A stretch of 62,141 nucleotides of DNA, counting the filler, from Hausera hauseri (taxonomy: Eukaryota): the NCBI GenBank assembly GCA_046269625.1. It is 12 parts of 12 records of this genome, joined end to end, with 100 filler letters (N's around TTAATTAATTAA, not from the genome) between each part and the next. Parts side by side here need not be neighbours in the genome. Positions count along the whole stretch, not along the records: positions 13,874 to 17,951 come from JBJURY010775980.1; 11 more parts are not named here. The stretch is one strand, 5' to 3'. This document shows, piece by piece, positions 1-62,141 of the stretch. Positions within the stretch are counted from its first letter, which is position 1; every line of letters begins with the position of its first letter. Under the pieces are notes generated by a model. The model ran no database searches and was not told the DNA's origin. It saw nothing but the letters and a program-made list of their open reading frames with translations. Both the position numbers and the translations under genes were made by a program.

Positions 1-320
1 GATTTGTATTTATAATGTTAATTGTGTGTGTGGTACGTTTGAAAGAAAAGGGGAGTATAATTGGAAAATGTAAAAAAAAGATGATGTAAAAAAATGTGAG
101 ACTGATTATGTAATATGTGATTGTGACGTAACCCCTGCGGACGATTATGGAGACAGATGGGTGGGGGAGCATATGGGCATTTGTGTGGATGGAATGTATA
201 AGTACATATATTGAATTGATGATACAAATGAGAATAAAAGAAATTATATATTGAAAATTGATTACAAATTAATTCAAAATGTTAAAAAGTATATAAATCA
301 AGAAAGCTTCTTAAAAGAAA

Positions 321-1460
321 ATGATAGTTGTTGATGAAATGCCAAAGGCGTTAAAAGGTTATTTGCAGATGATTGAAATTCATAAACCCAGATCCAAAGA
401 ACAAGTAAATGCCGAAATCTTACCAAAATGGACTATGAGACAGTATGAGATAAACTCTAGTTTGGAAATAATACTTGGCAGATGGGTAATTTGGAAATTG
501 TATCATTCCAACATTGATGAGATTATTATGCTTATATTCTGTACTGAAAAGATAAATTATGTGAGAATATCGATGGAAGAATTGATGAGGGATTACGGAT
601 CAGTGAGGGTTTTGGAGAGCCTCGCTCAAATACTCAAGATTCATGTTATGGGAATCGTCTATCCCAAAAGAAACAGATTAATTAATTCAGAATTACTGTT
701 CAGAAATGGATTGATATTACAAATTGAGATGAGTTTTTTCGTTACCTGTTCTGATAAATTAAATGATTATTGTGAGAATTTCAGATTCGTTCTTCAGGGA
801 TTATCGTATCCAATAACATTGAAGTGTGCAAAATGGAATTGGGAATCGTTTTTCGAAAACTTCTACATGATGACGAGTGATTGTATATACGTTATTAGAG
901 ACTGTCAGTGTGGAAAAAAAGTGTTATACCAGGTTGAAGGTACTATTTATTATAATTGTCCTTGTTGTTTCCCTTTGTCTCTCTCCCTGGTCGTCGGCGG
1001 GGGTTATATGAGGTATGCGAATGGATATGTGTTTGAGTTGATGGATGATGGGGCACTCATGAACGGGTTGGGAAAAGATATAGGAGTTATGAAGGGAATT
1101 GCATGTATTAATCAGTTCGAATTAGATGAGATGTTGAATGAGGAGGGAGGATATATAGCAAAAGGGTTCACGGAAGTTAGAGTGAAAAACAAAGTCAATA
1201 GGGGATGTATATCTTGTGCGACTAACCATGCTCAAGAGTTTAAGTCGGGATCAAAACTGAAGTACATAGAAATAAATAGGCTCAGCGGGGATTATGTGAG
1301 GGGGTTTTTGGATCGTATAATGGATGGATATAAATTGAATAATAAGATGAGTGTACTGGAACAAAAAATGTTAAATGAATTTTATTTAAATTCTCCAGGG
1401 ACAGTTCGGTTGTACAGATCCGGATGTAGAGTTTCCTTCGTGCCACATACAAAAAAATGA
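321..1460 (+). CDS. Intact 379-aa ORF of unknown function with Cys clusters (CQC...CPCC, CxxC..H)
   Basis: ATG start and stop-free for 379 codons in AT-rich DNA; no family recognised. Confidence 0.5.
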   Translation: MIVVDEMPKALKGYLQMIEIHKPRSKEQVNAEILPKWTMRQYEINSSLEIILGRWVIWKLYHSNIDEIIMLIFCTEKINYVRISMEELMRDYGSVRVLESLAQILKIHVMGIVYPKRNRLINSELLFRNGLILQIEMSFFVTCSDKLNDYCENFRFVLQGLSYPITLKCAKWNWESFFENFYMMTSDCIYVIRDCQCGKKVLYQVEGTIYYNCPCCFPLSLSLVVGGGYMRYANGYVFELMDDGALMNGLGKDIGVMKGIACINQFELDEMLNEEGGYIAKGFTEVRVKNKVNRGCISCATNHAQEFKSGSKLKYIEINRLSGDYVRGFLDRIMDGYKLNNKMSVLEQKMLNEFYLNSPGTVRLYRSGCRVSFVPHTKK

Positions 1461-2030
1461 ATCGGGCGATTGCGATCCCAATATCGAGTTTAAACCTATA
1501 AAAAAACGGAATTGCTTCTGAGTTTAAAGGAAATGGAATTGGAAGGCATTCCAATTATAGAGGAAACAAATATGAATTATGAAAATTATAAACTATCTAA
1601 ACCTGCAGGTTACACAAGCGTCACTGATAACAGTCCGATGTTTGCAATTGACTTTGAAATGGTTGATTGTTACGTTGAAAATTTGAAACGAAACCAAAAG
1701 AGATTGGCCTCACTAGCAATAGTTGATGAAACGGGAAAATCTGTTTACTTTACGTACGTTAAACCGCAGGACTTCATTGTCAACTCTTTAACTCCGTCAA
1801 CAGAATTACCCCGGAAATTTTGGAAAATGTCACAAAAATATTGGCTGATGTCCAACGAGATTTAGATGATATTTTACCATCGGATGCAATTTTGGCTGGA
1901 CATTCGATTAGAAATGATTTGGATACTTTACAGCTATTTCATCCGTACATTATTGACACGTCGACAATATTTAGTTTGTGTGGTAAACGGCAAGTTAAAG
2001 TTGGATTAAAGAATTTAACGAATATTTTCT
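1455..2030 (+). pseudogene. REXO5: Intronless fragment of DEDDh RNA exonuclease (REXO5/REXO1-like), frameshifted near 1795 and cut before ExoIII
   Basis: SPMFAIDFEMV (ExoI DxE), YVKPQDFIVN, ILAGHSIRNDLDTLQLFHPYIIDTS (ExoII). Confidence 0.7.
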
Positions 2031-2397
2031 TATTTTTTCTATTAAAAATCCTGAACGATGGAATTGACGGTATTGTCGGCGTGACTTGTGTTTATCCCAT
2101 CGATTTGGTGAAAACTTGATTACAGAACCAACAAGAGGGAATGCGAATGCATAAAGGAAGGTTTGACTGTGCAACGAAGACGTTTAAATCAGAAGGATTT
2201 TTTAAAATGTATAGTGGGAGTGGTGTTAATTTGTTGTTGATAACGCCGGAAAAGTCGATCAGATTGGTCGATAAAGATTTCTTTCGATATTTGCTGAAAG
2301 CAGAAGGAAAAAAATTACAGCCATTTCATAAAATGTTACCGGTGGTGGTGCTGGTACGTGTCAGATTATCGTTACGACTCCAATGGAATTGTTGTTA
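2031..2397 (+). pseudogene. SLC25A22: Intronless fragment of mitochondrial glutamate carrier (SLC25A22/18-like), with a stop at 2117 and a frameshift near 2340
   Basis: GIVGVTCVYPIDLVKT*LQNQ, KSEGFFKMYSGSGVNLLLITPEKSIRL, then in another frame GGGAGTCQIIVTTPMELL. Confidence 0.75.
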
Positions 2398-2714
2398 ATA
2401 TTGTACAAAATACCCGAGAGTAAGTTTTGCGAGTATTAGGACTGGGCCAAATCTATAAGTCCTCCTTTCGCCATATATAGTCTGACTTTGAATCTGTTCT
2501 GTGTTCTGATGATAAAGTTAAGCATCTTCATTTGCCTTCTGCAACCGGTCTCTTGTTAGTTTCACCAGGTATTGAATATGGACAATTTGCAGGTGAAAAT
2601 TCCATAGTCTAGTTTCTGCCCTGTTTATAGGAATTTGTTAAAACATTAGTTTTCCCATGGTATGAAATGACAAAAGGCTAATGATCCTGTAAACAACCGC
2701 TTATTGGTTTCGAT

Positions 2715-4027
2715 TAAAAAACGCTACAGCATGTTACCTTTGCCACGAATAAGGCACTAAATTTGTTAGGGATCACTGCCATATTACGGGTAAATATTTG
2801 AGCTCAGCTTGTAATCAGTGTAACTTGGCTCGTAAGATAAGAGATAATTTACCTGGTATATTTCACAATTTGCGTGAATATGACCTGCATCATATCTTGA
2901 AACACGCATTAAGTAAATTTGATAGTTGGGAATTAAGTGTTGTTCAGCAAACAACTGAAAAGTTCCTATCAATGCAGGCAGTGATAGGCTGCTCAGCAAA
3001 AAAGTCAGTGTCCATTCGATTCCTCGACTCGTTACAGTTTCTACCTGCTTCACAGAAGACTTTGGCTTCCAATCTAGATAGTTACCCACTTACTGAGTCT
3101 GCTTTTCCTTCGGACATTATTAAAGGAAAATGTATTTTTCCATATACTACTGCAAAAGCTTTCAGTGACTTGCAATTCATTAAGCAGTTACCGCCGAAAT
3201 GGGATGGTGTTAGTGATAGCGATTATGAGGAAGCGCAAACGGCTTGGTCAAAATACAGTTGTAACTCTCGTTTGGATTATATGTTGGTATATATGAAGCG
3301 AGACATATACTTGTTAGGCGATGTTTTTGAACGCTTTAGAAAGGAAGTTAAGATGCAGGATGGTTTAGAGGCTGTTAATTTCCTTTCTATTCCGGGTTTA
3401 TCTGGGGCAACTGCACTAAAAACGATCCCGTGCTGTATTGAACTCATACAGAACCCTGAGATGTACTATTTCTTTCAATCGGGTATTCGCGGTGGTATGA
3501 CTTTTGTAAATAAGCATAGGGTTGTCTCCGATAAAAGCCCCAGTCTCTTTTACATATATGTAAACAATTTATACGGCTGGGCTTTACCGCAACCACTGCC
3601 ATTTGCGAATTTGGTATGGATATATGATGAGAATAAGTTAACTAACCTGATTGAACAATTGCCCTATATTGAGGGTTAGTCTTTGAAGTTGACTTAAGCA
3701 TTCCGGATGACAAACATCATAAGTTGGACCAATTGCCTCTATCCCCAATTAATAAATGTCCTCCTCGTTCAAAAGTTAAGAAACTGTTACTTACATATGC
3801 GCGTAAGTCCAACGATGTTGTTCACTACAGGTTCTTACAGTTGTACATCGAGTTAGGCGCTATAGTTGAAAAGATACATCGGGCCGTTGAGTTTGACCAG
3901 GGTTATGTCTTTAAGGATTATATCGAACTAAACATTGCAAAGAGGGCTCCAGGAAATAATCCTTTTGAAACAGACTTTTTAAGCTTAAGAACAATAACTT
4001 ATACGACAAAACTGTTGAAAATCTGCT
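2715..4027 (+). pseudogene. Degenerate protein-primed family-B DNA polymerase (Polinton/adintovirus-like), truncated at contig end
   Basis: RDHCHITGKY..ACNQCNL (Endo VII-like Zn), FHNLREYDLH (ExoII), IRFLDSLQFL, GIRGG, YVNNLYGWAL (Pol motif A). Confidence 0.85.
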
Positions 4028-4127
4028 NNNNNNNNNNNNNNNNNNNNNNNNNNNNNNNNNNNNNNNNNNNNTTAATTAATTAANNNNNNNNNNNNNNNNN
4101 NNNNNNNNNNNNNNNNNNNNNNNNNNN
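4028..4127. other. Artificial contig linker N44-TTAATTAATTAA-N44 (stops in six frames). Identical linkers at 8874-8973, 13774-13873, 17952-18051, 26642-26741, 30922-31021, 35150-35249, 39880-39979, 44134-44233, 52505-52604, 57860-57959
   Basis: Eleven identical 100-nt blocks; also 10-N scaffold gaps at 14317-14326 and 45219-45228. Confidence 0.99.
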
Positions 4128-4163
4128 CTGGAAAAAGTATAAATACCTTTCATTTTTACAAAA

Positions 4164-4652
4164 ATGCTGAGCAACATCAACTACAGAGGTGTCACTACAG
4201 TTTCATTGGGTGAATTCAAATTCGTATGTAGACCTAAACAGTGTGCTTTATGATACCCAGAATATGCGATTATATTATTCCTCCGTGAAAAATGCAGAAT
4301 AATGGGATGTAAGAAGCCCATTGATCCGTGAAGTTTGCCCTACAATATATCAATTGTGAAAATACAATTACTTACAGTTACATGTGATTTTGGCCAACCA
4401 ATAGATCTGAACGCATTGGCTCAGAATCATCCTAGATGTCTCTATAAACCAGAATTATTTCCGGCACTAAGATTAACTTGCTATAATCCTCTATGTGTAA
4501 ATGTATTTCATACGGGTGAAATTGTCATTACCGGTTTGAAGAATTCGAATTATAATGATTTTGTTACTTGTGTTTTGGATAATATATTATTATCGACTTA
4601 TATCTCTTTTCAAAAAACGCAACACGTGTGTATACAAAAACAACTTTGTTAA
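4164..4652 (+). pseudogene. Compact intronless TATA-binding-protein-like gene with two in-frame TGA stops
   Basis: Repeat 2: IQLLTVTCDFGQPIDLNALA..YKPELFPALRL..VNVFHTGEIVITGLK; short repeat 1: IILFLREKCRIMGCK; TATAAATA at 4138 before ATG 4164. Confidence 0.75.
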
Positions 4653-4975
4653 CACAACAATAAGAAGCTACCTTACCTCTACATGATCAATCATGTATAT
4701 CACCCTCCTCTTCTTCTTCTTCGATAATATCGATTTTCATTTCGTCATCACCACATTCACTGTGTCGGCAATCTTCGCAGCAGTCCTCGATCAATTCAGT
4801 ATCTTCAATTGGATTAGCTGCATCGAATTGAGTACATGTATATTCTGTAACATCTTCTTCAAAGCAGGAATTATAATCTTTGTTCATATAAGATTTATTA
4901 ATATTGTCTGTTATGTAGGTCATATTCCATATTTAGCACTTGTTTATACACCTCAACATTATGTGCATTTGTTTT

Positions 4976-5060
4976 AATGCATGAACTTGTCACGTATTTA
5001 TTATATTTCTTGTCATTGTTTGTTTTAAAGTATCAAATGATTTAAATATGTGGGCGCCAT
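4976..5060 (+). repeat. Imperfect direct repeat, partner at 7597-7695, bracketing the PolB fragment
   Basis: Both begin aatgcatgaacttgtcacgta and end aatgatttaaatatgtgg..ggcgccat. Confidence 0.8.
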
Positions 5061-7092
5061 TTCGTTTCCTTGAGTTCTTCGGAAGGCAGGTTCTTCACTA
5101 AACTGTTCAATAAAGACGACATGTATCAAAAACTATCGATGAAGCGAAGTCGGATTTTACCAACATGCTTAGTGAAAGTGATATATTTCTCCTCACTGTT
5201 GGGGATCACATCTATATTGCCATCAATGTTGCCTAATTTTCGGACTACGAAGTGGCTGTTATAACCGCTGAGATTATGGAATACTACAGGCTCATATTTG
5301 CATGTTTTTCAGCGAAGATTGCAGTTGTTACATTCTGTGCCCCGATATGCACCTGTAAAATGGCAGTGATCCTTGACTTTCCAATTTTTCTTGGTAAAGG
5401 ACTTGTCGCACAAGTAGCATGATGTTGCCTTGCGCCATTCTTCTTCTTGCATCCAAGACATGCTCATGTTGTCCTTATGTTGTTGCAGCATGTTTTGAGG
5501 CTTATGAGTCATGTCTTTAAGTCTCTTCATGAAATGTGCTGCTGCACATATACCCCTGAATAGATAGTGTTCACTGGCCAATCCTTTGGCATACATACAA
5601 TACGACGATAATTCATAATATTGGTATGCCGTTGTACTGCTATATTGAGGACTGGTACTGCATGTGTGAACTGGCCTGAGAATGACCTCAAAGGCGCAAT
5701 AGACGACAATTGGGACCTTGATCTTCTTCTCGAATTTCTTAAATTCGATATAGTCCTCTTTGGGAAATTCTGACCTTGCACAATAATTGTTGTTGCAGTA
5801 CATCTTGTGCTCTTTAAGTTTGTCCACGGCATCTTCACCACTGAAATGTAAAAAGCACCGTTTGCGTATTTTGATTCAGTGTTCATGCTTTGTTATTTGG
5901 GATTTGACTAGACGCCCAAAGTTTTTGATCCAAACATAATGTTTTTATCAACATCGTCTAGTCGGAGCAGATTCATATGATCTCCCAATTCATCATCACA
6001 TATTTGCAAGGGGTAGAATTTGCCCTCCTCATCCAATCCAAAGATATTGATGGACATGTTGTTGGTGTGACTGAACTTATTGATTTCATTTATGGATGGA
6101 GGGAATGTGATACGCTGAAAGTCGTATTTGCGTTGGAGATCATTATATAGCCAAATTCGATCTGCTGCATGTTTGTAATCCCGTACGAGTTTACATAAAA
6201 TGGCATATATAAAGCACTTGTTGTCATTAATATGGACATTGATGCAAGCCTTTTTCTACCAAATTTATTCCGAAAGCTGTATATATTAACTGCCTTACAT
6301 GGGGGAGTATCTATCCACATATATAAGCAGTCTCTTGATGGTTGCCAGAGCCCATCCACTCTTCTTATCCTGACTCTCATCGGCTTCACGGATCAGCTTC
6401 GTATGCTCTTCATGCACCCAATCAGTTATATTTGTGTTTTCTAATATGGGCCTATTTTTGGTCTTGAAGGCCCTATTTGATTCTTCAGCATCGACATTGA
6501 CGTATGTGGCCTCAAGTTTCATATTAACCTTAAGGGCCTTGAGCTCAGTCATATTGTCCTGGAGAATGCCCTCTGTTTCTTCCTTTGCATATTCCAGGAA
6601 CTCCTGGATGGTTGTTTGCCCAGCTGCAACAATGATATATTTGCGGACTTTTTTCTTTAATGCATCAGTATCAACTGGCCGCTGTCTTTGGCTTTTTGGC
6701 GGAACCGCTATGCATGTTGAGCCCGATGCATCTGATGGACCTGATTGGCCTGATGGGCGTATTAATTCTGAATCTCGATGTACTAAAGGCTGTACTTCTG
6801 CAGGCTATACTGCTGCGTCTGGCTATACTGCGGATTGTGCAAATGGTCTATACTCATTAAATATGATCTTATTGGACTTTGATCCGAAGTCAGTCAAATG
6901 ATGCTTGTAGTCTTCAGAAACCTGAATGTATTCTCCATCACATACAGTCTCACATCCTGGGCAAATATAATAGAGGATCCTATTGAATTTGTGGCCATAG
7001 TAGCTCCTCATGGTATTCTCGCAATTCTCAGGGTTATGTATTGTACATGTGCAATACACATATGAACTGCACCTTTGGTTTTCCTTTGACAC
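5061..7092 (-). pseudogene. N-terminal half of degenerate pPolB (paralog of 27236-30846), truncated after IRLRFIDSF
   Basis: DKKSGWAL, KKACINVHNDNKCF, C2H2-like region, KVKDHCHFTGAYRGTECNNCNLR, FHNLSGYNSHF. Confidence 0.85.
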
Positions 7093-8639
7093 AAAGACGT
7101 TATTGGCATATTAGTACTGAATATTTGTTTTTTCGACTAGGCGAAGGAAATCAAGTGCTGTTTATGGACATTGTAAAATTTCTCGTACCCTGTCCTGCAC
7201 ACTACCTCACATGTAGGGCATAATACTGAACCCTGTTGAAGATATGCCCAAAGTATTTCATCATAATACTATGGAAATTTTCCGTCTCACGGATTGGAGC
7301 CAAGCACTCTGTAAAGTTTGCACATCTAAACAAAGCAATTATTTGATGAGCACAAATAAGAAAACTAACCTTTCGCGGAAGTGAATTTGGAAATAATGAA
7401 AGATATAGCTATGTAAATGTGCACTGCCTAATTTTGACAATTGATGCTGTAAAACAAAACATGAAAAGAAATAATATGGATGCAGTAAAACAAAACACAT
7501 GTAAGGAAATAATTTTAATAGTGGGGTAACTTTGGCACTTCATATTGTTGCCAATACGTTGTATTGTCAACATCATACGTTTGTTTTAATGCATCAAATG
7601 CATGAACTTGTCACGTAATTATGCCATCGTATTGCTTGTCAACATCATGCGTTTGTTTTAATTCATAAAATGATTTAAATATGTGGCGGCGCCATATTCG
7701 AATAGGTTTTCATATATGCGGAATCGACTAAGCCATCAAATTCTTCGAATAATGCATGCTTGGCCGAGTATTCGAGTTCGAATCGATAATTCTTCGATTT
7801 CGAATAATGTATTCGAATATCTGATATCGGATTCGTAATCGCTATATATGCTTTCCTATCTGTGTATGCTTAAAGATTTATCGATTTTAGTGTGCTTCAC
7901 CTTCAAATTCACTTCAATTGCTTAATAAATATAAGAATTACTTAGCATTTATTAAGTACTTTTACCATATTGGAAAACCTTGTTTTTATACAGCGCGGTG
8001 CACTGCACCGCACTAATATTGACTGCCATATACGTTTCCACCAATGAGAATTCGAATGACTTCATTAGATTCTTTGAATAATAGATGTTCAACCGAATAT
8101 TTGAGTTCGAATAGCTAAGCATTCTACTTGTAAGCTCGAATTTGAATATATAATGTCATATTCCAATTCAACATACATGGCTTACTATCCGATCCCGCTA
8201 TTAGATTTATTGATTTTTGCTTCACTGGACTTTAAATGCACATTTTACTTAATTCGAAATATTGATTTTGTATCTATATATATCATTTTCATAGAATAAT
8301 TTTTATGTCTACGGGATTTTCATATATGGGAAATCGATTGCCGTTGTTAGGTTTTTAGAATAGTTCGAAATTCGATATTCGAGCTCGAAAATATACGAAT
8401 TTCGAATATTTGAATCGATATTCGAGATTGCCATATTCAGCTTCCTATCTGTCCCCGCTAATAATATTATTGAATTTTGACTCCTTAGGACCTAAAAAAC
8501 CTATGGGGAGTCTGTCTCAGTTGCAATTTAGATCGATATTATTCGAAAATTAATTGATAAGTTTAAATTCTAACTACACATCCATATACTGCACCATGTT
8601 TCTGTTCGAATGCACCCGATCACATGTCCTAATCACCAA

Positions 8640-8873
8640 TATTGGAAATATCGGAAATCCAATATTATTGATTTTTGCACATTTGCACGTGTTTTTGCAC
8701 TGCACAGTATACAGAGTTCACAGGAGCATCTCGATGAACTCTATCCATCTGCACTTGACCCCAATCGATTCCGTCCATCCTACGCTGCACAATGACAGAA
8801 AATGTGAAAAGTAAAAAAGTGCCTTAGCAACCGTATTGGAAATATCGGAAATCCAATATTATTGATTTTTGCA
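8640..8873. repeat. Perfect 40-bp direct repeat (8640-8679, 8834-8873), probably a ~194-bp tandem unit cut by the contig end
   Basis: tattggaaatatcggaaatccaatattattgatttttgca twice. Confidence 0.8.
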
Positions 8874-10471
8874 NNNNNNNNNNNNNNNNNNNNNNNNNNN
8901 NNNNNNNNNNNNNNNNNTTAATTAATTAANNNNNNNNNNNNNNNNNNNNNNNNNNNNNNNNNNNNNNNNNNNNTATTATTAATTATCATCTTGTTATTTC
9001 CTGGAGTAATAGGACAGATGATTAATTCAGAGACTGAACGAGCAAAAATATGACATGCCATAGCTATACAAGAAGATATGTTAATGAAAGCCCTACAGTA
9101 TAAAATAACATTCAGAGAAAGGTCAGAAAATAATAATTTGGAGTATGTTAGATCAAATGCCATCAACATATATAATGGGAATACAAATGATACCTTGGCA
9201 TGATAACAGAAGAGACCCTAATGAGCGACAGTATAATTGCCTATTCCACGCAGAGACCAATCATACAGAGTGTCTGGTACAAAACTCAGGTGTTCATTAC
9301 ATATACCTTACACTCATAAGGAAACAAGGAGATTATTATAGAAGCCAGAAAACGAAATTTTTTAGATCAATAGTAATCCCTACTAGACAACAGATGAATG
9401 AAACCTTATTAGACGAAATGATACTTAACCAAATGATAGCAAGACCCATGGGATTAAAAAGCGGGAGAAGCTGCATAGAGATCATAACAATGATACAATT
9501 GGTACATACTCGACGAATGATGATAAAGTTAATAGAGACAGTGATTCCAGAAGTTAGAGTTTGCAGGATCAAAGGTAATCATTAGCGAGTCTGTTGTATG
9601 GTTACAAGAGGAAAAATATACCATATCTATTATCTTCTGTTTCGAAAAAGAAATTGAAAATTCATGTATCCGGTAGAACGAAAAGGATCAACAATGTTCA
9701 TACAAAATAAGATTCAAAGAGTACGATGATATACAAGAAAAGATCACGACGCCATTTGTGCAGTCCTCGGGTGATGAAAAAGATGACTATCTTGATTAAA
9801 TCCTACGCTTCATATTATCGTCAAAAAATTTCCATATGGGATAACGTAACCATCATAGCAGCCCCCACTGCACTAATTATCTCCGTTAAATCAGATCTTA
9901 ATGTCGTAAAAATTAAATTCAGCTGTAAGAAACAAGATATAGTAGCTGTTAGGATCGGATAGCGTTAGGATCAGATAGCGATAGATAGCAACTCGAATGG
10001 ATAGCAGATAAATGGCAATTCGAATTGATAAAGAATTCAAAATCGATTAATTGGTTCAAAATCGATTAACTGACAATGACTCGAACCTCTAAATCGATTT
10101 TATTTTACTTTTGAGAAGACTGTACCAAATATGAATAAACATTGTATGAACATTTTATGAACTTGAACATTCTGTATATAGTATGAACAAACATTATATG
10201 AACATTTTGTGAATTGTACATCAACCTTATAACAGTTATATATTAGTAAACATTCTGTGTATATATGATTTTTCTTGTGTTCTATTGTCGAGCCTCCATG
10301 ATGGGCATTTTTATTGTGCTGTTGTCTGTAAATTAATTGTGACCCATTTTTTACAGCCATTATGAAAACATGAATGTTACCTGAATTGTAAATTAGAAAT
10401 GGAAATTAGTTAGTAGTTTGATTCGAATTAGTCAGCAACTTAATTATAGAAAATTGAATCAACCAGCTGTT

Positions 10472-10650
10472 TGACGTCAAATGATTATAAAATTCACCAG
10501 GATGACGTCAAAAAATAAAATTAGATTATGAAATTCACATATCCGCTATTACCAGGATGACGTCAAAAAATAAAATTAGATTTCAAAATGAAAATAGAAA
10601 ATTAAATTTAGATATCCGCACTGAATGCACTGAATAGAAGAGTATAAATA
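10472..10650 (+). promoter_or_regulatory. Candidate Pol II promoter: three CRE palindromes plus TATA
   Basis: TGACGTCA at 10472, 10503, 10558 (last two within a 31-bp direct repeat); TATAAATA at 10643. Confidence 0.4.
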
Positions 10651-11949
10651 CACATGAAAATATAACACAAACACACATCAAATTTATTGTACTGAAACTT
10701 ATTGAGCTAAACATTATTCCGACAAGGAGGTATTTACGCCTATATTGAGGTATTTTACATTTGTTTGAGGTTATTATCGTTCATTGTATTCACATTGATA
10801 GAAGAGAAATAGTCCTAAGTCAATACAATATTTTACGAAACGTCATCTCATCAAAAGCAGTATTTTACGAATTATTATCATGGCTGATCAAGAGAACAAT
10901 CGTCCCGACTCACAGGTTGACATGTCAGGTAGATATTTGATGTTTAATTGTATGAGTTTCAAAGTAATGGTTGTAGTATTATTTATGGTCTTATGTATTT
11001 ATGATTTGTAATATCAATAAAATTTAGTCAAATAATTTGAACCGCAGGTTTATTTCAAATGTTAACGAAAACGACTCTCATTTTACTTTAGATATGCTAG
11101 ACAACGGCACTGAACAAGTAGAGTTAACCTGACCATGGCAGATAGTCACAAGCAGAGTATTAACACTGCCTGGAAGATATGGAATGGCTATTAATTGGGA
11201 CGTGACAATCCGTGGTTATCATACAGAAGATCTTCCAATAACCAGCTCTACGAATACGGTGCTATTTGGGAAATCCGTACGACCTTAAACGATGACTAAA
11301 GGGATTTCGTTGTGGGAGTCTCAGGTTATGACGACTGAAACATAAAGAGTATTAGAATGGTTATATATCGAATATATATATTCGTTTTTACTTTAAACCG
11401 TGTATTTATATTAAATGAGTCATTAGACCCTATTCCTATACTGATAAATTAAATTAGCAATGCTAGAAGCTAAAACACGGTTCATTGCCTGGTATAGCAA
11501 TGTTTGCCATTTCTATGGAAGAAGTAGAATTATTGCCAGTATAGTAATACAAAATATCGATCATGACATTGTAAGATTACCACTGACTGTAAATATTCAT
11601 CCAAGTAAACTGCAACATTAGTACAATGGATATAAGATAACTTATTAAGACAACATGTTTCTTTCACGGTGGACTTACGACGTGGTAATGATATGGAACT
11701 TTGATGTAATATTTATACAGAAATAGACCTCGCTATCTGGGAGCAGCCTTATTTCTCATTCGAGGTATGACCGATTTCAAAGAAAGAAGATTATGTATAA
11801 ATTTGTTGATTCTTAATTATTTCATGTTGTTGTATTGCATTGTCATCTGGCAAGGGTGATTATTAAGACATTTGTATTGAATGTTTATCGAATTATCGTA
11901 TAATTAGATTTGTTAGAATTGTATAAATTACTTATTGTTTGAGCATTAA

Positions 11950-12850
11950 TTTCGTTCCATTCTCGCTGGCGCATTTCCTAAACTCCATGTATTGTCTTTG
12001 CAACGTACTTTAAAACGTTTTTCTTCCAAATATTCCAGATAGTCTCAATGATATTCAAATCTGGTGAAATGGCTGGATAATAGTGTAACAAACATATATA
12101 TCTAGATTACAAATTTGTCGTAGATTGCACGGAGATCCGTCGTGCATACAAATATCATCAGGGGCATAAAATGGAAGAATACCTTATTCCAAAACACTTT
12201 GATACACAGATGAATCTAACCTATTAGCACACCGAATCAATTTTTTGATCCATCGCCTCGAACACATACCCAAACTAATAAGCATTTGCAAAACATTAAT
12301 ATCTTGGTAGTATTTTCGATATACCTTTATTCAATACGTCGTCTAACAAACTCTTTTGTCGGGAATGCAATTCAGTCCTAGATTCATCGCTAACTATTAC
12401 GTTTTTCCAATAATTAAACCTTTAATTTCTATAATCTATGTACCATTGTAATCGAGTCATAATTTGCTTTAAAAAGGTTTCTTCACGGCCAATCTTCCAT
12501 AAAGGCCATATTTCCTTAAAATATTCATACTTTATCGATTGATACTTTAATTTCTGTAATTCAATCTTTGTTGTGATCTCTAGCAGTATATTTGTGATTT
12601 AAAATTGGCAGTCTTTTAAGTTTTCGCCTTTCACGTAATGTTGTTTTTGGTGGTATTCCGCTTCTGATGTTGTCTGAAACGTCTATGGTAAATCTTCATT
12701 TCTTCCATATATTTTGGACTGATAAACATGACAGAGGATATATTTCTGCTACTTTACTGCTCCTTGTATTAAATTCTTATTTGTTTGTTATTTCTTGTGT
12801 TTGTAAAATATACATTAAAAGTGCCTGGAAATTTTTGCAATACCATAATG
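11950..12850 (-). mobile_element. Degenerate Tc1-type (DD34E) transposon
   Basis: WKNVIVSDESRTEL and SPDLNIIETIW motifs; terminus-like sequence at ~12775-12850 resembles 13305-13385. Confidence 0.75.
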
Positions 12851-13029
12851 TTTATCAATATTAGTCTTATGCATTAATCGCCATCTTCAGTAACTTGGAT
12901 TCAGCAACAGACGATGTCGAGAAATTCCATATGATTTGACTCCTATGCAGGCTCAAGGTCGTATAGACATCTGTAAATAACTCCTTGCCAATCATCAGGA
13001 TGTCCGATTCTGGAACTAATTGTGAATGT

Positions 13030-13270
13030 AGAGGAAAAATGGGTTTATTTAAGCAATCCCTACAAGACTAATCAATGGTTAATGTCCAGCCAACCAGCAG
13101 TCCAGGTTGTTCGAACAAGACGTTTTGAAAAGAAGGTTATGCTGTACGTCTAGTGGAATTTTGAGGGAGTACTGCACTTCGAACTCGTTCCAGAAGATGA
13201 TGCAATAAATGCTAACTTCTATTCTGAACAGCTGCAATTGGTTCATGAAGTTTTGCGAACACGCTACTTT
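13030..13270 (+). mobile_element. Mariner transposase fragment
   Basis: KKVMLYV*WNFEGVLHFELVPEDDAINANFYSEQLQLVHEVL. Confidence 0.75.
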
Positions 13271-13873
13271 GCGAGTACAAAACGATGGCCCTTACTTTAA
13301 CAGCTTTTGTTTCTTTGTTTGTCATTTCTTGTGTTTGTAAAGTGTGCATTAGAAGTGGCAGGAAACTTTTGCAACACCCTAATATTAGAAGTCTAATTAT
13401 TTACAATCTCATTTACATTCGCAAATTGGGATCCAAAAAATCGACTACTTACATCCAGTAATGGAATGGTACTTTCTGAAACATAAGAACGTTCTTCAAA
13501 CATTTTCTTTGAGGAACTATTTTTAATTTATTTCTTTTTGTTATATAGTAATTTAAAATTGTTGTATTTTTATATTACTATAAAACAAATTTAAATTACA
13601 ATTAAAAAATTGATATTTTTCTAATTATATTGAAATCTGATAAAATAAAAAAGATTTAAGAAAACTTTAATGATGTAATTTTCATTAACAGTATTAATTC
13701 TGATTAGACAAACAATTCATTAACAAGCAAACCAGGATAAAGCAATTTTTCTGATTATGCCCATTCGTTTTATNNNNNNNNNNNNNNNNNNNNNNNNNNN
13801 NNNNNNNNNNNNNNNNNTTAATTAATTAANNNNNNNNNNNNNNNNNNNNNNNNNNNNNNNNNNNNNNNNNNNN

Positions 13874-15191
13874 TCCTTATCCACAAGTTTTCGCTTAATC
13901 GAAATGCTGGCGACATGGTATATGTACAATGTTGATGTACATATGGTTTCTTTGTCGGATCCAATAGTATCCGTGTAATTGGTTGCAAGAAGCACGGCTT
14001 TTCCTTGTATCAAATAGGTAACTCTATTGTACAGTCAGTAGTTGGTCTTAATTTGACAGCTACTTTTGTACATTCGAAGGTTACAAGCGTTTCACCCATT
14101 GTTCGAGCGAACTTCCCTTCTGCATCATTTATTATTTCATCCGTTATCGATGACAAATACATCCGATTTCTAATTATCTCTCTATTCAGTTTGCAATCAT
14201 TTAATATTATCTCTCGATACATAACATAAATATTTTCTTGCTGGAAGTAATAAATAAAATCAATCGTATTATCAAAACAGAGGTGGGGTTTCACATATGA
14301 TTTGTCAATCTTCCTTNNNNNNNNNNTTTGTTCGGACTACTGTGTGGTCACATCTCCTAGTATCATTTTCTAGTTTAAATCGCATTCCGTCTTGGGGATT
14401 TTCTGAATATACTATGGTGGCAGTCTCAATCATATCCGATACTCGGTCTAGTCTGCTCTTAGATATTTCTTCTTTGTACATTCATCCTTTTGTTTCGTCA
14501 AACTTTCCTGTTTTTAACAAGGCTAACTGACACTGATTCCTATAATCTTCGTATGACATGATTGATTTATCGGTGTCACATTCTTTATTATAGTAATCAC
14601 ATTTAGGGAATGTCATCATCTTTCCTGAGGATAATTCGAAGATGGCATCGTACTCTCTCAGTTAAACTTGATAATCTTCAATGGCCACTATATTGTCCAA
14701 AATTTCACCCTTTATATTGTAGTACTCACTGTTACAATATCCCGTCTTATCAATTGTCCCAGCCACAAAAATTATTTTATTAATAATTTTTTCTTTCTGG
14801 GCTTTCAATCGAATATTGCCAATATTAATCTGTTTTGTCACAAAAGTCTATGCACAATCGTTTACTTATAGGAAGTGGCTCGAGCGGAGTAACTGGTTCA
14901 ATTATTGGTGAATTTCGATACCAATGTCCGCAAATAAAATGAAAGTGATTTTTTAACAAAGCATTATTTCACCTTAGTTTTCACAAATTGCGACTCTTGA
15001 TAAACGTAGTATTCTTTTTCTTATATTGTAGTTAATGACGCTGGATTGTCAAATGGACATTTTTCTAGGTCTAGTAAGGAATATATTGGACCTTATTTAG
15101 CTTGACTACAATCGTAAGCAACGATTAAAAGTCTTTTTGGCATCAGGCCAAACAGAAGGAGTATAGGTATAACTTTAGTCAGCCATGATAA
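13874..15191 (-). pseudogene. Chuvirus-like (class III, gB-type) envelope glycoprotein, N-terminal two-thirds
   Basis: Hydrophobic signal VIPILLLFGLM then IVAYDCSQ..YSLLDLEKCP; NDCKLNREI; GKFARTMGETLVTFECTKVAVKLRPTTDCTIELPI. Confidence 0.8.
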
Positions 15192-15945
15192 ATCGAAGTC
15201 TGGTTGTAGATTTCATTGGCTCTTTGATTGTTGTGGTGGACGATATTCTGTTCGTTGTTGTGTAACTGGAGCCGATTCATGTATTGCTGTATGAACCAAA
15301 CTGGTAATCCTTCTACCTCTACATCTTACCCATCCTTTAACATTGGCCTTTAAAGCTCTTGTAGCAATTTATATATTTCTCTTTATCTCTTCCTGATTCG
15401 GATTTACACCATTCATCACCATTATCTTATACAAGAAATAGGATATTGCTGTCACGATTTTATTTCGGTATATGCCAGTCCCCATCATTCTAGATCATAT
15501 GTCTCTTTCCTGAATTTCATTTATCCTCTCATCCGTAAGGACATCTTCATATTGTTAACTAATCTCATTCCTTATAACTTGCATTAGTGATTCCGGTATT
15601 TGCAGATTAGTATTAAACTCAAGGAATTTATTGTGCATTCTTGCTAACAAGTTTTGTAGTAATGTTGTCAGTGATACATTATCTACGTCATATTCATTTT
15701 CCGTTGTTAGCAATCTTCGAACGACTTTGTCATCTCTGGCTTTCCTGCCTTTCAATTGATAGAGTTTCATCGTTCCTTTTGGTCTGCCACGGTTTCTCTT
15801 ATCCGTTTTATATTTGTTCTGATATAGGAATATTCATTCCAGTTTCTATTTGTTGAGTCTGATGCTGATGTTCAGCTTCTTCCATTTCTTTTCGCCTAAC
15901 ATAGGTGATAAGTTCGTCAATTATCTCTTGTTCCGACTGTTTATA

Positions 15946-16160
15946 AGTAATTCTCACAGGATTGTATCGGTTTTCACAGATTCCTACTTCATATGAAGTT
16001 TTGTAATCCATCAGCGTTCGTCCGTAGAAGCCTAGCTCTGATTCTCTTTGAGACTGGTTTATTTCGTTAATTTTATGTTTTAATATAGCTATTGTATGCG
16101 ACGATTTCATCCTCAGAACATAAAAGTCCTGGTTATACTGTTGGAGAGTAACCATTACTT
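15946..16160 (-). other. Ubiquitin-like domain inside the Gag-Env reading frame (also ~50010-50225)
   Basis: VMVTL..YVLRMKSSHTIAILKHKINE..LGFYGRTLMDYKTSYEVGI aligns to ubiquitin TIENVKAKI..LIFAGKQLEDGRTLSDYNI; no C-terminal GG. Confidence 0.65.
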
Positions 16161-16899
16161 TAGGGTTTTCTCTGACTGTCCTCACTCTATCAGCGTACCG
16201 GTAAATTATATATCGTGCGACATTTTAATATGGACTTGTGCCAGCAGCATACATTAACAGCAAGTCCAATAAATTAACAAATTGTTGAATGCTGATTGTT
16301 GGCGACAGTAACTTGGGCAGGTCTTGTCTATACCAAATGCTATCAATTAATTCTCGGTTGGCATAACTGGATATTTTTTGAACTATTTCTACGCTATCCT
16401 GATCTAAATCTACAGGTGAAGACTCATAACTTGGAAACTGTTCCTTTATTTTCTTTTTCCTTATTCTTTTTACCTCCTCTTTGGGTTCACTCCCTCTACT
16501 TGACTCACTCTTTTCACTTCCACTTTCGGAGGGTAAGTTCGGTTCCGGAGTCTACAATTCCTCTTCTTGTATCAAAGGTTTATGCTTTTTCTTGGCCTTT
16601 TTCTTTACTGTATTCGATTCTGATACAGGAGTCTTTTTAAACCTACCAACAGGTCCAAAATTCATTATTATGTCTTTCCTCACAATTTTTTGCTCCTTTA
16701 ATTCAAGATACAGCCGTTTTATTTCAGCTATCTTATCTTCGTCTTCTATTGTATTACTTTTGCTTTCTTTTGATTTAGATCTGATCTTCTGCTGTAGTTT
16801 TTTAATTGTTCCTTCAGGCTTTGTATCTGTAGTTTCATGCTCATTATCCGTATCAGATATATTGCCTACTATGTCAACATTCTTCTTCTAACTTAACTG

Positions 16900-17669
16900 T
16901 CCTTGGTTAGGACAAAAGCGAGCTATATGTCCGTATTTTTGACAGGCGAAGCATAATGGTTGGCCGTTCTGGTTAACCGTTGATTTCCTTATCGCAGATT
17001 TTTGAGGTTGGTCTGGTTATTACGGAACCTTCTTTGGATGTTACTTTGTTTGATTCTGGGTTTTATAAAACAACTTTTGAAAATTTTTCACCCTTTTATC
17101 ATCGGTTCTAGGAGGTTTTTTGGTATTTTCCAAACTTTCATAGTTCAACTCAATTTTTCTAGCTTTACTGACAGCTTCTTTATAGGTGTCAGGATCGGCA
17201 AGCATAATATAGTTTTGAACTTTCTTATGAACTCCATAGCAGAATTGAGCCAGGAGGGCATCTTCTCTTATATCGACATCTGCGTAGGTTCCCCGAACCA
17301 ATGTCTGAAAGGCACATGCAAATTCTTGCACTGTTTCGTCTTTCCACTGACGTTGCGTGTTAAACTCTCCTATTCAACCTTTCCCGATGGGTCTACTAAG
17401 AGTCTTTCTTCCAAGGCGTCCTCAAGGCTAGCCCAATTGGCTTTGTCATCATCCGTAAGCTGATCATAGGCACCAAGTGCCATTCCTTTAAGATGTGAGG
17501 GAAGACGCTGTATCCTAAGGTCATATGACCATGCAAAAGTTTGTGAATACATTTGGTATTGCATTAGAAAGTCACTATAATCTTGGTCCGGTTTTCCTTC
17601 CAACTTATCCATCTGAAGGACCATTGTACCAGTTGTACTTGAGCCAGTTCCCATTTCATAGATAGACAT
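16900..17669 (-). pseudogene. Gag (capsid plus CCHC nucleocapsid)
   Basis: LEGKPDQDYSDFL..LPSHLKGMALGAYDQL, QFCYGV..PDTYKEAVSKARKIE, zinc knuckle. Confidence 0.85.
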
Positions 17670-17805
17670 TGGATTCCTTTCTATGTAAGTATTTGGTTCA
17701 ATTAAGGGGTTTTCGTCTGATTCAGAACTACTCCTTGCTGAATCAGTGCGTGAAATTGTAATATTACCATTAACTCTACTTTAAGTGTTTTATGCCAGTG
17801 TGCCT

Positions 17806-17822
17806 GCTAACTCGGGTCACCA
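17806..17822 (-). promoter_or_regulatory. Primer-binding site
   Basis: ..TTATCA-C-TGGTGACCCGAGTTAGC; consensus with 51789-51805 (TGGTGCCCCGAGTGAGG) resembles the complement of the elongator tRNA-Met 3' end. Confidence 0.65.
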
Positions 17823-18051
17823 GTGATAATTTTATGAGGTTTGGAAGAAGTTTGGGTCTTCACAACCCTAAACGTATACTATTACTTATACACAAAAGGT
17901 CTGGAGTTTCTCGTTCCCCCTAAAGCAGCGTTTTACTATTTAGTCTTAGAANNNNNNNNNNNNNNNNNNNNNNNNNNNNNNNNNNNNNNNNNNNNTTAAT
18001 TAATTAANNNNNNNNNNNNNNNNNNNNNNNNNNNNNNNNNNNNNNNNNNNN

Positions 18052-18955
18052 TTGAATACCGATATCGACCTGGAAAAGATAATACAGACGCAGACGCGAT
18101 TTCTAGGTAACTTTATGTGAAAATAGTAGCCGCAGCTTATAAACCACGAGATAAAGAAAAGAACAAATAACAGAACGAAAAAATTATCAATGAGATGCTA
18201 TAAGAACAGCGACAAATTCATGTTCGTAATATCGAAACATTACAAAATCGTGATTCATTCATTGTTCGAGTAAAACAATTAACAAATGGACATTCGCCTG
18301 ATCTAATATTACAAAATATTTAGAAATTCTACGAAAAACACAAAGAACAATCGGGAATAGAAGATTATATTCCAAAACTCAAAGTTGACGAACGAAAATT
18401 GATAATCGTACCTAACCCAGCAATAAAAGCCGTCATGTTACAAGAATGTAACTCACATCTAGACGGTCACCCATCTTTAAACAAAATTTGGAGCGTACAA
18501 CTGCTAAATATTATTGGTCTCAAATGAATAAGCATTGAAAGATGGGTTCGTTCTTGCAAAATTTGTGCTATGCGAAAAGATAGAGGTTTTCGCACAAAAC
18601 CCTTTCTGAGCAGTCTTCCCGAAGCACGCAAACCTATGGAAGTTTGTTCAGTAGATATTTCGGGACTTTTTCCAACCGTAGATGCTGGATACAAATACAA
18701 ATTATCACTTGTCGATTATTACTCCGAATATGTTGTTCTAATACGATTGAAGAACATTACCATAGTACTTTTGCAGAAGCATTCTTCTATGAAATAGTGG
18801 CAGAATTAGACAAACCGAAACAATTGTTAACCGACGGTGCGTCGTATTTTGTTAGTGAGTTTTCGAGAAACTGTCAAAAATATTTCAGTGTTACACACTT
18901 CCTACAATCCATAATGCAACGGTACGGTTGAAAGAATGAATTGGACAATTGAAGG
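18052..18955 (+). pseudogene. Ty3/Gypsy integrase fragment, cut by the LTR at 18956
   Basis: YRPGKDNTDADAISR, HLDGH..CKIC, PMEVCSVDISG, LVDYYS, LLTDGA, NGTVERMN. Confidence 0.85.
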
Positions 18956-19186
18956 TGTTATTAGATCGCGTCTCTACCATCTCAACCTCAACTTCATTTG
19001 ACGATTGTAAAATAGAATTATCCATAAAGATTTATTATAAAAGTTTATATAACATTTATCTCCTTCAGTCGGGAAATGAGTCTTATTTTCCTTCTTTTCT
19101 AAATTTCCTGGCTTTCTGTTGACTGTTTACTGAATTATCTTTGGATTAAATTTAAACGTTAATATCCGTTGCAATTGCTCCTCACA
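18956..19186 (-). repeat. 3' LTR
   Basis: TGTGAGGAG...TAATAACA, preceded by PPT AAAAGAGGGGGA (19187-19198); aligns along its length with 23753-23983. Confidence 0.92.
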
Positions 19187-19199
19187 TCCCCCTCTTTTA

Positions 19200-22130
19200 A
19201 GAATTTTCGCGGTTTTTCCACATTTCTTTCCAGTACTCTGCCGTCCACATGTTGCAGTACATATCGTCTATCGTGTTTTCTCTGAATGATTTCATATGGC
19301 CCTTCATATTTGTTTTTATCTTTTGCCACTGATTCCCTCTGTATTAGTACGCTTTCTCCTACTTGGAATACCCTTTTCAGTGGTATTCTTTCTGGGTCGT
19401 TGCTCTTCGTTGATTCTGTTGTTTCATTCCGTCCATGCCATCTCTGTCTATGTATCGTTCTTCCAAATATTATTTCTGCTAGACTCTTCCCTGTTGTTCT
19501 CTAAACTGTCGCATTCAACGTAAATTATATCTCTGGCAGTATCTCTTCCAAATCTGTTCCTCATCGATCGTGGAGAGTCGCACCTATATATTCTCTAATT
19601 GTCTGGAATTACCTTTTCACTATACCATTGGTGTTGTGATGATACGTGCTCGAATATCACATCTTGATGTCCATTGATGCCGTCATGTCTTTAAATACGT
19701 TAGACTCAAATGCTTTAACGCAGTCTATGTGTATCTCTTTCGGTGCGCCGGATTTGAGAATCCATGTATTTAGCACCGTATCTTTTATTGTTACTTCGTC
19801 CTGTTTTGCTACTGCCGATAGTGATATATATCTGTTAAACTGGTCTATGATGGCCAATATATATTTTTTCTTCTTTCAGGTTTTTTTAACGGTCCGAAAA
19901 TGTCAATGTAGATCTTCTCGAATGGTTCGTTTGAAGTTAGTCTCAGGATCTCTTCCTTTATACCCGTTGTCACTGTCTTGTTTCGTTGACATGCCTCACA
20001 ACGTCCAATCACTTCCTTGACGGTGTCTTTTATGTTTGTCATATCGTAGTTACTGCTTATGTATTTTGTTAATTTTTCTATTCCGGCATGGGATAGCATG
20101 GCGTGGCATTGCTTTATCATTTCTCCCCTCTTATCCGTTGGTATCCATATCTTGCCTTTTCGTGTCTTTACTATGCCATTTTCTACTATGAATTTCCAAT
20201 GCTCTTTCTTTGAGATGTCTTTTTTTATTTCTTCAATTTCTTTGCTGTCTTTCTGATATGGATATGCTTCTGTCGATTCTACTGCGTTTATCCGCCGAGT
20301 CTTGATCTTATGGGTTTTGGCCTCTTCGTGAGCTAACATGCATTGTATGCATGTGCCGCAATTGGCCCGGGATAACATGTCGGCGTTTGCGTGATCTGCT
20401 CCTTTTCTGTATTCCAGTCTTATGTCTAAACTTGATAAATAGTTTATCAATGTTTGGAATTGTGCTGTTATCGGCATTTTTGTTTTCAACATGAAGGTGA
20501 TCCGTTCTCAGTGTAAACCTTCTCCCATACAGGTAATGATTAAAATGTTGATAGAAGTAATACATACCGAACAACTCCTTCCGTGTAATGCAATAGCCCT
20601 TTTCGTGGTTATTCATTCCGTGTGATCCGTATATAATCACTCTTTCATGTCCTATACTGTCTTTCTGTGATAATACTCCTCCATTCGTATCGTAGCTCGC
20701 ATCTGTATCCAGAACAAATCCCTTTTTGAAGTCTGGGAACCCTAGTATGGGTAGGAACGCCAAAGCCACCTTCATTTTTTCAAATTCTTTATTGTAAGTC
20801 TCTGTCCATACCAGTTTTTTGTTGTTCCGTCCGCATATCTGTTCTAATTCCTTAACTTTTGTGGCGTATCCTTGAATAAATCTCCTGTAGTAACTGCAAA
20901 TCCCTTAACACCTCCTGAGATTTTTTACACATTTTGGTTTCTTGAACAATCTGATGGCGTCCAGCTTGGAGGGATCCGTTTTTATACCTTTGTTATTTAC
21001 AATGTGTCTCAAGGATTTTACCTCTGTTTTCAAGATGTGGCATTTCTCTGGGTTTATTCCCAATCCCACCTTTTTGACTTGATCTAGTACATTCTCTAGT
21101 ATTATGTAATGTTCTTCTAATGATTTCGAAAAGATCAATATATCGTCTAGGTATACTATAGTTTGTTCGATATCTCCCAGTACTTTGGTCCTCAGTTCTT
21201 GGAATGTACCTGGCGCTGCTGCTATACCAAAAGGCATTCTGTTGAAATAAAATTGTCATTGTTTAGTCCAGAAAGCTGTTTTCAACTTAGATTCTTCCTC
21301 TAGTTTGACCTGGTAGTATGCGTTTCCCAGATCGATTGATGTGGAATATCTAGCTCATTATAATTTATGAATCATTTCCATCATATTCGGCATAGGGTAT
21401 GCTTGTCATTCTGTGACAAGGTTTAACTCTCTAAAGTCTAAACAAATTCTGACATCGTTTTTCTCTTTCTTTCAGACGCAGATCATCGGAGTATTCCAAG
21501 TTGAATTACATTTCTTGATGATATTGTTTTCTCATAGGTTTTGGATGGTCTCATCGATTTTACATTCTAGATTCACTAGTTGGATATGCGGTTTGGTGTT
21601 AATTGGTGCGCCTTTTGTGTCTATTCTATGCTTGATCAATGTTGTACAGCCGATATCCCATTTATCCGCCATGAAGACTTCTTTGTTCTTCTGTACTATG
21701 TCCAATACGACTGAGTTTTCGTTTATCCGCAGAATCTCCTTCGCTCTTTTGAATCATTCTTCATTCGTCATTTTCGACCAAATTTTGCTTGTAAGTTGCA
21801 TACATTATACCCTTGTTCCTCCCCATCTTTCTGTCGCCAACCTAATTCGATGCCAGGTCCTTTGTAGTTCCACTCCTATTATTTCTGGTGATATATCTGT
21901 CACTACTATGGAAGTTACGCGCTTCTATACTGCCTTGAGTATAGAAGTGCTTAACTGTACTCCACATTTACGGAGAGTTCACTCATGCAGTCCAAGAGTG
22001 AATACCCATACCATTTGAATAGCGGAGTATGATATCTGATTTCTCCCGCCGGACATCTGTCCTACTCATCAAGTTCACCCGTGCCCATTTGTCCAATAGG
22101 CAGTTTTCCCATCTATCTTGTATCTTTATT
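19200..22130 (-). pseudogene. pol (RT, RNase H, integrase; protease region decayed) with many frameshifts and stops
   Basis: MPFGIAAAPGTFQ, VYLDDILIFS, FVLDTDAS, YCITRKEL, LRTDH, HAMLSH..CEAC, IDIFGP, YEGPYEI. Confidence 0.9.
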
Positions 22131-22313
22131 TTTATACCTGGTCGTCCTTGTAGTTTGCCGTACGTGATTCTTTTCCATCAATCCTTCCAGGGAAAAAAAT
22201 CCTGTCTTCATGGAGGCTCTCGTTTTGACTTTCTGTAAATCGCAGATCTTCATTTCTGTCCCCAAACGTTTCCTTTTTTATGAACCTCCGTACCTTTTCC
22301 TCTGTTCTTTCCT

Positions 22314-23822
22314 TCATTTCTTCAAAACCTTGTCCATTCCTTTGAATATCTTTGGAGCCTTTGGAGTTGTTTCATATAATGCCCCGACTGGCTCCACTTC
22401 TGTCGGGGCTCTGCCTTTTGGGTTTGTCGACTCTGTGATGGATTCTTCATAGTATTCGTCAATATTTGCAACTTCTGCGTGTTTGCAGTTCACTCTTTCT
22501 CCATATATTTTCTGACCATACCCCGCACGTTTGAAATTGTCGGTATACGTATTTTGTCCTCTTCTGCTCTTGTACAATCTTGTGTAACATGCTTCTTCCA
22601 TGTGCCCTGTATTATGACATTGCATTTTATGTTTATGCAGTTTCGTCTTGTGTCCTTGCTGACCGCACCCATAGCATAATATGGGTTTCCTTTCTGGGCA
22701 ATTCATGTTAATGTGCCCTTCTTTCCCGCAACCAAAACATCTTGGTGCATGTTGGAGGTTGCATGTCCTGCTTGTATGCCCATCCTTTTGGCACGACAAG
22801 CATTTCATCGTGCTCTTCCTGCGTATTGTACAGTTGAAGTCCATTCTTTCCTGCCTTGGTTTGTCAAATTTGTGCACTACATCCCGGTAACTTCGTCGAC
22901 ACTCTCTAGTGTATTCTCTGACTGTGTTTATCTCTTCCGTCTTTGTTGCCACTTCGTGGACTTTCCCTATTTTCTCTTTGACGTTTTTTTCGTCACTGCG
23001 GTAGATTTCCTTTCTCATCTCTGGATTGTCAGAGCAGTGGATCATCAATTCCTATGTTAGAGCTTCCAGTGTTGCTTTGTGGCTAAGAATGATCTTCGCC
23101 AGTTGTTCAATTTTGTTGAAGTAGGCGTCTGATTCCCCGTTCTGTAGTTCGAGGCCTCATGCATATCACACAGCGTTGTGGGTTTTGAAAAGGCTTTTCT
23201 CAACTGGTTTTGGTATTCTTTCACCTTCTGGTTCACCAGATTGTATTTTTCCTGCGCTTCTTCCGCCAAAAGACACGGAACCGGTTCTGCCCCCCCCTCA
23301 TTCTGTAGTTAAAGGCCTCATGCATATCTCCGCACAGCGTTGTAGGTTTTGAAAATGCTTTTCTCAACTGGTTTTGGTATCCTTTCACCTTCTGGTTCAC
23401 CAGATTGCATTTTTCCTGCGCTTCTTCCGCCAAAAGACACGGAACCGGTTCTGCCCCCCTCATTCTGTAGTTAAAGGCCTCATGCATATCTCCGCACAGC
23501 GTTGTAGGTTTTGAAAATGCTTTTCCAACTGGTTTTGGTATCCTTTCACCTTCTGGTTCACCAGATTGTATTTTTCCTGCGCTTCTTCCGCCAAAAGGCA
23601 CGGAACCGCGGTTTCCCGGTCCAACTCCGGCATCTTTAAGAAGTCGAAGTATCTCTCGCATTTCCCAATAAAGGTTTCCACGTTGTCACCTTTCTGGAAT
23701 TTTTTGGGCATTAATTTCATCTCGAAGAAGTCCCTTGAAGCGTTGGTCGCCATGTTAGTAGATCGCGTCTCTACCGTCCAGACCTCAACATCACTTGATG
23801 ACTGTAAGATAGAATTATCCAT
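22314..23822 (-). pseudogene. gag with about four CCHC knuckles and an internal triplication
   Basis: CLSCQKDGHTSRTC, CFGCGKEGHINMNC, CYGCGQQGH.., ..NTGHMEEAC. Confidence 0.85.
23140..23608. repeat. Three near-identical ~162-bp tandem units in gag
   Basis: Units start at 23140, 23301 and 23463. Confidence 0.9.
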
Positions 23823-23983
23823 AACAGATTTATTATAAAAGTTTTATAACATTTAACTCCTTCACTCGGGAATTGGGTCTTTTTTTCCTTCTTTTCTGAA
23901 TTTCCTGACTTTATGTTGGCTGTTTATTGAATTATCTTTGAATTACATTTAAACGTTAATATACGTTTCAATTCCTCCTCACA
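23753..23983 (-). repeat. 5' LTR, followed directly by PBS TGGCGACCAACG (23741-23752)
   Basis: TGTGAGGAG...TACTAACA|TGGCGACC. Confidence 0.92.
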
Positions 23984-25481
23984 ATTAGGTCAGAGGGAAA
24001 TTTGGTTTTTCTTGTTTTTTACCTACCAATTTTGTTTTTTTGGGTTCAATTCCTTCTGTAATTTGAATTTCTCTCATCGTTTTTTAGGTCTATTTGGTTC
24101 GAAACTGGTACTGGGCTGACACGTCTGTGACTCTGGGTAATTGATAGACCGAATAGTTACTTGAAAGTGGTAGTTACTCTTTGGACGGACTCGCCCAATG
24201 TCTGAATAGTTACGAAAACCTCTGGCACTTTTGGCTCAGTTAGGCGTTTTGGTCGAACTTTGTCAAATTCTGGTTAGTTCTCGAGCGTCCATTCGAAGTC
24301 CCATCTTAGTGACACGCAAATATTTCGCAAGTGTTTGGTTCGCTGACTTGCGGTTAATAGCCTGGATGTATGAAAATATTCACCGTTCATTACCTATAGC
24401 ATCAACTTGAATCAGGGTTCTTCTGTAGCGAGTGGTAATAAGTGATTATTTTTGCGTAATGGTACTCGGTTTACTTGATTTGTGACTATAGGGTTCCGTC
24501 CCATCTCGCGGATTCCGACTATATACGTCTGCTCTACTCCGTACTTTGTTAATATATTTTGCGTCTCGTAACCTGTGACTATATAGTCGTATAAACAGTG
24601 GTTTACGTCTTCTTAGACATCCAAAAAATCTTTGCCTTTTTCTAGGTGCTCCTTCCTAATGTCGGTTAAATATGGGAAGGTGTTCTGTATCTTCACTCTA
24701 GGTGCGATCACCTTGTTTATTACCTCTGTTCTATTAAGACACTCCATCCATCCTCGTGTTCTCTGTAGTTTACTGATGTAATGCGTGTTCCTGTCATCTG
24801 GATCTAATTGATAAGACCCTTTACCATATTCAACGTCTTCATCCAAGGATCGCTGTCTGCATTAGCGGCGGTAGAATTTCCATTGTTTTCGTTCGGTATA
24901 TCATCTTTATCATCATCATAGTTGGAATTTCTGCTATATGGAAGTCGAGTGTATTCCATGAGACTGAAGATACATAGATTGTATGTACTATTTTTCCAAC
25001 GTTGACCCTTGTTCGTACTCCAAGGTTGGCCAACTATTCTATATTGGATTTCTCCTTCGGTTAAGTGGATATCTGCTGATGAAATCCTTCATAAGGAATC
25101 AGGCTTAAGCATATATACGCGTGCATCTGATGCTTTCTTCAGTGCAATAATCCGTACTAGCAATTTGGAATCTGGCTCACGCGATTTATTTCGATGTTTT
25201 ATTCCGAAGTTCTTTACCAATTTGGCAGTACATACTTTTGTAGGGTGGGATCAAAACAGTTACATGTTCTTCAAGGAACTCGTCGATATCCAATCAGTTT
25301 TCGGTTTGACGGATTTGTTTCCGCCTTCTCGGCAATACTCTGATTTCTAAGATAAAAAATAAAGGTTAAGCTTAATACAGATGTTTGTTTTGAAATAAAA
25401 CATTTTCTCTGCCTGACGATAGGATAACCAGATCTATAATTTAACGGGTGATCCTATCATAAATGTCGTCTGGGTACATCT

Positions 25482-26600
25482 CTACTCCTTACTTCGCTTA
25501 CGACACTTAGAACAATTTTTGGAAACTATAAAAACAGTTGCAATTAACATTATGAGAACGAACATTGACAAATTCATAATCGGTAAGATCGTAAAGTTGT
25601 TAATTCGGTCAACTTATAATAATAATTCGGTCAACTTATCAGTTGTAATTATATTTTCTGTACTAATATCTTTATACGATTCTGCGTGAATTTCACTTAA
25701 AGTTCGCAATGTAAGTCTTATCTCTTGTCTTGCGGAAATTTGTATAACAATCATGTTGAGGTTGTAATAATTTACAATTAACTTCCTAACTGACTTTCCT
25801 TAACATTACAACTTGATTAGTATGTTACGTTCGACAGTCGATCTTAACATCAGCTTAATTTTTCCTCGACAAAGAACACGATTTTGTAGTGGAGTCAAAT
25901 ACTTAATAGGTATATTTCCTAATTCTCTCGAAGTGACGATAATAGTAACAGTACTCAAAACAATAGTTGGTTTTCTTGTAGTTGCTATGAAAGGGATTTT
26001 CCATATTTGATCTTTCGGGTAATAGTTTAAGTGAATGCTCCATTTACCGAGCCAAATTTGGTAGAATGAAACGTAATTGAAATTCGTGACCAATCGGTAT
26101 TTTACAACATGGATTGGGTCTTCTGTATGAGTCGTAACAATAATTTGCCGAAGTTGACTTCTATCGTTTGTTAGAGCTGTCTTGGTTTTTATCGGGATAC
26201 ATCCATTTTTGATCTTTAGAAATCCAGATTATATTATCACACATTTGCTTTTGCGGATTTGCGGTCTGGACCATCTTGTCTATTTTGGTGTCATCAATTC
26301 GATTCCTTGTTAGTATAGTTAATTTGAATTGTGGGTCTACTTCGGCCTGAATTTTATCTGTCTTCGTAGGACATACAAAATATGTATATGTAGGAGTATC
26401 CGTAATCTACGTCGCAACACCCTTGTTGAACTCCTTGTGGAAAATCACAGAGCTGTGTTTCATTCTTGACCTTCTCTTTGAGCACTATCTGAAAGTATAT
26501 GAAATGTCTAGGCGGATTGTCTGCCTTAAATCAAACACACCCGGTATGTCGGTCAATATAGTAAGTTTTAACGGACCGTAGATTTTCTATCTGTGCTTTT
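25482..26600 (-). pseudogene. Degenerate env-like membrane-anchored ORF after a possible integrase GPY-like end
   Basis: Ends FTILPIMNLSMFVLIMLIATVFIVSKNCSKCRKRSKE* (TM plus basic tail); KIYGPLKL near 26580. Confidence 0.4.
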
Positions 26601-27235
26601 CCGCTTGATTTTCTTTTTCAGTCAATATTTATTGCATTCCANNNNNNNNNNNNNNNNNNNNNNNNNNNNNNNNNNNNNNNNNNNNTTAATTAATTAANNN
26701 NNNNNNNNNNNNNNNNNNNNNNNNNNNNNNNNNNNNNNNNNAAGTGAATTTTAGTATGGTACATGCAATATATGCTATTTTAGACATGCAATACATTGTT
26801 GCACAAGGCACAAGCAACAAATGCCTATTTGACCCAACATCATCATAAATTGACGTGGGAAGAATATAATACCCAGTTATGCATATATTGCATTATGCGA
26901 GATATTGGGAATATATATGATATACATGAATCCATGTTCTATGTCAAAGATCATGTTGATGAGCGGAAGAAAATATTTAATAGCGCATTTCCAGAATTAC
27001 GCATGTGCATATGAATGTAGCAAATTGCTAGCTATCCAAAGAACATTACATGTATTTATTGTGAACATGGTTTACATTGTGTTTATGAAAAGTGGTTAGC
27101 GTTATGTCAAAGTTATGTTGCGAAATAAATGTATTATGAAATTAGTTGGCCTTATCCCATATCCCACATTATATGACCAAAAAGACCACGATATTTTTTA
27201 TAAGTTTTATTAGTACAAAAATACAACACAGATAT

Positions 27236-30200
27236 TTACATTAATGCAACATGCCCGTAAGTTAGTGTGCTTATTCCATCACCCAGGATCAGCCTTTTGT
27301 CATCCATCCAATCTAGGCTTTTCTTCTGTAATATTACTGCCTCCATGGTATGAGCCCTAGAACTCTGCATAACTCTAACATAGTTATTGAAGCCAATCTA
27401 TTTGGCTAGGGTCGCCCTCTGAATCCCTTTAGCCCGTTTCTTTACCTGGCCACTTACATCGATGACGTACATTTTTTATCTCAACGTCACGAAACGGGTG
27501 ATGATTTTCCCATTCACCTCGTCTTTAAACGTCCCGAGGACCTTGTTGGAGGTTAAATAATTTGGATGATCCTTCGGATAGTCCGAGGTATCCACATGTT
27601 GAGCCAACTTAGCAAAGTCCTCATAAATGTCCTCCGGATGGATTTGATAGATGAAACTATCAATATCCATATACATCAGCTCCACCTCCCTGAATTTGGG
27701 GACCATGATGTTGTAATGAAAATCATACATCAGGGTCTTTGACAAGTCCGGCTTGTTAAACTCCATGGATGTCTTGAGCATATGTATGCTCACCAGGTTT
27801 TCTGTATATATTGTGCTGGAATGGAAGTTGGGCTTGGCAATGAGCTTCTTTGCCCGCTTCCAGTCATACAAACTCGATATTTATCCTGTTTCAGGTGTTC
27901 TCCATCGTTTTGCCAAAGACCAAGTTGTTATACAACTTTAATTGGTCCTTTTTAAAGTCATTTTTGGCATTGGCCCTCAGCTGCGTGTTGAAGTCTATGC
28001 AGGGTTGCAACCACATAGACTGGTTAATTGATAGGGCACGATGGATCCTTGTGACTTTGACCCCATTCCTCATAGCCTGCTGGAGATTTATGTAGTGGGC
28101 TACATACCTCTCCTCATCGTCCAAGTGGCAAAACAACTTCTTGTGTTTCCTATTTGGTGGTTGCTTACTCTCCAGGAGAAAAGGGCAGTTGTTCATGCCT
28201 TGAGTAGATGCTATGGGGATATTCTAAATCCACTTTTAATATGTAGTCCGTATCTCCATTGGGGTCCATATCTTGTATTGACAGCTCTTCAGGATGCTCC
28301 GCCAACTTAAAATTGTCATAGGGCAATGGGGCACTCATTATCCATCCATATAAGTTATTTGCAGACAGGTATATTATATATGATGATTATCTGGATGTAT
28401 CATATTCTGCCACTATACCTGTAAATGGTCTGACAGATTCCTCGCCGAATACCTCGCTCGATTATTAGGATCATATCACAGTCCTTCAAGATCTGGAGCC
28501 GTATACTTGTATTGTGTAGCATCGCTGCCCAGCTCATTCCCGGAGCCGTGAAAAAACGAGCTGTGTCCAATTTGTGGCTCTTACGTGTAACATCCCTGAA
28601 GCTTTCAAATACATCTGCCAGCAGCAGCACATCTGTGAGGAGATAGATGTCATTATATTCCCCTATGGTCCTACATTTGAATGCTTTCCAGACATTTTGA
28701 GCATGCACGTTGTCCGCATCGCTGATGTCAGTGTCTGAAAGCCTGCTGTAAAAATCCTTCTTAGCAGGCAATTCCGTATCGTCAAGAAATCTCCATGACG
28801 TTATGTAGTAATAGGGGAATACTCCTTTCCTTTAGACTAAGCCAAATGTTGCCCGGAATAACCGCTTAGTTTCCTTGAACTCATCAGCTGGACGATTTTT
28901 GACCAGACTGTCAAGGGATGAGCTCATGAAGCGGAAACTGTATATGAAACGAAGCCGGATTCTTCCCACATGATTTGTGAATGTGACATATTTCTTCTCA
29001 CTGTTTGGGATCACATAGATGTTTCCTTTAATAGCCTCCAATTTACGAACTATGAAATGGGAATCATAGCCGCTGAAGTTGTGGAATGCCACGGGGACAT
29101 GTGTATGTTTTGCACCGTAAGTTGCAATCATTGCACTCGGCGCCTCGATACATGTCTGCTGTATGGCAATAATCTCGGATTTTGTGATTGTCTAATGTGA
29201 AGGATTTTTCACACAAGTAACACTGTGTTGCATTTTGCCATTCACATTTCTCCTTTTGCGACATTTTTATAATATTCGTACTCTGCTGCTGCATTTTTTT
29301 CTATCTTATGTGCAATTTCCTCCAAGCGTTTCATGAAATGAAGTGCTGCATCTGAACCCCGGTATAGGAATGGCTGCTTGTCCATTCCTAAAGCATACAT
29401 GCAGTATGATTACAGCTCATGATATTGGTAAGCTGTCGTGATGCTTTTCTGCGGATTCAGAGTGCAGCTGTGAACTTGGTTGAGGGTGGCCTCAAAGTCA
29501 CAATATATGACAATCGGCACCTTCAACATCTTTGCAAACTCTTTGAATTCCAGGAAATCCTCCTTGGGGAATTATCCTCCGATGCAATAGTTTGTATTGC
29601 AATAGGTCTTATGGCCCTTGAGCTTCTCTGCGACCATATCACCACTGAAATAGGATAGACATCGTTTGCAGATTTCCAGCCTTGACTTATGCTTAGATAT
29701 TTGGGATTCTACAAGGCGCTCAAAGTTCTTGATCCCAATGAAATGCCTCGTTTCTCCATCATCTAGCAGGATCAGATCTATATGATCCTCCAATTTTTCC
29801 TTTCACACATGTAAGGGATAAAATTTGTCCTCCTTTAATCCGAAGATGTTGATGGAGATGTTGTTCACGCTTTCAAATTTCACGACTTCATCTAGGCTCG
29901 GCGGGAATGAAATAGAGCAGAAGTGATATGTGTGCAGCACTTTGTCATATATCCCAACTCTGGAAGCATTATGTTAATCCTGGACCAGTTTTGACAAAAT
30001 AACATACACGAAACACATGCTGCCCTCATTATGGACATTGATGCATGCCTTTTTCTTAACTATCTATTCAGGAAGCGGTATGCAGGAGCTGCCTAGCAAG
30101 GGAGAATACTTGTGCACATGAACAGGTAACCCCTTTATTGCTGCTAGAGTCCAACCGCTCTTCTTATCCTGGATTTCTTTGGCTTCGCGGATGAACCCTG

Positions 30201-30846
30201 CATAGTCCTTAATAATAAAATCCTTAATGTTACAGGATTTCAATAGTAGCCTTTTCTCTGTCTTGAAGGCTCTACTAAATAGTTCTCGTTCAACATTGGT
30301 GAAGGTGGATTCCAATTTGAAGCTTAGCTTAAGGGCCTTCAGCTCCGACAAGTTGTTCTGGAGAATTCCAACTGCCTCCTCTTTTAAATATTCCAGGAAT
30401 TCGTGGAGAGATGTCTGCCCCACAGCGGCTATGGAATATCGCCACACTTTGCTCTTCAGTGCAATGGCATCAACTACTCGCTGCCGTTGACGTTTTCGTG
30501 ATACACTATTCGCTGCCACTGTGCCTCGTTTATGCTGCGCTAAGGATCTATTATGCAACACCGGGGATCCAGGGCTCTGTGCCGAGGTTGACGCTGCGGG
30601 GACTAGCAGCGATGCAGCTGTACAAGGCATAACCGGAACAATACCTCCCATGTGTGCAGATGTTGAAGGCGTAAGGGGAACAATGCCAGTCTTGAATATG
30701 GCCTTGTTGGACTTGGCCGTGAAATCGCACAAGTGGGTTTTATAAAATTCATAAAACTTACAGTATTCTTCGGTACTGACAGTTTCACATTCGAGGCATA
30801 TAAAATATTCTTCGCTGTTCCAAATCTGACCATAATATTTTGTCAT
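27236..30846 (-). pseudogene. Near full-length degenerate pPolB (Polinton/adintovirus-like)
   Basis: FHNFSGYDSHF, LLADVFESFR, ANNLYGW, KLYNNLVFGKTMEN, YMDIDSFIY, C-terminal DDKRLILGDGISTLTYGH. Confidence 0.92.
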
Positions 30847-31459
30847 ATTTTCATGGAATATCTGGGCATCATGTGAACCATTTGATACAGAATATGTGTA
30901 TATTTCACATTTTTCAATGTTNNNNNNNNNNNNNNNNNNNNNNNNNNNNNNNNNNNNNNNNNNNNTTAATTAATTAANNNNNNNNNNNNNNNNNNNNNNN
31001 NNNNNNNNNNNNNNNNNNNNNTCATACTTTTCCAAACATTATAAAAGCTGGCTGGGTTCATGAATTCTAGATCGTATCGAAACAATACTGATTAAGTGAA
31101 AAAATAAAATGGTATCTTACGAAACAAATCTAACACTCCCGTCCAACTTTAACAAATGCGATGCCACTGGGCACCATTTTACTCTTATCACGATTTGATA
31201 ATTATTTTGTATTGATTTTTTTTCGACAATTATTCAAATGCATCTTTTTTTTAATTCGTGCTTTAATTTCTAATTTGCATGTCAAATAGGCAGAGCCGAT
31301 GTCGGCTGTTAGATAAAAACCAGAAGTTTTTAAGTGACGGGTGTAGAGCCAGAGTTATCTCCAGTTGAACATAATCGAAGCCTGTAGTGGTTATCTTGCA
31401 GGAATATTATATGCTCGAGTCAGTAAAATAAAAAGAAACATATGACTAAAGTGCTCCAT

Positions 31460-33276
31460 ATCTTACAAAAAATTAATCTTAACCTGCAATTTTCTCATCT
31501 TGTATTCGATTTGTTTTGTTATAGAGCAAAAATGCTAAAAATCATCCCTTCCTTATTCAAAAAACATAAAAATACTAAAAAAACTAATTTTAATCCTGAT
31601 TCAAATTTTATAATTAATTTTACTCATCCAGTCTTTAATCACATTAAAATTAATCAAATTATTAATAACAACAATATCCATTTTCCTCTTAAATCTGTAA
31701 AAATTTCTAAAACCTTTAAATACCCATCTACTCTTGGACGTACACTATTTAACTATAATTCTGTGGCTAGGGATAGTAGTTCTAAAGATTTTCCATGTTT
31801 ATGTAATGATTCACAATATTCAAAATTTGTTAATAACACTTTTGGTCATATAGTTACTGGTGATCTTTCGATTATAAAAAATAAACAGCTGAAAACATAT
31901 ATGGGTTATGGAACTAAATACCGTCTACCATCCAAGCATACTCATACCTCTATTTTATTACAGTTCTTGCTAGATTTAGAACAATTTATATATAATCTTT
32001 CAATTTATTATAGTAAACTCCCTGAATATTTCTCTGTCTGGAAATATAAGTTACTCGAATCCTTTAAATATAAACACTCGTTATTTGACTTAAAATCCAA
32101 ATTCCTTAATTTCAATAAATTTTATAATGAAATAAAAACTTAAAAAACAATTTTGTTATATCTTATGTTGACAAAGCTCCCAATAATTATGCGATTATAT
32201 GTAAATATTTTTATAAATCTCATCTGAATCATTTTCTAAATTCTAATCCTTCCTTTAAAAAAATTAATACTAAACTTGAAATTAATAATAAAAAAATTCT
32301 TGCTTTTCACAAATTGATGAAAATAAATTACCCTAATTTAAATTATCCGTATCTTACTATTATTCCAAAATTTCATAAAAACCCTATATGCTTTCGAACT
32401 GTTACTGTAGGATGTAACTCTTATAATAATAATGCAAGCAAAAAACTTTTAAATATTTTCCAGCCTCTACATAAATTTATAACTTCTACATACTCAACTC
32501 CTATTATAAAAAATAGCTTTCAATTATTAAAGAAAATTAAAGCACTTAACAATGTAAATAATATTTTTACATATGATTTCAAAGACTTATTTAATAATAT
32601 TAATATTAAAGATTTATATTTTGTTATTACTACTCTATTTAAAAATAATTACAAGAAAATTAATTCTCTCAGTGATTTATCTTTAGATTCATTTAAAACT
32701 CTTTTAAAATTTAATTTATACAATAACTATCTTTTCCAAAATAAATTTATTTATAATCAGATTAAAGGTATTCCACAAGGTGGTTCATCTTCCAGTATTC
32801 TAGCAGATTTATATCTTGTATATTATGAACTTAACACATTTAATAACAACCAGTTAATCTTTAGATATCTGGATGACATTATTTCTTTTAACTTAAATAA
32901 TTCATCATTTGACTTACCATTTTCATATCCATCTGATCTTGTTATTACTAAAAATTTAATGATAGATAATTCAATTTCTTTCCTTGATATCAAGATTTCC
33001 ATCACAAAAAACAATAACTTAATAATCAATATTTATGATAAAAAATCTTCCTTTCCCTTTAAAGTTAATTTTCTTACTAACTTCTCTTCATGCATGCATA
33101 AATCTGTATATCGAAATATCATTTTAAATTTATATTTTCGTATATTAAGAATTAGTTCAAAAAGATATCTTAAGCCAAATGTATACAATTTATATAATCT
33201 TGCTATATGTAACGAATATCCATCAGCCTTTATTGAAAATATTCTTTGCAATCTTAAACAATTTAAAAAATTTTAA
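31460..33276 (+). mobile_element. Penelope-like retroelement RT, Naiad-type (CxC linker then C-terminal RT); 5'-truncated, one frameshift near 32143
   Basis: PCLC..FGHIVTGDL, VDKAPNN, IPKFHKNP..FRTV, YDFKDLF, GIPQG, FRYLDDI; no C-terminal GIY-YIG. Confidence 0.85.
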
Positions 33277-34649
33277 ATTTTGAATGATTAATTCATTTAA
33301 TATTGATAAATTTAATTTTTCATTAATGATTATTATTATAACTCAATATCCTTATAAATCTGTTAATCTTTAATCTAATAGTATTAAATCATTTAAGTTT
33401 TAATTGATGAATAATAAATTTTTATTAAAATTATAATTATTCTATATGATCTTGAATTTCTTATAGTAAATTGTATTTGTTTTTTATAATTAAAAATTGC
33501 CTTTTAAAAAATAATAAATCTATGGAATGATCTCCTCTACAATTAATTATAATTGTTTTGCTTTACTAATAGTAAATACTAAATATGTATTTTTAACTCT
33601 GAATATGTGTAAACTATATTCATTTTTAAAAAATCTCATTTTTATTTAATAGATTAAGTTAAAATTAATTTCTTAAAATATAAGTAAAGTTAGATCAATA
33701 ATAATAACAGTTAACTTAATAGTTCTTTTATTTAACACCAGGTGGCAATACCTCTTTACTTTGATTTTTCTTCTATAAGTAACTTCAGTGTGTCATTTTT
33801 TTGTAAACCTATGCTATATTTGTTAAATAAATAGTAATTAGCTCTTTTATAAGATTCAAGTTTATTTCATATATTAAGTTAAACTATAATATTTATTTAA
33901 TAGTTGTTGCAAGGTTTATTTATAGGTAACAAAATATTCATACTCTTTTTAATATCTAAGTATTTTCTTTGTGTGTTCTTTGTGTGATTTTTGGCTTTTA
34001 CATATCCAGATTATTTGTTCTGTGCGTTTTGCCAAACAAATGTAATTTGGATATTTATACATGTTTTCTCTCCCTCCTCTAGATATTATAAATACTAAAT
34101 ATTAGCTGCTTATTTTCTTATAATTTTGCTTATTATTATATGGGTTAGTAATATATACTGATAAACAACAATATGTTGTTTCTTAATAAATTTGTCCATG
34201 CCACAATTCTCTTTACTATTATTGTTATTACATGTGAAATAAAATTTAATTTAATGTTAAAAAAATTATTGAGTAAATAAATTTTTTTTTATTAATGAGT
34301 AAAAAATCAAATCTATTTATGAAAATAAAATTTATTTTTACTATGAATAAATAAAAAATCCTAGTATTAAATTGAAGTAAAATAAATTCATTTAATTGTA
34401 TTAAATAATTATAAAATTTAATAAATTTCTTCCTCATGTATTGTTATCATATTGATATGAATTCCTTGAAGTTTTAATTTACATGGTGTATAACTACTTA
34501 TAGTTCTGTAAAGAACAACAACTTTTCTATTGTTGATAATGTTAGACATATTATTTCTGTTTTAATAAAAAAATTTTCAGTTCAAAAACTTCATAAAAAT
34601 ATTTTCGTGATGTTAGCTGTTTGATCCTTTACATCTTTAATGATATTGG

Positions 34650-35149
34650 TTTCAGGTTTCTAATTTAATGATGTTATATATTGAGTATATATGTATCAAA
34701 ATTAAGATATTTTATTTGATACAGGCAGAAATATATAACATAATTGGCGATTTAGAACATTATATACTCCTGATGAAGCAGTGTTCTATTTCACTATGCC
34801 TATTAATTTCTTCTTCATTTATGGTTTCACTTTAATATTGTTTTTCATATTAAAGTGTTCAATTTTTAGTTTTTCTTGATATGAGGTAATTATACTCCTA
34901 TGGTTTCTATGTATATGATGTGTTATTGGTTAGTATTTTATGATTTTCAGGTTTCTAATTCAATGATGTTATATATTGAGTATATATGTATCAAAATTAA
35001 GATATTTTATTTGATACATGCAGAAATATATAACATAATTGGCGATTTAGAACATTATATACTCCTGATGATGCAGTGTTCTATTTCACTATGCCTATTA
35101 ATTTCTTCTTCATTTATGGTTTCACTTTAATATTGTTTTTCATATTAAA
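34650..35149. repeat. ~205-bp near-identical direct repeat (34650-34854, 34945-35149), period ~295 bp
   Basis: Direct comparison of the two stretches. Confidence 0.9.
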
Positions 35150-37169
35150 NNNNNNNNNNNNNNNNNNNNNNNNNNNNNNNNNNNNNNNNNNNNTTAATTA
35201 ATTAANNNNNNNNNNNNNNNNNNNNNNNNNNNNNNNNNNNNNNNNNNNNGGTTTTATTTCACTTTTCTCTGTTTTGAAGATGTTTAAAAAACGCTTTGTA
35301 ACACTACTAACACATCACTGGTTCATATCTGTGTTAGAAGAAAGCTCTGTTGTTAAACCCAAATGTTTAAAATTCATAAAAACAAGCAATGGACAGCTGT
35401 TAGTCCCTGAGGGTTTTACTCATCTGCTCTTCCTCTGATGGTTTAACTCCTTGCTCCCTGCAGTAAAGCTTAGATTTTTAAGCACGTATCCATTTCCTTA
35501 CTTTTCCCTCCTCGCTGAGATGTGGGACCATTCATCATGTCTGTTTTCAGTTAATTGACAGCCCACCTCACACACTCCAGCCAAATCCGTATTCACACAC
35601 TTGGTATCCTATTACTTTTTCCACTCCTATCTTTCATGCCAAATCGTTTGAACTTTATATAGTTGGAGATGAAATCACCTACCCCCTGCCTGTAAATTGA
35701 ATTAGTGTTTTCCATTCATATAAAAATGCCGGGTAATTAATTTACCATTTCCGTGAAGTTGTTTAGGCAATGTTTTGCTAATGACGAAATTAGACAACTA
35801 ATTCTGTTTTGGTGATAACCATTTTGAACTATATGACTGTTTGTTATAGTACATATTAATTTTCTTGTTTATTTGTATTATTTAATTTTAAAATATCAAT
35901 AATCAATAATTAAACAATATTTAATATCTATAATGGCACGTAAACTTGAAATATAATCAGAAATCGCTATTTCGAAATTGTATGTTATTTATCATATTAA
36001 AAATTTTAAGTTGAATGGAAACAACATTTCGTGTTTCTTCAAATTCATCTATGATAAGTTGCATACTGATAAATTTGTAAGTAGTCAATAAACGCAGAAT
36101 ACTTTAGCGATGTCAAAAATAATACGCATCCTTATGAATAATGTCAACGAAATGGTTGTTAATAGTAAAAAGTGACATGAATGAACGAGCTGAAATTGGC
36201 TATTCATTAACTATAACAGATGGCAAGTGATGTCGACGGAATATTAGAGGTAAGATGCAGTAATTCTCCTTTCCGACGTAATGCAGTTTAGTGAGACACC
36301 CACGCAGCGCTGTCAATTAGATATTCGTCACAATGCCAACTGTTGTTTGCATTTCCCCACTACGACAAACACCACATAAATTTGAGTTTCATTAATTGAC
36401 ATATTTATTTACCCATAAACTATTTTGGATTGTTGTTAATGTAATTTTGATGTTGCTAGAGATTCGGTAGAGAAATAATAGTAATAATATAATATTGTTT
36501 TTTCGATTTTCTTCCTTTTGTAGCCTTCTATTTTCGTGGAATTTTAGGAGATTATTAGACATGTGCAATTCAGTATGTAGAAATGAGTATTTGAATAATA
36601 ATAAAATCCATTATTGATTTCATTGTGTATTTTAGTAATGATATGGCGTGATATAAGCTGACAAACTCTACTGCATAGTGTTGTATTGTATTGTATTGCA
36701 GCATTGCGGATTACTCATAATCATTTGGTGAGTCATTATTATAAATTGTGTAAAACCAACTGTGAGTAATGTGCAATTTGTTGACCACAGCAATTTCTAT
36801 TCAATTCCATTTTTTCACCAGAATTATGAACGGACTGTGTCCGATAAATCGTTCAATGAATGGCGTTTTATGCAACTCATGTGTAGATTATTCACTTCTG
36901 CCATTTCTCTGACAAACAAAATGGGCACTTTGAATCTTTCATTTATTGTAAATATCAGATTGACAAAAACAAATTTTCGTGATATAGATATTCTATTTAG
37001 GAGAAAATTTCGGATAAAAATAAACACTCAAATCTAAAATACAGCGTAAAATGAGAAAAATAGCATAGACAACATGGCTAAAAAATTGATTTATTGAATT
37101 ATTTACATATACAAAACATGTATGTTGGAATATTAAAACAAAAGTATATTTAGAACCTGAAATCACACT

Positions 37170-37975
37170 TATAAAACGATAGTTTGATGATGGAACACGA
37201 TGGAACAAGTTTTACTGAATAGAGTCCCGAACTTTTTTATCCATTCATTAATAGACACGGGGTTTTTACTGGCCAATTTATATGTTAGTTCATCGGTCTC
37301 CAATTCACAAAATGCGGATTCTGGAAATCTTTTTTGAAGGTTATGAATTGTCGTTGAAATACGGACACCAGTGATATTTTGGAAATCTATAAACTTCGCA
37401 CTGGATTTCGGGTCTTTCAAATCTGATGATTTGATTCAAATTAATTTGATGATTTGCTTGTGAAAATTTTACTTTTGGCAGCAATTATTTCATTTTTTGA
37501 CATTGTTTGAACAGAGTGAAGATAGTACAACAGCATTTGTTGAACCCTTTGTTATATTACTTATTCAAATCTGTATACCATAGCTTGTGATGAATAACAT
37601 CTAAATCAAATCGTCTTTTTTTGCCGATTCGGAAATAAAGTATGCTGACTTAATTTCCGCAATTCACCCGAGAAAGTTGTTTCGGGTGTTTGAACAGATG
37701 GATCGTCTTGTTTTGATATTTTGTCAAGATCTAGTCCTTCATTAGTAATATCACTACGTTTATTTGATTGCAAAGTCTGACTGGAAAATGCTGAAACTGG
37801 TGTTACAGTTTCTGATGTAGAAGTATGAGTTTGACTGTTGGTGTAATCGTCTTCTAATGTTGGTGAAAGATCTGAAAGCTCCTTTTTGGATTAATATTGC
37901 ATTCTTGGGGAAGATAATGAATACACTTGTCATGACACGTTACTTTACAATCAAAACATTTAAGAATTGAAGATC
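37170..37975 (-). pseudogene. Intronless host-gene fragments: C1 domain (~37890-37970), Ser/Thr-rich segment, PH-domain C-half (~37210-37420)
   Basis: LKCFDCKVTCHDKCIHYLPQEC; FIDFQNITGV..FCELETDELTYKLASKNPVSINEWIKKF. Confidence 0.65.
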
Positions 37976-38116
37976 CGTTTGGAGGTGATCGATTTTGACA
38001 GGACCCGGCGAAAGAGACCGGCAAGGCCCGAGGCATGGGACGCCACCGAAGCGACGACAGGCGCCCGACGTCGCCCGGCCATCCGGCCGCAGGGCGTACA
38101 AAAGGTGGGCACCACA
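37976..38116 (-). repeat. GC-rich LTR 5' cap related to 57090-57147
   Basis: TGTGGTGCC...GCGGCCG...CGGTCTCTTTCGCCGGGTC..AAAAT. Confidence 0.65.
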
Positions 38117-38506
38117 GTAACAATACGTTAATGGTGGATCAATATTGAAATTTGTCCATTTCAGGAGACACCTGACTGAATGAACAGCAATGACACTAAA
38201 AATGATTTGAAAGAGCGCCAGTTATAAAAAGTGATTAATGATACATTAAAACAAAAATTCTTAAAGTGAGCCATAAAAATTTTGCTAAGGTCACAAATTA
38301 TTAAACTTCTCTAACGAAATATCTAAACCTTTGCAAGAATTCTATCTATAACTAGTAAAACTTGATTAATAAATAAAGTATTGAAAAACAGGAAAACCAT
38401 AAACTACTATACGCTGATAAATTTTAATAATAAACGGTAGCATAATATTAAAATTAAGAAATCAATAAAATAGAACAAATTAAAATGAATTGAAAATGTC
38501 AAATAT

Positions 38507-39115
38507 TTATTCATGGAAAATACGATAATCAACACCATCCTTTGTTATAGCCCTAATACGAACAACACCACCACTGTGACCATCTCTACTTATTGCCAGG
38601 AAAACAGCCTTACGCACCATTTCTATACATTCTTCCTTATTCATATTTTCTCTGTATTCATTGTCCAAAAACCCATAAATGAAAGTACTACCCGATCCAC
38701 TGATTGCCACTGATTCTCGTTGCAACATTCCTCCAAGTGGAATTGAGTAAAGTTGACCACCTTTCACGTCATCATATCCACCTACAATTATCCCAGCAGA
38801 CAATCGATCTCTATATTCATAACAAAGATTTTTGAAAACAGTTGCAGCATGCAGAACAGTTGGTTCGGTATCAAATTGCATGGCATGCAAATTGAGGCGG
38901 TATTTTACTATGTCTGCCAATGCCTGAGTATCGGCTGCTGAACCTGATCGACAACAATAGATTGAATCTCGGAGTTTTGTCAATTTATCACTGACTCGAT
39001 TTGAAATATACGATCCTCCAGATGTTCTTGAATCGGCCCCAATTACTACACCACCATCGAATGCAATGGCAACTAATGTTGTTCCCATACTGATTGGTTC
39101 TGATGAGTTGTACAT
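38507..39115 (-). CDS. PSMB6: Proteasome subunit beta type-6 (beta1), 202 aa, intronless
   Basis: Propeptide ending MG|TTLVA (catalytic Thr1), GADSRTS, CRSGSAADTQ, SGSGSTFIYG, RDGHSGG; ATG at 39115. Confidence 0.93.
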   Translation of the reverse strand: MYNSSEPISMGTTLVAIAFDGGVVIGADSRTSGGSYISNRVSDKLTKLRDSIYCCRSGSAADTQALADIVKYRLNLHAMQFDTEPTVLHAATVFKNLCYEYRDRLSAGIIVGGYDDVKGGQLYSIPLGGMLQRESVAISGSGSTFIYGFLDNEYRENMNKEECIEMVRKAVFLAISRDGHSGGVVRIRAITKDGVDYRIFHE

Positions 39116-39979
39116 TTTGATTTTTGTTTTTAAATGATTTCGTTTAATATTGATTTGGAAACAATTTTTAATTTTCCACTTTTTCAATATTTTAATGCAT
39201 TTAAATATTTTGTGATTTATTAAATTAATTTATGTTTTAAATTTTTAATTTAATTTTATCTAAATTTAATTTAAAAAATTAATGAATTAAATTAAAAATG
39301 CATAAATTGAATTTAATTACATTTAATTAAAGGACGTGAAGTGATTATTCGAAAACTTACAAGCAACACTATTGGAATGTCCGTTTCAGAAGTCAATAAA
39401 ATTTGTCATGTACGCAGATATCAATTTTACAAGAATTCTACCAAAATTTTAGCTACAGTAATTTATTTATTTAAAAGATTTGTTTAAATTAAAAAAATTT
39501 TCTTCTATTCAATTTTGTTTGTGAATACTGAATGCAACTGGACGCTGAAATTATCAAATGTTGAACAGTAATACGCAATTTTATCATTCATAAATTTTGC
39601 ATTTATTGTGTGTGTGACATATTTGTCGTTGTGCATTGATGATTAGTTTGTTTGCATCATTATTACAGTATTGCATATGGATAATACATACAACCAAATT
39701 ATGATAACACCCCAACGCATTTAATCTGAACTTTCGTCGTGCAATTCCATTGTAGTACTTTTAGTATTATATTTGTGCTATTAAATTAGCCTTATATAAT
39801 AGTATCTGAGGGTTGAACTTTTGAGTTAGCTTTTTGCTCAAGTAGTTTAATACCAGCTTGATGCTGTTTTCTGTGTCTTNNNNNNNNNNNNNNNNNNNNN
39901 NNNNNNNNNNNNNNNNNNNNNNNTTAATTAATTAANNNNNNNNNNNNNNNNNNNNNNNNNNNNNNNNNNNNNNNNNNNN

Positions 39980-42880
39980 TTGACGAGCTCTGGTGTCCAA
40001 TATATAAGCTTTTTCTTCGGCCCTGCTCCTAGTTGAGCGAAAGGAGCAGTTAACTGACTGCAGTGTGGGACGTATTTATGGACAAAATGTAAAGTCCCAA
40101 GAAAACTGCGCATATCAGTAGTGGTTTTTGGTGTCTCTATGTTTCGTAGCTGATGGATTCTACCAGGCTCTGGACTGTGACCGTCAGGTGTGATGACGTG
40201 GCCAAGGAAATGTGCCTTTTTCTGAAAGAAGGAACATTTAGAAAAGTTCACTTGCAAATTGTGGTTGTGCAAGAGTTGGAAAACTAGTCTGAGATGTTCT
40301 TCGTGTTGTTTGGGTGATGCAGATGCGACTAGTATGTCATCAATGTTTGTATATAAAAATGGCAAGCCTGAAAGAACTGAGTCAATGTGCCGTTGGAAAG
40401 TTTGTGCTGCGTTCCTTAAACCAAACGGCATGAATGCGTATTCGAAAAGACTGTAAGGTGTTATAATGGCCGTTTTTGGTATATCTTCTGGTGCTACCGG
40501 TATTTGGTGGTAGGCTTTTTCGAGATCTATGGTTGAATAAATCGTAGTCTTGTATAACGAATGCAATATATCCTTAATCAACGGTAGAGGATAAGCATCC
40601 ATGGTAGTGATATTATTAAGTTGTCAATAGTCGCCGCATGGACGGAACGAGCCATCTTTCTTTGGGACGACGTGGAGTGGTGATGCCCATGGTGATTTAG
40701 AGCGTTTTATGATGCCGGCTTGCTCGAGTGCAGAGAATTCCGCTTGTACTGCCTGTCGACGGCGTGGTGAAAGTGGGCGGAGTTTCTGTTTAACGGGCCT
40801 AAAGTTTTCTGTGACGATGCGATGAATCGTCGTGTTAGCCGGTCGAAATTCTGGGTCTTTTTTATTGTGTGAAAACAAGACTTGACTAAGTATTGCTGCA
40901 TTTCTTGGCTAAGCATAGTAAAGGATGTTTTTGTCACGGCAATGGTTTGATTGGACTTAGCATGTGAAATGCTAGAGATTGAATCGTCTAAATCGTCCTT
41001 GTGAACGCTTTTTTGTTTCTCTGTTACTGAACTGTAACAAAATGTTTGATTATTTATATGGGTATTAATCGCGTCCTTATTTGCGTTAGTTGAAGGTTCT
41101 TTTAATATCGATTTTATAAGTGAAATAGGTTGCGTGACTTGTTGGTTATTTAAAGAGGTGGGTTTTGTTGGACTGCTCTTGATGATCTGACGTTGCCTAC
41201 AATCTACAAAGAGGTTGTAGAAAGATAGGAAATCAGATCCAAGTATTGGCGATTGTGTCGGCAACGATGAATGTCCAATTGAAAATGTCGGGGAATGATG
41301 GTTACGTGAATGAAACTTTGGATGTGCCAAAAATGTGTAAAGCTTGGCCGTTTGCCGTGTATAGTTTGATGTTAGACGGTGAGATGGATAGTGTTTTGAT
41401 GGATGGTGGTAATGAAGAAACAGTAGCTTCTGAGTCAATGCGAAAGTTGATTGGTTGATTTGAATTGGACGTTAAGGAGGCTTTTAATGTAAAAACAGCG
41501 TTTGTGCGGCTGTAGCAATTACGAGGGTAGCCTTTGCCAGCCTGCGCCGGAACATCTGGCGGCTTTATCAGTTTTTTGGATAGAAGGATTTGGTGACTCA
41601 GGAGAATTACGAATGGATTGGTTAAGTCGACTGGAAAACGTAAAACCGTCGACGCACTTCAGGGTTTTGTTGCCGAACCTATTATGGTAAATGCAAACGA
41701 TATCGGATTTTTGGAAGGCTTATGTATAGAATTTACACCCAAGGCAACATTTGCTGGATTGGTTTTTCAATTTATTGTGATAATAGCACATCATAGGTCG
41801 AGTAGGGGACCTAGCGAATCTAGAATTTTGTGATGAGGCACGGCTATGATTAGGTGTGAATCGATTTCGTCGCAGCATGGATAACTTGTCCAGTTTGGAA
41901 GTTAGAGCAGAAATGGCTTGGTGTATTGCAGTGTTTTCAGCTCGGCGAGTGTTTATTTGATTACTCAGCGCTAAGATTTCATCATTGTGTGGTGTTATAG
42001 GCGGTTGCAATGTGGCTTCGACGATAGGAGTATGATGTGTATTTAGTATATCGTAACTTTTATCAGCCAGTTGTGCTAACTTTTCTAACGTAGCGGTATC
42101 TTCAAATACTGTTAGTAAAGCGCGTATTTCCTTCGGTAGTGATTGAAGGAAATATCTGCGCAATAAATCGGCGTTATTGGTTTCATTTACTCCAAACTTG
42201 CTTAATTGAGTCAAGGATGTTTGTAAAAATTCAGATGGTTTTAATGTGCCTATTGTGTTTTCATTGAAATATTTCTGGATGATGTTACCAGATAAGGTTC
42301 GGTGAGTTTTAGTACGGCGTTGAAAAGTGTTTCGTATGGGTCTACTGTCTGAAAAATATCGGAAAGATTTGGTAGTAGTGACTTAAGGTTGGCTGGTAAA
42401 AGTATTAATAGGCTATTGGCTTTGAAGAAAGGATCACTGACCTTATTTGATTTTAACCACTGCGCATGGAATTCTAGCCATGTACGACTGGAGTGTTGTT
42501 TATTTGTAAAATAGTCGACACAAGTGAAATTGACCGAAGAGGATGCTGCAGGTGGGACTGAAGGAGACTACTTTAGCGTAACATGTATGGTGGGAATGTC
42601 AATAAAATCTTGTTGTTCCAGAGAAGATGCTTTTGAGTCAGATTTGCCTAGTAAACATTAATGTGCAGCTAGTATAGGCGTCAAAGATGAGCGTGTATAG
42701 TTGGTAATAATATCGGATTGCTGCACAAAGAATCCGTTAAAGCTGAGACGGAAATTAGTCTGTAATGCTTCTCGTTGTAGAGCCCCGAACAAATGTGCGA
42801 TGGTTGCTGTTTGGTGTATATAGTGTGTATGTGTGTTTATTTTTAAGTGAGAGTTAAAAAAGTGAAGTTTGCAAATATGT
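39980..42880 (-). mobile_element. Ty3/Gypsy (Mag-like) UBL-gag, protease and RT; degenerate; same family as 52640-57859
   Basis: SSRTWLEFHAQWLK, LLRRYFLQSLPKEIRALL, CYYHNK..C..GC, SPWASPLHVVPKKDGSFRPCGDY, MPFGLRNAAQTFQR, NIDDILVAS. Confidence 0.92.
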
Positions 42881-43284
42881 CGGGTGTGCAGATATGTTTA
42901 TTTTGTAATAGAAGAGAAATAAAGATGAAAGTGTGTGTCATTTTAGGGGTACAATGCGTCACCGGGGACAAGGTCGCACCAAAAGTCCCTATATCGTAAT
43001 GACTGATCTTTTTAACCAGAGGAATCGGAACGGCAGTCGAGCACGAGATCATTGGGTTTATTTGTTGTACATCACGTAACCGAATTGTTATTGACTGAAT
43101 AAAATAAGGTTGAGGTGGAATAAACCGTTTTTGAAATTTTGAAATTATCTTTATGGTTCCGATAGTCGATTTCGAAGTTTCGGGTTTGTTTATTCTAAAA
43201 TTCGATCGAAAATATTCAAAAACAGTTAGAAATTCAGCAATTTCAACATGGTGTAAATATTCACGGACATATATATATATTTAG

Positions 43285-43480
43285 CAAATGCTGAATATTT
43301 CGTCTGAAAATAGTTCCCTTAATGTATATATCTCCTTTTGATGGCAAACATTTTTCAGAAATAACATTTAATAGTGTTGATTTTCCACAACTATTCGGTC
43401 CAATAATAGCCGTAATGTTTAAATATTTAAAAATGGTCGATACATTACGTGGTACTGTTTTTCTCGGTGAATTGACTGTA
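43285..43480 (-). pseudogene. ABC transporter NBD fragment (Walker A)
   Basis: My translation: RNVSTIFKYLNITAIIGPNSCGKSTLLNVISEKCLPSKGDIYIKG. Confidence 0.8.
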
Positions 43481-44649
43481 AAATACTATTATACTGTCTC
43501 GACGACTCACCAATTTTATTGCCTGTCGATGAGTATTTTTCCAACGCCCTATAGGTATTTTCTGTCGCTTGCTCTTATTTTTTTAAGAAATTTGCGAATC
43601 ACATATTGTAGTTTGAAATCGGCGAAATTTCGAAGTAAAATCGGAATTATGTATATGCTGTGATGTGTTGATTAAATGGTATATTCAACCTTAACGTTAA
43701 ATGATATGGCTGAGTTTGTATTGACTCTGGTCACGATTAGCAAATACTTCACTAATGATTCATTGTTCTCAATAAACAGCGAGGTTTGGCCAATGTCAAA
43801 TATTGGGGAGGTACTTGAAATATGCATAAAATAATTTGCATTCTTGCCTAATCCGTATGTATAGGGATGGAGAATTTGCGATGTTAAAACGATGGATAAA
43901 TAGTACGGTAAGTTATTTGGGCTTATTCGAATTCGACAATGACCACTACGTATAATGAAATAGGATGTACGTGTATAACAAAATTCAAAAGTAGTGGCTG
44001 CCGAGAATGTATTAAAATTGTTAGAGTTTTTGATAAATTTGGGCACAACTTTTTATTTCCAATATATTTACTATATGCTACTGCAAAATATATAATAGTC
44101 TTACATAGTTCTCCTTTACTCAAAGCCACTTTTNNNNNNNNNNNNNNNNNNNNNNNNNNNNNNNNNNNNNNNNNNNNTTAATTAATTAANNNNNNNNNNN
44201 NNNNNNNNNNNNNNNNNNNNNNNNNNNNNNNNNTGTAAGAAATAAGTAAAATAGCTGTTGTAGTTTCGTAAAACAGTGCAGCTTGAGCTAGTTTAGTAAA
44301 TATGGTTTAGAACCAGTTTTTTAAAGAGAATAGTTTGTATCGGCCTTTAAAAAGGTACAGGCCGATGTTGGGTCCTCTGGAGTCAGTACTCCTTTACTTA
44401 TCATTCGTTTATGGAGGAAACATTCGAATTTCACATTTGTGACTTTTAGGTCAGACACAGTAATGATAAGAGAGAATGGAGTTGACTGTAAGGTTATGTC
44501 TAGTTCTTTGATGACTTTCTTTTATACTATTTGTGTGGTCACTATTCTTGTGACGACATGTATGATGCTGGTCTTATTAGGGTAGTTGTTGTTATTTCTT
44601 TTGGAAATCTTTCTATTATATCTGGTCCCTCTGATGCTTTTGACCATGT

Positions 44650-46440
44650 CCATTTGTAATTTGATTTCCATAGGTTCAATACCATATAGTATATTCTCTA
44701 TCGAAGGATATGGGGCAGCATAAATAAGGATTTTGATAATCTGGTTTACATTTTATCGTGTCAGTTTTATTAAATATCCGGTATTCTAAAATTCGATGTT
44801 TGAATTGAAATGTCAGGTTGCGCTGTTACACAAGGTCATTCTTTTTAACTTTTGTGTAGAACATAACAAGGAAATCTGGTTTATTGAAGTAATATATTGT
44901 ACCAGGAAACGAATAATATGATCTATGCCATTTTCCATTTGTCCTTTTCCCGACCGCATATTGAATTCTATACGATATGTCATATGAAAGTACACACAGA
45001 CATGAACAATGGTTGGCATATATATATCACAAAATTCTGGAGTGGCCACTTGTGATGTTCATACTTTCTATATATGTATGCAACATGATCTTGTCTCCAT
45101 GTTTGAAATTATGTGGCTTAGCTTTTTCGTCATATCAGTTTTTATATTCTTTCTGACAAATCTTTATGTTGTGCAGCTAAATCCCATACATATCCTAGAT
45201 TTTCTTTTAACAGCTCTCNNNNNNNNNNTCTCTATATTCCATAAATTTCAAATGTGAGATTTGTGTTTTAAAAACCAAATCAATTGACATGAGCGTCTCT
45301 GAGGTACATCAAATATAACGGAGCCTCTTGCATCAGGATGAACGGTATTTCTGATAACGTATAAACAAGGTTTGATATTCATCCTAATCATCTTGATGTT
45401 CATTGACCATCGTGGCTGGCATAGTGAGGATTCCATTGAATTTTTCTACTGTTCCGTAGATTTGCGGATGATACAGCGTTGTCTTTAAATGTAATATTCG
45501 GAATGCCTTTGAAATTTTCGCCATGACTTCTATAAAATTTAGAGCTTGGTCTGTTAGTAAATTGGATGGTGTTCCATAATTAAATGCAGTTTCTTCTACA
45601 AATGCGTGAGCAATAGTTTGGGCTTTCTAGACTGGTGTTGGGGTTACGACTGGTTGTCTGGAAAATAAGTCAACAAACACTAAGTTATACTTATTTCCTT
45701 TTAATGTCATAGTGTGCCTAGAATGTCCATTACTGAAAATTCCATTGGACATTCTAGTGATTTAAGAGGTACTTTGACTTTTGAGCCCACATTCTTCTTT
45801 ATGCACAAATGGGGCAACTTTTACACCATTCTTGCACCTATCTTGACATGTTGTACCAAAAATATTTTCTTTTCAGTATGCCCAATGTTCTTTTTACTCA
45901 TTGATGTCCTCCGAGCATACCATCATGGTATTTGGTCATTAGTAACTTTATGTCTTCTTGAGGGACAACTACAACTAATTTTCCCTTCTGGTTATTGTAC
46001 AGTACTTCATTCCTTGTTTCGCAGTTTTCAGCAAATTTCACCAGATGAGCATGAAGATTGGTATCATTTGGTACCGTTTTCTTTTGTACATATTATTTAA
46101 TTCCTTTTATTTGTCTATCATTTTGTTGTTTTCTAACAATGATTTTTCTTTTTCTGTAATACTCCAAACGCCTGGTTTATCCGCTGATTGTTGAAGGTCT
46201 GTATCTTCAGGAATTCTTGTTTTTCCAGTTTTGTATTCGAATTTCAAATTATAAGGCTGGAGGAGCATAGCCTATTTCATTAAACGGATGTTTGGATTTT
46301 TGTGCTTCTTCAACCACTGTAGTGGTTTCTGATCAGCGTATATGACAATTGGTTTTGTTTCTGACAAATACGGACCATATTGCTCCAGTGCATATACAAT
46401 TGCGAGTAATTCTCGTTCAATGGTAATAATTTCTTTCATA
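44650..46440 (-). pseudogene. Ty3/Gypsy pol remnant: RNase H and integrase; PR and RT absent
   Basis: TIERELLAIVYALEQYGPYL..YADQKPLQWL; GNKYNLVFVDLFSR; YGTPSNLLTDQALNF. Confidence 0.85.
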
Positions 46441-46519
46441 TTTTCTTAACTTAACCTACAAACTTTTACGTTTCTTCCTACGAGCAGTGATTAAACTCCA
46501 TATCTTTTTTGTATTCAGA

Positions 46520-49258
46520 GATGAATTTGAGTGATACTTGGTTTTTCTTATTTTCTGTATTGGATGCACATTTCCGTTATCATTAAAGTGGTCTTTATTA
46601 TATTTTTTTGTATCCATTCAGCGTCCTTCTTTATTAGGAAACAAGTGGCTAAGAACAGAATCAGAACGTGGATAATTTTCCATGTACATCCTACAGCCTG
46701 TTTTATGCCATAGCCTTTGGTTATCATAGTACGGATTGTTTTTACAAAGGCGAATATAACAGAATCCTAACCATCCGGAATTAAACTGGCCAAACAACAT
46801 GTACCATCCCCATGCGGTAGCGAATATGTCTAGCGATTCTTCTTGCGTATTCGGGTCCCATCAGGTTTTCCCAATTAGCTTTTCCATCGTGATCGGCTAG
46901 AACTCTTCCATTTCTGTTGACTTTCAGTCTTTGTTGAGGAAACATCATTCTTCTATGGTTTTCCATATCTTGTTCAGAATATACGCACATCTTTACTAAA
47001 TTCATGTCAGGCTTATACTGTTGTTCAGTCTTTAAATTGATTCAGCTAATTCTTCGAGGCGGGATAATCTGCTCCTCTTTAGGCATTCGAAATGCTGGCG
47101 ACTTCCTATACGTACAATTTTGGTATATGTATAGTTTTCCACAAGATCCAACAGTATTCGAATAATTGGTTGTAAAAATCGTGGCTTGGTATTATACCAA
47201 ACTGATAATTCCATGATGCATTCATTAATTGGTCTTATCTTGACAGTTACTCTAGTACACTCGAACGTTACAAGAGTTCCTTCCATTGTTCGTGAAAATT
47301 TTCCTTCTGCATCAGGTAATTCAGCTTGATCCTTTATTATCCCATCCGTTATTGTGGACATATATATCCTGTTTCTGATTATTTCTCTGTTCAGCTTGCA
47401 ATCATTTAATACTATTTCTCCATACATAACATAAATATTCTCTTGTTGAAAGTGATAAATGAAATGAATCTTGTCAAAATATAGATGCGGTTTCACTTCT
47501 GATTTATCAATTTTTCTTTTTACTTCTTTTATTTTGATTGCTGACAAAAATATTCCTTTATAATTTGTTCGATATACTACTTGTGCGCATCTGTTCGTAT
47601 CACATTCTATTTTGAATTTCATTCCTTCTCTGGGATTCGCTGAATATACAGTGTCGCTCAAATTAATTGCATAATGATAATTTTGGGATAAGTTGGTGGT
47701 ATCTGTATTAGTTTTACGTGGTTTTCATATTTTTAAACATTGAAAGCAAGGTAGTTGTGTAAAATAATTGAATAAGTTGTATAAATGAGAATCAAATAAT
47801 TTTATTTTATTCGGTTTCTGCGTACGTTCAAATTATTTGCATAATTTGTGGTTTTAATGTTTTCCACGCAATGGATACACTCATAGCTACACAATAGTTG
47901 ATTACTAAGAAGTTTCATGAATGACCCAAACAGTTATTGCGTAGGAGTTACATCAGATTCAAAGTAGTGTTTCGCGTATTATTTCACGCTACAAATTCCA
48001 TAGAATTGTTCGAGATCTGAGACCAGGAAAATGTGAATGAAAACGATTTCTCTCACCCTGAACAGACCGTCTGCAAGCACGTGCTTCTAAGAATAACCCC
48101 AAAGCTACTGCTGCAAATATACAAAAGGCAGTTGGTTGTCAAGCAAGTACAGTGAGCCTCCCCGCTATCAGACGCTCACTTCGTCGCTCAAATCGATTGG
48201 AATAAACAGATCTCAAATCACTAACTTAGGTTTCTCGAATTCGTGTTTGTCTCCAATGGTGCCTTGTGCATCGTTATGTCAGTAGAGGATTGGAAAAAAG
48301 TATGACGAATTTTTAGAATAATTTTTAAAGATTTTTAAAAGAATTATTTTTCTAAGCTTACAATTCACTATATGGAGGTTGTGTTCACTGATGAGAGTAC
48401 TGTAGATGTGAACCCTGCGCACTCTCAGTTTGTACGACGCGGTCAAATGAGTCATTAAGTCTCGTGCATACCTCGCAACATCGTCCATATGTTCCTAGAG
48501 TCATGTTCTGGGGTTGGACGCTCGATCGTATCTGATATTCGATCCTGTCTGCTTTTTGATATTTCCTCTATACATTCGTCTTTTTGTTTCATTGAATTTT
48601 CCATTTCTCAATAAGGCTAGTTGACATTGATCCTTGTCAACTTCATATGCCATTATCGATTTACCCGTATTACATTCTTCATTGTAGTAATCACACTCAG
48701 GGAATGTCACCATTTTTCCTGATGATAATTCAAAAAGAGCATCATACTCTCAGCTCAACTTGGTAGTCCTCAATGGTTACCATATCGAACATTTCAACAT
48801 TTATATTGTAAGATTCTCCTTTACAATAGCCTGTTTTATCAATTGTTCCGACTATGAAAATTCTCTTATTGGTAACTTCTTTTTTGAGCCTTTAACCGAA
48901 TGCTACCGATGTTAATTTGTTTTGTCACAAAAACTATGCACATCCATTTACTTATCGAAAGTGGCTGGAATGGGGTGGTTGGCTCTACTATGGCTGCGTT
49001 TCCGTACCAGTAACCGCAAATAAAGTGGAAGTGATTCTTTCGTACAAAAGATTCTTTCGCTTTAGTTTTTACAAATTCTGACTCTTGGTAAACAATATTC
49101 TTTTAGTTAATGATGTCGGATTAGCGTACGGGCATTTTTCTAAATCCAACAGAAAATATATCGGAACTTCTTTGACTTGACTAGTCATAAGCAATAATTG
49201 AAGATGATCTTGACATGAAATTAAATAACAGAAGTATGTGTAGAATTTTAATTACCAT
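46520..49258 (-). pseudogene. Complete-length degenerate chuvirus-like glycoprotein, interrupted by an insertion at ~47649-48500
   Basis: MVIKILHILLLF..IIAYD; CAQVVYRTNY; CIMELSVWY..FLQPIIRIL; VYSEQDM..MMFPQQR; WGWYMLFGQFNSGWLG; C-terminal hydrophobic segments. Confidence 0.85.
47649..48200 (+). mobile_element. Tc1 5' fragment (TIR plus HTH region) inserted at TA in the glycoprotein gene
   Basis: TA|CAGTGTCGCTCAAATTAATTGCAT; SSVSRIISRYK..KNNPKATAANI..IRRSLR; copy A is uninterrupted at the equivalent site (~14410). Confidence 0.75.
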
Positions 49259-49259
49259 A

Positions 49260-51720
49260 GGCAGATCAAGATCAGATTACTGATTATGCTGTCTTTCTTG
49301 CTAGGGGTGTAGGTTTTCTTTTTGCCTGAACAACAGGTGCATAATCTTGTACCGTTGTTTGAATGAAACTATTGATCCATCTCTGCACTTTACTTACCTT
49401 TCTACATTAGTTGTCAATGCTCTTGTGGCTATTCCTATACTTTTTCTATTTCCTTGGTTTGAGTTCGAACCATTCATCACCATTATTTTATACAGGAGAT
49501 ATGATGTAGCTGTTATAATTTTACTTCTAGACATGCCTGTTCCCATCATTCTAGATAGTACATCTCTCTTGTATCTCACTTATTTTCTCATCTATAGGAA
49601 TATCTGCAAATTGCTCACTGATTTTTATTTCATTTATGCTTATCTGCATCAGTGAGTCTGGTATTTGTAAGTTTGTATTAAACTCAACAAACGCATTGTG
49701 CATTCTAGTTAACAAAGTTTGCAGTAATGTTGGCAATGAAACATTACCTTCATCATTCTCATCTTGAGTTATTAATAATCTTCGAACAACTTCATCGTCT
49801 CTTGCTTTTCTGCCTTTTAGTTGCTAGAGTTTTGTTATGCCTTTGGGTCTACCTCGATTTTTTCTATCAATTTGAGTCTGTTCTGATATAGGAATATTTG
49901 TTTCAATTCCTGTCTGCTGAACTTCATAATTTGGTTAAGTTTCTTATATCTTTCTGCCTAAATTCAGTAAGGGTTTCATCATTTATTTTTTGCCTAATTT
50001 GTCTGAAGGCAATTGCAAACAGGATCATATCTGGTTTCCCGCATACGTACTTCGCATATGGTTTCGTAACATAAGTGTCCGTTTATAAAAACGTAGTTCT
50101 AGCTCTCCTCGAGACTGGATTACCTCGTTAATCTTGTTTTTCAATGTAATTATCGTATATGACGACTTCATCCTTATAGCACGAAGGTCCTGATTGTGCA
50201 GTTTGAGAGTAACTACTATTTGAGGCTTTTTCCGACCGGTCTAACTCTTTCTGCATACCGATAAATTATATATCGTACAGGGTTTTGATGTGGACTTATC
50301 AGCAGCATATATTAGGAATAAGTTTAATAAATTAACACTGTTGATAGCTAACCGCAGGCAACAATAACATCGAAATAACCTGTCTGAATTGTTTGTCATC
50401 AATTAATTCTTGGTTAGCATAGCTTGATATTTTCCGAACTATTTCTGTACTGTTTTGATCCAAATCCACAAATAAGGTTTCTCCCTATTGTGCTGCTATT
50501 TTGACTTTCTTGTTTCTTATTCACTTTATCTTTTCACTGTTTATTTTTCATGCTTCCTTTACTTCCAGAAGGCAAATAGGGAATTTTTAAATGTTCTCTT
50601 ATAAAAGGTTTATCTTTTCTTTTGGCCTTTTGCACTTCAGCATCTGATTCTGAGGATAGATCCTTTCAAGTCTGACTACGGGAACAATAATTGAATTATT
50701 GTTATTCATTTTGTGTCGTTTTTCACAAATTTCTTGTTGCTTTAATTCTAACTATAGCACCTTTAATTCACCTACTTTATCTTCATCATCTATCATATTC
50801 GTTTTATAATCCTTCAATTTAGCTCTAACCTTTTGCTGCAGCTTTTCTACAGTATCCTCTGGTTCGGTATCCGGTTTCCTGTTCATTATCTGTAACAGAT
50901 ATATTACCAATCATCTCAATATTTTTCTTTTTCATGTTTGGCTGCCCTTCGTTAGGACAAGAACGGGCCATGTGTCCATATTTCTGACAGGCAAAATATA
51001 ATTTTTGTCCATTCTGATTAACCATTGGTTTCCTCATTGCTAGTTTTTGAGGCTGACTTTGAAAAGTAACCATCTAAGGGTGTCCTGGCCGGTTCTGAAA
51101 TTTTTTCAATTTCTCATCATTTTAGGAGGCCTTTGAACATTTTCAAGCCTTCCATACTTAACTTCAATCTTTCTGACTTTACTGACAGCTTCTTTATAAG
51201 TGTCAGGGTCAACAACACTAATATAATTCTGAATTTCTTTTGTTATTCCGTACAAGAACTGGTCTTAGAGAGCATCTTCTCTTATGTCTTCATCTGTATC
51301 GGCTGTAAGCCCATTTCTGAAGGACACATGCATATTCTTGCACGGTATCGCCTTTTCGCTGACGTCTGTTGAATTTCCCAATTCAACCTTTTCCTGACGG
51401 ATCTACTATGAGTTTTTCCTCCATGAGCTCTAAGGCTATCCCAATCAGCTTTATTCTGATCCTCTACTTTTGCGTAAGAACTGAGTGCTATCTTTGAGAT
51501 GAAGTGGAAGGCGTTTTATCCTGAGCTCGTCTGTCCATCCAAAGCTTTCTGAGTACATGTGGTACTGCATCAGGAATTTGCTGTAGTCCTGGTCTGGTTT
51601 GCCTTTCAATTTGTTCATCGACAAAACAATTGTGCATTCCTACCTAAGCTAGCACTTAATCCTAAACTAGACATCTGGGGTTTTTCTTATTCAGACCCGG
51701 ATGGTCTTCTAGCCGAGTCC
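49260..51720 (-). pseudogene. Copy B of gag-linker-UBL-AT-hook-helical region
   Basis: Collinear with 15200-17700; FACQKYGHMARSC; RKNRGRPKG. Confidence 0.8.
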
Positions 51721-51788
51721 GAATTTTCTGTTATATTATTAGCGTGTATATTACGTTTGTTTTACAAATTTGCAACGCCAGCGTGTCT

Positions 51789-51805
51789 CCTCACTCGGGG
51801 CAACA
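51789..51805 (-). promoter_or_regulatory. Primer-binding site (copy B)
   Basis: TGTTGCCCCGAGTGAGG at the position equivalent to 17806-17822. Confidence 0.6.
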
Positions 51806-52639
51806 GTATTAAGTTTAAAAATCTGACAGTCTGGGTCTCGGCCTTAAATTTAAAATTTACTTTATCTAATTAACAACCTGTGGGTTACTAAATGTTTTGA
51901 TCTTATTGTGTGAGTTGATCACTAGAAGGCACACTAGCGATACTCTCCTCTTATTTATCTTGATTTTAAACACTCGAACCTTAATGGACGGGATACCAAA
52001 GTCTGCCCTTAATTTTAGATATATGGTTTAATTCTACTCAAAAACAATTTAGTTTAACAAAAATATTATGATAACAGCTCGCTAACAGGATAAATAAATA
52101 AACAAATGAATGAATGAACAGATGATACTCAAAATTGTCACTTATTTCTGACAAATATTGTTTGAAAATCGTAATTAGTAAACTATACTCGAACCTAAAT
52201 TCCCAATTCGATTATTATACCATAATACATATATCAGGTGATATTCCGGATTTCAATCTCCTTCAAAATAATATTTGCAAAGGTGGCAGGTTGTACTCCG
52301 AGATTCAATATGCTAAATTAGCTGTGTTTCCTGTTACCAAATATATGTAAAGAAAATAAGACAAGGTCAAACTTTTAATCTATGGTAAAAATGATTTATA
52401 TAATCTTATCATTGGAAAATATAGAATAATCAATTACATCCATTATGCATTGTTTGTCAAGCATTAAACAAAATTAAGTATACTGTTGTTTTTAGTTACA
52501 TTCANNNNNNNNNNNNNNNNNNNNNNNNNNNNNNNNNNNNNNNNNNNNTTAATTAATTAANNNNNNNNNNNNNNNNNNNNNNNNNNNNNNNNNNNNNNNN
52601 NNNNATGAGCTAGCCTTGGACTGGTACTTTGCGTTATAG

Positions 52640-53779
52640 ATGCATATGGGATTGTCTACGGCATATCGTCATCGTAGAATCGACAGCCTAAAACACATTT
52701 CCTTGCATCTCTGCAAAATTTGTTATGATAAAAGCACATTATTTTATCATCTCTAGATTTAGAACGAGAAGAGTGCCTAAAAACCTGCGATTACGAGAAA
52801 TACGATTTTCGCTTCCTCTAGGCACGGATAAGTCACGGAGTTGGGCTGTGATCGCAGAAATTGCTTGTTGGTGGGTATCAAATTGTTTCTGCATTATGTT
52901 TAGTTGTTGTGCAAAAAAGTGTTGTCTGGCAGTGTGTAAGCAGTTTGCTGCGACTACTGGCTGCGAGTTATTAGACTGCAGAATATCAAAGATTTGTCTG
53001 CCAATAAGGCGACCTTTTCGAGAGCAGTAGAGTCATCTACTACAGTAAGCAAAGCTCGAATAGAGGTTGGCAAAGATGAAAGGAAATACCGATGAAGAAG
53101 ATCGACACTGTTTGTGGCAGTAACGTCCAAAGAGCTCAATTGAGAGATGGCAGTTTTAAGGAAATCCGATGATTTTTTTATTTCCGATGGCGTGTTCGTT
53201 AAAATATTTCTGGATTATGCTGTCGATGGAAGGGTCGGTGATATGTAGAACCGATTCATACAGCATATCATACAGGCTTGAAGAAGAGAATGTCAGCCAG
53301 ATTACTGATTTGCTGTTTGATGTTGGCTTGGAGTAATAGCAGCAAACTGTTAGCCCGCAGAAAGGGATCTGTAATATGATTAACTTTAAGCCATTGTAAA
53401 TGGAACTGTAGCCAGGTACGACTAGAATTCGTCTTGTCTAGAAAAAAATCCGTGCAGGGGAGATTTGGAGAAGTTGTTGGTGTGGTGTCGACAGGACGAC
53501 GACCAGATTTAGTCTTTGTTAAGTGTTCGATAGAAGGATCAAGGTCTGATCCACCACGGATGCGAAAATGGACAGTGAGAGTGATGGAATATTTCTCGGG
53601 TGCAAAAGATGAAAAAGAATCGTAAGGTTGCAAAGTTAGACCGTTGTGCATAAGATAAAAATTGGAGGAGCCAAAAAAAGGACCATTCAGTATAGAGAAT
53701 ATGAGCTGTTTGTTTGTGCGCAACCCTTAATGTGTGGATATGTTTAGTATTAGTAAAGATTAGAAAAGAAAAGGGACAT
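52640..53779 (-). pseudogene. Gag with an N-terminal ubiquitin-like domain ending RIRGG (53550); frameshifted
   Basis: FLIFTNTKHIHTLRVAHKQT..NFYLMHNGLTLQPYDSFSSF..TLTVHFRIRGG|SD; SSRTWLQFHLQWLK; CFYHNKFC..KCVLGC. Confidence 0.8.
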
Positions 53780-54305
53780 GGCCCAACGGGGGCGGGCACT
53801 CTCGGTCCCTCAACGAGAGAATCTTTTGTATGAGTGATCATCGTCGTAGGACGACCAGTACTTCGATACATTGTTAGCGGTAACAACTTCAAACATTCAA
53901 CTTTTTTACTGGATGCGAATCGTACTTTTGGTTTCAAAATGGTGGGTCGCAAATTGAATTCACCAATTGATACAGTTGTCATATTTTTGTTTAAATATGA
54001 ACGGTGGATTAACAGGCAGCTATTTTTGATGTGTAACATATTAATCCAACCGTTGCTGTAGCCACTGGCCATGAAACAGGATTTTGAAAGATGGACAGGT
54101 GAAAAACCGATGCGATGTGAACGTATAGATTAAGATGGCAGTCGGCTTCAAAAGATCAAAAGTCAATTTCGCGAAATTCAATTTTGCCAGATGATAGTAC
54201 AATTAAAACTGGTTTGTCAAAATCTGAAACATAAACGTCGGGCAACCAGTTTAAAAAAGTAATTGAGAAAGACAGACTAATTACGCAGATTAGTCTGTCT
54301 TCGTC

Positions 54306-56204
54306 TCATAATCCTATAGTGCAGTCGTCTGTAGTTGCAGAAATAAATCGTAATAATCCAAATAAGGCGTAGGATTTGAAAGTATCCGTTTTATGTATAC
54401 GATTATTCAAATATGTTTGAAATAATTCGTTAATGTAATTAACTCTCAGATATGACTTACCATTACTGTTTAATATTGTACTCGCTCTGAAGTTTCTTGA
54501 CCCTATCATCCATTCCAACCAAAATGTTGACTGATACGGACGAGTAACGTTGTATGTGATCGGTTTTAGAGAACACGACTTTTCAGTATTAATTGATTCT
54601 TTTAAGTGATTTAAGTTTGATTGAAGATGTTTGAAAAGAGACGTAAGACAATCTGTAATATTTCGAAACGACAATAAGTCTTTAGGCCTTATGTTTGGTT
54701 TCAGTGGTTTGCAAAACTTGACTGTTTCTACGTCCTTTTCGGTTAATAAATTAAGTAGTATGCAGAACATTAAATCCGAAACAGGAAATTGTCTAACCGA
54801 TAAAATTTGTTTAGTACATTTAAAAAATGAATCAAAAACGCTCAATTCATTTGTGCAATTCAATCCATCATTGCTTATTATGTTTTTAATGTCACTGTGA
54901 TCACAATAATTGTAATAAATAATGTAATCTATAACTGCTGTTCCAAATGTATAAAGTCCGGGAATATCGAGTGCTGAATAAGTCCTTACACCATTTAGAT
55001 CGTTTATGTAAGCAGTATCAACGCCAAACTGTTTGTAATGATCTTTAATATGAAAGTCCAATGCAAAAAAGATGATATTCCTAATGAACATTTGTTGATT
55101 TTTAGATTTACCAGGATTGATAGCAATTATGTTACCTCTGAGAACGTTTATAGCTTTATTAGCATGATTATTTAAAATTGGTAAAACATAGTATGGTGGT
55201 TGAACATCACCGATTTCATTATTGGTTATAGTTTTATTTTCATTTAATATTCCATTGTGCTGCGCTACAATGACATCAGATAAAAACTTTTTGGTATATG
55301 TTTTATATTCTTCACACATTATACTAAAACTCTCTTTGATAGCAATTCTGTCTTTGGATTTTAAACAACTAGAAAAATTATAATTATTGAGATTTTGATG
55401 AATAATTATTTCACAATATATCACATTTACCTCTTCTTTATCGTTATTTGAATCCAAATCATGAAACAAATCACTGCTTTCAAACGCCAATCCCGTACAA
55501 AAATTAGCTGAATTAACACCGTTTTGAATTTCTCGAATAAGACATTGAAAAAAGTTATTGAACGTTTCATAGCTTTCCATATCGATTGCATACACACTTG
55601 TCATTTCGGGGTGTGTTACGTGCGGATATACAATGGTCATTAGAATGATATTATTTCGTGTCTTTTTATTTTCGTACAGTATTGCTATTTCATGGTTTAA
55701 TGCTTTCTTCAATGGACAGTAATACTCATACACATTGTATATGAATTGCTCACAATTAACTGCATCGCCTACTGCAACGTCCTCCGCCAATTTAACAATA
55801 TCATAATGCCCATTATCCATTTTCTGAAGAATTCTCAATGGTTTGGTAAAGGCAAATTTTTCAATGACAAAATTGTAGATGTCGCTAAGAGTTTTGCTAC
55901 GAGAATAGCAACAAGTTACTTTGTTTTCTTTTCCACAAATAGAAATAGTAATGTTCAATGGTTGAACCTCAACGGTGTAACTATCGTGACTGAGTATCAC
56001 AAATCTTTCGAAAAGTTCTTGGTTATCACAATCCAGTTTGTATGTTTTCACAAGATATTTCCAAACTTCTTCCGGTACCAAATCGTAGTGATCATTCAAC
56101 AACATATCACCATTAACTTCTTTTGTTGCATCAAGCAATTTGCTGTTACTAATTGGTGGCAAATTTTTTCTTGTCATCCGTAACAAATATTTAAGTTGAT
56201 TCAA
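54306..56204 (-). CDS. Chimeric 632-codon ORF (first ATG 56177): USP4/11/15 DUSP-UBL, phosphagen kinase, CLU, BACK and probable further fragments
   Basis: PPISNSKLL..YDLVPEEVWKYLVKTY..VEVQPL; PLKKALNHEI..VYAIDMESYETF; GNIIAINP..QMFIRNIIFF..NDLNGVRTY..GLYTFGTAVIDY; NIISNDGLNCTNELSVFDS. Confidence 0.75.
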   Translation of the reverse strand: MNQLKYLLRMTRKNLPPISNSKLLDATKEVNGDMLLNDHYDLVPEEVWKYLVKTYKLDCDNQELFERFVILSHDSYTVEVQPLNITISICGKENKVTCCYSRSKTLSDIYNFVIEKFAFTKPLRILQKMDNGHYDIVKLAEDVAVGDAVNCEQFIYNVYEYYCPLKKALNHEIAILYENKKTRNNIILMTIVYPHVTHPEMTSVYAIDMESYETFNNFFQCLIREIQNGVNSANFCTGLAFESSDLFHDLDSNNDKEEVNVIYCEIIIHQNLNNYNFSSCLKSKDRIAIKESFSIMCEEYKTYTKKFLSDVIVAQHNGILNENKTITNNEIGDVQPPYYVLPILNNHANKAINVLRGNIIAINPGKSKNQQMFIRNIIFFALDFHIKDHYKQFGVDTAYINDLNGVRTYSALDIPGLYTFGTAVIDYIIYYNYCDHSDIKNIISNDGLNCTNELSVFDSFFKCTKQILSVRQFPVSDLMFCILLNLLTEKDVETVKFCKPLKPNIRPKDLLSFRNITDCLTSLFKHLQSNLNHLKESINTEKSCSLKPITYNVTRPYQSTFWLEWMIGSRNFRASTILNSNGKSYLRVNYINELFQTYLNNRIHKTDTFKSYALFGLLRFISATTDDCTIGL

Positions 56205-56683
56205 CCGAAATTACACCAACACTATTTCTTCATTTGATGATTCATTTGTTAATATTCTGACACCAATTTATGATTCCGTAACGTAGACAAAATGCATTTA
56301 AGAAAAGAAAATCCGAAACACCAAGAAAACTGTATTAATCAAATTCAATTTTTTTGTTATTAAAAATCTATATTCATCAATTACATATTTTCTAATTTAT
56401 GTGTATAATACAAACCAAACCTTATGAATTGTAACCTTTCATTGTAACCTTACAATCAAACAAGCATCAATCACACACAAAAAAATCATCTAATTCAATA
56501 AGAAAAAGAACGAATAAGAAAACACCCGAAAACTAAAATTGGCAACTATTGAATGTCCGTTACTGGTTCAAAAATTACAACGCAATTTCGTCACTATCAT
56601 CTTGCTTGAGATTGAAATAATTTTTTGGGATAGTGAAGATTTGATTGTTATCATATTGTTCATTATCTCCCTTTGGAAGAGGG

Positions 56684-56776
56684 AATATTGGAGAAATGAG
56701 AAATGACGTAATCCATTCTTCACCCTTTAAAGGATGGAAATATTGGAGAAATGTGAAATGACGTAATTCATTCTTC
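56684..56776. repeat. 38-bp direct repeat, each unit with CRE-like TGACGTAA
   Basis: 56684-56721 and 56739-56776, two mismatches. Confidence 0.8.
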
Positions 56777-57089
56777 TATTAATTTGCCATCAAAATTGTT
56801 GGGTATTTTGGAAATTGTAAAACACATTATGAAATGTAATATCAAAATAACCGCAATCTTCAGATAATAGTTCTCATCAAGATACTTTACACTGTACGTC
56901 GAATCGAGTTCAAACAGTAATTTGTTATTTTAAAATGTTCACGAAAATAAACCGAATTTGTTTTTTGTACTTGTCATTAAAGCACGTAGTGCAACGTAAC
57001 AAATTATTTTGAAGAATACAAAATCCAATATAAATGATCCAATAGAGATCTTTAGATTTAACGTTCCATCTGATTTATTTAAACATTAA

Positions 57090-57159
57090 AATTTGAATTT
57101 CTCGACTCCGGCGAGGAAAAGACCGCGCCCACGGCCGCGGCACCACATCACCTCCCCCC
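57090..57159 (-). promoter_or_regulatory. Polypurine tract (57148-57159) and start of LTR (TG at 57147)
   Basis: GGGGGGAGGTGA|TGTGGTGCCGCGGCCG just downstream of the integrase end. Confidence 0.8.
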
Positions 57160-57317
57160 GTGGCAGAATTGAAACTATGTAATAAAGAAAAATGAAGATA
57201 ATACGACTTACAACAACGAATCGCAACAGGAAATAAAGCTTGGTTTCTATTCAGTCTTAGTACGGGTTAGGCGTTGTGTGCCATCAAAGAAGTTTTCTTT
57301 GCTGTACGTGTTAAACG

Positions 57318-57859
57318 TTACTCTGCGTGGCTTACTTGATAGATTTGTAATGGGTTGTTGAACGATTTTTGTGATGGAGATGATAACGAATGTGGGTCAA
57401 GCGAGAAAGGAGATGAAGGTTGTGAGCATGATGACGGAGAGTGAAGTGAGATGGATGGAGGACATGATGATAATTGAGTGTAATCGAGCAGTGATTGCTT
57501 CAGTGGCGTAAAATCGTTTAGAAAGTCAGTTGAATTGCTAGCTGAGTCTGAATTAAGTGTAGAATTGCTATCTGGAATGTCGTCAATGAAGAAGGAAGGC
57601 TTCAGATTCGAAATATGGACGTTGCACGGTTTATCTTGGCGTAAGATTGTTGCTGTGTGAGATGAAAGATTCAACAGTTTGTACGGGCCAACATATTGAG
57701 GTCTAAAACCAGAAGGTGATTGATCTTTTAACCATACAAACTTGGCGGAGTATAAATCCTTCGGAATGTAGGATTTGTTGTGATTAAAGAGGCGGCAGAA
57801 TGAATCTGAGCTGACCTCGACGAAGTGAGATTGTGCCGCACGAATGTTTTCGTCTGCAG
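57318..57859 (-). pseudogene. Ty3/Gypsy integrase C-terminus (GPY/F module plus Ser/Pro tail)
   Basis: SYIPKDLYSAKFVWLK..RPQYVGPYKLL..NVHISNLKPSF. Confidence 0.85.
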
Positions 57860-58262
57860 NNNNNNNNNNNNNNNNNNNNNNNNNNNNNNNNNNNNNNNNN
57901 NNNTTAATTAATTAANNNNNNNNNNNNNNNNNNNNNNNNNNNNNNNNNNNNNNNNNNNNAATATAATTATAGAGCAGAAGGATTTAGACGATAGTCAAGT
58001 TAAACAGTATGTTTAATAAAATTATATATATATATATATAAATAAATGTTTTATTCATCATATTACAACAAATTGTATCACAAAATCAAATATACGATGA
58101 CTTACGCATTAATAATATAAAATAAAAATATTTGTTATCAGAAGAGACAAAAAAAATATTAAATTTCTTACAAAAACTATTTTTTCTTGTTTTTATTTTG
58201 ACCATTCATTTCTTTATTTCATTCTGCGTAAGTATACTGAAAACTGAACATGATGAATACTA

Positions 58263-58298
58263 GGTGCAGCCATTAGGTTAACCTGTGTTGGCTGCACC
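58263..58298 (-). other. 3' UTR stem-loop (10-bp perfect stem), likely RT recognition element
   Basis: ggtgcagcca..tggctgcacc. Confidence 0.7.
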
Positions 58299-58625
58299 GA
58301 GCATCGTCTCGAAAATGCAAGGAAATCACAAAGTTTAAATCTCTGTAACAGAGTTTTAGTATAAAGTATTAAAATGATGAGAAAAGATGGCTATACGTGA
58401 ACAGAAAAGAAGAACAGATAAAGAAAAGCATCATAGAAAGAAAAATATAGAATAGTCAAAACAGGCAGAAAAAGAAATGAAAGGTTCACAGATACGTTAC
58501 CATGTATTATTTTTATGTATTAATATTGTACAAAATTATAGTAGTATTATTATTATTGTACAAAACGTTAATTAAAATATTTGTTTTCTAATTTTCTAAA
58601 ATATATACCAGATAATTATTATCGA

Positions 58626-61529
58626 TTAATAAAAGTTACCTCTAATTAATCTCTCAGCGTCAATTACTGAAAACAGCCAATATTTTAATTTTTTCAAAAA
58701 TAGTTTTAAAGGAAGCTCTGACAAACCACTAGGAAGCGTGTTGAATAGCCTCGGGGCAATGAAACTGTAAGTAAGGGAGATAGTGGTCCGAGAGGGCCGA
58801 GGAACAAAATAAGACATACCGCTTCTCAAATTGCTGGCGTAATCAGTTATTGATTGACGTTTTTGGTCACCACTACGTATAAAGAACATCCTTAGCACTT
58901 TATACACATATAAGTGTCTTAAAGGTAGTACATTGAGATCTTTAAAGATTGCAAAGGAAGGAGATGTCCTGGGTCTTTTATTAATAATTCTGACGAAGTG
59001 CTTTTGTAATAGGATTAAGTTTTTCATGTGACTTATATACGTACCCCCCCAAAACTCAATCCCATATTCCAACCTAGATTGAATCAAAGATGTGAATACA
59101 TTTTTAAGGATCAACCTAGGGCATAGGTCACGCAAGAAATAAAATTTCCTGATATATGACTGTAAACAATTATTTAATTCCCTGCAATGATCCTCCCAAC
59201 TAAGATTTTCATCCACATTTAAACCAAGATATTTTATTCTGGAGGAATAGGCTACCCCTGGACAGTCACAATTGGCCTCCAGATTCCGACATTTACAAGT
59301 CATTTGATGGCATGGAATAATATTGTAGTTATTTACTGTATTTATTCTGCTTAGATGGAAAATAATATACTTAGTTTTATTGAAGTTAATTAAGAGTTTA
59401 TTTTGGGCACACCATTCATTGATAATCACTAAATCACTAGAAATGCCCGACAGCACCCCTTCCACACAGGTACTCGAGTATGAGAGAGCAACATCATCGG
59501 CATAAGCTGTTATTTTTCCCTCGGTTTTTAAAGTAAAAATATCATTAATGAAAATACAGAAAAGAATCGCCGCCAGTACACTTCCCTGAGGTACGCCATA
59601 TCTAACAATACCAAAGCCGCTCAAATCTCCCTCCACACTCACACATTGTCTTCTTCCCGACAAGAAGGAAGTAAACCAGTTCAAGGGCATGCCCCTCACC
59701 CCAGCGTGGTACAGTTTATCCAATAAGATATCAATGTCCACCATGTCAAAGGCTGCCTTCAGATCCACAAATACACCCCCAGTCTTATGGCCTTCATTTA
59801 TGTCAGAATACACGCTGGAGAAAAAGGAGTTAAGAGCATCAATAGTACTCTTGCCACTCATAAACCCAAACTGTTTAACATTGAAAAAGTTGTTACTGTC
59901 CAAGTATGATATCAGGCGCTTTTTCATGATCTTTTCTATAATTTTCGAAAAAACTGATAAGAGAGAAATTGGTCTGTAATTTTCACATTTACGACGGTCA
60001 CCCTTCTTATATATAGGAATCACCTTTGCTACCTTCCATCCCTCAGGAAAATCTCCAGATTCAAAACTTAAATTTATTATAAACTTAAGAGGGGATACTA
60101 TATACAAAAAGGTCCTTTTCAGAAAATCAGAACTGACCCGATCAAGACCAGGTGATTTTTTGCTTTCAAGGGAATTGATAATAGTTATAATTTCATTTTC
60201 GTTAGTAGGAGTAAGATAAAAAGAGTTTGATGGGGCCTCCAAGCGATTTATATAATTTATATTTAATATATTAAGTTTATTGGAATCAGCAACGGAGAGA
60301 AAATGTTTATTAAATATTTCAGCCTGTTCTAAAGGGTTAGTTATAATTTTATTATCATCTTGCAGCTCCAGATTACCTCTATCTTTAATTTCGCCTATTA
60401 AATTTTTGATAACAGACCAATGCTTAGATGTATTTTTACTTTTAAAGTTGAATAAATTATTATAGTAAGCATATTTAGCGGTTTTTAATTCTGTATTTAA
60501 TTTGTTTCTATATCTAATGAAATGATTTTTTATATCAATATTATTTGGATGTTTTATCAGTAATTTGTATAAAAATTTTCTTTTTTCAATTTTATTATAT
60601 AAGTAGTCATTCATCCACGGCTGTATTTTTTTATTTTTATATTTGTCTGTTTTCCTGATTAGTTCTGTACAGAGACGTACGTACTTTCCAAGTCTGTCAG
60701 AAAAAAGTTGGGCCGCTGTAGAAGCGTTCCCACATAGTAATACATCAGTCCATTCCTCAGCCTCCAACAGGGGGCATAATCTATCGTAATTAATCATACT
60801 TATTGAAAAAGGTTTGTCAGCTGAGAGGGGAGTGCCAGGAACCATCTCCGTATTCACCATCACCTCCAATAAGGCGTGATCAGTAATACCGATCTGTCTA
60901 ACATTCATAGATATATCGAAAGTATAGTTTCTAGATTTTTTGAATCTAACAAAAATGTGATCAATGCATGACGACCCAAAACCATCCCCTCTTGTAGCTA
61001 TGTTAATATCATTCATCAAAGACAATCCATTCGCATACATCATATTCATGTAATTTTCAATTACATCACTATTCCCTGCTAGGTCCAGGTTCATGTCCCC
61101 GGCCATCAGGAGATTATCCACGCGAATATCATCCAAAATGCTATTCAATTCATCAATAAATACAATTGGGGCAACCCTGTGCAACCGATACACCAACAAA
61201 ATATGAATTTTAATTGATTTAAAGACACACGTTACTACAAGACAGTCAGCAGACGTCATTGAAGGCGTGTGTGTTAAAATATCAACATTTTTCTTTGCAA
61301 AAACAGCAACCCCACCCGACCTGTAACTATTATTGCATTTAAAGAAGCCGTTATAACCTGACAATTGATACAACAGTCTCTCACTATCATTGATCCAGAT
61401 TTCTGTTAAAAGTAACAGATCCGGTAAGCCACTGTAAGTGGTAGTCAAAGTAGCTATGAAATTATCAAAATTAGCCCTGAGGCTACGAATGTTTTGCATG
61501 ACACAAACTATCCGCCGGTTTTCACACAT
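58626..61529 (-). CDS. LINE ORF2: APE endonuclease plus reverse transcriptase, 967 aa, intact
   Basis: QNIRSL, TEIW, GDMNLD, IDHIF, TDH; KSPGLD, NYRPISLL, DLKAAFD, GVPQGS, YADD, KYLG. Confidence 0.96.
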   Translation of the reverse strand: MCENRRIVCVMQNIRSLRANFDNFIATLTTTYSGLPDLLLLTEIWINDSERLLYQLSGYNGFFKCNNSYRSGGVAVFAKKNVDILTHTPSMTSADCLVVTCVFKSIKIHILLVYRLHRVAPIVFIDELNSILDDIRVDNLLMAGDMNLDLAGNSDVIENYMNMMYANGLSLMNDINIATRGDGFGSSCIDHIFVRFKKSRNYTFDISMNVRQIGITDHALLEVMVNTEMVPGTPLSADKPFSISMINYDRLCPLLEAEEWTDVLLCGNASTAAQLFSDRLGKYVRLCTELIRKTDKYKNKKIQPWMNDYLYNKIEKRKFLYKLLIKHPNNIDIKNHFIRYRNKLNTELKTAKYAYYNNLFNFKSKNTSKHWSVIKNLIGEIKDRGNLELQDDNKIITNPLEQAEIFNKHFLSVADSNKLNILNINYINRLEAPSNSFYLTPTNENEIITIINSLESKKSPGLDRVSSDFLKRTFLYIVSPLKFIINLSFESGDFPEGWKVAKVIPIYKKGDRRKCENYRPISLLSVFSKIIEKIMKKRLISYLDSNNFFNVKQFGFMSGKSTIDALNSFFSSVYSDINEGHKTGGVFVDLKAAFDMVDIDILLDKLYHAGVRGMPLNWFTSFLSGRRQCVSVEGDLSGFGIVRYGVPQGSVLAAILFCIFINDIFTLKTEGKITAYADDVALSYSSTCVEGVLSGISSDLVIINEWCAQNKLLINFNKTKYIIFHLSRINTVNNYNIIPCHQMTCKCRNLEANCDCPGVAYSSRIKYLGLNVDENLSWEDHCRELNNCLQSYIRKFYFLRDLCPRLILKNVFTSLIQSRLEYGIEFWGGTYISHMKNLILLQKHFVRIINKRPRTSPSFAIFKDLNVLPLRHLYVYKVLRMFFIRSGDQKRQSITDYASNLRSGMSYFVPRPSRTTISLTYSFIAPRLFNTLPSGLSELPLKLFLKKLKYWLFSVIDAERLIRGNFY

Positions 61530-61684
61530 TTGAGAGCAAAGTAAGATATATTTTTCTCTTAATTTCTTTTATCAATATATAAATAAGAGTGAAGATAAAT
61601 AAAAGTTCTACTATAACGATATAGTTCCATAGTTCCCTAGTATATGTTAAAGTAAAAACAAAACTGACCCATCCTCCGAAATCC

Positions 61685-62140
61685 TCAGTTCCCACTCTCC
61701 ACAGACCTCCCATAGCCCCTCAGATCCTTCTCAGTTCTCACACACACCGGTGGGGTCTTATTATCAACTCTCACCTTGATATTTCCATTCCAATCAAGCC
61801 ACACAGATTGAAGGTATCCATCCGCCTTCAAGCGTCGAGCCCTGTAGAATAGACCGCTCCTGGAAGGCGCCAAAGGGACGTTGAGAAATACCGGACTGCT
61901 AAACGGAAAGCCCAGATGATGCGTAGAAAGCCTTATCTTCCTTTCTTCCTTATCTTCCTTATCTTTCCTGCGACGAGACTGAAGAAATTTCTCTTTGTCT
62001 CGCCTTCTAACAAATTTGACAACTATACCTGGAGGAACCTCTGGGCGCCTGTGGTTAACCCGAAGCCGGTGACACGCATCCACCATCTCCTCTGTAATCT
62101 CACATCCCACCGCCCTTCCAACACCCCTTACAATATCCAT
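61685..62140 (-). CDS. LINE ORF1 C-terminal part (RRM/CTD, FP25K-like)
   Basis: DACHRL..PPGIVVKFVRRRDK..VFLN..VW..NGNIKVR. Confidence 0.85.
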   Translation of the reverse strand: MDIVRGVGRAVGCEITEEMVDACHRLRVNHRRPEVPPGIVVKFVRRRDKEKFLQSRRRKDKEDKEERKIRLSTHHLGFPFSSPVFLNVPLAPSRSGLFYRARRLKADGYLQSVWLDWNGNIKVRVDNKTPPVCVRTEKDLRGYGRSVESGN

Positions 62141-62141
62141 A

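Follow-up and report, generated by a model that had tools for sequence, protein, structure and literature searches.

Capsid, ubiquitin-like domain and fusion glycoprotein in one reading frame of a compact Burro-like gypsy element from Hausera hauseri, with pol probably following env in the same frame

The closest described system is Burro of planarians, in which Gag, a Ubi/SUMO-like domain, BCL2, env and PR-RT-RH-IN follow each other in one ORF (Arkhipova and Yushenova, 2019; PMC6431247). In the published description of the element, ORF1 is 4,873-5,140 aa in length within an element of 25-30 kb, a MATH domain is located between Gag and the Ubi-like domain as part of a large accessory region, and the env of Burro/GYPSM1, which is present in thousands of copies, has matches to mononegavirus fusion glycoproteins (PMC6431247). 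The order GAG-ENV-POL with an HSV/gB-type env has also been reported for errantiviruses of Nematoda, Bryozoa and Platyhelminthes (Chary and Hayashi, 2026; PMC13524379), and the same paper cites the nematode NERV metaviruses as elements with env before pol (Sacco et al., 2022, as cited in PMC13524379). Atlas virus, a member of Belpaoviridae, carries Gag and envelope in one uninterrupted polyprotein of 2828 aa (Merchant et al., 2022; PMC9094657). It differs from the element described here in the accounts of its order (Gag-Pol-Env), its class II, phlebovirus-like env and its BEL/Pao lineage (PMC9094657).

In this study, a window of 62,141 nucleotides from H. hauseri was analyzed, that is, the whole stretch of 12 contigs, 4-8.6 kb each, joined by N-spacers. 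Two of the contigs hold two decayed, dead copies of an animal LTR retroelement, and all features of the two copies given below lie on the minus strand of the window unless stated otherwise. A proteasome subunit on another contig has its best scores with mammalian entries, followed by yeast ones, a mere hint of an animal host. Copy A takes up a whole contig (13874-17951), whose edge cuts its env. Copy B is contained in the contig 44234-52504, where its gag-to-env region spans 46590..51671 with the env transmembrane anchor near 46850-46590. The two copies share 69% nucleotide identity over 3226 nt. As many as 11,527 contigs from one public run match copy A, which points to a family with very many, decayed copies. 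Copy A has a PBS-like sequence (17811..17822) immediately internal to its presumed 5′ LTR end; the TGG-starting motif at 17822 presumably fits a tRNA 3′ end, and a 41-nt match to it, with 78% identity, is found in the 5′ flank of copy B. No LTR pair was found in copy B or the other short contigs. A gypsy pol in the contig 18052-26641 was also considered and set aside as a separate element with its own gag, outside the A/B family.

The initial annotation proposed that the structural proteins of this element are made from one ancestral frame, broken differently in the two copies. Indeed, in copy A the zinc knuckle, the Lys/Glu-rich linker and the ubiquitin-like domain (UBL) share one frame, and the RGRP motif, a helical domain, a signal and the start of the glycoprotein (GP) lie together in a second one, the shift falling at about 15807. 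Copy B is open at this shift as well as across the stops of A after the knuckle and before the signal. Support comes from P0001 (1130 aa), the one match among 215 candidates when longer proteins were searched with the UBL region. This natural protein, found among the relatives without any consensus, is 57% and 75% identical to the two main frames of copy A, and is open from the capsid onwards: knuckle, UBL, RGRP, helical domain and internal signal follow in one frame, as does a PF24664 glycoprotein, within which it leaves the frame near residue 1124. P0001 and most of the relatives mentioned below are predicted proteins and are read at the protein level. At all three junctions P0001 lines up with both copies to within 6 nt, and at the UBL-to-RGRP junction B is exactly colinear with it and A is one base off. 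The frameshift at 15805..15810 is thus private to copy A, and 31 Logan contigs diverge from copy A at 15808. Since P0001 is open and colinear across the three junctions, no intron-sized gap is needed.

Compared with P0001, copy A has 16 stops and six frameshift calls. Four of these are A-specific, one coincides with an N gap and one with the point at which P0001 leaves the frame. Copy B contains 12 stops along with 22 frameshifts, none of which coincides with a frameshift of A within 3 codons. The stops of A face a sense codon in B at 12 of 14 positions, and those of B do so in A at 9 of 10, where one position in each count pools the stops of a stretch of about 50 codons that is absent from P0001 and makes no true comparison. 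Overlooked in the initial annotation was one stop in the capsid domain that is common to A and B, at a site that is open in P0001 and P0002. Just before the signal, A and B each have their own stop, at most 3 codons apart, and copy A contains additional shifts within the capsid and GP that had not been annotated. Of seven blocks compared between A and B, six (capsid, linker, UBL, AT-hook spacer, Bcl-2-like domain and GP) have an excess at third codon positions, each with p<0.002; the block of spacer plus signal (48 codons) showed none (p 0.48). Because P0001 is open and the breaks in A and B are not shared, a single frame running from capsid through knuckle, UBL, RGRP, helical domain and signal to the fusogen is confirmed.

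The Gag part appears to be of gypsy type. The capsid domain of copy A (17110..17645, located by tblastn to P0001) is broken, and the corresponding residues 25-178 of P0001 match the dArc2 capsid (E 0.0068), P0002 matches Ty3_capsid (E 0.0036), and the CCHC zinc knuckle (16906..16953) matches PF00098 (E 0.0019); these E-values (0.002-0.007) are weak but concordant. The Lys/Glu-rich linker (16396..16905), recognized from its sequence and its third-position excess, is conserved in P0001 and P0002 only, and about 50 aa between capsid and knuckle are absent from P0001.

Between the linker and env lies an accessory cassette. A four-helix domain 5′ of the UBL (16174..16395), predicted from four helices in its model, has no Pfam match and could be aligned in P0016, P0032, P0005, P0012 and P0010; it may resemble a TFIIS N-terminal domain and is left without a family name. 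The UBL itself (15937..16170) lacks a C-terminal Gly-Gly. Its AlphaFold model (mean pLDDT 83.5) gave an E of 2e-5 in Foldseek and, in structure comparison with ubiquitin (VIA), a Z of 13.3 with an rmsd of 1.5 over 76 residues, and its profile matches the ubiquilin UBL (E 3.7e-4), so that the predicted UBL fold is confirmed by the model. Ubiquitin-type cleavage signals are known from pestivirus insertions, and such a role was set aside for this UBL as it has no Gly-Gly end. Downstream is an RGRP motif (15780..15791, from the sequence), putatively an AT-hook. P0001, P0005, P0006, P0009 and P0016 have a GRP[RK] motif on the N-terminal side of env or of the Bcl-2-like domain. The helical domain of the initial annotation (15282..15695) is likely to be Bcl-2-like, an assignment moderately supported by fold and by similarity in the BH1/BH2 region. 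A profile of eight sequences matches Bcl-xL over BH1-BH2 (E 4.5e-4). The model is weak (pLDDT 56), and its top 23 rows in VIA are all of the Bcl-2 family with Z of 8.7-5.9, values of which even the highest is modest for a helical bundle; the best E in Foldseek is only 0.059.

The internal signal suggested earlier between the helical domain and GP is borne out by a hydrophobic stretch at P0001 784-802. In copy A the signal-peptide-like segment is at 15117..15185, with cleavage predicted before YDC. The residue at -1 is Ala, Gly or Val in all 16 proteins compared, and the hydrophobic peak before YDC is under the 1.6 threshold in P0003, P0005 and P0009. What follows is the N-terminal two thirds of a class III-type (gB/chuvirus-like) fusion glycoprotein (13874..15116), cut by the contig end, which matches PF24664 Monjiviricetes_fusion with an E of 3.2e-19. 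In a GP tree of 17 rows, six cassette-bearing GPs fall within one clade of nine rows (support 95/94), with long branches. The env of copy B is interrupted by an insertion of about 0.8 kb (47670..48510, plus strand), seen as a gap in the P0001 match, and by eye it looks like a Tc1/mariner remnant.

As previously stated, neither A nor B has PR or RT between gag and env. The same applies to the relatives, which were the best 150 of 1381 P0001 matches (151 proteins stored, 52 with GP): RT upstream of the GP N-terminus was found in 0 of the 42 that have this terminus, so the arrangement with pol between gag and env, which would speak against the single frame, did not appear in this set, and seven of the 42 have an in-frame capsid or knuckle upstream. 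In copy B, pol is found on the other side. Directly after env, RNase H starts mid-domain (46173..46436; PF17917 positions 45-105, E 1.2e-12), followed by the zinc finger, core and C-terminal part of integrase (45048..46020; PF17921 E 7.9e-17, PF00665 E 6e-5). These enzymes had escaped the initial annotation. The gB/chuvirus-type env is thus placed before pol in this copy, and the best matches of its integrase among the stored proteins are the env-bearing P0010 and P0006. PR and RT are absent between env and RNase H. The anchor is separated from RNase H by only about 220-330 nt, and the distance from the env tail to the RNase H landmark is 223 nt, versus 741 aa in P0010 and 1375 aa in L001, suggesting that copy B has lost PR and RT. 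As an observation aside, a second surface protein occurs 3′ of the integrase in L001, P0006, P0010 and P0022; the 3′ end of copy B reached no better than E 0.07 against it.

Relatives indicate how env and pol may be connected. Among the same best 150 of 1381 matches, 12 of the 16 relatives with a GP C-terminus, two near-copies included, run on into a protease motif or RT; the four that do not are P0004, P0012, P0114 and P0131. P0017 extends from Gag to integrase within 2146 aa. L001, a raw DNA contig, has one stop-free frame of 3426 codons, open at the 5′ edge, which encodes UBL, Bcl-2-like domain, signal, GP, anchor, proteases, RT, RNase H and integrase in this order and reaches beyond the integrase. 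The full order PR-RT-RH-IN is seen in L001 and P0010, and copy B has RH, then IN. In the relatives with complete env, a hydrophobic peak at the env anchor precedes the first protease. Judging from these sequences, the frame probably continues beyond the fusogen. With pol after env in B and in-frame pol in relatives, the product would be a Ty3/gypsy polyprotein of gag-env-pol type and not a structural protein on its own, and the self-contained polyprotein of about 1400 aa envisaged before is not supported. In the A/B family itself, A ends at the contig edge, P0001 leaves frame and B is without PR and RT, so that none of them spans the env-pol junction.

Overall, we consider that the element is best explained as one frame from Gag to env to pol, processed by way of the internal signal, the env anchor and the protease, with a probability of roughly 0.78. 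This reading is based on the P0001 junctions, the breaks not shared by A and B, the third-position excess, the continuation in 12 of 16 relatives, L001, the GP clade and the order in Burro.

Among the alternatives, the one that survives best, though we regard it as improbable, keeps a stand-alone Gag-to-Env polyprotein of about 1400 aa and has pol behind it in a frame of its own, accessible by frameshift or read-through. Pol would then not have to be made in the same amount as Gag, no sequence of the A/B family runs from env into protease, and P0004 and P0012 end 24-28 aa past the env anchor region, at what is either a stop or a contig edge. However, within the nine-row GP clade five of the seven members with complete env continue into protease, as does L001, and the tail of P0004, when read against L001 by eye, looks like an out-of-frame slip. 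The structural polyprotein of alphaviruses had served as the model for this arrangement: there, capsid is followed by an internal signal and glycoprotein, which is freed by host signal peptidase, the fusogen is of class II, and the polyprotein is expressed from a subgenomic RNA. Of this likeness the signal-peptidase step alone would stand; in contrast to alphaviruses, the frame here likely holds the replication enzymes as well.

Still less probable is that the frame is continuous but env is mostly produced from a spliced or internally started message, leaving the Gag-Env fusion as a minor product. The env of Drosophila gypsy is indeed made from a spliced message. In the present family, the spacer before the signal evolves fast without codon-position signal and has a stop in both copies, in some relatives a Met is found a short way ahead of the hydrophobic core, and P0016 ends before env, 22 aa past the Bcl-2-like motif, where the end is a stop or a contig edge. 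Against this, signal and GP are in frame after the Bcl-2-like domain in seven of the eight proteins bearing this domain, and despite deep divergence the frame in these seven remains open 52-82 aa into YDC; moreover, 4 of the 16 proteins (P0001, P0003, P0012 and P0015) lack a usable Met in the 60 residues that precede the hydrophobic core. That the single frame is an artefact of decay, or of gene models joining separate ORFs, can be practically dismissed: A and B are heavily broken and the roughly 50-aa capsid-knuckle gap is in P0001, known as protein only, but P0001 is colinear with both copies at its junctions, L001 is raw DNA and largely refutes this for the span from UBL to integrase, and P0010 comes from a prokaryote-labelled record, in which unspliced gene calling would be expected.

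If the one-frame reading from Gag to pol is adopted, the Gag-UBL-hook-Bcl2 half would be made in the cytosol, and the internal signal would then thread the ectodomain into the ER, where host signal peptidase would cut before YDC. The env anchor would act as a stop-transfer sequence returning Pol to the cytosol, and the protease of the element would free the enzymes. The Bcl-2-like domain may dampen host cell death, and the UBL may bind host ubiquitin machinery without conjugation. The cleaved signal could stay as a membrane anchor of the Gag-UBL-Bcl-2-like piece, which would bring the capsid beside env for budding. From this we tentatively propose, as a possibility we would not yet bet on, that the env signal peptide does double duty, anchoring the Gag precursor to the membrane and making the Bcl-2-like domain a tail-anchored viral Bcl-2. 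A single ORF whose product weaves across the ER membrane would in that case give rise to a membrane-tethered capsid, an inhibitor of apoptosis, a class III fusogen and Pol, and in relatives one or two more surface proteins.

The layout as such, which had been thought new, was already published for Burro as a single Gag-Ubi/SUMO-BCL2-env-pol ORF (PMC6431247). As far as the Burro paper describes it, the common points are a CCHC Gag, a Ubi/SUMO-like domain between Gag and BCL2, a BCL2-like domain (here with a weak model) directly before env, and env in frame with gag (PMC6431247); the in-frame connection of env with pol, part of the Burro ORF, is here present in relatives of the A/B family (12 of 16, and L001). 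The differences lie before env. In P0001 this part has a length of no more than about 810 aa and a single knuckle, and it contains the RGRP motif and the four-helix domain, which go unmentioned in the description of Burro (PMC6431247). P0001 gave no MATH, BIR or ankyrin match at E<=1, and since the large accessory region bearing MATH is absent, the element is not placed in Burro sensu stricto. Against the 25-30 kb of Burro, the contigs here are 4-8.6 kb in length. The element nevertheless appears to function as Burro does, and can be counted, as a compact representative with many copies, among the gag-env-pol gypsy elements.

NERV elements inhabit chromadorean nematodes and form their own RT clade; they reportedly have a continuous gag-env-pro-pol ORF, and we know of no UBL or Bcl-2 cassette in them. 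Literature searches gave no match for the gag-env-pro-pol order and nothing related for Bcl-2 in LTR retrotransposons. The gag-env-pol errantiviruses share gene order and env class with the present element (PMC13524379). By eye, the nematode env sequences in the supplement of that study look like a different subtype from the GP here, and six Schmidtea sequences of env domains I-II resemble it far more in motifs and cysteine spacing (PMC13524379). Its main text is without the words 'polyprotein', 'in-frame' and 'ubiquitin', and thus does not address a single frame or an accessory cassette (PMC13524379).

Searched with the middle region of P0001, 8000 candidates of near length yielded no protein but P0001 itself, 6089 shorter ones yielded nothing, and a search of ESM Atlas gave no usable match; such blanks speak neither for absence nor for novelty. 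At the DNA level, P0001, P0010 and the alignments A4 and A5 detected no relative in viral contigs or GTDB genomes, nor did a scan of JGI contigs with P0001; a DNA scan with A5 detected one locus. A whole-protein alignment of 46 sequences (A1) misaligned the middle domains and was left out.

Thus, what is known is the layout, whereas the anchor model and the short cassette deserve to be followed further. The arrangement of Burro, with Gag, UBL, BCL2, env and pol in one frame, does not seem to require a giant element. In a supported clade of env-bearing gypsy elements, a Gag-UBL-hook-Bcl2 cassette compact enough to fit in about 810 aa is found repeatedly, with 25-40% identity, and its small foldable domains allow the study of how capsid, fusogen and enzymes are obtained from one frame and of whether host cell death is blocked. 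If the double duty of the signal is true, this would be a retroelement built like the polyprotein of a flavivirus or pestivirus, in a range well beyond the giant Burro elements.

In the genomic contig of the relative (L001), the polyprotein frame (2-10282, + strand) contains several protease-like domains and also two additional signal-ectodomain-anchor blocks, one between the proteases and the other behind the integrase. The protease is likewise repeated in the stored relative proteins P0003, P0005, P0006, and P0009. Directly 3′ of the polyprotein is an ORF for a DEDD-type exonuclease (10617-12107, + strand; PF00929, E 1.4e-5), and comparable ORFs are described in rotifer LTR elements (PMC5408684). 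Another relative protein, P0010 (2627 aa), unites the knuckle, UBL-like domain, env, and pol in one protein. Its database label is a hypothetical protein of a Flavobacteriaceae MAG, and its source is likely a mis-binned eukaryotic contig.

Other elements and gene-like sequences are present in the window. Protein-primed DNA polymerase B fragments occur at 2753-3679, which matches PF03175, 5309-6804, and 30064-30969, and over a stretch of 1.6 kb two of the contigs that carry them are 66% alike; we take the fragments to be Polinton-like. A separate gypsy element (18052-26641) has several knuckles and a full pol, with tandem repeats of ~162 nt in its gag (23169-23620); part of an integrase lies in the reverse orientation at 18054-18910. 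A non-LTR ORF of 980 codons encodes an endonuclease-RT (58626-61568, - strand), and a weak RT lies at 32131-33276 (+ strand) in a contig of 23% GC. The proteasome beta-1 subunit gene at 38507-39229 (- strand) is intronless, and its top-scoring entries are mammalian. A stop-free frame of 634 codons (54306-56210, - strand) carries consecutive pieces of DUSP, ATP-guanido phosphotransferase N-terminal, CLU, and BACK domains, and looks like captured gene fragments.

As for the two copies of the Gag-UBL-Bcl2-like-env element, the env of copy B is interrupted by an insertion at 47670-48510, judged Tc1/mariner-like by eye. In one public run, 11,527 short contigs map to copy A (14330-17951); these are mostly 80-95% alike, and the predominant changes are C>T, G>A, A>G, and T>C. 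The family of copy A is very high-copy and decayed.

What the first reader, a model, noticed from the sequence alone, without database searches (positions are those of the whole stretch)
37170..38116. Same LTR cap, different host-gene cargo
Seen: a GC-rich island starting TGTGGTGCC shares ordered blocks (GCGGCCG; CGGTCTyTT..TCGCCGG.GTC; AAAT) with the PPT-defined LTR start at 57147. It then runs directly into sense C1 and PH fragments unrelated to the cargo of contig 11. No PPT precedes it, as expected for a 5' or solo LTR. Inference: independent evidence that this family has a conserved cap plus hypervariable host-derived interior.
Basis: partly seen in the sequence, partly recalled or inferred. 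Interest (0 to 1): 0.7.

Follow-up and report, generated by a model that had tools for sequence, protein, structure and literature searches.

The report
Retrotransposon ends stuffed with host genes
In an unidentified animal, a group of jumping genes keeps only a short fixed start to its terminal repeats and fills the DNA behind it with changing scraps of the host's own genes, a twist on a gene-capture process already known from flies, mice and maize.

Summary
Real, on the minus strand, and mostly as read. 38116 is an LTR start: in a public run 16 contigs leave the window exactly there, with a purine-tract consensus. The 120-bp GC-rich cap is far deeper than what follows, and two contigs of a second run leave at the cap's inner edge, so other copies carry other interiors. 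C1 and PH are not separate scraps: they are the 3' end of one Sbf/MTMR5-13 gene (by-eye match), cut at the cap, multi-copy, with an unnoticed 148-bp antisense SERCA piece inserted between 10-bp repeats. A resident gene hit by an insertion is not supported. Corrections: this cap and the one at 57147 are distant relatives, not one family; 7 of the 9 shared first bases also open the LTR of an element from another assembly, which likewise has a host fragment (CLN6) behind its cap; the AAAT block is Sbf sequence. All belong to a CsRn1-like gypsy lineage with a ubiquitin-like Gag head. Not shown: the LTR's far end, a matching target duplication, a two-LTR copy. LTR gene capture is known, and this scan noted interior capture in ray genomes; capture directly behind the LTR start appears to be a new variant.

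The parts
37997..38116 (-). GC-rich LTR start (cap), 120 bp, 71% GC, begins TGTGGTG
   Evidence: 16 contigs of run X1 have loose ends behind 38116, agreement 0.46, consensus opening with a C run (a G-rich tract on the minus strand); depth 413-542; X3 records 20 and 21 leave the window at 37997 and 37998; GC
37884..38000 (-). C1 zinc finger of an Sbf/MTMR5-13-like gene, lacking its first third; its first kept Cys codon overlaps the last bases of the cap
   Evidence: Pfam C1_1 E 7e-6, profile 17-52/53; donor by eye against supplement 5 of PMC2927912; overlap
37681..37883 (-). Ser/Thr-rich linker between C1 and PH, in another frame than C1
   Evidence: translation; one X1 contig replaces 37806-37882 by 8 letters
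37564..37680 (-). first half of the Sbf-type PH domain, split over two frames
   Evidence: translation compared by eye with MTMR5/13 C-termini; PDB search of 37560-37649 found nothing
37416..37563 (+). 148-bp insert holding an antisense piece of a SERCA calcium pump gene (residues about 57-99, frameshifted), between 10-bp direct repeats at 37564-37573 and 37416-37425
   Evidence: PDB: all 18 hits SERCA in each of two searches, best E 2.5e-4 and 0.008; repeat; one X1 contig of depth 7.2 skips exactly this stretch with 10 letters fitting both sides, and X1 record 6 spans its junction
37169..37423 (-). second half of the PH domain and stop codon
   Evidence: ESM Atlas PH clusters; motif spacing equal to the invertebrate Sbf entry; X1 records of depth 22.5 (1 difference) and 7.9 (6 differences, 3 gaps)
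36929..37168 (-). distal repeated segment with AATAAA at 36947-36942; best candidate for the LTR's far end (..CAAA at 36929), without a matching target duplication
   Evidence: X1 record 2 (depth 13.5) leaves the window at 36929; record 3 shares 36941-37108 and then differs; sequence
36766..36773 (-). alternative far end: CACA at 36773-36770 followed by TTAC, which also precedes the cap (38120-38117)
   Evidence: chance about 0.04; not backed by X1, which barely covers 36742-36929
38507..39115 (-). left neighbour: intact intronless proteasome beta-1 gene ending 390 bp before the cap; single copy
   Evidence: Pfam Proteasome E 2e-49; best named relatives about 65% identical; X1 record 7, depth 9.18, spans gene, flank and cap junction; distance
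57096..57159 (-). contig 11: polypurine tract (57159-57148) and the related, shorter cap (57147-57096)
   Evidence: integrase match at 57848-57585
54306..56177 (-). contig 11: open chimeric frame (622 codons from the first Met) with DUSP, arginine-kinase N-terminal, CLU and BACK pieces, between cap and gag
   Evidence: Pfam E 7e-7, 5e-8, 4e-12, 6e-4; PDB arginine kinase and USP11; no relative of similar length
52692..53726 (-). contig 11: decayed gag with a ubiquitin-like head ending RGG and a CX2HX9CX3C knuckle
   Evidence: motif at 52736; SDE2 ubiquitin-like domain E 0.018; homologous to contig 9 gag
43264..43485 (-). contig 9: ABC-transporter P-loop fragment upstream of a gag of the same type
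   Evidence: Pfam ABC_tran E 9e-10, profile 3-51/137; knuckle at 41788

Best explanation
36929-38116 is a solo or 5' long terminal repeat of a CsRn1-like Ty3/gypsy lineage whose Gag carries a ubiquitin-like head. The LTR's first 50-120 bp (integrase end plus GC-rich cap) are kept; the U3 region behind is replaced piece by piece with host sequence. Shown: LTR start at 38116, cap end at 37997, several copies of cap plus cargo, other copies with other interiors, two donors here. Inferred: reverse transcriptase, copying U3 just after its first jump, switched onto a co-packaged Sbf mRNA (3-4 shared bases at the cap junction) and back; because U3 is copied into both LTRs, the piece was fixed in one cycle and spread as a small subfamily. 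A second capture then put antisense SERCA into the PH at a 10-bp repeat, by another switch or by repair-type templated insertion. This copy is decayed and makes no protein; most cargo is probably neutral passenger DNA, with small-RNA effects on donor genes possible.
For: Only 390 bp with stops in all frames lie between cap and proteasome gene. No primer-site motif between cap and 36929. Two donors. Same layout in contig 11 and in L004 from another assembly: tract, TGTGGTG cap, CLN6 fragment E 6e-13, ubiquitin-Gag E 4e-5. Mechanism precedent: PMC5131818 passages.
Against: No element with two LTRs was seen. The read-backed end (36929) has no target duplication; the end with one (36770) has no read backing. 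The distal segment is shallow (17), so only the 5' end is shared widely. Summed contig depth is not copy number, and tables 3, 7, 8 were cut (40 of 205, 24 of 397, 32 of 660 rows shown). X3 pieces have depth 2-7. Antisense cargo and a duplicated 10-mer do not fit a simple mRNA switch. In L004 and contig 11 the LTR's end is also unknown. Sbf identity is by eye; three searches found no relative. Contig 8 has a foreign left end, so misassembly occurs here.
Confidence: 0.64

Rival explanations
1. A short cap-only element (a miniature LTR of about 120 bp) inserted into the C1 exon of an Sbf copy, and cap plus the downstream gene end were later amplified by read-through transduction or DNA duplication.
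For: C1, linker, PH and stop are collinear parts of one gene; cap copies leave at 37997-37998 as a short element's end would; CTGT flanks the cap on both sides and the left flank reads Thr-Tyr-Cys-Tyr.
Against: The boundary in X1 is 38116, not the CTGT register; the left flank is single copy and holds no Sbf body; no joint skips the cap; the cap's inner end has no target duplication with TTAC; contig 11 and L004 show the cap directly behind tract and integrase of full elements, followed by AT-rich interiors.
Confidence: 0.14
2. The LTR is short and the host pieces sit in the internal region or leader of non-autonomous derivatives (classical LTR-mediated retroposition, as in Bs1 or fly retrocopies), with a primer site too changed to see.
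For: Known CsRn1-like LTRs are 146-383 bp in the rows seen; internal replacement is the usual layout; contig 9's ABC piece and contig 11's long frame lie upstream of gag, where a leader would be.
Against: C1 begins at the cap's last bases, leaving no room for R, U5 and a primer site; no motif found; in contig 11 and L004 host pieces lie behind a tract-defined 3' LTR start.
Confidence: 0.15
3. The arrangement is an assembly chimera of a repeat cap and unrelated gene pieces.
For: 35250-35714 is absent from X1 but matches long contigs of X2 and X4 almost perfectly; the window is a set of 4-9 kb contigs.
Against: The flank-cap junction (X1 record 7), cap-C1 junction (X3 record 19) and SERCA-PH junction (X1 record 6) each exist in public contigs. 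Only the right-hand end could be a false join.
Confidence: 0.05
4. One reading: a resident C1-PH gene (MRCK, citron, PKD or Sbf itself) merely hit by a short insertion.
For: One donor gene accounts for C1 and PH.
Against: The gene body is missing upstream (390 bp to the next gene); the piece is multi-copy, frameshifted and interrupted by SERCA; an X1 contig of single-copy depth lacks the insert and another differs at 6 sites, as a separate resident gene would.
Confidence: 0.02

Closest known systems
LTR-mediated retroposition in animals (Tan et al. 2016, PMC5131818; passages read)
   Same: Partial host sequences joined to LTR-element sequence at short shared stretches, several donors in one chimera, further copying of the chimera.
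   Different: In their 15 fly cases the host piece replaced part of the internal ORFs; here it starts at base 120 of the LTR, differs between related elements, and one piece is antisense with a duplicated 10-mer.
CsRn1 clade of Ty3/gypsy (PwRn1, AgCR; PMC2582038; passages read)
   Same: CX2HX9CX3C Gag knuckle, polypurine tract, TGT start, candidate AAA end.
   Different: LTRs there are 146-383 bp in the rows seen, with a tRNA-Trp primer site; here at least 1.19 kb, no such site found, ubiquitin-like Gag head, host pieces.
Plant gene-capturing LTR elements: Bs1, TRIMs, BARE-2, Sireviruses (review PMC13317346; passages read)
   Same: Multi-donor capture, chimeric ORF formation (Bs1), foreign sequence entering an LTR by abnormal switching (BARE-2), captured pieces as siRNA sources.
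   Different: BARE-2 took retrotransposon sequence, not host genes, into its LTR; the passages seen describe no lineage with turnover of host genes behind a fixed LTR start.
Burro giant gypsy elements of planarians (review PMC6431247; passages read)
   Same: Animal gypsy elements with host-like domains, including a ubiquitin/SUMO-like motif.
   Different: Burro's domains sit in a stable giant polyprotein and accessory ORF, not behind the LTR start, and its Gag knuckles are CCHC.

Membership tests
LTR of a Ty3/gypsy element | 5' end TG(T) directly behind a polypurine tract in 3' copies | tested here: met
   Contig 11 and L004 directly; for the contig-8 cap through the loose-end consensus of 16 X1 contigs, agreement 0.46
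LTR of a Ty3/gypsy element | Dispersed copies beginning at the same base with different flanks | tested here: met
   Boundary at 38116 in 16 X1 contigs and X3 record 20; flank single copy
LTR of a Ty3/gypsy element | Defined 3' end and target-site duplication | tested here: inconclusive
   36929 backed by one X1 contig but no duplication; 36770, 37749 and 36445 give TTAC pairs without read support
LTR of a Ty3/gypsy element | Two direct copies flanking gag-pol | not testable with these tools
   No genome held; contigs 4-9 kb; cap not found in two collections
CsRn1 clade | Gag knuckle CX2HX9CX3C | tested here: met
   Contigs 9 and 11, 4 of 6 fetched loci; contig 8 itself has no gag, so its link is through the cap only
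CsRn1 clade | tRNA-Trp primer site TGGTGA(G/C)CCCG(T/A) | tested here: not met
   No match with fewer than 3 mismatches on the minus strand of contigs 8, 9 or 11; 44 matches window-wide against 48 by chance
CsRn1 clade | 4-bp target duplication; LTR ends TGT..AAA or TGT..ATA | tested here: inconclusive
   5' end met; candidate 3' end CAAA at 36929 without duplication
CsRn1 clade | Placement in a reverse-transcriptase tree | not tested
   No reference set fetched; contig 9 RT is 51% identical to L005, which has the canonical primer site and knuckle
One family with the element of contig 11 | About 80% identity over the LTR | tested here: not met
   Only blocks of 7-20 bases align; no blastn hit at E<0.05
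LTR-mediated retrocopy | Short shared sequence at the junctions | tested here: inconclusive
   10 letters fit both sides of the SERCA insert; 3-4 bases overlap at cap/C1, donor DNA not in hand
LTR-mediated retrocopy | Loss of introns against the parent gene | not testable with these tools
   Parent genes not available; the neighbouring resident gene is itself intronless
Sbf / MTMR5-13 (donor) | C1, linker, PH, stop at the C-terminus with Sbf-type PH motifs | tested here: inconclusive
   By-eye match to supplement text: same order, same spacings of 23 and 22 residues in the PH second half, about 18 of 63 identical to the invertebrate entry, about 14 of 36 in the first half to MTMR13; no computed score; searches blank

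The most novel reading that the evidence does not exclude
A lineage of ubiquitin-Gag, CsRn1-like retrotransposons, present in more than one animal, uses the U3 region of multi-kilobase LTRs as a standing gene-capture cassette: host pieces are added and swapped behind a fixed cap, duplicated into both LTRs each cycle, and at times fused into long open frames (622 codons from four or more donors in contig 11) that are expressed and selected, making the LTR itself a factory of chimeric genes and of small RNAs against host genes.
Probability: 0.28. Interest if true: 0.82.

Novelty: new variant of a known kind. Interest (0 to 1): 0.62.

Why it matters
Gene capture by LTR elements is established, but as occasional replacement of internal sequence. 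Here four related elements (contigs 8, 9, 11 and L004) each carry different host pieces, at least eight donor types in all, three of them behind a recognisable LTR start. If these lie in U3, every capture is doubled and left behind in solo LTRs, scattering sense and antisense copies of essential genes through the genome, as with plant Pack-MULEs. That makes testable how often template switching captures mRNA in animals, whether such pieces silence their donors, and whether chimeric ORFs arise inside LTRs. The ubiquitin-like Gag head is a second unexplained trait of the lineage.

Tried and rejected
Own first idea, a 120-bp insertion into an intact C1 between CTGT repeats: dropped, because X1 places the boundary at 38116 and no joint skips the cap. 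Treating the 148-bp insert as an intron: GT..AG removal does not keep the PH frame (by eye), and it is SERCA. A 368-bp solo LTR ending ATA at 37749: the linker frame and X1 depth run through it. Conserved RNA structure in the caps: z 0.27 and 0.90; Rfam 0 matches in 36600-38300; no tRNA in the window. Donor searches that failed: PDB with the PH half gave only designed repeats and a ligase, representatives search gave 6 repeat-type hits, C1 against longer proteins none, PDB for 37560-37649 and 36732-37034 none, single-sequence fold pLDDT 40, not searched further, NCBIfam nothing useful for 11 pieces. Pfam on 100 short frames named only C1 and ABC convincingly; none of 18 frames in 56200-57150 was identified. 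ESM Atlas had no hit for the gag head. Cap pattern: 0 matches in metagenome and viral contigs. Earlier notes on this genome or sequence: none. Literature: searches returned no paper on host fragments turning over inside animal LTRs or on ubiquitin-like Gag heads in gypsy elements (75: 0 papers); the library lacks most subscription journals and Repbase reports. PMC3320571 passages were no use; PMC3601003 was seen as a listing only.

Full report
Setting. The window is 12 contigs joined by N-linkers; no whole genome is held. The finding lies in contig 8 (35250-39879) and reads on the minus strand. The host is an AT-rich animal: its proteasome beta-1 has best named relatives at about 65% identity, and one cargo piece is closest to arginine kinases. 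I did not place it further.

The observation. TGTGGTGCC occurs only at 38116 and 57147, both minus. At 57147 it follows a G-rich tract behind an integrase end; at 38116 it does not. The inner blocks are present in order. Their significance is modest: 429 or 53 of 5000 shuffles in local alignment, 1 of 20000 when anchored, 114 of 20000 with five first bases fixed. A control changes the reading: L004, a metagenome contig whose reverse transcriptase is 50% identical to that of contig 9, also opens its LTR with TGTGGTG and a GC-rich cap. With seven bases fixed, caps 8 and 11 still beat shuffles (92 of 5000), while neither beats them against L004 (1243 and 900 of 5000). So caps 8 and 11 are related somewhat more than the lineage background, but they are different families. 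The interiors of contigs 8 and 11 share nothing. The caps have no special RNA fold.

Is 38116 an LTR start? Contigs of four public runs were laid on contig 8 at 80% likeness (4 of the 6 runs listed). In X1, 16 contigs leave the window exactly behind 38116; their consensus begins with a C run, that is a G-rich tract upstream of TGTGG on the minus strand, with agreement only 0.46, as a mix of 3' LTRs and unrelated flanks would give. Depth is 9 at 38126, 413-542 in the cap, 92-122 in C1, 17-46 over the rest down to 36970, and about 5 further left. Summed contig depth is not a copy number, but the steps are large. Eight X1 contigs diverge inside the cap at 38049 (a second cap subfamily). In X3, of three listed pieces touching the cap, two leave at 37997 and 37998 with 16 and 131 unlike letters, and one runs from the cap into C1 and the linker. 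That is direct, if shallow (depth 2-7), evidence for one cap with different interiors. The tables were cut (32 of 660 pieces, 24 of 397 loose ends, 40 of 205 differences shown). X1 may be close to the window's source, yet at nine listed interior sites all its contigs differ from the window.

What the cargo is. Pfam finds C1 from profile position 17, so the first third is missing and the domain starts at the cap's last bases. ESM Atlas supports PH for 37172-37435; Pfam does not. Supplement 5 of PMC2927912 (passages) shows MTMR5 and MTMR13 C-termini and an invertebrate entry, probably the Nematostella one, ending C1, Ser/Thr linker, PH, stop. By eye the window has the same order, the same spacings (23 and 22 residues between motifs) in the PH second half with about 18 of 63 identities, and about 14 of 36 in the first half. 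No computed score backs this, and three searches found no relative. I take C1 plus PH as the 3' end of one Sbf-type gene. It is broken by frameshifts; X1 lists indel differences beside two of the breaks. One X1 contig of depth 7.2 skips exactly this stretch, and another spans its junction, so both forms exist.

Resident gene hit by an insertion? Not supported. Only 390 bp with stops in all frames separate the cap from an intact single-copy proteasome gene, the C1-PH piece is multi-copy, and none of the 9 listed joints removes the cap alone. A contig of depth 7.9 with 6 differences and 3 gaps over the PH could be the resident gene (inference).

Where does the LTR end? Unsettled. X1 record 2 (depth 13.5) leaves the window at 36929, just after AATAAA and ending CAAA, which fits the TGT..AAA ends reported for CsRn1-like elements (PMC2582038 passages) and gives 1188 bp, but the flanks do not match. 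An end at 36770 gives TGTG..CACA with TTAC on both sides (chance about 0.04) but X1 hardly covers 36742-36929. No tRNA-Trp-type primer site lies behind the cap. The distal part is far shallower than the cap, so only the 5' end is widely shared. The left end of contig 8 (35250-35714) belongs to another organism, so a false join on this side is possible.

The lineage. Contigs 9 and 11 hold related gag genes (53% identical over the aligned piece) with the CsRn1-type knuckle and a ubiquitin-like head (SDE2, E 0.018). L004 has the same head (Pfam ubiquitin, E 4e-5) and, 590 bp behind its LTR start, a frameshifted CLN6 piece (E 6e-13, profile 18-79 of 280). Contig 11 has an open frame of 622 codons joining DUSP, arginine-kinase, CLU and BACK pieces with no relative of like length; contig 9 has an ABC-transporter piece before gag. 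Whether those lie in LTR or leader is not known; L004 ends before a second LTR, and the other five fetched loci showed no cap.

How it most likely works. U3 is copied first after the initial strand jump and then into both LTRs (established retroelement biology). Integrase needs only the terminal bases, so the start is kept while the sequence behind can be swapped by template switching onto co-packaged mRNA, as shown for internal regions in flies and mice (PMC5131818 passages). The sense Sbf end fits that; the antisense SERCA piece with a duplicated 10-mer needs an antisense template or DNA-repair insertion. These steps are inferred. This copy is dead as a gene; neutral carriage is likeliest, donor silencing by small RNAs is possible (reported for maize captures in PMC13317346 passages).

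Novelty. Capture by LTR elements is known, and two earlier notes of this scan describe interior capture in ray genomes (not checked). Searches gave no paper on turnover of host genes directly behind the LTR start in animals or on ubiquitin-headed Gag in this clade; the library omits most subscription journals, and a figure supplement of PMC2582038 on LTR termini was not seen. Verdict: new variant of a known kind, interest 0.62, limited by the missing far end and the lack of a two-LTR copy.

Noticed in passing
window 54306-56177 (-): 622-codon open frame fusing DUSP, arginine-kinase N-terminal, CLU and BACK pieces between an LTR start and gag; no relative of similar length found.
   Followed up: partly
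window 53544-53726 (-), 42600-42900 (-); L004 about 1055-1290: Ubiquitin-like head on Gag ending in a di-glycine (RGG in contig 11, LGG in L004), resembling the cleavable SDE2 domain; might let a host deubiquitinase release Gag (inference).
   Followed up: partly
L004 5853-7171: Element from another assembly with the same LTR start, a GC cap, AT-rich repeats and a decayed CLN6 fragment.
   Followed up: partly
window 35250-35714: Absent from X1 but nearly identical to long contigs of X2 and X4 at depth 20-24: DNA of another organism at the end of contig 8.
   Followed up: partly
window 43264-44052 (-): ABC-transporter P-loop fragment and a further unidentified 126-codon frame upstream of the contig 9 gag.
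   Followed up: partly
window 37806-37882: 77 bp of the linker are replaced by 8 letters in one X1 contig; may be a third insert or a deletion variant.
   Followed up: no
window 36732-37034 (+): 101-codon open frame over the distal segment; no Pfam, NCBIfam or PDB match.
   Followed up: partly
window 47035-47724 (-); 14425-17613 and 48521-51619: Viral fusion glycoprotein piece (Pfam Monjiviricetes_fusion, E 6e-12) in contig 10, which shares 3.2 kb at 69% identity with contig 4.
   Followed up: no
window 58626-61568 (-): Intact 980-codon LINE frame with endonuclease and reverse transcriptase.
   Followed up: no
window 2753-3679 (+), 5061-6697, 28866-30496: Protein-primed DNA polymerase B piece in contig 1; a 1.6-kb stretch shared at 66% by contigs 2 and 6 holding an endonuclease VII-like motif.
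   Followed up: no
window 38507-39115 (-): Proteasome beta-1 gene with no intron over about 200 codons, suggesting an intron-poor host genome.
   Followed up: partly
window 39280-39879: High-copy repeat region in X1 (depth 160-570) upstream of the proteasome gene, with many small deletion variants.
   Followed up: no

Follow-up and report, generated by a model that had tools for sequence, protein, structure and literature searches.

Organization of the locus

The window analysed here is a stretch of 62,141 nucleotides from Hausera hauseri (GCA_046269625.1) and consists of 12 contigs with N50-TTAATTAATTAA-N50 linkers between them. One contig of 8.3 kb at positions 44234–52504 holds Gag through integrase, all on the minus strand, in the order of Gag, a ubiquitin-like domain, a Bcl-2-like domain, a chuvirus/gB-type glycoprotein (GP), the C-terminal part of RNase H (RH) and integrase (IN) (Table 1). 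GP, RH and IN all lie inside this contig, and so parts of pol are located downstream of env on the same strand, as a preliminary description of the sequence had stated. The coding parts are interrupted by stops and frame changes, and the Pfam run was carried out on frames with X in place of stops.

RH, the H2C2 integrase and the Gag capsid with its CCHC knuckle classify the locus, by sequence, as Ty3/gypsy-type. In agreement with this, PF17917, PF17921 and PF00665 follow one another in the order of gypsy-type pol, and the best solved match of a profile of the env-before-pol (env–pol) lineage is Ty3 Gag-Pol (E 2.8e-40). Neither Gag nor Pol is of the BEL/Pao type, their domains and best matches being Ty3/gypsy-type. 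Other gypsy families occupy positions 18052–26641 and 39980–44133 of the window. The contig, which is short and carries a decayed copy, has no direct repeat longer than 30 nt and so no recognisable LTR pair; as described earlier, no LTR can be recognised between GP and the pol parts. A search of L001 and L003, also on short contigs, for repeat pairs longer than 30 nt gave chance matches only.

Table 1. Positions of the features along the window and the evidence for each
Feature	Position	Strand	Evidence
Gag capsid region (Ty3/gypsy, Arc-like), broken	51127..51690	-	tblastn P0001 18–190, 47% identity
CCHC zinc knuckle (nucleocapsid)	50951..50995	-	PF00098, E 0.024 in window, 2.5e-4 in P0001
Small helical domain, just before ubiquitin-like domain	50225..50469	-	tblastn P0001 378–460
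Ubiquitin-like domain	50015..50225	-	60–70% identity to P0001 461–535
Bcl-2-like domain	49355..49745	-	67–79% identity to P0001 622–760
Internal hydrophobic segment before GP ectodomain, putative signal/anchor	49184..49273	-	67% identity to P0001 783–812
GP (chuvirus/gB-type env), N-terminal part, broken	48513..49182	-	tblastn P0001 812–1040; P0001 PF24664 E 6.3e-19
Nested insert, 864 bp, splits GP	47649..48512	+	Absent from second copy and P0001; starts TA then CAGTG
GP C-terminal part with membrane segment and tail, broken	46503..47648	-	PF24664 E 6.3e-12 and 1.4e-4; tail profile of relatives reaches 46503
Junction, putative loss by deletion of at least about 1.8 kb (protease(s), RT, start of RNase H)	46440..46502		Spacing compared with relatives
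RNase H, C-terminal part	46173..46439	-	PF17917 model 46–105 of 105, E 1.1e-11; profile 616–684 of 685, iE 8.6e-19
Integrase zinc-binding domain	45763..46020	-	PF17921 Integrase_H2C2 at 45966–45793, E 1.3e-15
Integrase core and start of C-terminal region, broken	45048..45710	-	PF00665 rve E 5e-4 (below curated cut-off); 10-N gap 45219–45228
Second family copy, other contig: Gag, helical, ubiquitin-like, Bcl-2-like, GP	13875..17684	-	69–77% nucleotide identity to 47087–51619; PF24664 E 9.3e-21

Gag and accessory domains

The close relative P0001 is one ORF of 1130 aa that runs from Gag into GP with no pol between and ends inside GP, and its segments are mostly 47–85% identical to the window. 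Residues 25–178 of P0001 match the dArc2 capsid (E 0.0068). P0001 has one CCHC knuckle and, in Pfam at E up to 1, no MATH, RING, BIR or ankyrin match between Gag and env. The small helical domain is common to L002, P0007, P0004 and P0049, and its predicted structure consists of five helices with generic HEAT-like matches only (Z up to 8.7). PF00240 matches the ubiquitin-like domain below its curated cut-off in P0001 (E 0.031), L002 (3.9e-4) and the second in-window copy (0.029), and profile A6 of this domain matches ubiquilin and ISG15 domains with a best E of 0.0019. A model of the 380-residue accessory region of P0001 is poor (pLDDT 48.6, below 50 in the ubiquitin part) and shows a beta-grasp-like strand pattern; fold searches with this model gave no ubiquitin row, the helical and Bcl-2-like domains filling the rows shown.

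A profile built from four relatives alone finds the Bcl-2-like domain in the window (iE 9e-4) and in the second copy (1.3e-6). When the L002 homologue is modelled (pLDDT 77.8) and the model is used for a fold search, Bcl-2-fold chains make up all of the top 32 of the 50 rows shown, the best match having a Z of 13.1 and an rmsd of 2.7 with 134 aligned residues. Foldseek with the P0001 and L002 models gave no match at E ≤0.001, yet all rows shown belong to the Bcl-2 family. An Atlas search gave no usable match for the Bcl-2 part and only leads below 0.9 for the helical-plus-ubiquitin part. The sequence matches of the ubiquitin-like and Bcl-2-like domains are individually weak, and the fold match of the modelled L002 homologue is clear. 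Bcl-2 mimics of large DNA viruses, such as A179L of ASFV, CNP058 and FPV039 of avipoxviruses, and BHRF1 and KsBcl-2 of herpesviruses, are apoptosis regulators. The predicted fold would likewise be carried by a virus-like element, but here as a domain inside a retroelement polyprotein and with 8–20% identity.

The ubiquitin-like and Bcl-2-like domains are present as a pair in P0001, L001, L002 and P0049; the Bcl-2-like domain alone is found in P0005 and P0006, which are N-terminally incomplete proteins, and the ubiquitin-like domain alone in P0004 and P0007. In P0001, PF24664 starts at residue 793 in Pfam, within the residues matched by the hydrophobic segment that precedes the GP ectodomain.

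Glycoprotein and nested insert

Pfam places PF24664 (Monjiviricetes_fusion) at 47032–47724, by which env is assigned to the HSV/gB or chuvirus type; a class III fold would follow from membership in this family. The insert that splits GP is probably a one-ended Tc1/mariner fragment: HTH_Tnp_Tc3_2 matches it at only E 0.042, its whole frames gave no match, and a comparison with another in-window transposase gave none either. Its depth in run X1 is 31–46 compared with 168–20352 in other element bins, these values being depths and not copy numbers.

Truncation of pol

A profile of 685 positions, built from seven natural relatives and covering 330 aa before RT, RT and RH, was used to locate the junction. 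GP-tail homology ends at 46503 and RH homology begins at 46439, at position 616 of the profile, and no match to positions 1–615 was found within 44234–47700, consistent with the earlier statement that PR and RT are missing. The distance between GP and RH is 63 bp by profile and about 150 bp if measured from the last BLAST match (46590), so that its description as less than 100 bp is a fair one. The distance from the end of GP to the ExE motif of RH is 1893–5883 nt in 7/7 relatives but about 100 nt in the window copy. The longest purine run in 46420–46640 is 9 nt.

RNase H and integrase do follow GP as described, but RNase H is represented only by about its C-terminal 60%. This part matches residues 1688–1768 of P0004 (40%), and the integrase core is 36% identical to residues 1923–2143 of the same protein (112–117 bits). 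The span originally assigned to pol, 44650–46520, agrees with pol homology down to about 45048, whereas 44650–45047 has no recognisable integrase homology. Positions 44234–45260 have no match to the post-integrase tails of six relatives.

Gene order in the relatives

The preliminary description took gag-pol-env as the known order of retroviruses and errantiviruses, a premise that is out of date, gag-env-pol elements having been published (PMC6431247, PMC13524379). The second in-window copy is cut by the contig end inside GP and so is silent on gene order. Of the 86 proteins examined, 61 bear GP, and 13 of these 61 have PR, RT or IN as well; GP comes first, in the same ORF, in 13/13. Some pairs in this tally, P0012/P0060 and P0010/P0080 among them, are near-duplicates, and the tally is biased in that elements of the gag-pol-env order usually have env in an ORF of its own and could not be recovered as fusions. 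L003 is complete from Gag through CCHC, GP, PR, RT and RH to IN in one ORF of 2693 aa, and L001 has GP-PR-RT-RH-IN in 3426 aa, with ubiquitin-like and Bcl-2-like segments before GP. P0058 (4844 aa) has ankyrin repeats. When relatives are followed past GP, a check that had been suggested at the outset, their ORF continues directly into PR-RT-RH-IN. Env precedes the pol parts in the window itself, Gag and GP share one ORF in P0001, and GP through IN share one ORF in more distant relatives. These single ORFs, together with the integrase and GP trees, make it very probable that the native order is gag-env-pol and that this copy suffered an internal deletion, as first proposed.

The second of two metagenome scans gave at least 3 loci from 593 candidate stretches. 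Scans of viral_contigs and genome_contigs and the first metagenome scan gave no relative, and a word-index search with P0001 returned only P0001 itself among 7998 candidates. A search with the window RH–IN, which covered proteins of 660–2100 aa, gave 18 matches among 3222 candidates, none of them close and none with a GP domain; these 18 proteins serve below as control POLs. No intact copy of the window family was found in these searches, so that an origin of Gag–GP and RH–IN from one family is probable, with a sister family as an alternative source of RH–IN.

Origin of the RH–IN part

Summed tblastn scores on the window RH–IN are 220–251 bits for four of six proteins of the env–pol lineage and at most 166 for the 18 control POLs, among which P0061 has its score concentrated in one stretch. 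The env–pol proteins P0030 (119 bits) and P0015 (76 bits, without IN) score no better than the controls. In a first integrase tree, the window is nested with P0004, P0009, P0058 and P0059 (99/97). In a second tree, which includes L001 and L003 and was computed under a simpler model, the support decreases to 84/53, and the env and control POLs split at only 75/75. Having too little integrase core, 4/18 control POLs were left out of the first tree and 1/18 out of the second. The window row is a long branch (1.3–1.5) in these trees. The five rows nearest to it by path are proteins of the env–pol lineage in both trees, and the other in-window gypsy falls elsewhere. Consistently, the window GP groups with the same env–pol set (SH-aLRT 83) in a tree that omitted rows with fewer than 110 aligned positions, and P0030 lies further out in both the GP tree and the first integrase tree. 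Since GP shares an ORF with Gag in P0001, the GP tree was used in place of a Gag tree, and in this form the expected agreement between the phylogenies is observed.

The link between Gag–GP and RH–IN in the window family is made through relatives only about 35% identical. Families within the lineage are not separable in the trees, and the nearest integrase is only 37–38% identical to that of the window, leaving a small chance that RH–IN was contributed by a sister family within this env-before-pol lineage, through recombination or through a deletion spanning two elements, adjacent or nested; in that case the locus would be chimeric, with gag-env-pol still the native order. Stops are slightly denser in RH–IN than in Gag–GP (3.0 against 2.0 per 100 codons, 12/396 and 28/1388, small counts), and run X1, which belongs to one study and may represent the source sample, contains thousands of related contigs, 3015 of 5591 being less than 90% alike, both of which would fit such a junction. 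However, one internal deletion would account for the shared strand, the collinearity and the absence of an LTR in fewer steps, and the base composition is alike on either side of the junction.

It is considerably less probable that RH–IN derives from an unrelated env-less gypsy element joined by nesting or deletion, the Gag–GP unit being non-autonomous or having its pol elsewhere. The two other gypsy families in the window and the weak support in the second integrase tree lend some weight to this origin, but the nearest integrase rows belong to the env–pol lineage in both trees, P0004 integrase scores 112 bits on the contig at 44234–52504 and 51 bits on the 18052–26641 element, and each relative that continues past GP into a pol domain has pol downstream. 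Least likely of all is an assembly chimera of two repeat copies, with the deletion not in the genome: the contigs are short-read and the family repeat-rich, a scaffold gap lies 1.2 kb away and no X1 record among those listed bridges the junction, but near-identical X1 records of similar low depth exist on both sides (45349–45794, 3 differences, depth 8.5; 46957–47325, 2 differences, depth 5.9), the sequences on either side have no repeat in common through which they could have been joined, and the gene-order conclusion rests on relatives anyway.

Comparison with known elements

Burro/GYPSM1, the planarian giant gypsy-like LTR retrotransposons (Jurka 2007 and Grohme et al. 2018, cited in PMC6431247), have env in frame between gag and pol, which has been called the first such case, and their single ORF encodes Gag, CCHC knuckle(s), ubiquitin/SUMO-like and BCL2-like domains, a mononegavirus-like fusion GP and PR-RT-RH-IN (PMC6431247). 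The gag-env-pol layout and the series of ubiquitin-like, BCL2-like and env domains are therefore already published for Burro. The window family has the same domain series, with the ubiquitin-like and then the BCL2-like domain directly before env, and env is in frame with gag in P0001. Env in frame with pol is seen in relatives of the window family, this junction being lost in the window and P0001 ending inside GP. Burro has 2–3 CCHC knuckles, unlike P0001, and the Schmidtea mediterranea Burro has a MATH domain before the ubiquitin-like domain that is unmatched in P0001 and that is also missing from ORF1 of the D. tigrina element (PMC6431247). Burro ORFs are 4873–5140 aa long, compared with about 1450 aa from Gag to the end of env in the window family. 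BIR, ankyrin and dUTPase domains, giant size, long LTRs and a planarian host further mark Burro, to which the window family is likened by description only. In the window family, domains of this kind and long LTRs may have their place in the part lost by deletion or outside the contig.

GAG-ENV-POL gypsy elements of the HSV/gB-type errantiviruses have been reported in Nematoda, Bryozoa and Platyhelminthes (PMC13524379, where Sacco et al. 2022 is cited for such elements). Supplementary file 1 of that study contains 9 elements from flatworms, 6 of them from Schmidtea mediterranea, and 10 from bryozoans; Nematoda occurs in it 72 times, corresponding to about 36 rows. As described there, these errantiviruses share with the window family a Ty3/gypsy pol, a gB/chuvirus-type env and env before pol; the main text has no mention of Bcl-2, ubiquitin, polyprotein or ORF fusion, and the window copy, for its part, is not intact. 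BEL/Pao elements of mosquitoes also carry a chuvirus GP (Dezordi et al. 2020; PMC13524379) and so share a chuvirus-like class III GP on an LTR retrotransposon, whereas the pol of the window is of the Ty3/gypsy type.

A plausible model and its implications

The locus can be regarded with considerable confidence as a defunct copy of a Burro-like LTR retroelement of the Ty3/gypsy type, with native gag-env-pol in one long ORF, from which the first half of pol has been deleted. The native ORF would encode, in order, capsid, zinc knuckle, helical, ubiquitin-like and Bcl-2-like domains, a signal/anchor segment, class III GP, protease(s), RT, RNase H and integrase. In the window copy, PR, RT and the start of RNase H would have been lost by deletion, env is split by the probable Tc1-like fragment, and point damage has accumulated. 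One polyprotein may thread the ER membrane in the manner of viral polyproteins, the internal signal sending the GP ectodomain into the lumen and the GP membrane segment returning the chain to the cytosol. Cleavage by signal peptidase and by the protease of the element itself would then yield Gag, Env, the Pol enzymes and the accessory domains as separate products. With the env signal segment left on it to serve as a tail anchor, the Bcl-2-like product would most likely dampen host cell death.

A literature search, beyond whose reach the 2026 Burro1 study lay, found no test of this Bcl-2-like domain. Burro1 has been reported to protect planarian stem cells through an IAP-type domain (RING-BIR region), not through Bcl-2 (PMC13465017). 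It may be suggested, only tentatively, that a compact Burro-like lineage, with ubiquitin-like and Bcl-2-like domains ahead of an in-frame env, one knuckle and no MATH, extends across several unrelated metagenomes, perhaps in non-planarian hosts, and that the signal segment of its env also serves to anchor the released Bcl-2-fold protein by its tail, producing a membrane-bound apoptosis regulator such as large DNA viruses are known to have. The window family adds a compact member to the Burro-like gypsy elements with env before pol, and the structural models support the idea that the BCL2-like motif of the Burro type is a full Bcl-2 fold. If the host is not a planarian, the ubiquitin-like/Bcl-2/env cassette would have a broader distribution and an earlier origin than has been described. 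A second anti-death module in such elements, beside the IAP-type domain of Burro1, would merit testing.

Gene order of the locus

The 12 contigs of the window (4.0-8.6 kb each, with N50-TTAATTAATTAA-N50 linkers between them) hold mostly eukaryotic mobile DNA, namely gypsy elements, LINE-type RT, DNA-polymerase-B fragments and transposase pieces, together with a proteasome beta gene; their GC content ranges from 23% to 41%, and the window may mix organisms. The env-pol locus is located on the contig at 44234-52504 (35% GC), with all parts on the minus strand. Frames translated with X at stop codons and matched to Pfam give the 5'-to-3' order CCHC knuckle, chuvirus/gB-type glycoprotein (GP), C-terminal part of RNase H (RH), integrase (IN) zinc domain and integrase core. 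Pfam and the profiles of relatives agree with the preliminary description that the pol domains lie 3' of GP on the same strand; of the span that it claimed from 44650, the order is borne out, while 44650-45047 has no assigned homology.

Features of the env-pol locus and the evidence for each
Feature	Position	Strand	Evidence or remark
CCHC knuckle	50995-50951	-	Pfam on X-at-stop frames
Ubiquitin-like domain	50225-50015	-	mapped from relatives
Bcl-2-like domain	49745-49355	-	mapped from relatives
Nested insert, probable Tc1/mariner fragment	47649-48512	+	864 bp, interrupts GP; first bases TA-CAGTG; Tc1 HTH match weak, E 0.042
Glycoprotein PF24664 Monjiviricetes_fusion	47032-47724	-	Pfam E 6.3e-12
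RNase H, C-terminal part only	3' of GP	-	PF17917 positions 46-105, E 1.1e-11
Integrase zinc domain	3' of RNase H	-	Pfam E 1.3e-15
Integrase core	3' of integrase zinc domain	-	Pfam E 5e-4

The nested insert is missing from a second copy on another contig (13875-17684), which is 69-77% identical to the locus and stops at the contig edge inside GP. A close relative found by a database search with the window GP, P0001 (1130 aa, 72% identical), is one ORF running from Gag into GP without pol between, and is collinear with window 51633-47425. Comparison of the contigs of one study (run X1), which may be the source of the window's DNA, with the window gave 5591 matching contigs, 124 at 99% or more and 3015 at less than 90%, covering Gag, GP, RH and IN. 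The summed depth falls inside the insert and beyond 52033, and is 10-26 at the listed sites within 46535-46600; no record spanning the GP-RH junction was present among the matches listed. The GP half and the RH-IN half thus each have many relatives in that study, but these matches do not link the halves.

Gene order in relatives

When 1.84 billion representatives were scanned in full by HMMER with GP, 57 matches resulted; Pfam domains were read in 19 of them and in three cluster members. GP, protease (PR), reverse transcriptase (RT), RH and IN follow one another within a single ORF in P0004, P0009, P0030 and P0058, and P0015 reaches RH. PR comes after GP in P0005, P0007, P0008, P0010, P0012 and P0018, and a zinc knuckle or gag domain is located ahead of GP in P0007 and P0012; P0080 is a further GP protein of the same arrangement. 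A metagenome scan added three loci: L003 is a complete 2693-aa ORF with the order Gag-CCHC-GP-PR-RT-RH-IN, L001 is an ORF of 3426 aa, open at its 5' end, that covers the accessory region and all that follows up to and including IN, and L002 spans Gag to GP. GP is present in 61 of the 86 proteins examined, 13 of which also have a pol domain, with GP first in 13/13, a tally that counts near-duplicates and is blind to elements whose env is a separate ORF. The search for copies extending past GP, proposed in the preliminary description, has found relatives that run on into pol.

These relatives have further features. In L002, both frames are open apart from a lone in-frame stop at 3058-3060, which lies between a 999-aa Gag-to-Bcl-2 ORF and the env signal with GP and is either a lesion or a readthrough site setting the Gag to Env-Pol ratio. 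Several relatives (P0058, P0007, P0009 and L001) have aspartic-protease-like repeats, two to six in number, downstream of env, as well as a membrane-anchored extension 3' of integrase. The record of the P0004 polyprotein, annotated as a hypothetical protein, belongs to a Flavobacteriaceae MAG; its DNA is probably eukaryotic and was binned with a bacterial genome. L001 has a separate 496-aa ORF (10617-12107) 3' of the polyprotein with an RNase_T exonuclease match (E 1.4e-5); some LTR elements of rotifers are known to have a DEDDy exonuclease as their third ORF (PMC5408684).

The junction and the two halves

By profiles from seven natural relatives, GP homology ends at 46503 and RH homology begins at 46439, which is profile position 616 of 685, so that the GP tail closely adjoins RH as claimed. 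Positions 1-615 (330 residues before RT, RT, the connection and the first RH part) have no match on the locus by these profiles, in agreement with the claimed loss of PR and RT from the window copy. The distance from the GP end to the RH ExE motif is 1893-5883 nt in the seven relatives as against about 100 nt in the window. Neither a repeat pair longer than 30 nt within the contig nor a long purine run at the junction was detected, in keeping with the earlier failure to recognise an LTR there. Stop codons number 28/1388 on the GP side and 12/396 on the RH-IN side, and base composition is similar on both sides.

A search with the window RH-IN among 3222 candidates of 660-2100 aa gave 18 POL proteins, which were used as controls; the GP domain is absent from all 18. 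Summed tblastn scores on the window are 251 for P0004, 230 for P0059 (from the P0008/P0058 cluster, with pol only), 229 for P0058 and 220 for P0009, and at most 166 for all 18 controls; P0030 (119) and P0015 (76, without IN) score no better than controls. In a first integrase-core tree of 24 rows (five of the env-pol lineage, 17 of the 18 controls and two from the window; P0076 was left out, having no core), the window row is nested with P0004, P0009, P0058 and P0059 with support of 99/97, and the other in-window gypsy is placed among the controls. In a second tree (LG+G4), with L001 and L003 in, P0059 and the other window row out and again 17 of the 18 controls, the window row is sister to P0004, L001, P0058 and P0009 with support of only 84/53, though the five rows closest to it all come from env-pol proteins. 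The agreement of the RH-IN and Gag phylogenies called for earlier was examined with GP in place of Gag, in a quick tree of 49 rows: the window GP, like the integrase, joins P0004, P0009 and P0058 (SH-aLRT 83), and P0030 is more distant, which matches its place in the integrase trees. These sequence comparisons place both halves in one lineage, membership being set at the lineage and not the family level. Gag-env-pol is thus very probably the native order, with an internal deletion in the window copy, as supported by the relatives' order and by the integrase and GP trees.

Accessory domains between Gag and GP

Pfam matches in the Gag-GP interval of P0001 are weak (ubiquitin E 0.031, Bcl-2 E 0.055), and those of relatives reach E 3.9e-4 for ubiquitin (L002) and E 9.6e-4 for Bcl-2 (P0006). 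With a profile of the ubiquitin-like region, ubiquitin-like chains rank first (best E 0.0019); with one of the Bcl-2-like region, the best 60 of 94 rows are solely Bcl-xL and Bcl-2 (best E 0.013). When P0001 and the window are both left out of the profiles, the Bcl-2-like domain is still recovered in both window copies, and the ubiquitin-like module in just the second. A model of the L002 Bcl-2-like domain (pLDDT 77.8), compared with 48,161 chains, has Bcl-2-fold proteins as the top 32 of the best 50 rows, the best alignment having Z 13.1 (rmsd 2.7, 134 aligned) and the first unrelated row Z 6.2. Helical bundles may reach such Z by chance, but a chance likeness is disfavoured because the match list is uniform and the sequence matches are independent. 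Foldseek rows for a poorer P0001 model are all Bcl-2, every one above E 0.001.

Other features of the window

In an ordinary decayed gag-pol gypsy element (18052-26641, minus strand), gag contains tandem repeats of 160 bp, and a pair of 232-bp repeats (18956-19186 and 23753-23983) may represent what is left of LTRs; on the plus strand, 18054-18970 holds a second integrase-like fragment. DNA polymerase B2 and endonuclease VII fragments at 2753-3679, 5309-5875 and 26742-30921 are presumably Polinton/Maverick-like, and the contigs at 4128-8873 and 26742-30921 are alike (66% over 1.65 kb). An RT-like ORF (32131-33276, plus strand; RVT_1 E 1.7e-5) on a 23%-GC contig is perhaps organellar. On the minus strand are an intronless proteasome beta-6/beta-1 gene (38507-39229; best solved match human PSMB6, E 2.8e-75), an unbroken 634-aa ORF (54306-56210) with mosaic matches to DUSP, ATP:guanido phosphotransferase N-terminal, CLU and BACK, and a non-LTR retrotransposon with an unbroken endonuclease-RT ORF of 980 aa (58626-61568).

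Relation to known elements

Planarian Burro/GYPSM1 is described as one ORF of 4873-5140 aa with Gag, 2-3 knuckles, Ubi2/SUMO-like, BCL-2, env and PR-RT-RH-IN; its env is likened to mononegavirus fusion proteins and described as the first env known to stand in frame between gag and pol (PMC6431247). Burro1 is said to protect stem cells via a RING-BIR region (PMC13465017), and Burro is also mentioned in PMC8532177 and PMC11410931. GAG-ENV-POL gypsy elements with gB-type env are reported from Nematoda, Bryozoa and Platyhelminthes, the nematode ones being credited to Sacco et al. 2022 (PMC13524379). The window element shows the tested features of such an errantivirus. The window element would work like Burro, but is not classed as one; it has one knuckle and no MATH domain match. 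The arrangement with env between gag and pol is therefore already known, and the window element adds a member.

Possible working of the polyprotein

One-ORF continuity runs from Gag to GP in P0001 and from GP to IN across the lineage. By analogy with viral polyproteins in general, the GP ectodomain would be directed into the lumen of the ER by an internal hydrophobic segment (49273-49184), and the chain would come back to the cytosol at the membrane segment of GP; cleavage by signal peptidase and by the element's own aspartic protease(s) would release the parts. In P0001, some 35-40 residues separate the end of the Bcl-2-like domain from the hydrophobic segment, so that after cleavage the domain would be tail-anchored, like cellular Bcl-2 proteins. 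The window copy is dead; the predicted role of the Bcl-2-like domain is most likely to restrain cell death.

Follow-up and report, generated by a model that had tools for sequence, protein, structure and literature searches.

A predicted ubiquitin-like leader ending in Gly-Gly precedes Gag in a CsRn1-like retrotransposon lineage and is probably a site of release by host deubiquitinases

This study focused on retrotransposon copies from Hausera hauseri in which a ubiquitin-like (UBL) leader ending in Gly-Gly stands directly before Gag. These copies represent a CsRn1-like lineage that appears to encode Gag behind an in-frame UBL leader, and a host deubiquitinase (DUB) probably cuts the product after the Gly-Gly. 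Comparison of predicted proteins shows the order leader, Gly-Gly, linker and Gag, with conservation of the Gly-Gly, across subfamilies, and the in-frame fusion of such a leader to Gag is, as far as the compared sequences go, family-wide. The window, meaning the whole stretch of 62,141 nucleotides that was analysed, is made up of 12 contigs, each 4-8.6 kb long, with N-spacers between them, and pieces of transposons are abundant in it. The features that bear on the UBL-Gag elements are collected in Table 1.

Table 1. Coordinates of features related to the UBL-Gag elements in the window
Feature	Position	Strand	Remarks
Gly-Gly, predicted cleavage site	53550..53555	-	Codons adjoin the Gag N-terminus; sole invariant leader columns in a 5-sequence alignment
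Leader, C-terminal half, ending TLTVHFRIRGG	53550..53678	-	In the Gag frame; SDE2 match; top match of the leader profile
Leader, N-terminal half (predicted strands 1-2 and helix)	53680..53775	-	Frame differs from that of the C-terminal half
Gag: 31-aa linker, capsid, coiled coil, CHCC knuckle at 52736-52683	52668..53549	-	In several frames; tblastn with P0011/P0002/P0013/P0008
Open frame of 118 codons upstream of leader	53776..54129	-	In the frame of the leader N-terminal half; five Met codons
634-codon intronless ORF with host-gene-like pieces	54306..56210	-	DUSP, arginine kinase N-terminus, CLU, BACK; possible cargo, link unproven
Integrase C-terminal frame (to 57318), purine tract 57159-57148, TGT at 57147	57147..57859	-	By eye, no Pfam match
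Paralog leader	42643..42870	-	Shares a frame with its Gag; stop codon 42660-42658, Gly-Lys 42648-42643
Paralog Gag, protease-like motif (by eye), reverse transcriptase	39980..42642	-	RVT_1 E 3.7e-28; Ty3 RT

Leader and Gag in the window and among relatives

The main UBL-Gag copy lies on the minus strand of the contig at 52605-57859. A stop-free minus frame (53726-53271) reads ...YSITLTVHFRIRGG followed by SD..., that is, the Gly-Gly and then the N-terminus of Gag, and in a longer reading ...NFYLMHNGLTLQPYDSFSSFAPEKYSITLTVHFRIRGG followed by SDLDPS...CTDFFLD.... The leader begins with its first strand at 53775, its frame breaks at about 53690-53678, and the N-terminal half shares 48% identity over 42 aa with residues 635-676 of the relative P0011 (tblastn/BLASTP, pairwise E 2e-5). 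The initial annotation had described about 75 aa of ubiquitin-like sequence with RIRGG directly before Gag; the half that carries the Gly-Gly does lie in the Gag frame, while the leader as a whole does not occupy one frame in this copy. An ATG at 53779 was rejected as a start codon, since it belongs to the third frame, in which a stop follows after 9 codons, and the open frame above the leader showed no homology to the upstream regions of the relatives. The pieces of Gag are 39-68% identical to P0011, and the contig ends within or just after gag. Given the frame break in the leader and the spread of Gag over several frames, the window UBL-Gag copy is a decayed remnant.

The best PDB sequence match of the 59 residues up to the Gly-Gly was the ubiquitin-like domain of Caenorhabditis elegans SDE2 (E 0.043), in an alignment that reaches through the Gly-Gly of the window; the other three of the four PDB matches at E<10 were unrelated. 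The pattern [RK]xxGG occurs only 18 times in the 124,278 six-frame residues of the window. A profile built from the leaders of four relatives ranked the window frames first and second of 1921 six-frame pieces (E 3.7e-6 and 0.013), followed by an unrelated piece at E 0.018, with the paralog leader only at 1.8. Neither the window leader nor any of the relatives gave a Pfam ubiquitin match. The UBL resemblance of the stretch is more than chance.

Relatives were found by a phmmer search of the 152-residue window frame against 1.84 billion representative proteins, which gave 10 matches at E<=0.001. Four of these (P0001, P0002, P0005 and P0008) are Gag relatives that agree with the query at 53, 42, 35 and 37% of the matched positions; P0011-P0013 come from the same clusters (4 clusters, 7 sequences). 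The remaining six (P0003, P0004, P0006, P0007, P0009 and P0010) are repeat-rich, bacterial-surface-like proteins that match the leader region only; they were regarded as chance and dropped before counting. All four relatives carry leader and Gag in one predicted ORF, their reading frames being those of gene calls on predicted proteins, and all have [R/K]-x-x-G-G at 18-37 residues before the first Gag motif, with leaders ending in RLCGG, RLLGG, RLLGG and KAYGG. In the intact predicted relatives, then, the leader is in frame with Gag, as the initial annotation had supposed, and its Gly-Gly is conserved in 4 of 4 relative clusters as well as in sister copies of the paralog described below. Three of the four matches included part of the leader; P0008 was found through Gag alone (query 80-147), so its Gly-Gly is not a product of the query.

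The Gly-Gly (G172/G173) stands out within an otherwise fast-changing domain. No other leader column is invariant in the five-sequence alignment, and identity between subfamilies is 16-51% over the final 45 residues of the leader, compared with 35-60% over the first 70 of Gag, such that leaders diverge faster than Gag; the number of lysines per leader ranges from 0 to 7. The residue after the Gly-Gly is S in the window and S, M, G or N in the relatives, none of which has Pro there. Proline after the site blocks cleavage by DUBs. At the position that we take to be equivalent to Arg72, in ubiquitin numbering, a basic residue is present in five of six subfamilies. Further searches were unproductive: word-index searches returned none of 300 candidates for the window ORF against longer proteins, only P0005 itself among 1566, and only P0008 among 7999 for alignment A3, while locus scans of viral, metagenome and prokaryote collections yielded 58, 100, 166, 592 and 28 pattern matches, not one of which was confirmed. 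The known set of relatives is therefore small.

The second locus is a paralog on another contig. The motif that the initial annotation gave as NFRLSFNGFFVQ..CLLGKSD occurs there in the Gag frame, the two dots standing for a stop codon and the site itself reading Gly-Lys. Two sequencing runs (X1 and X2, neither recorded as RNA) cover part of the stretch (shares of 0.41 and 0.24), with 129 and 21 contigs aligned to the leader and linker of the paralog (42550-42800). Where the window copy has Gly-Lys, 3712 of 3720 depth units of X1 (14 contigs) and 138 of 138 of X2 (6 contigs) read Gly-Gly, and the stop is absent from 3676 of 3695 and 87 of 87 depth units, respectively. As nearly all sister-copy depth carries Gly-Gly and lacks the stop, the exception reflects decay of the copy in the window, and the paralog was rejected as a true member without Gly-Gly. 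Among the variants listed, none affects the first Gly or the Cys that takes the place of ubiquitin Arg72 in this subfamily, and no length variants occur in the leader among the rows listed (150 contigs). Third codon positions of the Gag frame account for 18 of the 29 listed variable places (p 0.0014 against one third), or 14 of 23 (p 0.006) once places private to the window copy are removed. The bias points to purifying selection on the leader; the places are not independent in phylogenetic terms, and many of the rows come from a single contig of high depth, so it serves as support and is not a dN/dS.

Predicted folds and the type of element

Fold models were made of relatives only, from alignments of 4-5 sequences and with mean pLDDT of 53-58. 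In the AlphaFold2 model of P0008 (4 sequences, mean pLDDT 57.9), residues 16-91 form a strand-strand-helix-strand-strand-strand arrangement, for which all Foldseek matches listed were ubiquitin or UBL chains (E from 5.5e-4, five at E<=0.001, with TM by target reaching 0.86); against ubiquitin folds this leader reached a VIA Z of 11.2, with an rmsd of 2.3 over 75 residues. The P0002 model (5 sequences including the window frame, mean pLDDT 52.9) placed a UBL at 96-173, with Z up to 8.3, a value of about 8 being near the level that the tool calls common, an rmsd of 2.1 over 70 residues, and Foldseek E values of 0.02 or more. Its capsid, at 206-383, matched MLV CA-CTD (Z 10.4, rmsd 2.5 over 81), PEG10 (Z 9.8), Copia (9.1) and dArc1 (8.3). 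Atlas models of P0008 (10-100, TM 0.72-0.78) and P0001 (630-708, TM 0.65-0.72, below the naming bar) matched mostly ubiquitin clusters, the feature search giving leads only under 0.9. When the five-sequence profile was compared with the PDB, all three matches at E<10 were ubiquitin-containing (E 0.093-1.9), spanned the whole leader with the Gly-Gly aligned, and were headed by a ubiquitin-eS31 chain; phmmer of P0008 alone against the PDB gave nothing at E<1. In structural alignments the leaders are 15-22% identical to ubiquitin. The modelled leaders of P0008 and P0002 match ubiquitin folds, which agrees with the initial annotation, and the relatives are predicted to have a beta-grasp (ubiquitin) fold in the leader and a retroviral-type capsid fold in Gag.

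A ubiquitin fold need not imply cleavage, and the leader might stay attached as an integral UBL docking domain, matrix-like or directed to proteasome receptors, p97 or sorting factors, with the Gly-Gly acting as a flexible hinge. The structural matches of the models include the uncleaved UBLs of midnolin, Dsk2, Rad23 and BAG6 at tied Z, and most integral ubiquitin-like domains are described as stable (PMC13572447). This is nevertheless unlikely: the Gly-Gly is invariant where the domain surface is not, it lies exactly at the C-terminal position of ubiquitin, and the linker past it is already long and variable, so that a hinge would not need two fixed glycines.

Nor does the leader look like a neutral relic of a captured ubiquitin- or SDE2-like host mRNA, or like a chance resemblance in a 5' untranslated region. 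The loci do contain other captured-looking host fragments, matches at the sequence level have weak E-values, and the copy in the window contains frameshifts. Such an origin would, however, leave unexplained why the same leader occupies the same place in subfamilies whose Gag proteins are only 35-60% identical, the invariant Gly-Gly, the preference of variation for third codon positions, and the constant length of the paralog leader over the rows listed from 150 contigs; ubiquitin folds were, moreover, predicted independently in three relatives. This explanation is largely refuted and can be regarded as highly improbable.

The elements are best described as CsRn1-like Ty3/gypsy retrotransposons, not as proven CsRn1 members. 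A CX2HX9CX3C (CHCC) knuckle, which defines the CsRn1 clade (PMC2582038), was found in the window at 52736-52683 and 41788 and in seven of seven relatives, six of which (P0002, P0005, P0008 and P0011-P0013) have two in tandem. The paralog Gag also has two knuckles of this type, at 41788 and 41695, the second imperfect. Weak matches to DUF7041 (PF23055; E 1.9e-4 to 0.012, all below the curated cut-off) were obtained in P0005, P0013, P0008 and P0002, and none in P0001/P0011 or the window pieces. A Ty3-type reverse transcriptase downstream of Gag and a protease-like motif occurs on the paralog contig only, where the best PDB matches of the enzyme are Ty3 reverse transcriptase (E 4e-43). No LTR repeat pair was found for the UBL-Gag elements, of which contigs of 4-5 kb carry part of each. 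Matches to a tRNA-Trp primer site at <=3 mismatches numbered 44, against 48 expected, in these decayed copies; none lies upstream of the main leader, and one with 3 mismatches lies upstream of the paralog, at 42981-42970. The window contains no tRNA genes.

Compared with the CsRn1 clade (CsRn1, PwRn1 and AgCR) as described in PMC2582038, the shared features are the CHCC knuckle, a helical capsid, the order Gag-protease-reverse transcriptase, and the Ty3-type reverse transcriptase, with a possible further resemblance in the weak DUF7041 matches. The UBL-Gag elements differ in the ubiquitin-fold leader with its Gly-Gly, in the doubled knuckles of six of seven relatives, and in that no clear tRNA-Trp primer site was found. 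The word 'ubiquitin' has no occurrence in the main text of that paper.

Upstream sequences and other elements of the window

Sequences above the leader are long, open and heterogeneous. The 634-codon ORF of the main contig combines a DUSP domain (Pfam E 6.6e-7; USP11 DUSP-UBL E 0.0026, hence USP11/15-like) with pieces of an arginine kinase N-terminus (5.3e-8), CLU (3.6e-12) and BACK (6.1e-4), and its C-terminal 344 aa had no PDB match under E 1.3. Near-identical pieces are present in X1, and a variant with an in-frame 12-base deletion in both X1 and X2. The ORF shares the frame of the Gag start, but stops intervene and it is not continuous with the leader. P0001 and P0011, the closest relatives, of 996 and 1051 aa, are single predicted ORFs in which Rrp44/DIS3-like (E 1e-4) and CNOT1 (E 5e-19) pieces precede UBL-Gag; these may be real cargo or a join made by the gene caller. 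Upstream of the paralog, the region 42843-44052 (minus strand) contains an ABC-transporter fragment at 43264-43485 (ABC_tran E 8.6e-10), and a frame open for 145 codons runs up to the start of the paralog leader.

Above the leader, the open frame extends over 118 codons in the window, at least 93 in P0002, at least 129 in P0013, at least 626 in P0011 and 15 in P0008, the lengths outside the window depending on gene calls (P0005 was called from an internal Met). At local composition, the open frames of the window, P0002 and P0013 would each arise by chance with a probability of about 1e-3 to 1e-4. P0002 has no Met between residue 1 and one right after the Gly-Gly. The open upstream frames and this gap suggest a distant or non-AUG start.

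It is conceivable, if doubtful, that the UBL-Gly-Gly unit is a built-in release adaptor, which would let translation run from far upstream through captured host-gene mosaics with host DUBs still freeing Gag. If so, the elements would be stable, heritable vehicles of gene shuffling that co-express host-protein chimeras with a ubiquitin-like tag at the end, the fixed equivalent of the inserts of cytopathic pestiviruses.

The same upstream region bears on whether the site might be cut by something that the element itself encodes, either its aspartic protease or a DUB of its own. A protease-like motif was seen by eye between Gag and reverse transcriptase of the paralog; retroviral-type proteases, however, need neither a folded ubiquitin domain nor a Gly-Gly. 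As to a DUB, the upstream ORF in the window includes a USP11/15 DUSP-UBL piece and other transposons encode OTU/Ulp1 proteases (PMC2836005), but no DUB catalytic domain was present in the ORFs scanned. Cleavage by an enzyme of the element is accordingly most improbable, and a host DUB is preferred.

The contig at 52605-57859 has the order integrase, possible LTR, mosaic ORF and UBL-gag, an arrangement consistent with a tandem or collapsed element as well as with two separate insertions. The TGT at 57147 is a possible LTR start, and the integrase end may belong to the UBL-Gag element or to a neighbouring one. In X1 and X2, 3452 and 176 contigs aligned to this contig. Depth, which should not be read as copy number, peaked over gag and integrase, was intermediate in the leader and reached its minimum across 54189-56652.

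Several other mobile elements were noted elsewhere in the window. A piece of a Monjiviricetes-type fusion glycoprotein was found at 47032-47724 (minus strand, E 6.3e-12), in one of two contigs (13874-17951 and 44234-52504) that are about 69-74% alike over >3 kb; the contig that carries it is possibly an envelope-bearing retroelement or an endogenous viral element. A DNA polymerase B piece of the protein-primed, Polinton-like type lies at 2753-3679 (plus strand, DNA_pol_B_2 E 3.4e-12), and two pieces that look related, 66% alike, occur at 5061-6697 and 28866-30496. A LINE retains an intact 980-codon ORF for endonuclease and reverse transcriptase (58626-61568, minus strand), and AT-rich reverse transcriptase ORFs, Penelope-like by eye, occur at 31427-33276 (plus strand, RVT_1 E 1.7e-5). 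Another, decayed gypsy element in 18052-26641 has an integrase zinc finger and a 231-base pair of direct repeats (18956-19186/23753-23983, 84% alike). The window also holds an intronless proteasome beta-1 (PSMB6) gene at 38507-39115 (minus strand), for which the closest PDB chains are mammalian, ahead of yeast and protists; on this basis the host is probably an animal, and a microsporidian was rejected.

Release of Gag and its significance

A leader that is UBL-shaped and has a conserved Gly-Gly end would likely be cut by host ubiquitin-removing enzymes, and by analogy with known fusions we infer cleavage after the Gly-Gly by a host DUB. The precursor would be cut by a USP-type enzyme, in the manner of SDE2 and the ribosomal ubiquitin fusions. 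SDE2 is cleaved after its Gly-Gly by USP5, and a Gly-to-Ala mutant is uncut (PMC13572447, PMC5131917). The likely gain would be that Gag and Gag-Pol acquire an N-terminus that is clean and competent for assembly, regardless of the upstream sequence and of where translation begins, perhaps along with the benefit to folding or expression that ubiquitin fusions bring; the released leader would most likely be discarded. The initial annotation had also expected a defined Ser N-terminus, which did not hold, as the residue after the Gly-Gly is variable. Since this new N-terminal residue is not conserved, a particular N-degron or Ser terminus is unlikely to be the gain, and removal of everything upstream of Gag is the more likely one.

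Compatible with cleavage, the purpose might lie in the released UBL, which could be conjugated to host proteins or titrate DUBs or ubiquitin readers, as had been suggested in part by the initial annotation. Cleavage would expose a free C-terminal Gly-Gly, five of six subfamilies retain a basic residue where ubiquitin has Arg72, and free SDE2-UBL binds USP5 via its Gly-Gly (PMC13572447). Set against these points are the identity to ubiquitin of only 15-22%, divergence faster than that of Gag, the Cys at position 72 in one subfamily, the varying number of lysines (0-7), and the failure of excess SDE2-UBL to inhibit USP5 cleavage in vitro (PMC13572447). The high sequence conservation of conjugated modifiers such as ubiquitin, NEDD8 and SUMO was not seen, there being no Pfam ubiquitin match and leaders being as little as 16-51% identical to one another. 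A purpose of this kind seems quite unlikely, and a conjugatable or decoy UBL is unsupported so far.

Release of Gag by a host DUB would place the elements beside several known systems. SDE2/Sde2 likewise has a divergent N-terminal UBL ending in Gly-Gly at the head of an unrelated protein (PMC13572447, PMC5131917), but there the payload is a splicing factor instead of a retrotransposon capsid, and a conserved N-degron lysine (K78) follows the Gly-Gly (PMC13572447), at a residue that is variable in UBL-Gag. With S, S, M, G or N in place of Lys, and with Gag as payload, the proteins do not belong to the SDE2 family proper. The ubiquitin- and FUBI-ribosomal fusions (UBA52, UBA80/eS31 and FAU) share the precursor design of leader, Gly-Gly and payload; unlike theirs, the UBL-Gag leader is not ubiquitin, evolves fast and resides in a selfish element. 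Among mobile RNA genomes, ubiquitin inserts precede NS3 in cytopathic BVDV, which similarly sets a ubiquitin or ubiquitin-like unit before a protein of its own, often with mosaic inserts upstream (PMC13517609). Those inserts are recent host captures in single isolates, whereas the UBL-Gag leader is old, diverged and fixed in its lineage. Transposons with OTU/Ulp1 proteases (Ginger1, Mutator and Helitron) also engage the ubiquitin system, and are the nearest case found in the literature, but they carry the protease where UBL-Gag elements carry a predicted substrate (PMC2836005). Searches of openly available full texts found no UBL-Gag retrotransposon; prior annotation in subscription papers, Repbase Reports, Dfam or GyDB is possible.

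Retrotransposon Gag is normally processed by the protease of the element itself. If the proposed cleavage occurs, a retroelement would hand a maturation step to the ubiquitin system of its host, and host DUBs would therefore be candidate dependency or restriction factors. The leaders would also form a new natural class of cleavable UBL leaders, next to SDE2, FUBI and the ribosomal fusions, whose highly diverged variants could reveal what a DUB minimally needs.

Follow-up and report, generated by a model that had tools for sequence, protein, structure and literature searches.

A one-frame mosaic of host-gene pieces ahead of a probable ubiquitin-like domain and gag in an LTR retroelement of Hausera hauseri

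The element and its ends

The window, a 62,141-nt stretch of Hausera hauseri DNA (GCA_046269625.1), consists of short contigs joined by N-padded linkers, and the element at issue lies on the minus strand within the contig at 52605-57859 (about 5.3 kb), for which the neighbouring contigs are unusable as flank. Read on that strand it opens with the end of an integrase, followed by a purine tract and a TG start; after some 0.9 kb of non-coding sequence come a mosaic of host-gene pieces, then a probable ubiquitin-like domain (UBL), and finally gag. The integrase side carries the following features.

57280..57857, minus: C-terminal end of the integrase, truncated by the contig end, GPY motif at 57689
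57148..57159, minus: polypurine tract, from sequence; the TG start adjoins at 57147
56270..57147, minus: 5' part of the LTR (from the TG start through some 50 nt of GC-rich hairpin sequence into AT-rich non-coding DNA), assigned by position behind the purine tract
56681..56776, minus: two 41-nt direct copies, 93% alike and 55 apart (repeat family D1)
56255..56265, minus: candidate primer-binding site A with a TGG start, from sequence

An earlier note on this DNA had read an integrase end, a polypurine tract, a TG cap and enhancer-like repeats here, and all of these are borne out at the coordinates just given; the 41-nt copies are enhancer-like by position only. The integrase end has no Pfam match, and the depth of read run X1 over 57533-57859 is 17,000-20,000, uncalibrated against any single-copy gene. 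Within the LTR 5' part the hairpin lies at 57141-57121, and a frame test places the whole part within the shuffle range (64/200). The candidate primer site may resemble a tRNA-Leu-type site; against it stand the lack of a depth step there and its difference from the CsRn1 tRNA-Trp motif. Three candidate primer motifs looked up in the literature returned, among the matches listed, unrelated primers only, and the whole window holds no tRNA genes. Searches for the LTR 3' end and for a target-site duplication located neither. The cargo bay is somewhat more likely to begin inside the LTR than behind a primer site.

A single frame of pieces from unrelated genes

Behind the non-coding part comes the cargo, whose pieces are listed in the direction of reading.

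54306..56210, minus: stop-free frame of 634 codons with host-gene pieces, first ATG at 56177
55761..56165, minus: piece 1, DUSP and UBL of a USP4/11/15-type deubiquitinase, by homology to P0001 and P0002
55308..55718, minus: piece 2a, the first of two domains in a phosphagen kinase-like protein (P0004 residues 55-191, 36%)
55248..55313, minus: piece 2b, from the same donor some 214 residues further along, where its second domain begins (P0004 residues 406-427)
55179..55208, minus: piece 3a, upstream motif of Clueless/CLUH, by match to long CLU proteins
54924..55154, minus: piece 3b, CLU core, interrupted near 55013 by a gap of 4 codons, by homology and an alignment of 64 homologues
54726..54902, minus: piece 4, BACK domain of a BTB-Kelch protein (Pfam PF07707)
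53780..54725, minus: cargo without recognisable match, from frame tests

The 634-codon frame has no stop where 51 are expected per frame, and holds four Pfam families from unrelated genes (DUSP, E 6.6e-7; ATP-gua_PtransN, 5.3e-8; CLU, 3.6e-12; BACK, 6e-4), so that the host fragments earlier said to be stitched together here are indeed joined, and in one frame. Piece 1 matches P0001 at 52% over 135 aa and P0002 at 62%, and also USP11 in the PDB (E 0.016), where piece 2a finds arginine kinases (E 9e-4). Piece 2b scores 67 against its P0004 residues, a value reached by 0/500 shuffles, and overlaps piece 2a by 2 codons. For piece 3a, 18 of 49 long CLU proteins have their best upstream match 199-213 residues ahead of the core; the core itself, piece 3b, is 70% alike to P0003 and 59% to P0010, and piece 4 scanned alone reaches E 1.2e-4 with PF07707, above the curated cut-off. 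The joins that are identifiable on both sides are all in frame (six of six), for which the chance is (1/3)^6 = 0.0014.

Every recognised piece is in sense on the element's strand, as had been claimed before, and antisense translations of the three loci gave no stretch out of 37 that reaches E 0.04 in Pfam, with two matches at 0.045. P0002, a relative's predicted protein, contains a 15-residue read-through stretch that is missing in the cargo, and this, read from protein letters only, is a hint of intron loss. Exon-skipped mRNAs are a possible source of the in-frame internal deletions.

Past the BACK piece the frame meets stops at 54306 and 54156 on its way to 54012, and a second frame is open from 54129 into the UBL. 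Database searches matched nothing in 53780..54725, and no relatives came up for the last 200 residues of the mosaic, for the whole mosaic as query, or for gag and RT as queries. Three loci which the searches for relatives did return were discarded as spurious, L003 being bacterial and L001 phage-like by its ORF map.

The probable ubiquitin-like domain and gag

53550..53780, minus: probable ubiquitin-like domain, GG end at 53550, frame switch near 53680, from a PDB match and likeness to the second copy
52690..53549, minus: gag with several frame switches and a CHCC knuckle at 52736, by comparison with other copies

The domain ahead of gag is probably ubiquitin-like, a weak call made from sequence on its match to the SDE2 chain 8ro1_X in the PDB (weak at E 0.019) and on its colinearity with 42759-42637 of the second copy (29% over 41 aa). 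Neither Pfam nor the Atlas matches it, and the second copy's UBL has no match in the PDB; the first half of the domain was assigned by eye, length differences at 53677-53678, at the frame switch, cannot be phased, and a single-sequence AlphaFold model of a UBL half is unusable (pLDDT 44). The GG at 53555-53550 is in frame with the N-terminal domain of gag. The frame switches of gag coincide with length differences from other copies. Of the UBL-gag read here before, gag is borne out, with its CX2HX9CX3C knuckle, and the UBL is the weaker part.

Related loci in the window

39980..44133, minus: second family copy with other cargo, a UBL remnant (42870-42637), gag (CHCC at 41788), protease and RT, by homology of gag and of an ABC piece
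37170..38116, minus: possible LTR of a related element, with TG start, GC-rich block and a C1 piece at 38000-37893, from sequence and Pfam
1494..2436, plus: RNA exonuclease and mitochondrial carrier pieces joined in frame into an intron-free mosaic, from Pfam

The second copy has a gag 53% identical to that of the first, an RT recognised as RVT_1 (E 3e-27), and in its cargo an ABC-transporter piece at 43446-43300 (E 8.6e-10); the UBL is common to both copies and the cargo differs. In this copy cargo and gag are both broken, and the cargo again runs towards the UBL: its 263 codons contain 6 stops where 19 are expected, there are 137 open codons ahead of the UBL (0/20,000 shuffles), and the path costs 7.0 against 16.3 (0/200 shuffles). 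Its UBL has another ending, without GG and with stop codons there in its present state.

The other two loci fare unevenly. The C1-domain piece reaches E 6.6e-6, but the DNA of 37170-38116 aligns with the LTR start of the main element at a score of 27 against a shuffle maximum of 31; none of seven DNA comparisons among the three LTR-like loci exceeds shuffles, and behind the start at 38116 the candidate 4-bp duplications, five in all, do not go beyond chance. The mosaic at 1494..2436 is convincing as such (exonuclease E 3.4e-10, carrier E 4.7e-7), and no LTR link was seen for it. Among the loci offered by the earlier note as related, 43080-44133 belongs to the family, 37170-38116 is a possible relative, and 1455-2397 is a mosaic for which no LTR link was seen.

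This free-standing mosaic, together with the failure to find an LTR 3' end, a primer site or a target-site duplication, could be taken to mean that the cargo is a Pack-MULE, a Helitron or a cluster of processed pseudogenes lying between or inside independent LTR insertions. We regard this as very improbable: terminal inverted repeats, expected of a Pack-MULE, are absent, the longest inverted pair being 32 nt at 72%, and the intron-loss hint, the same place ahead of the UBL in two copies, and depth edges that are graded and not sharp also speak against it.

Read support and depth

Two independent read runs cover 30/30 bins of the contig. Read support was found for four of the seven joins, each bridged by contigs from at least one run with at least 31 letters on each side, and around the CLU-BACK join a variant form recurs in both runs. 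The joint 54852-55012 skips 159 bases in the read contigs and is not counted as in frame because the letters between are not known; the joint 54931-56352 was dropped, having only 20 letters on one side. Depth in X1, uncalibrated against a single-copy gene, goes from cargo to gag through 60, 119, 233, 445, 1083 and 4466, and from cargo to the TG end through 48, 173, 658 and 2506.

Over 54953-56269 the X1 contigs are 99-100% identical, and the contig differs from every one of them at several places below 54850 and hardly above. Sibling copies may thus have been joined near 54850, and with the permuted order (integrase before gag) and the fragmented assembly this gives some room to the idea that the pieces were captured neutrally in the ordinary way, or that the contig is an assembly chimera, with the long frame due to luck or to the assembler. 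The bridged joins, the CLU-BACK variant present in both runs, the six joins in frame and the low cost of the frame path on this contig (3.5 against 33.7 in shuffles) argue against it, and it seems improbable to us as an account of the frame.

What keeps the frame open

From 56210 to the start of the UBL the path costs two stops and one shift, and directly upstream of the UBL there are 117 open codons (P 0.0009). The stretch 54308-53780 alone is open within the shuffle range (22/200), and its agreement with the UBL frame is only a 1-in-3 chance per copy, since one open frame is what every coding piece has. Overall the cargo forms one reading frame towards UBL-gag, and this points to constraint from translation.

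Within the CLU piece, flanks left out, some 4-5 of about 24 positions conserved in 80% of the 64 aligned homologues have changed. Neutral drift to that extent should have left 6-10 stops where there are none (P 0.003 or less), and if the CLU change were only 10% the same test gives P 0.01-0.04. Since conserved residues have drifted, it looks as if the open frame and not the protein is under selection. The drift also bears on whether the cargo is self-mimicry that makes small-RNA silencing costly for the host, as the earlier note had suggested. All recognised pieces do come from conserved housekeeping-type genes, and in maize captured pieces feed a siRNA conflict (PMC13317346); mimicry, however, requires nucleotide identity to the donors, and the estimated drift of the CLU piece is 8-11%; nor does this account fit the joins, as it neither predicts nor needs the in-frame joins seen here, so that we give it little credence.

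More has to be conceded to a reading in which the 634-codon frame is its own unit, a Bs1-like chimeric gene or an NMD-shielding frame of a non-autonomous element, kept open independently of Gag, with the UBL as older cargo. The frame has no breaks in 1,902 nt where about 8.7 are expected from the rest of the contig, gag and integrase included, with about 10 in 2,193 nt (P 2e-4, on a tally made partly by eye). The near identity of X1 contigs over 54953-56269 fits this too, as do the in-frame variants listed, three of five being silent among 40 of 443 variants. Conversely, all six X1 contigs spanning 54306 lack the frame-ending stop there, conserved CLU residues have drifted, and the second copy's cargo is broken with its gag and still leads into the UBL. 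We consider such a unit unlikely, albeit a serious contender. A frame that outlasts its own gag is explained under the UBL-bay model only by recombination or a mis-join.

Relation to known elements

The CsRn1 clade (CsRn1, PwRn1, AgCR) is described in PMC2582038 with, among the members listed, LTRs of 146-368 bp and units of 4-6 kb, and with a tRNA-Trp primer site and a 4-bp target-site duplication. Likenesses are the CX2HX9CX3C Gag knuckle, which occurs twice in six frames of the window (52736 and 41788), the integrase GPY/F motif at 57689, and a TGT start after the purine tract, as in the clade's LTRs (TGT...ACA/AAA/ATA). In contrast, the members described there are compact and without UBL or cargo. 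A tRNA-Trp primer site sought from 57147 to gag with up to 3 mismatches gave nothing but a 3-mismatch match at 55972, the motif having 44 matches in the whole window against 48 expected; because both copies are decayed, the missing site only lowers the claim of membership.

In maize, Bs1 is an LTR retroelement in which pieces of three host genes form a hybrid translated ORF (PMC13317346, PMC5131818), a single plant case with one piece out of frame with its donor; here there are at least four donors, six joins all in donor frames, and cargo that varies by copy ahead of UBL-gag. Tan et al. 2016 (PMC5131818) report animal LTR elements with sense, intron-free mRNA pieces, sometimes of two or more genes, acquired by template switching, the retrocopy being flanked by discontinuous element sequence. 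The sense coding pieces are alike, whereas here gag, protease and RT stay behind the cargo (in the second copy) and a shared UBL parts it from Gag. Burro, a giant gypsy element of planarians, also has host-like domains in ORF1, one of them ubiquitin/SUMO-like, yet its Gag comes first, has CCHC knuckles and is followed by whole accessory domains (PMC6431247), unlike the truncated and variable pieces ahead of Gag here. The probable UBL with its GG end ahead of Gag has counterparts outside retrotransposons: host deubiquitinases cut SDE2/FAU-type fusions after GG and free the downstream protein (PMC8013793), and cytopathic BVDV has captured ubiquitin pieces in mosaic insertions ahead of NS3 (PMC13517609, PMC13572447).

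To call this a new system, as was done at first, was therefore an overstatement, LTR capture of several mRNAs and exon shuffling being published (PMC5131818; Bs1). Capture by LTR elements is known; a UBL-gated in-frame bay is not found in the literature searched. Serial capture by an LTR family holds up on two gag copies with different cargo, stepwise depth, the intron-loss hint and the lack of terminal inverted repeats; the notion of loose cargo gives way to one frame leading to UBL-gag.

A proposed mechanism

The element may belong to a Ty3/gypsy family with CsRn1-type Gag and an ORF1 laid out as cargo, UBL-GG and Gag. Host mRNAs that share a particle with the RNA of the element would be added piece by piece upstream of the UBL through template switching by RT, by the mechanism given in PMC5131818. 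Because Gag would be read from the cargo's frame, only sense, in-frame, stop-free captures and deletions would survive, and such is the pattern of the pieces. A host deubiquitinase would cut after GG as for SDE2, keeping the Gag start constant, and the GG-ended cargo piece would possibly be destroyed after cleavage (both by analogy with PMC8013793). With Gag freed whatever precedes it, and the cargo perhaps destroyed, the cargo protein would drift and its frame stay open. The copy on this contig is dead, and the contig itself could be a recombinant, or sibling copies collapsed into one, hence the order integrase, LTR, gag.

That mRNA pieces were captured by template switching ahead of a cleavable UBL which frees Gag whatever lies upstream is the reading we prefer, at about even odds. 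The fuller idea of a ubiquitin-gated bay, in which Gag begins with a captured UBL that the host can cleave and that uncouples it from the upstream fusion, and the 5' end of ORF1 takes up mRNA pieces serially, filtered only for an open frame, so that each copy is a translated many-gene chimera, is put forward more tentatively, as a plausible case somewhat short of even.

Meaning for the family

Retroposed fragments usually die, being out of frame or untranslated. If the ubiquitin-gated bay is real, its admission of sense, in-frame pieces that are translated with each round of Gag would make the family a standing source of multi-domain proteins, the origin of chimeric genes would become testable copy by copy, and a mobile element would be relying on a host deubiquitinase for its protein processing. 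If instead the frame is a Bs1-like unit of its own, animals would still have their equivalent of Bs1, assembled from at least four donors.

Anatomy of the element

Since the window is made up of 13 short contigs with N-padded linkers between them, only the contig 52605-57859 is informative here. Its minus strand does carry the order described in the earlier note, from integrase end through polypurine tract, TG cap and host fragments to gag preceded by a probable ubiquitin-like domain (UBL), and a host-gene mosaic in an LTR-element setting is real.

Features of the 5.3-kb contig
Before the purine tract, minus strand: integrase end with GPY motif (sequence)
57159-57148, minus strand: purine tract (sequence)
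57147, minus strand: TG start of the LTR (sequence)
56265, minus strand: candidate primer site, TGG (sequence)
56210-54309, minus strand: mosaic frame, 634 codons without a stop (ORF reading)
56165-55761, minus strand: DUSP-UBL of a USP-type enzyme (homologue alignment)
55718-55308, minus strand: first domain of a two-domain phosphagen kinase-like protein (homologue alignment)

The 0.9 kb behind the TG is no more open for translation than shuffles (64/200 shuffles) and this non-coding stretch holds two 41-nt copies, and the mosaic frame has 0 stops against 51 expected per frame. At 56228, just upstream of its first ATG, a 13-base tandem duplication absent from the window is present in both X1 and X2, sequencing runs from two studies.

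Pfam finds DUSP, ATP-gua_PtransN, CLU and BACK in the mosaic frame, and homologues were drawn from a database of 1.84 billion proteins (best 150 of 162 matches). After the first kinase domain comes the start of the second, ~214 residues further on in the donor (0/500 shuffles), and then a Clueless motif, normally spaced ~205 residues before the CLU core (18/49 long homologues), the core itself, with a 4-codon gap, and BACK. Among the matches listed (150 of 162) no homologue spans two donors. For the Clueless piece the top match with a name comes from a tapeworm (60%); with a Burro-like family also present in the window, the host, an animal, is most likely a flatworm. Homology searches gave no identity for the last 140 codons, the very end of which looks WD40-like by eye.

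Support for the joins

X1 and X2 each cover 30/30 bins of the contig. The joins were checked among the 16 records listed (of 16 + 3,222), with at least 31 letters on either side counting as bridging.

Joins of the mosaic among the 16 records listed
DUSP-UBL/kinase: bridged, X2
Kinase/kinase: bridged, X1 without any difference and X2
Kinase/Clueless: borderline support
Clueless/Clueless: bridged, X2
4-codon gap in the CLU core: bridged, X1 without any difference and X2
Clueless/BACK: variant form only, X1 and X2
BACK/next piece: no bridging

The earlier note had made its reading depend on support for the joins; at least 4/7 joins are bridged, and the kinase/Clueless, Clueless/BACK and BACK/next-piece joins fall short. 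Some of these joins recur in sibling copies at ~88-95% identity, and so the mosaic was copied as a unit. Because no record among the 16 listed spans the whole contig, and because it departs from all X1 contigs (among matches listed) in several spots below 54850 but scarcely at all above that position, the contig may be a join of two sibling copies; the assembly's own source is possibly X1 or X2, not both.

Probable selection on the frame

Joins known on both sides are all in frame (6/6; chance 0.0014), a figure that would be milder if exon-skipped mRNAs gave rise to the two long internal deletions. Of 30 CLU columns that 80% of 64 homologues conserve, the cargo departs from 11 (median 3, maximum 10); once the gap and five columns at the flanks are set aside, five misses are left, one of them common to the closest homologue. 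From these missed columns follows 8-11% nucleotide drift, with 6-10 stops expected and none seen; part of this drift, being measured against homologues, may have arisen in the host lineage. In the DUSP-UBL piece, 56/76 columns common to two homologues are retained (reverse tests 56/73 and 56/63), counts that do not separate drift from lineage rate. Judged from sequence, the open frame looks to be under selection and the cargo protein hardly so. Breaks number 0 in the mosaic frame and ~10 in the remaining 2,193 nt of the contig (P 2e-4; tally partly by eye), and an unbroken frame beside a broken rest counts against a simple reading of that frame as leading to gag.

From mosaic to gag

The mosaic frame seems to lead to gag. 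Its first stop, at 54306, is common to 0/6 X1 contigs spanning the position; the same frame then goes on to 54012 with one more stop, and from 54129 another frame stays open as far as the UBL, making two stops and one shift for the whole path. Directly ahead of the UBL, 117 codons are free of stops (P 0.0009), whereas 54308-53780 taken whole is no more open than shuffles (22/200). The first half of the UBL is a by-eye assignment; the second has SDE2 as the top of three matches at an E 10 cut-off (E 0.019), and its terminal GG at 53550 shares a frame with the gag N-terminal domain.

A second copy (44133-39980, minus strand) has a gag 53% identical to this one and a different cargo, an ABC piece. 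Its path costs 7.0 versus 16.3 in shuffles (0/200). The frame changes at an AT run, the change after that coincides with a 61-nt duplication, and 137 open codons precede a UBL remnant colinear with the UBL here.

Position of the cargo bay

On balance we place the bay, the cargo-holding stretch, inside the LTR. A primer site at 56265 would instead limit the LTR to 880 bp and put the bay in the element interior, and the TGG there has what we take to be a tRNA-Leu-type likeness. An LTR is expected to show more depth than the element interior; X1 depth, a rough measure, is 36-48 just upstream of the TGG versus 56-61 just downstream, and climbs smoothly towards the TG end and towards the UBL alike. 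AAA/ATA-like ends, as PMC2582038 gives for CsRn1 elements, also stand before this TGG. At the 38116 locus, a putative relative, the C1 piece starts ~120 nt behind the TG and no clear primer site was found; an intron-free proteasome beta subunit gene (38510-39112, Pfam E 2e-49) lies ~390 bp upstream of that TG on the same strand. In Ty1 the Gag frame begins in the LTR and crosses the primer site.

Other elements in the window

Two copies, 69% alike, of another gypsy-like family (14425-17613, and 48521-51619 with 47035-47724) have a gag that resembles the Ty3 capsid (E 0.002), followed at 15811-16224 by a domain of the ubiquitin family (E 0.013), and, at 47035-47724, a viral fusion glycoprotein piece (E 6e-12), a domain order resembling that of the planarian Burro elements (PMC6431247). 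At 1494-2436 an RNA exonuclease is fused to a mitochondrial carrier, in frame and intron-free; the fusion directly follows a 381-codon ORF without Pfam match (315-1460) and is itself followed by a piece of type B DNA polymerase. This is a second setting for mosaics, in which an LTR was not seen. An ordinary decayed gypsy element at 18956-23983, whose 232-bp terminal repeats agree at 88% and whose gag contains a 164-bp tandem triplication, showed no cargo and is a useful cargo-free control. A non-LTR element (58626-61568 and 61685-62140) has an unbroken endonuclease-RT frame of 980 codons, and a baculovirus FP-like domain is encoded in its upstream ORF. Decayed Polinton-like pieces (2753-6804, 27476-30969) hold domains of type B DNA polymerase and of endonuclease VII, with 66% likeness between 5061-6697 and 28866-30496, and an AT-rich RT frame at 31427-33276 (E 2e-5), Penelope-like by eye, is followed by 205-bp direct repeats (34650-35149).

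Capture and the proposed gate

LTR elements that capture multiple genes are already known, Bs1 among them (PMC5131818), and the present element works alike. It shares the CsRn1-type Gag but gave a negative tRNA-Trp primer test, and so is not filed as a CsRn1 member. Full-text searches of the open literature gave no description of a UBL-gated in-frame bay; subscription journals, repeat databases and genome-paper supplements may contain one.

The sense orientation of the cargo, a hint of intron loss in one piece from homologue comparison, and the mechanism of PMC5131818 suggest that host mRNA pieces were captured by template switching. Serial capture by an LTR element, as the earlier note had proposed, agrees with the sense pieces and the intron-loss hint, but the pieces share one in-frame reading path and are not loose filler. 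According to PMC8013793, deubiquitinases cut SDE2, FAU and TUG behind GG, and its authors conclude that GG-ended products are removed by the diGly pathway; BVDV acquires ubiquitin pieces in front of NS3, often as mosaics (PMC13517609). By analogy with such cleavable fusions and insertions, the UBL may act as a gate, at which cleavage behind the GG would free Gag from the upstream cargo.

Follow-up and report, generated by a model that had tools for sequence, protein, structure and literature searches.

LTR retrotransposons are known to capture host mRNAs, and old captures normally decay. In the LTR-mediated retroposition described for metazoans (Tan et al. 2016, PMC5131818), partial mRNA pieces from several parental genes are joined in sense orientation and flanked by LTR-element sequence, and one mouse retrocopy joins four genes and an Alu; in the part of this account cited here, the pieces take the place of part of the internal ORFs, and most older copies acquire loss-of-function changes (14/21). 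The maize element Bs1 is likewise an LTR element, in which three host genes contribute pieces to a hybrid ORF, reported as transcribed and translated (PMC13317346, PMC5131818); one of the pieces is out of its native frame, the ORF has been read as a new host gene, and the sections of these accounts relevant to the ORF mention no ubiquitin-like spacer. The planarian Gypsy element Burro (PMC6431247) has host-like domains, including a Ubi2/SUMO-like one, within a long polyprotein in which an N-terminal CCHC-knuckle Gag is followed by the extra domains and env, and the extra ORFs of plant elements are reviewed in PMC7264820. The CsRn1 clade is defined by a CX2HX9CX3C (CHCC) Gag motif, and its description, in the sections cited, has no long leader (PMC2582038). 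Finally, a ubiquitin or ubiquitin-like unit lets host hydrolases release a downstream protein with a proper N-terminus in cytopathic pestiviruses, where captured ubiquitin is a processing signal (PMC8310069), and in SDE2, whose N-terminal ubiquitin-like domain is cleaved off by USP5 (PMC13572447); the former are RNA-virus recombinants and the latter is a host gene.

The locus described here resembles the metazoan retrocopies in its partial, sense-oriented pieces of several genes next to LTR-element sequence, but the pieces lie between a polypurine tract and gag, with the integrase end and gag retained, and although they are old they stand in one open frame, which is kept while the protein drifts. 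Unlike in Bs1, all recognised pieces are in their native frame and lie upstream of gag, and unlike in Burro, a CHCC Gag stands behind truncated mRNA pieces. Literature searches on a ubiquitin spacer before Gag, a mosaic–spacer–Gag leader or planarian gene-fragment capture found nothing with this layout, most subscription journals and Repbase reports being outside their coverage. We lean, with modest confidence, towards the reading that the mosaic is a patchwork of host genes, acquired through template switching to spliced mRNAs and kept open as an N-terminal leader that continues through a predicted ubiquitin-like spacer into Gag.

The window, i.e. the whole stretch of DNA that was analysed, comprises 62,141 nucleotides from the Hausera hauseri assembly GCA_046269625.1 and is made of 12 short contigs with 11 linkers of 100 letters; the mosaic lies in contig 52605–57859 (JBJURY010297834.1). 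A preliminary description had reported an open frame of 632 codons stitched from at least four unrelated genes. The frame is indeed there, on the minus strand, which that description had left unstated, measuring 634 codons from stop to stop with zero internal stops in 632, and the remaining five frames over the same stretch hold 33–73 stops apiece; the chance of 632 open codons by composition is ~7e-24. The four donors are borne out by Pfam together with pairwise alignments. In the Pfam search of the translated frame (P0001), DUSP (residues 1–56, E 6.8e-7), ATP-gua_PtransN (residues 165–223, E 5.2e-8) and CLU (residues 349–427, E 3.6e-12, covering 40–122 of the 225 profile positions) were significant, while BACK (residues 435–493, profile 41–99 of 103) fell slightly below its cut-off (E 6.1e-4, 20.3 bits against 20.9) and gave E 2.6e-4 and 21.4 bits with a shorter query. 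A PDB search of P0001 returned arginine kinases and USP11. The ABCG-like (~545–575) and WD40 (~615 on) pieces, already called weaker when they were proposed, were not confirmed, with no match in the Pfam, PDB and relative searches.

Table 1. Features of the mosaic-bearing element and of the second Gypsy element in the window (positions along the window; residues of P0001)
Feature	Position	Strand	Basis
Presumed C-terminal tail of Gypsy integrase (upstream pol end)	57318..57859	minus	Open frame with GPY motif; no Pfam match
Polypurine-tract-like run	57152..57159	minus	Sole G5+AG run on the contig's minus strand; after the integrase tail
Mosaic ORF P0001, 632 codons, first ATG at 56177	54306..56204	minus	Same sense as gag and integrase
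USP DUSP-UBL fragment, residues 14–158	55731..56165	minus	Pfam DUSP, PDB USP11, alignment; collinear with apparently spliced P0002
Phosphagen kinase fragment, domain 1 of a two-domain kinase, residues 163–299	55308..55718	minus	Pfam, PDB, 36% identity to P0005 55–191
Second fragment of that kinase (domain 2 start), residues 298–319	55248..55313	minus	12/22 identical to P0005 406–427, pairwise E 2e-4
CLUH CLU-domain fragment, residues 349–427	54924..55160	minus	Pfam, 70% identity to P0004, alignment with 80 homologues
BACK-domain fragment, residues 435–493	54726..54902	minus	Pfam, slightly below cut-off
Open stretch with no assigned donor, residues 494–632	54309..54725	minus	Holds the ABCG-like and WD40-like pieces proposed earlier; no database match
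Mosaic frame carried on 49 codons beyond the stop	54159..54305	minus	Translation of the frame
Open frame into the ubiquitin-like segment	53773..54129	minus	Part of ORF 53539–54129; no PDB or Pfam match
Predicted ubiquitin-like spacer, 74 residues ending RIRGG	53550..53772	minus	Read with X at the frame break near 53685
CsRn1-type gag	52674..53549	minus	CX2HX9CX3C at its end; tblastn against gag of the element in contig 39980–44133
Second element: ABC-transporter P-loop fragment in decayed leader upstream of gag	43300..43446	minus	Pfam ABC_tran E 1.5e-8, PDB
Second element: segment aligning to the spacer, just upstream of gag	42643..42867	minus	35% identity, gapped two-sequence alignment; ends LLGK

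The mosaic consists of at least five pieces from at least four donors, all in sense orientation and native frame. The USP fragment is 52% identical to P0002 (over residues 14–148) and 55% to P0003, and the identity of the CLU fragment to P0004 spans residues 351–430; relative to 80 homologues the latter has a 4-residue gap that preserves the frame, and its top named CLUH match is from Spirometra among the matches listed. Between the two kinase fragments the sequence jumps in frame over ~215 donor residues. Most fragments are cut mid-domain, and the DUSP-UBL fragment is a nearly whole module. No full-length relative of P0001 was found among 7998 scored candidates of 347–1106 residues, no relative of its C-terminal part among 1238 longer candidates, and no two mosaic donor families in one protein among 18 Pfam-checked hits, taken from the 150 listed of 162 in the representatives. 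The viral and metagenome contigs searched held no locus related to the mosaic.

The frame count agrees with the earlier statement that the recognised pieces are in their native frame without a stop. The worry expressed with it, that only in-frame pieces can be recognised, does not apply to openness: 440 residues of P0001 are assigned to donors and 192 are not, and these 192 donor-less codons are stop-free too, against 10–22 stops predicted from the off-frame rates of the ORF itself. At least five joints within the mosaic are in frame. Skips of 159 and 66 bases at joints within the ORF, both multiples of three, are not counted as evidence.

The mosaic stretch is present in two sequencing runs, X1 and X2, with no RNA run among those listed for it, a result without bearing on its expression. 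Each of the two runs carries a near-identical form and a ~9% divergent form; the near-identical pieces in X2 are at low depth and are not counted as conservation in a second species. The ~9% divergent copy has net indels of −18 and −3, both of which keep the frame. The USP–kinase joint is bridged by X2 record 13, the kinase–kinase joint by X1 records 2 and 3, and the pre-CLU joint by X2 records 11 and 12; no contig bridges the CLU–BACK joint among the matches listed. Over 55242–56269 the X1 contigs differ from the window at 0–2 letters per 240–550. X1 record 5 is 13 letters longer than the window within 55730–56269, which would break the frame if the extra letters fell inside the ORF.

Drift was tested on the USP and CLU pieces only, at sites where P0002 equals P0003 (USP) and where P0004 equals the majority of 79 other homologues (CLU). 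The mosaic differs at 30 of 128 sites conserved in the donor relatives. Changes private to the mosaic outnumber those private to P0003 (20 versus 7, p=0.012) and to P0004 (10 versus 3, p=0.046) and do not exceed those private to P0002 (20 versus 16, p=0.31); since relatives stand in for the donor genes of the host itself, some of the divergence may have arisen between species. The 30 mosaic-private changes have a mean BLOSUM62 score of −0.70 with 57% negative, compared to +0.93 and 21% negative for 42 private changes of the orthologue rows, 16 of them from the majority row (p=3e-4); under a neutral single-base model the values are −0.2 to −0.3 and 44–46% negative. At the observed divergence 6.5–10.6 stops would be expected in 632 codons, with a probability of none at all of 1e-3 to 2e-5; at a conservative ~10% excess divergence the expectation is 3–5 stops and the probability 0.008–0.05. 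Radical changes of the neutral type, together with the absence of the expected stops, support the view that in the USP and CLU pieces the open frame has been selected and the donor functions have not. The mosaic would thus offer a rare and clear example in which translatability is selected and protein function is not. The open-frame selection proposed in the preliminary description is therefore supported, while its other suggestion, a translated decoy protein, is weakened, since the mosaic-private changes are radical and match the neutral expectation.

Such a decoy, or dominant-negative protein, would use its host-like domains to disturb ubiquitin or silencing pathways, and the near-complete DUSP-UBL module would suit it, as would the host-like ubiquitin and apoptosis domains borne by Burro elements (PMC6431247). 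We consider it very improbable: donor functions that are not conserved argue against a decoy, conserved residues have been changed radically, most pieces are truncated mid-domain, as the partial CLU and BACK profiles show, the donors are unrelated to each other, and the sister element described below has a different donor. The same data bear on whether the mosaic is a young chimeric retrocopy under no selection, open for lack of time, or else an assembly chimera. Young LTR-mediated retrocopies are often in frame (14/17 in Drosophila at <1% divergence; PMC5131818), our comparison was with relatives and not with host donor DNA, and the window is composed of short contigs. Nevertheless, the radical private changes and the ~9% divergent copy, whose indels preserve the frame, show age, the mosaic has in-frame joints at five places or more and 192 open donor-less codons, and the X1 and X2 contigs bridge three of the joints, which speaks against an assembly chimera; we give this explanation little credence.

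Along the minus strand of the contig, the order is the integrase tail, the polypurine-like run at 57159, ~950 AT-rich bases, the mosaic, open stretches, and gag. The first of these open frames we take to be a Gypsy integrase tail by resemblance. An LTR start (TG...) is likely at about 57146, after the polypurine-like run. Since the integrase comes before gag, the contig would hold either a tandem pair or a collapsed assembly of LTRs. The contig of 5.3 kb has no internal direct repeats, and there is no tRNA-Trp primer site (≤3 mismatches) between the mosaic and gag, with seven scattered weak matches elsewhere in the contig. With no convincing primer site or LTR end, the mosaic would lie either inside a long LTR or in a leader after the primer site. 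On the minus strand at 56255–56265, ~90 bases before the first ATG of the mosaic ORF, there is an 11-base stretch that, to our eye, resembles a tRNA-Leu primer site; a genuine site would place the mosaic in the internal leader and not in the LTR. An imperfect palindrome of ~45 bases (54264–54308) lies directly after the mosaic ORF stop. The CX2HX9CX3C motif occurs in the gag of both Gypsy elements of the window (contigs 52605–57859 and 39980–44133), which they share with the CsRn1 clade, although no tRNA-Trp site was found before this gag and the descriptions of the clade, as far as they are cited here, are without a long leader (PMC2582038). Judged by these motifs, the element is a CsRn1-like Gypsy with the mosaic between its polypurine tract and gag.

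What the preliminary description overlooked is the continuation of the frame, interrupted by few lesions, into a ubiquitin-like segment and Gag. Between the RIRGG end of the predicted spacer and the first Gag match at 53492 there are 19 codons, and RGG-ended motifs of this type number three over the six frames of the whole window. Pfam gives no match to the spacer at E up to 5, and its sole PDB match at E up to 10 is SDE2, which is weak (E 0.065) and ends at the same GG. For the open frame that leads into it, the Atlas beta-propeller scores of 0.86–0.88 are below 0.9 and are a lead only. In the window copy, 3–4 lesions separate the mosaic from Gag, and an unbroken mosaic–spacer–Gag frame was seen neither there nor in the listed X1 and X2 contigs; we infer the fusion of the three from the layout of the frames. 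At the terminal stop of the ORF at 54306, all X1 depth (99.6 of 99.6, six contigs) differs from the window. X1 record 1 has no net frame change over 54082–54289, so the frame change either lies further on or the copy is broken, and, among the indels listed for X1, the one close to the spacer break is not enough by itself to connect the two frames. A programmed frameshift at the spacer was considered and set aside; the two elements would need opposite shifts, and plain lesions are likelier.

The second Gypsy element (contig 39980–44133) has a reverse transcriptase (Pfam RVT_1) and a gag 55% identical to that of the mosaic-bearing element. Its order matches that of the mosaic-bearing element, with the ABC fragment as the host piece, a 145-codon open stretch, the spacer-aligning segment and gag. 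The spacer-aligning segment has one internal stop and no Pfam or PDB match. The frame of the ABC fragment has 6 stops in 256 codons, and the leader has decayed together with gag.

These observations on both elements bear on whether the mosaic is instead a separate ORF of the element RNA, unfused to Gag and kept open for avoidance of nonsense-mediated decay or for ribosome retention. Open-frame selection with free amino-acid drift fits this equally well, and the window copy does have stops and frame changes between mosaic and Gag. On the other hand, it leaves unexplained the RGG-ended segment before Gag and the open frames into it, in two elements; the first stop is absent from the X1 copies; and Gag translation should be lowered by a closed ORF ahead of gag, a likelier effect than RNA protection. 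We regard the separate ORF as unlikely, though it keeps some weight beside a leader fused to Gag.

The contrast between mosaic and gag raises the further question of whether the host has adopted the locus as a new chimeric gene, preserving the mosaic while gag decays, for which maize Bs1 is a precedent (PMC13317346). The window copy has no lesions in the 1.9 kb of the mosaic and ~8 in the next 1.65 kb, and the earlier report of a frameshifted gag holds to the extent that gag carries at least three frame changes (its tblastn matches lie in frames −3, −2, −1 and −3). X1 depth, which is not a copy number, is 56–200 in the mosaic, 4–10 thousand in gag and 18–22 thousand at the integrase end (57533–57859), which places the mosaic in a small subfamily within a large family. 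However, from 54845 into gag all X1 depth differs from the window at many of the sites listed (40 of 633 rows), and contig 52605–57859 may be a composite of a younger and an older copy; the contrast implied by the earlier report is therefore weak and no proof of host adoption. Adoption is further opposed by the neutral look of the amino-acid changes, by the X1 match pattern, which points to a composite contig, and by the related element, whose leader decays along with its gag. Altogether we find a host gene quite improbable.

For the leader–spacer–Gag model, which we prefer, the following course can be proposed from the sequence. The reverse transcriptase would switch several times to co-packaged mRNAs, so that spliced pieces enter the element in its 5′ part. 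Collinearity of the USP piece with P0002 extends across the position of a 15-residue insert in P0003 and across a place of divergence in P0003, P0074 and P0107, as expected from intron removal, the introns being deduced from protein gene calls and not from donor DNA. Translation would begin upstream of the captured pieces, and every capture or mutation introducing a stop or a frame shift would abolish Gag and leave the copy without offspring. In the AT-rich mosaic sequence, 60-codon off-frame pieces have a stop-free probability of 0.0006–0.04 (0.06–4%), so that it is native-frame pieces that would survive. Host deubiquitinases would then cut after Gly-Gly and free a normal Gag, a cleavage that is predicted here by analogy with the pestivirus insertions (PMC8310069) and SDE2 (PMC13572447). 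With the leader removed, its amino-acid sequence would be nearly irrelevant, and the leader could grow ratchet-like.

If this model is true, the pattern is explained, and a retrotransposon uses host deubiquitinases to process its Gag; it would also provide a route for long in-frame multi-domain chimeras to arise and persist before functional selection. A wider version, which we offer tentatively and hold to be possible rather than probable, is that unrelated LTR-retrotransposon lineages, of which the CsRn1-type Gypsy here is one, place a cleavable ubiquitin-like spacer before Gag. Their 5′ end would then be a translated scrapyard of native-frame host mRNA pieces under read-through selection alone, an exon-shuffling machine, and possibly camouflage as host mRNA against piRNA silencing.

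Other elements and genes were also seen in the window. Two decayed elements on the minus strand (13874–17951 and 44234–52504) are ~69% alike and have gag-like sequence; one has a weak ubiquitin match (15808–16224, E 0.013), and at 47032–47724 a mononegavirus-type fusion glycoprotein (E 6e-12) lies ahead of reverse transcriptase/integrase-like sequence. The order of the two recalls planarian Burro as far as that is described in the sections cited, but both are much shorter (PMC6431247). This arrangement of gag and glycoprotein, the Spirometra match of the CLUH piece and the two-domain kinase donor make a flatworm the likely host lineage of the AT-rich sequence, though the proteasome gene described below gave no confirmation. 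A decayed Gypsy on the minus strand (18052–26641) has LTR-like repeats at 18956–19186 and 23753–23983 (88% alike), a 162-base tandem repeat in gag and, upstream, ~2.6 kb of coding-like sequence without assignment. Matches to DNA polymerase B2 and endonuclease VII at 2753–4083 (plus), 5309–5875 (minus) and 28400–28831 (minus) suggest Polinton-like elements, and contigs 4128–8873 and 26742–30921 are 66% alike over 1.65 kb. An intact LINE ORF of 980 codons with endonuclease and reverse transcriptase occupies 58626–61568 on the minus strand. Finally, an intact intronless proteasome beta-1/beta-6 gene of 202 amino acids lies at 38507–39115 on the minus strand, with full-length identity of at most 65% among the 120 relatives listed.
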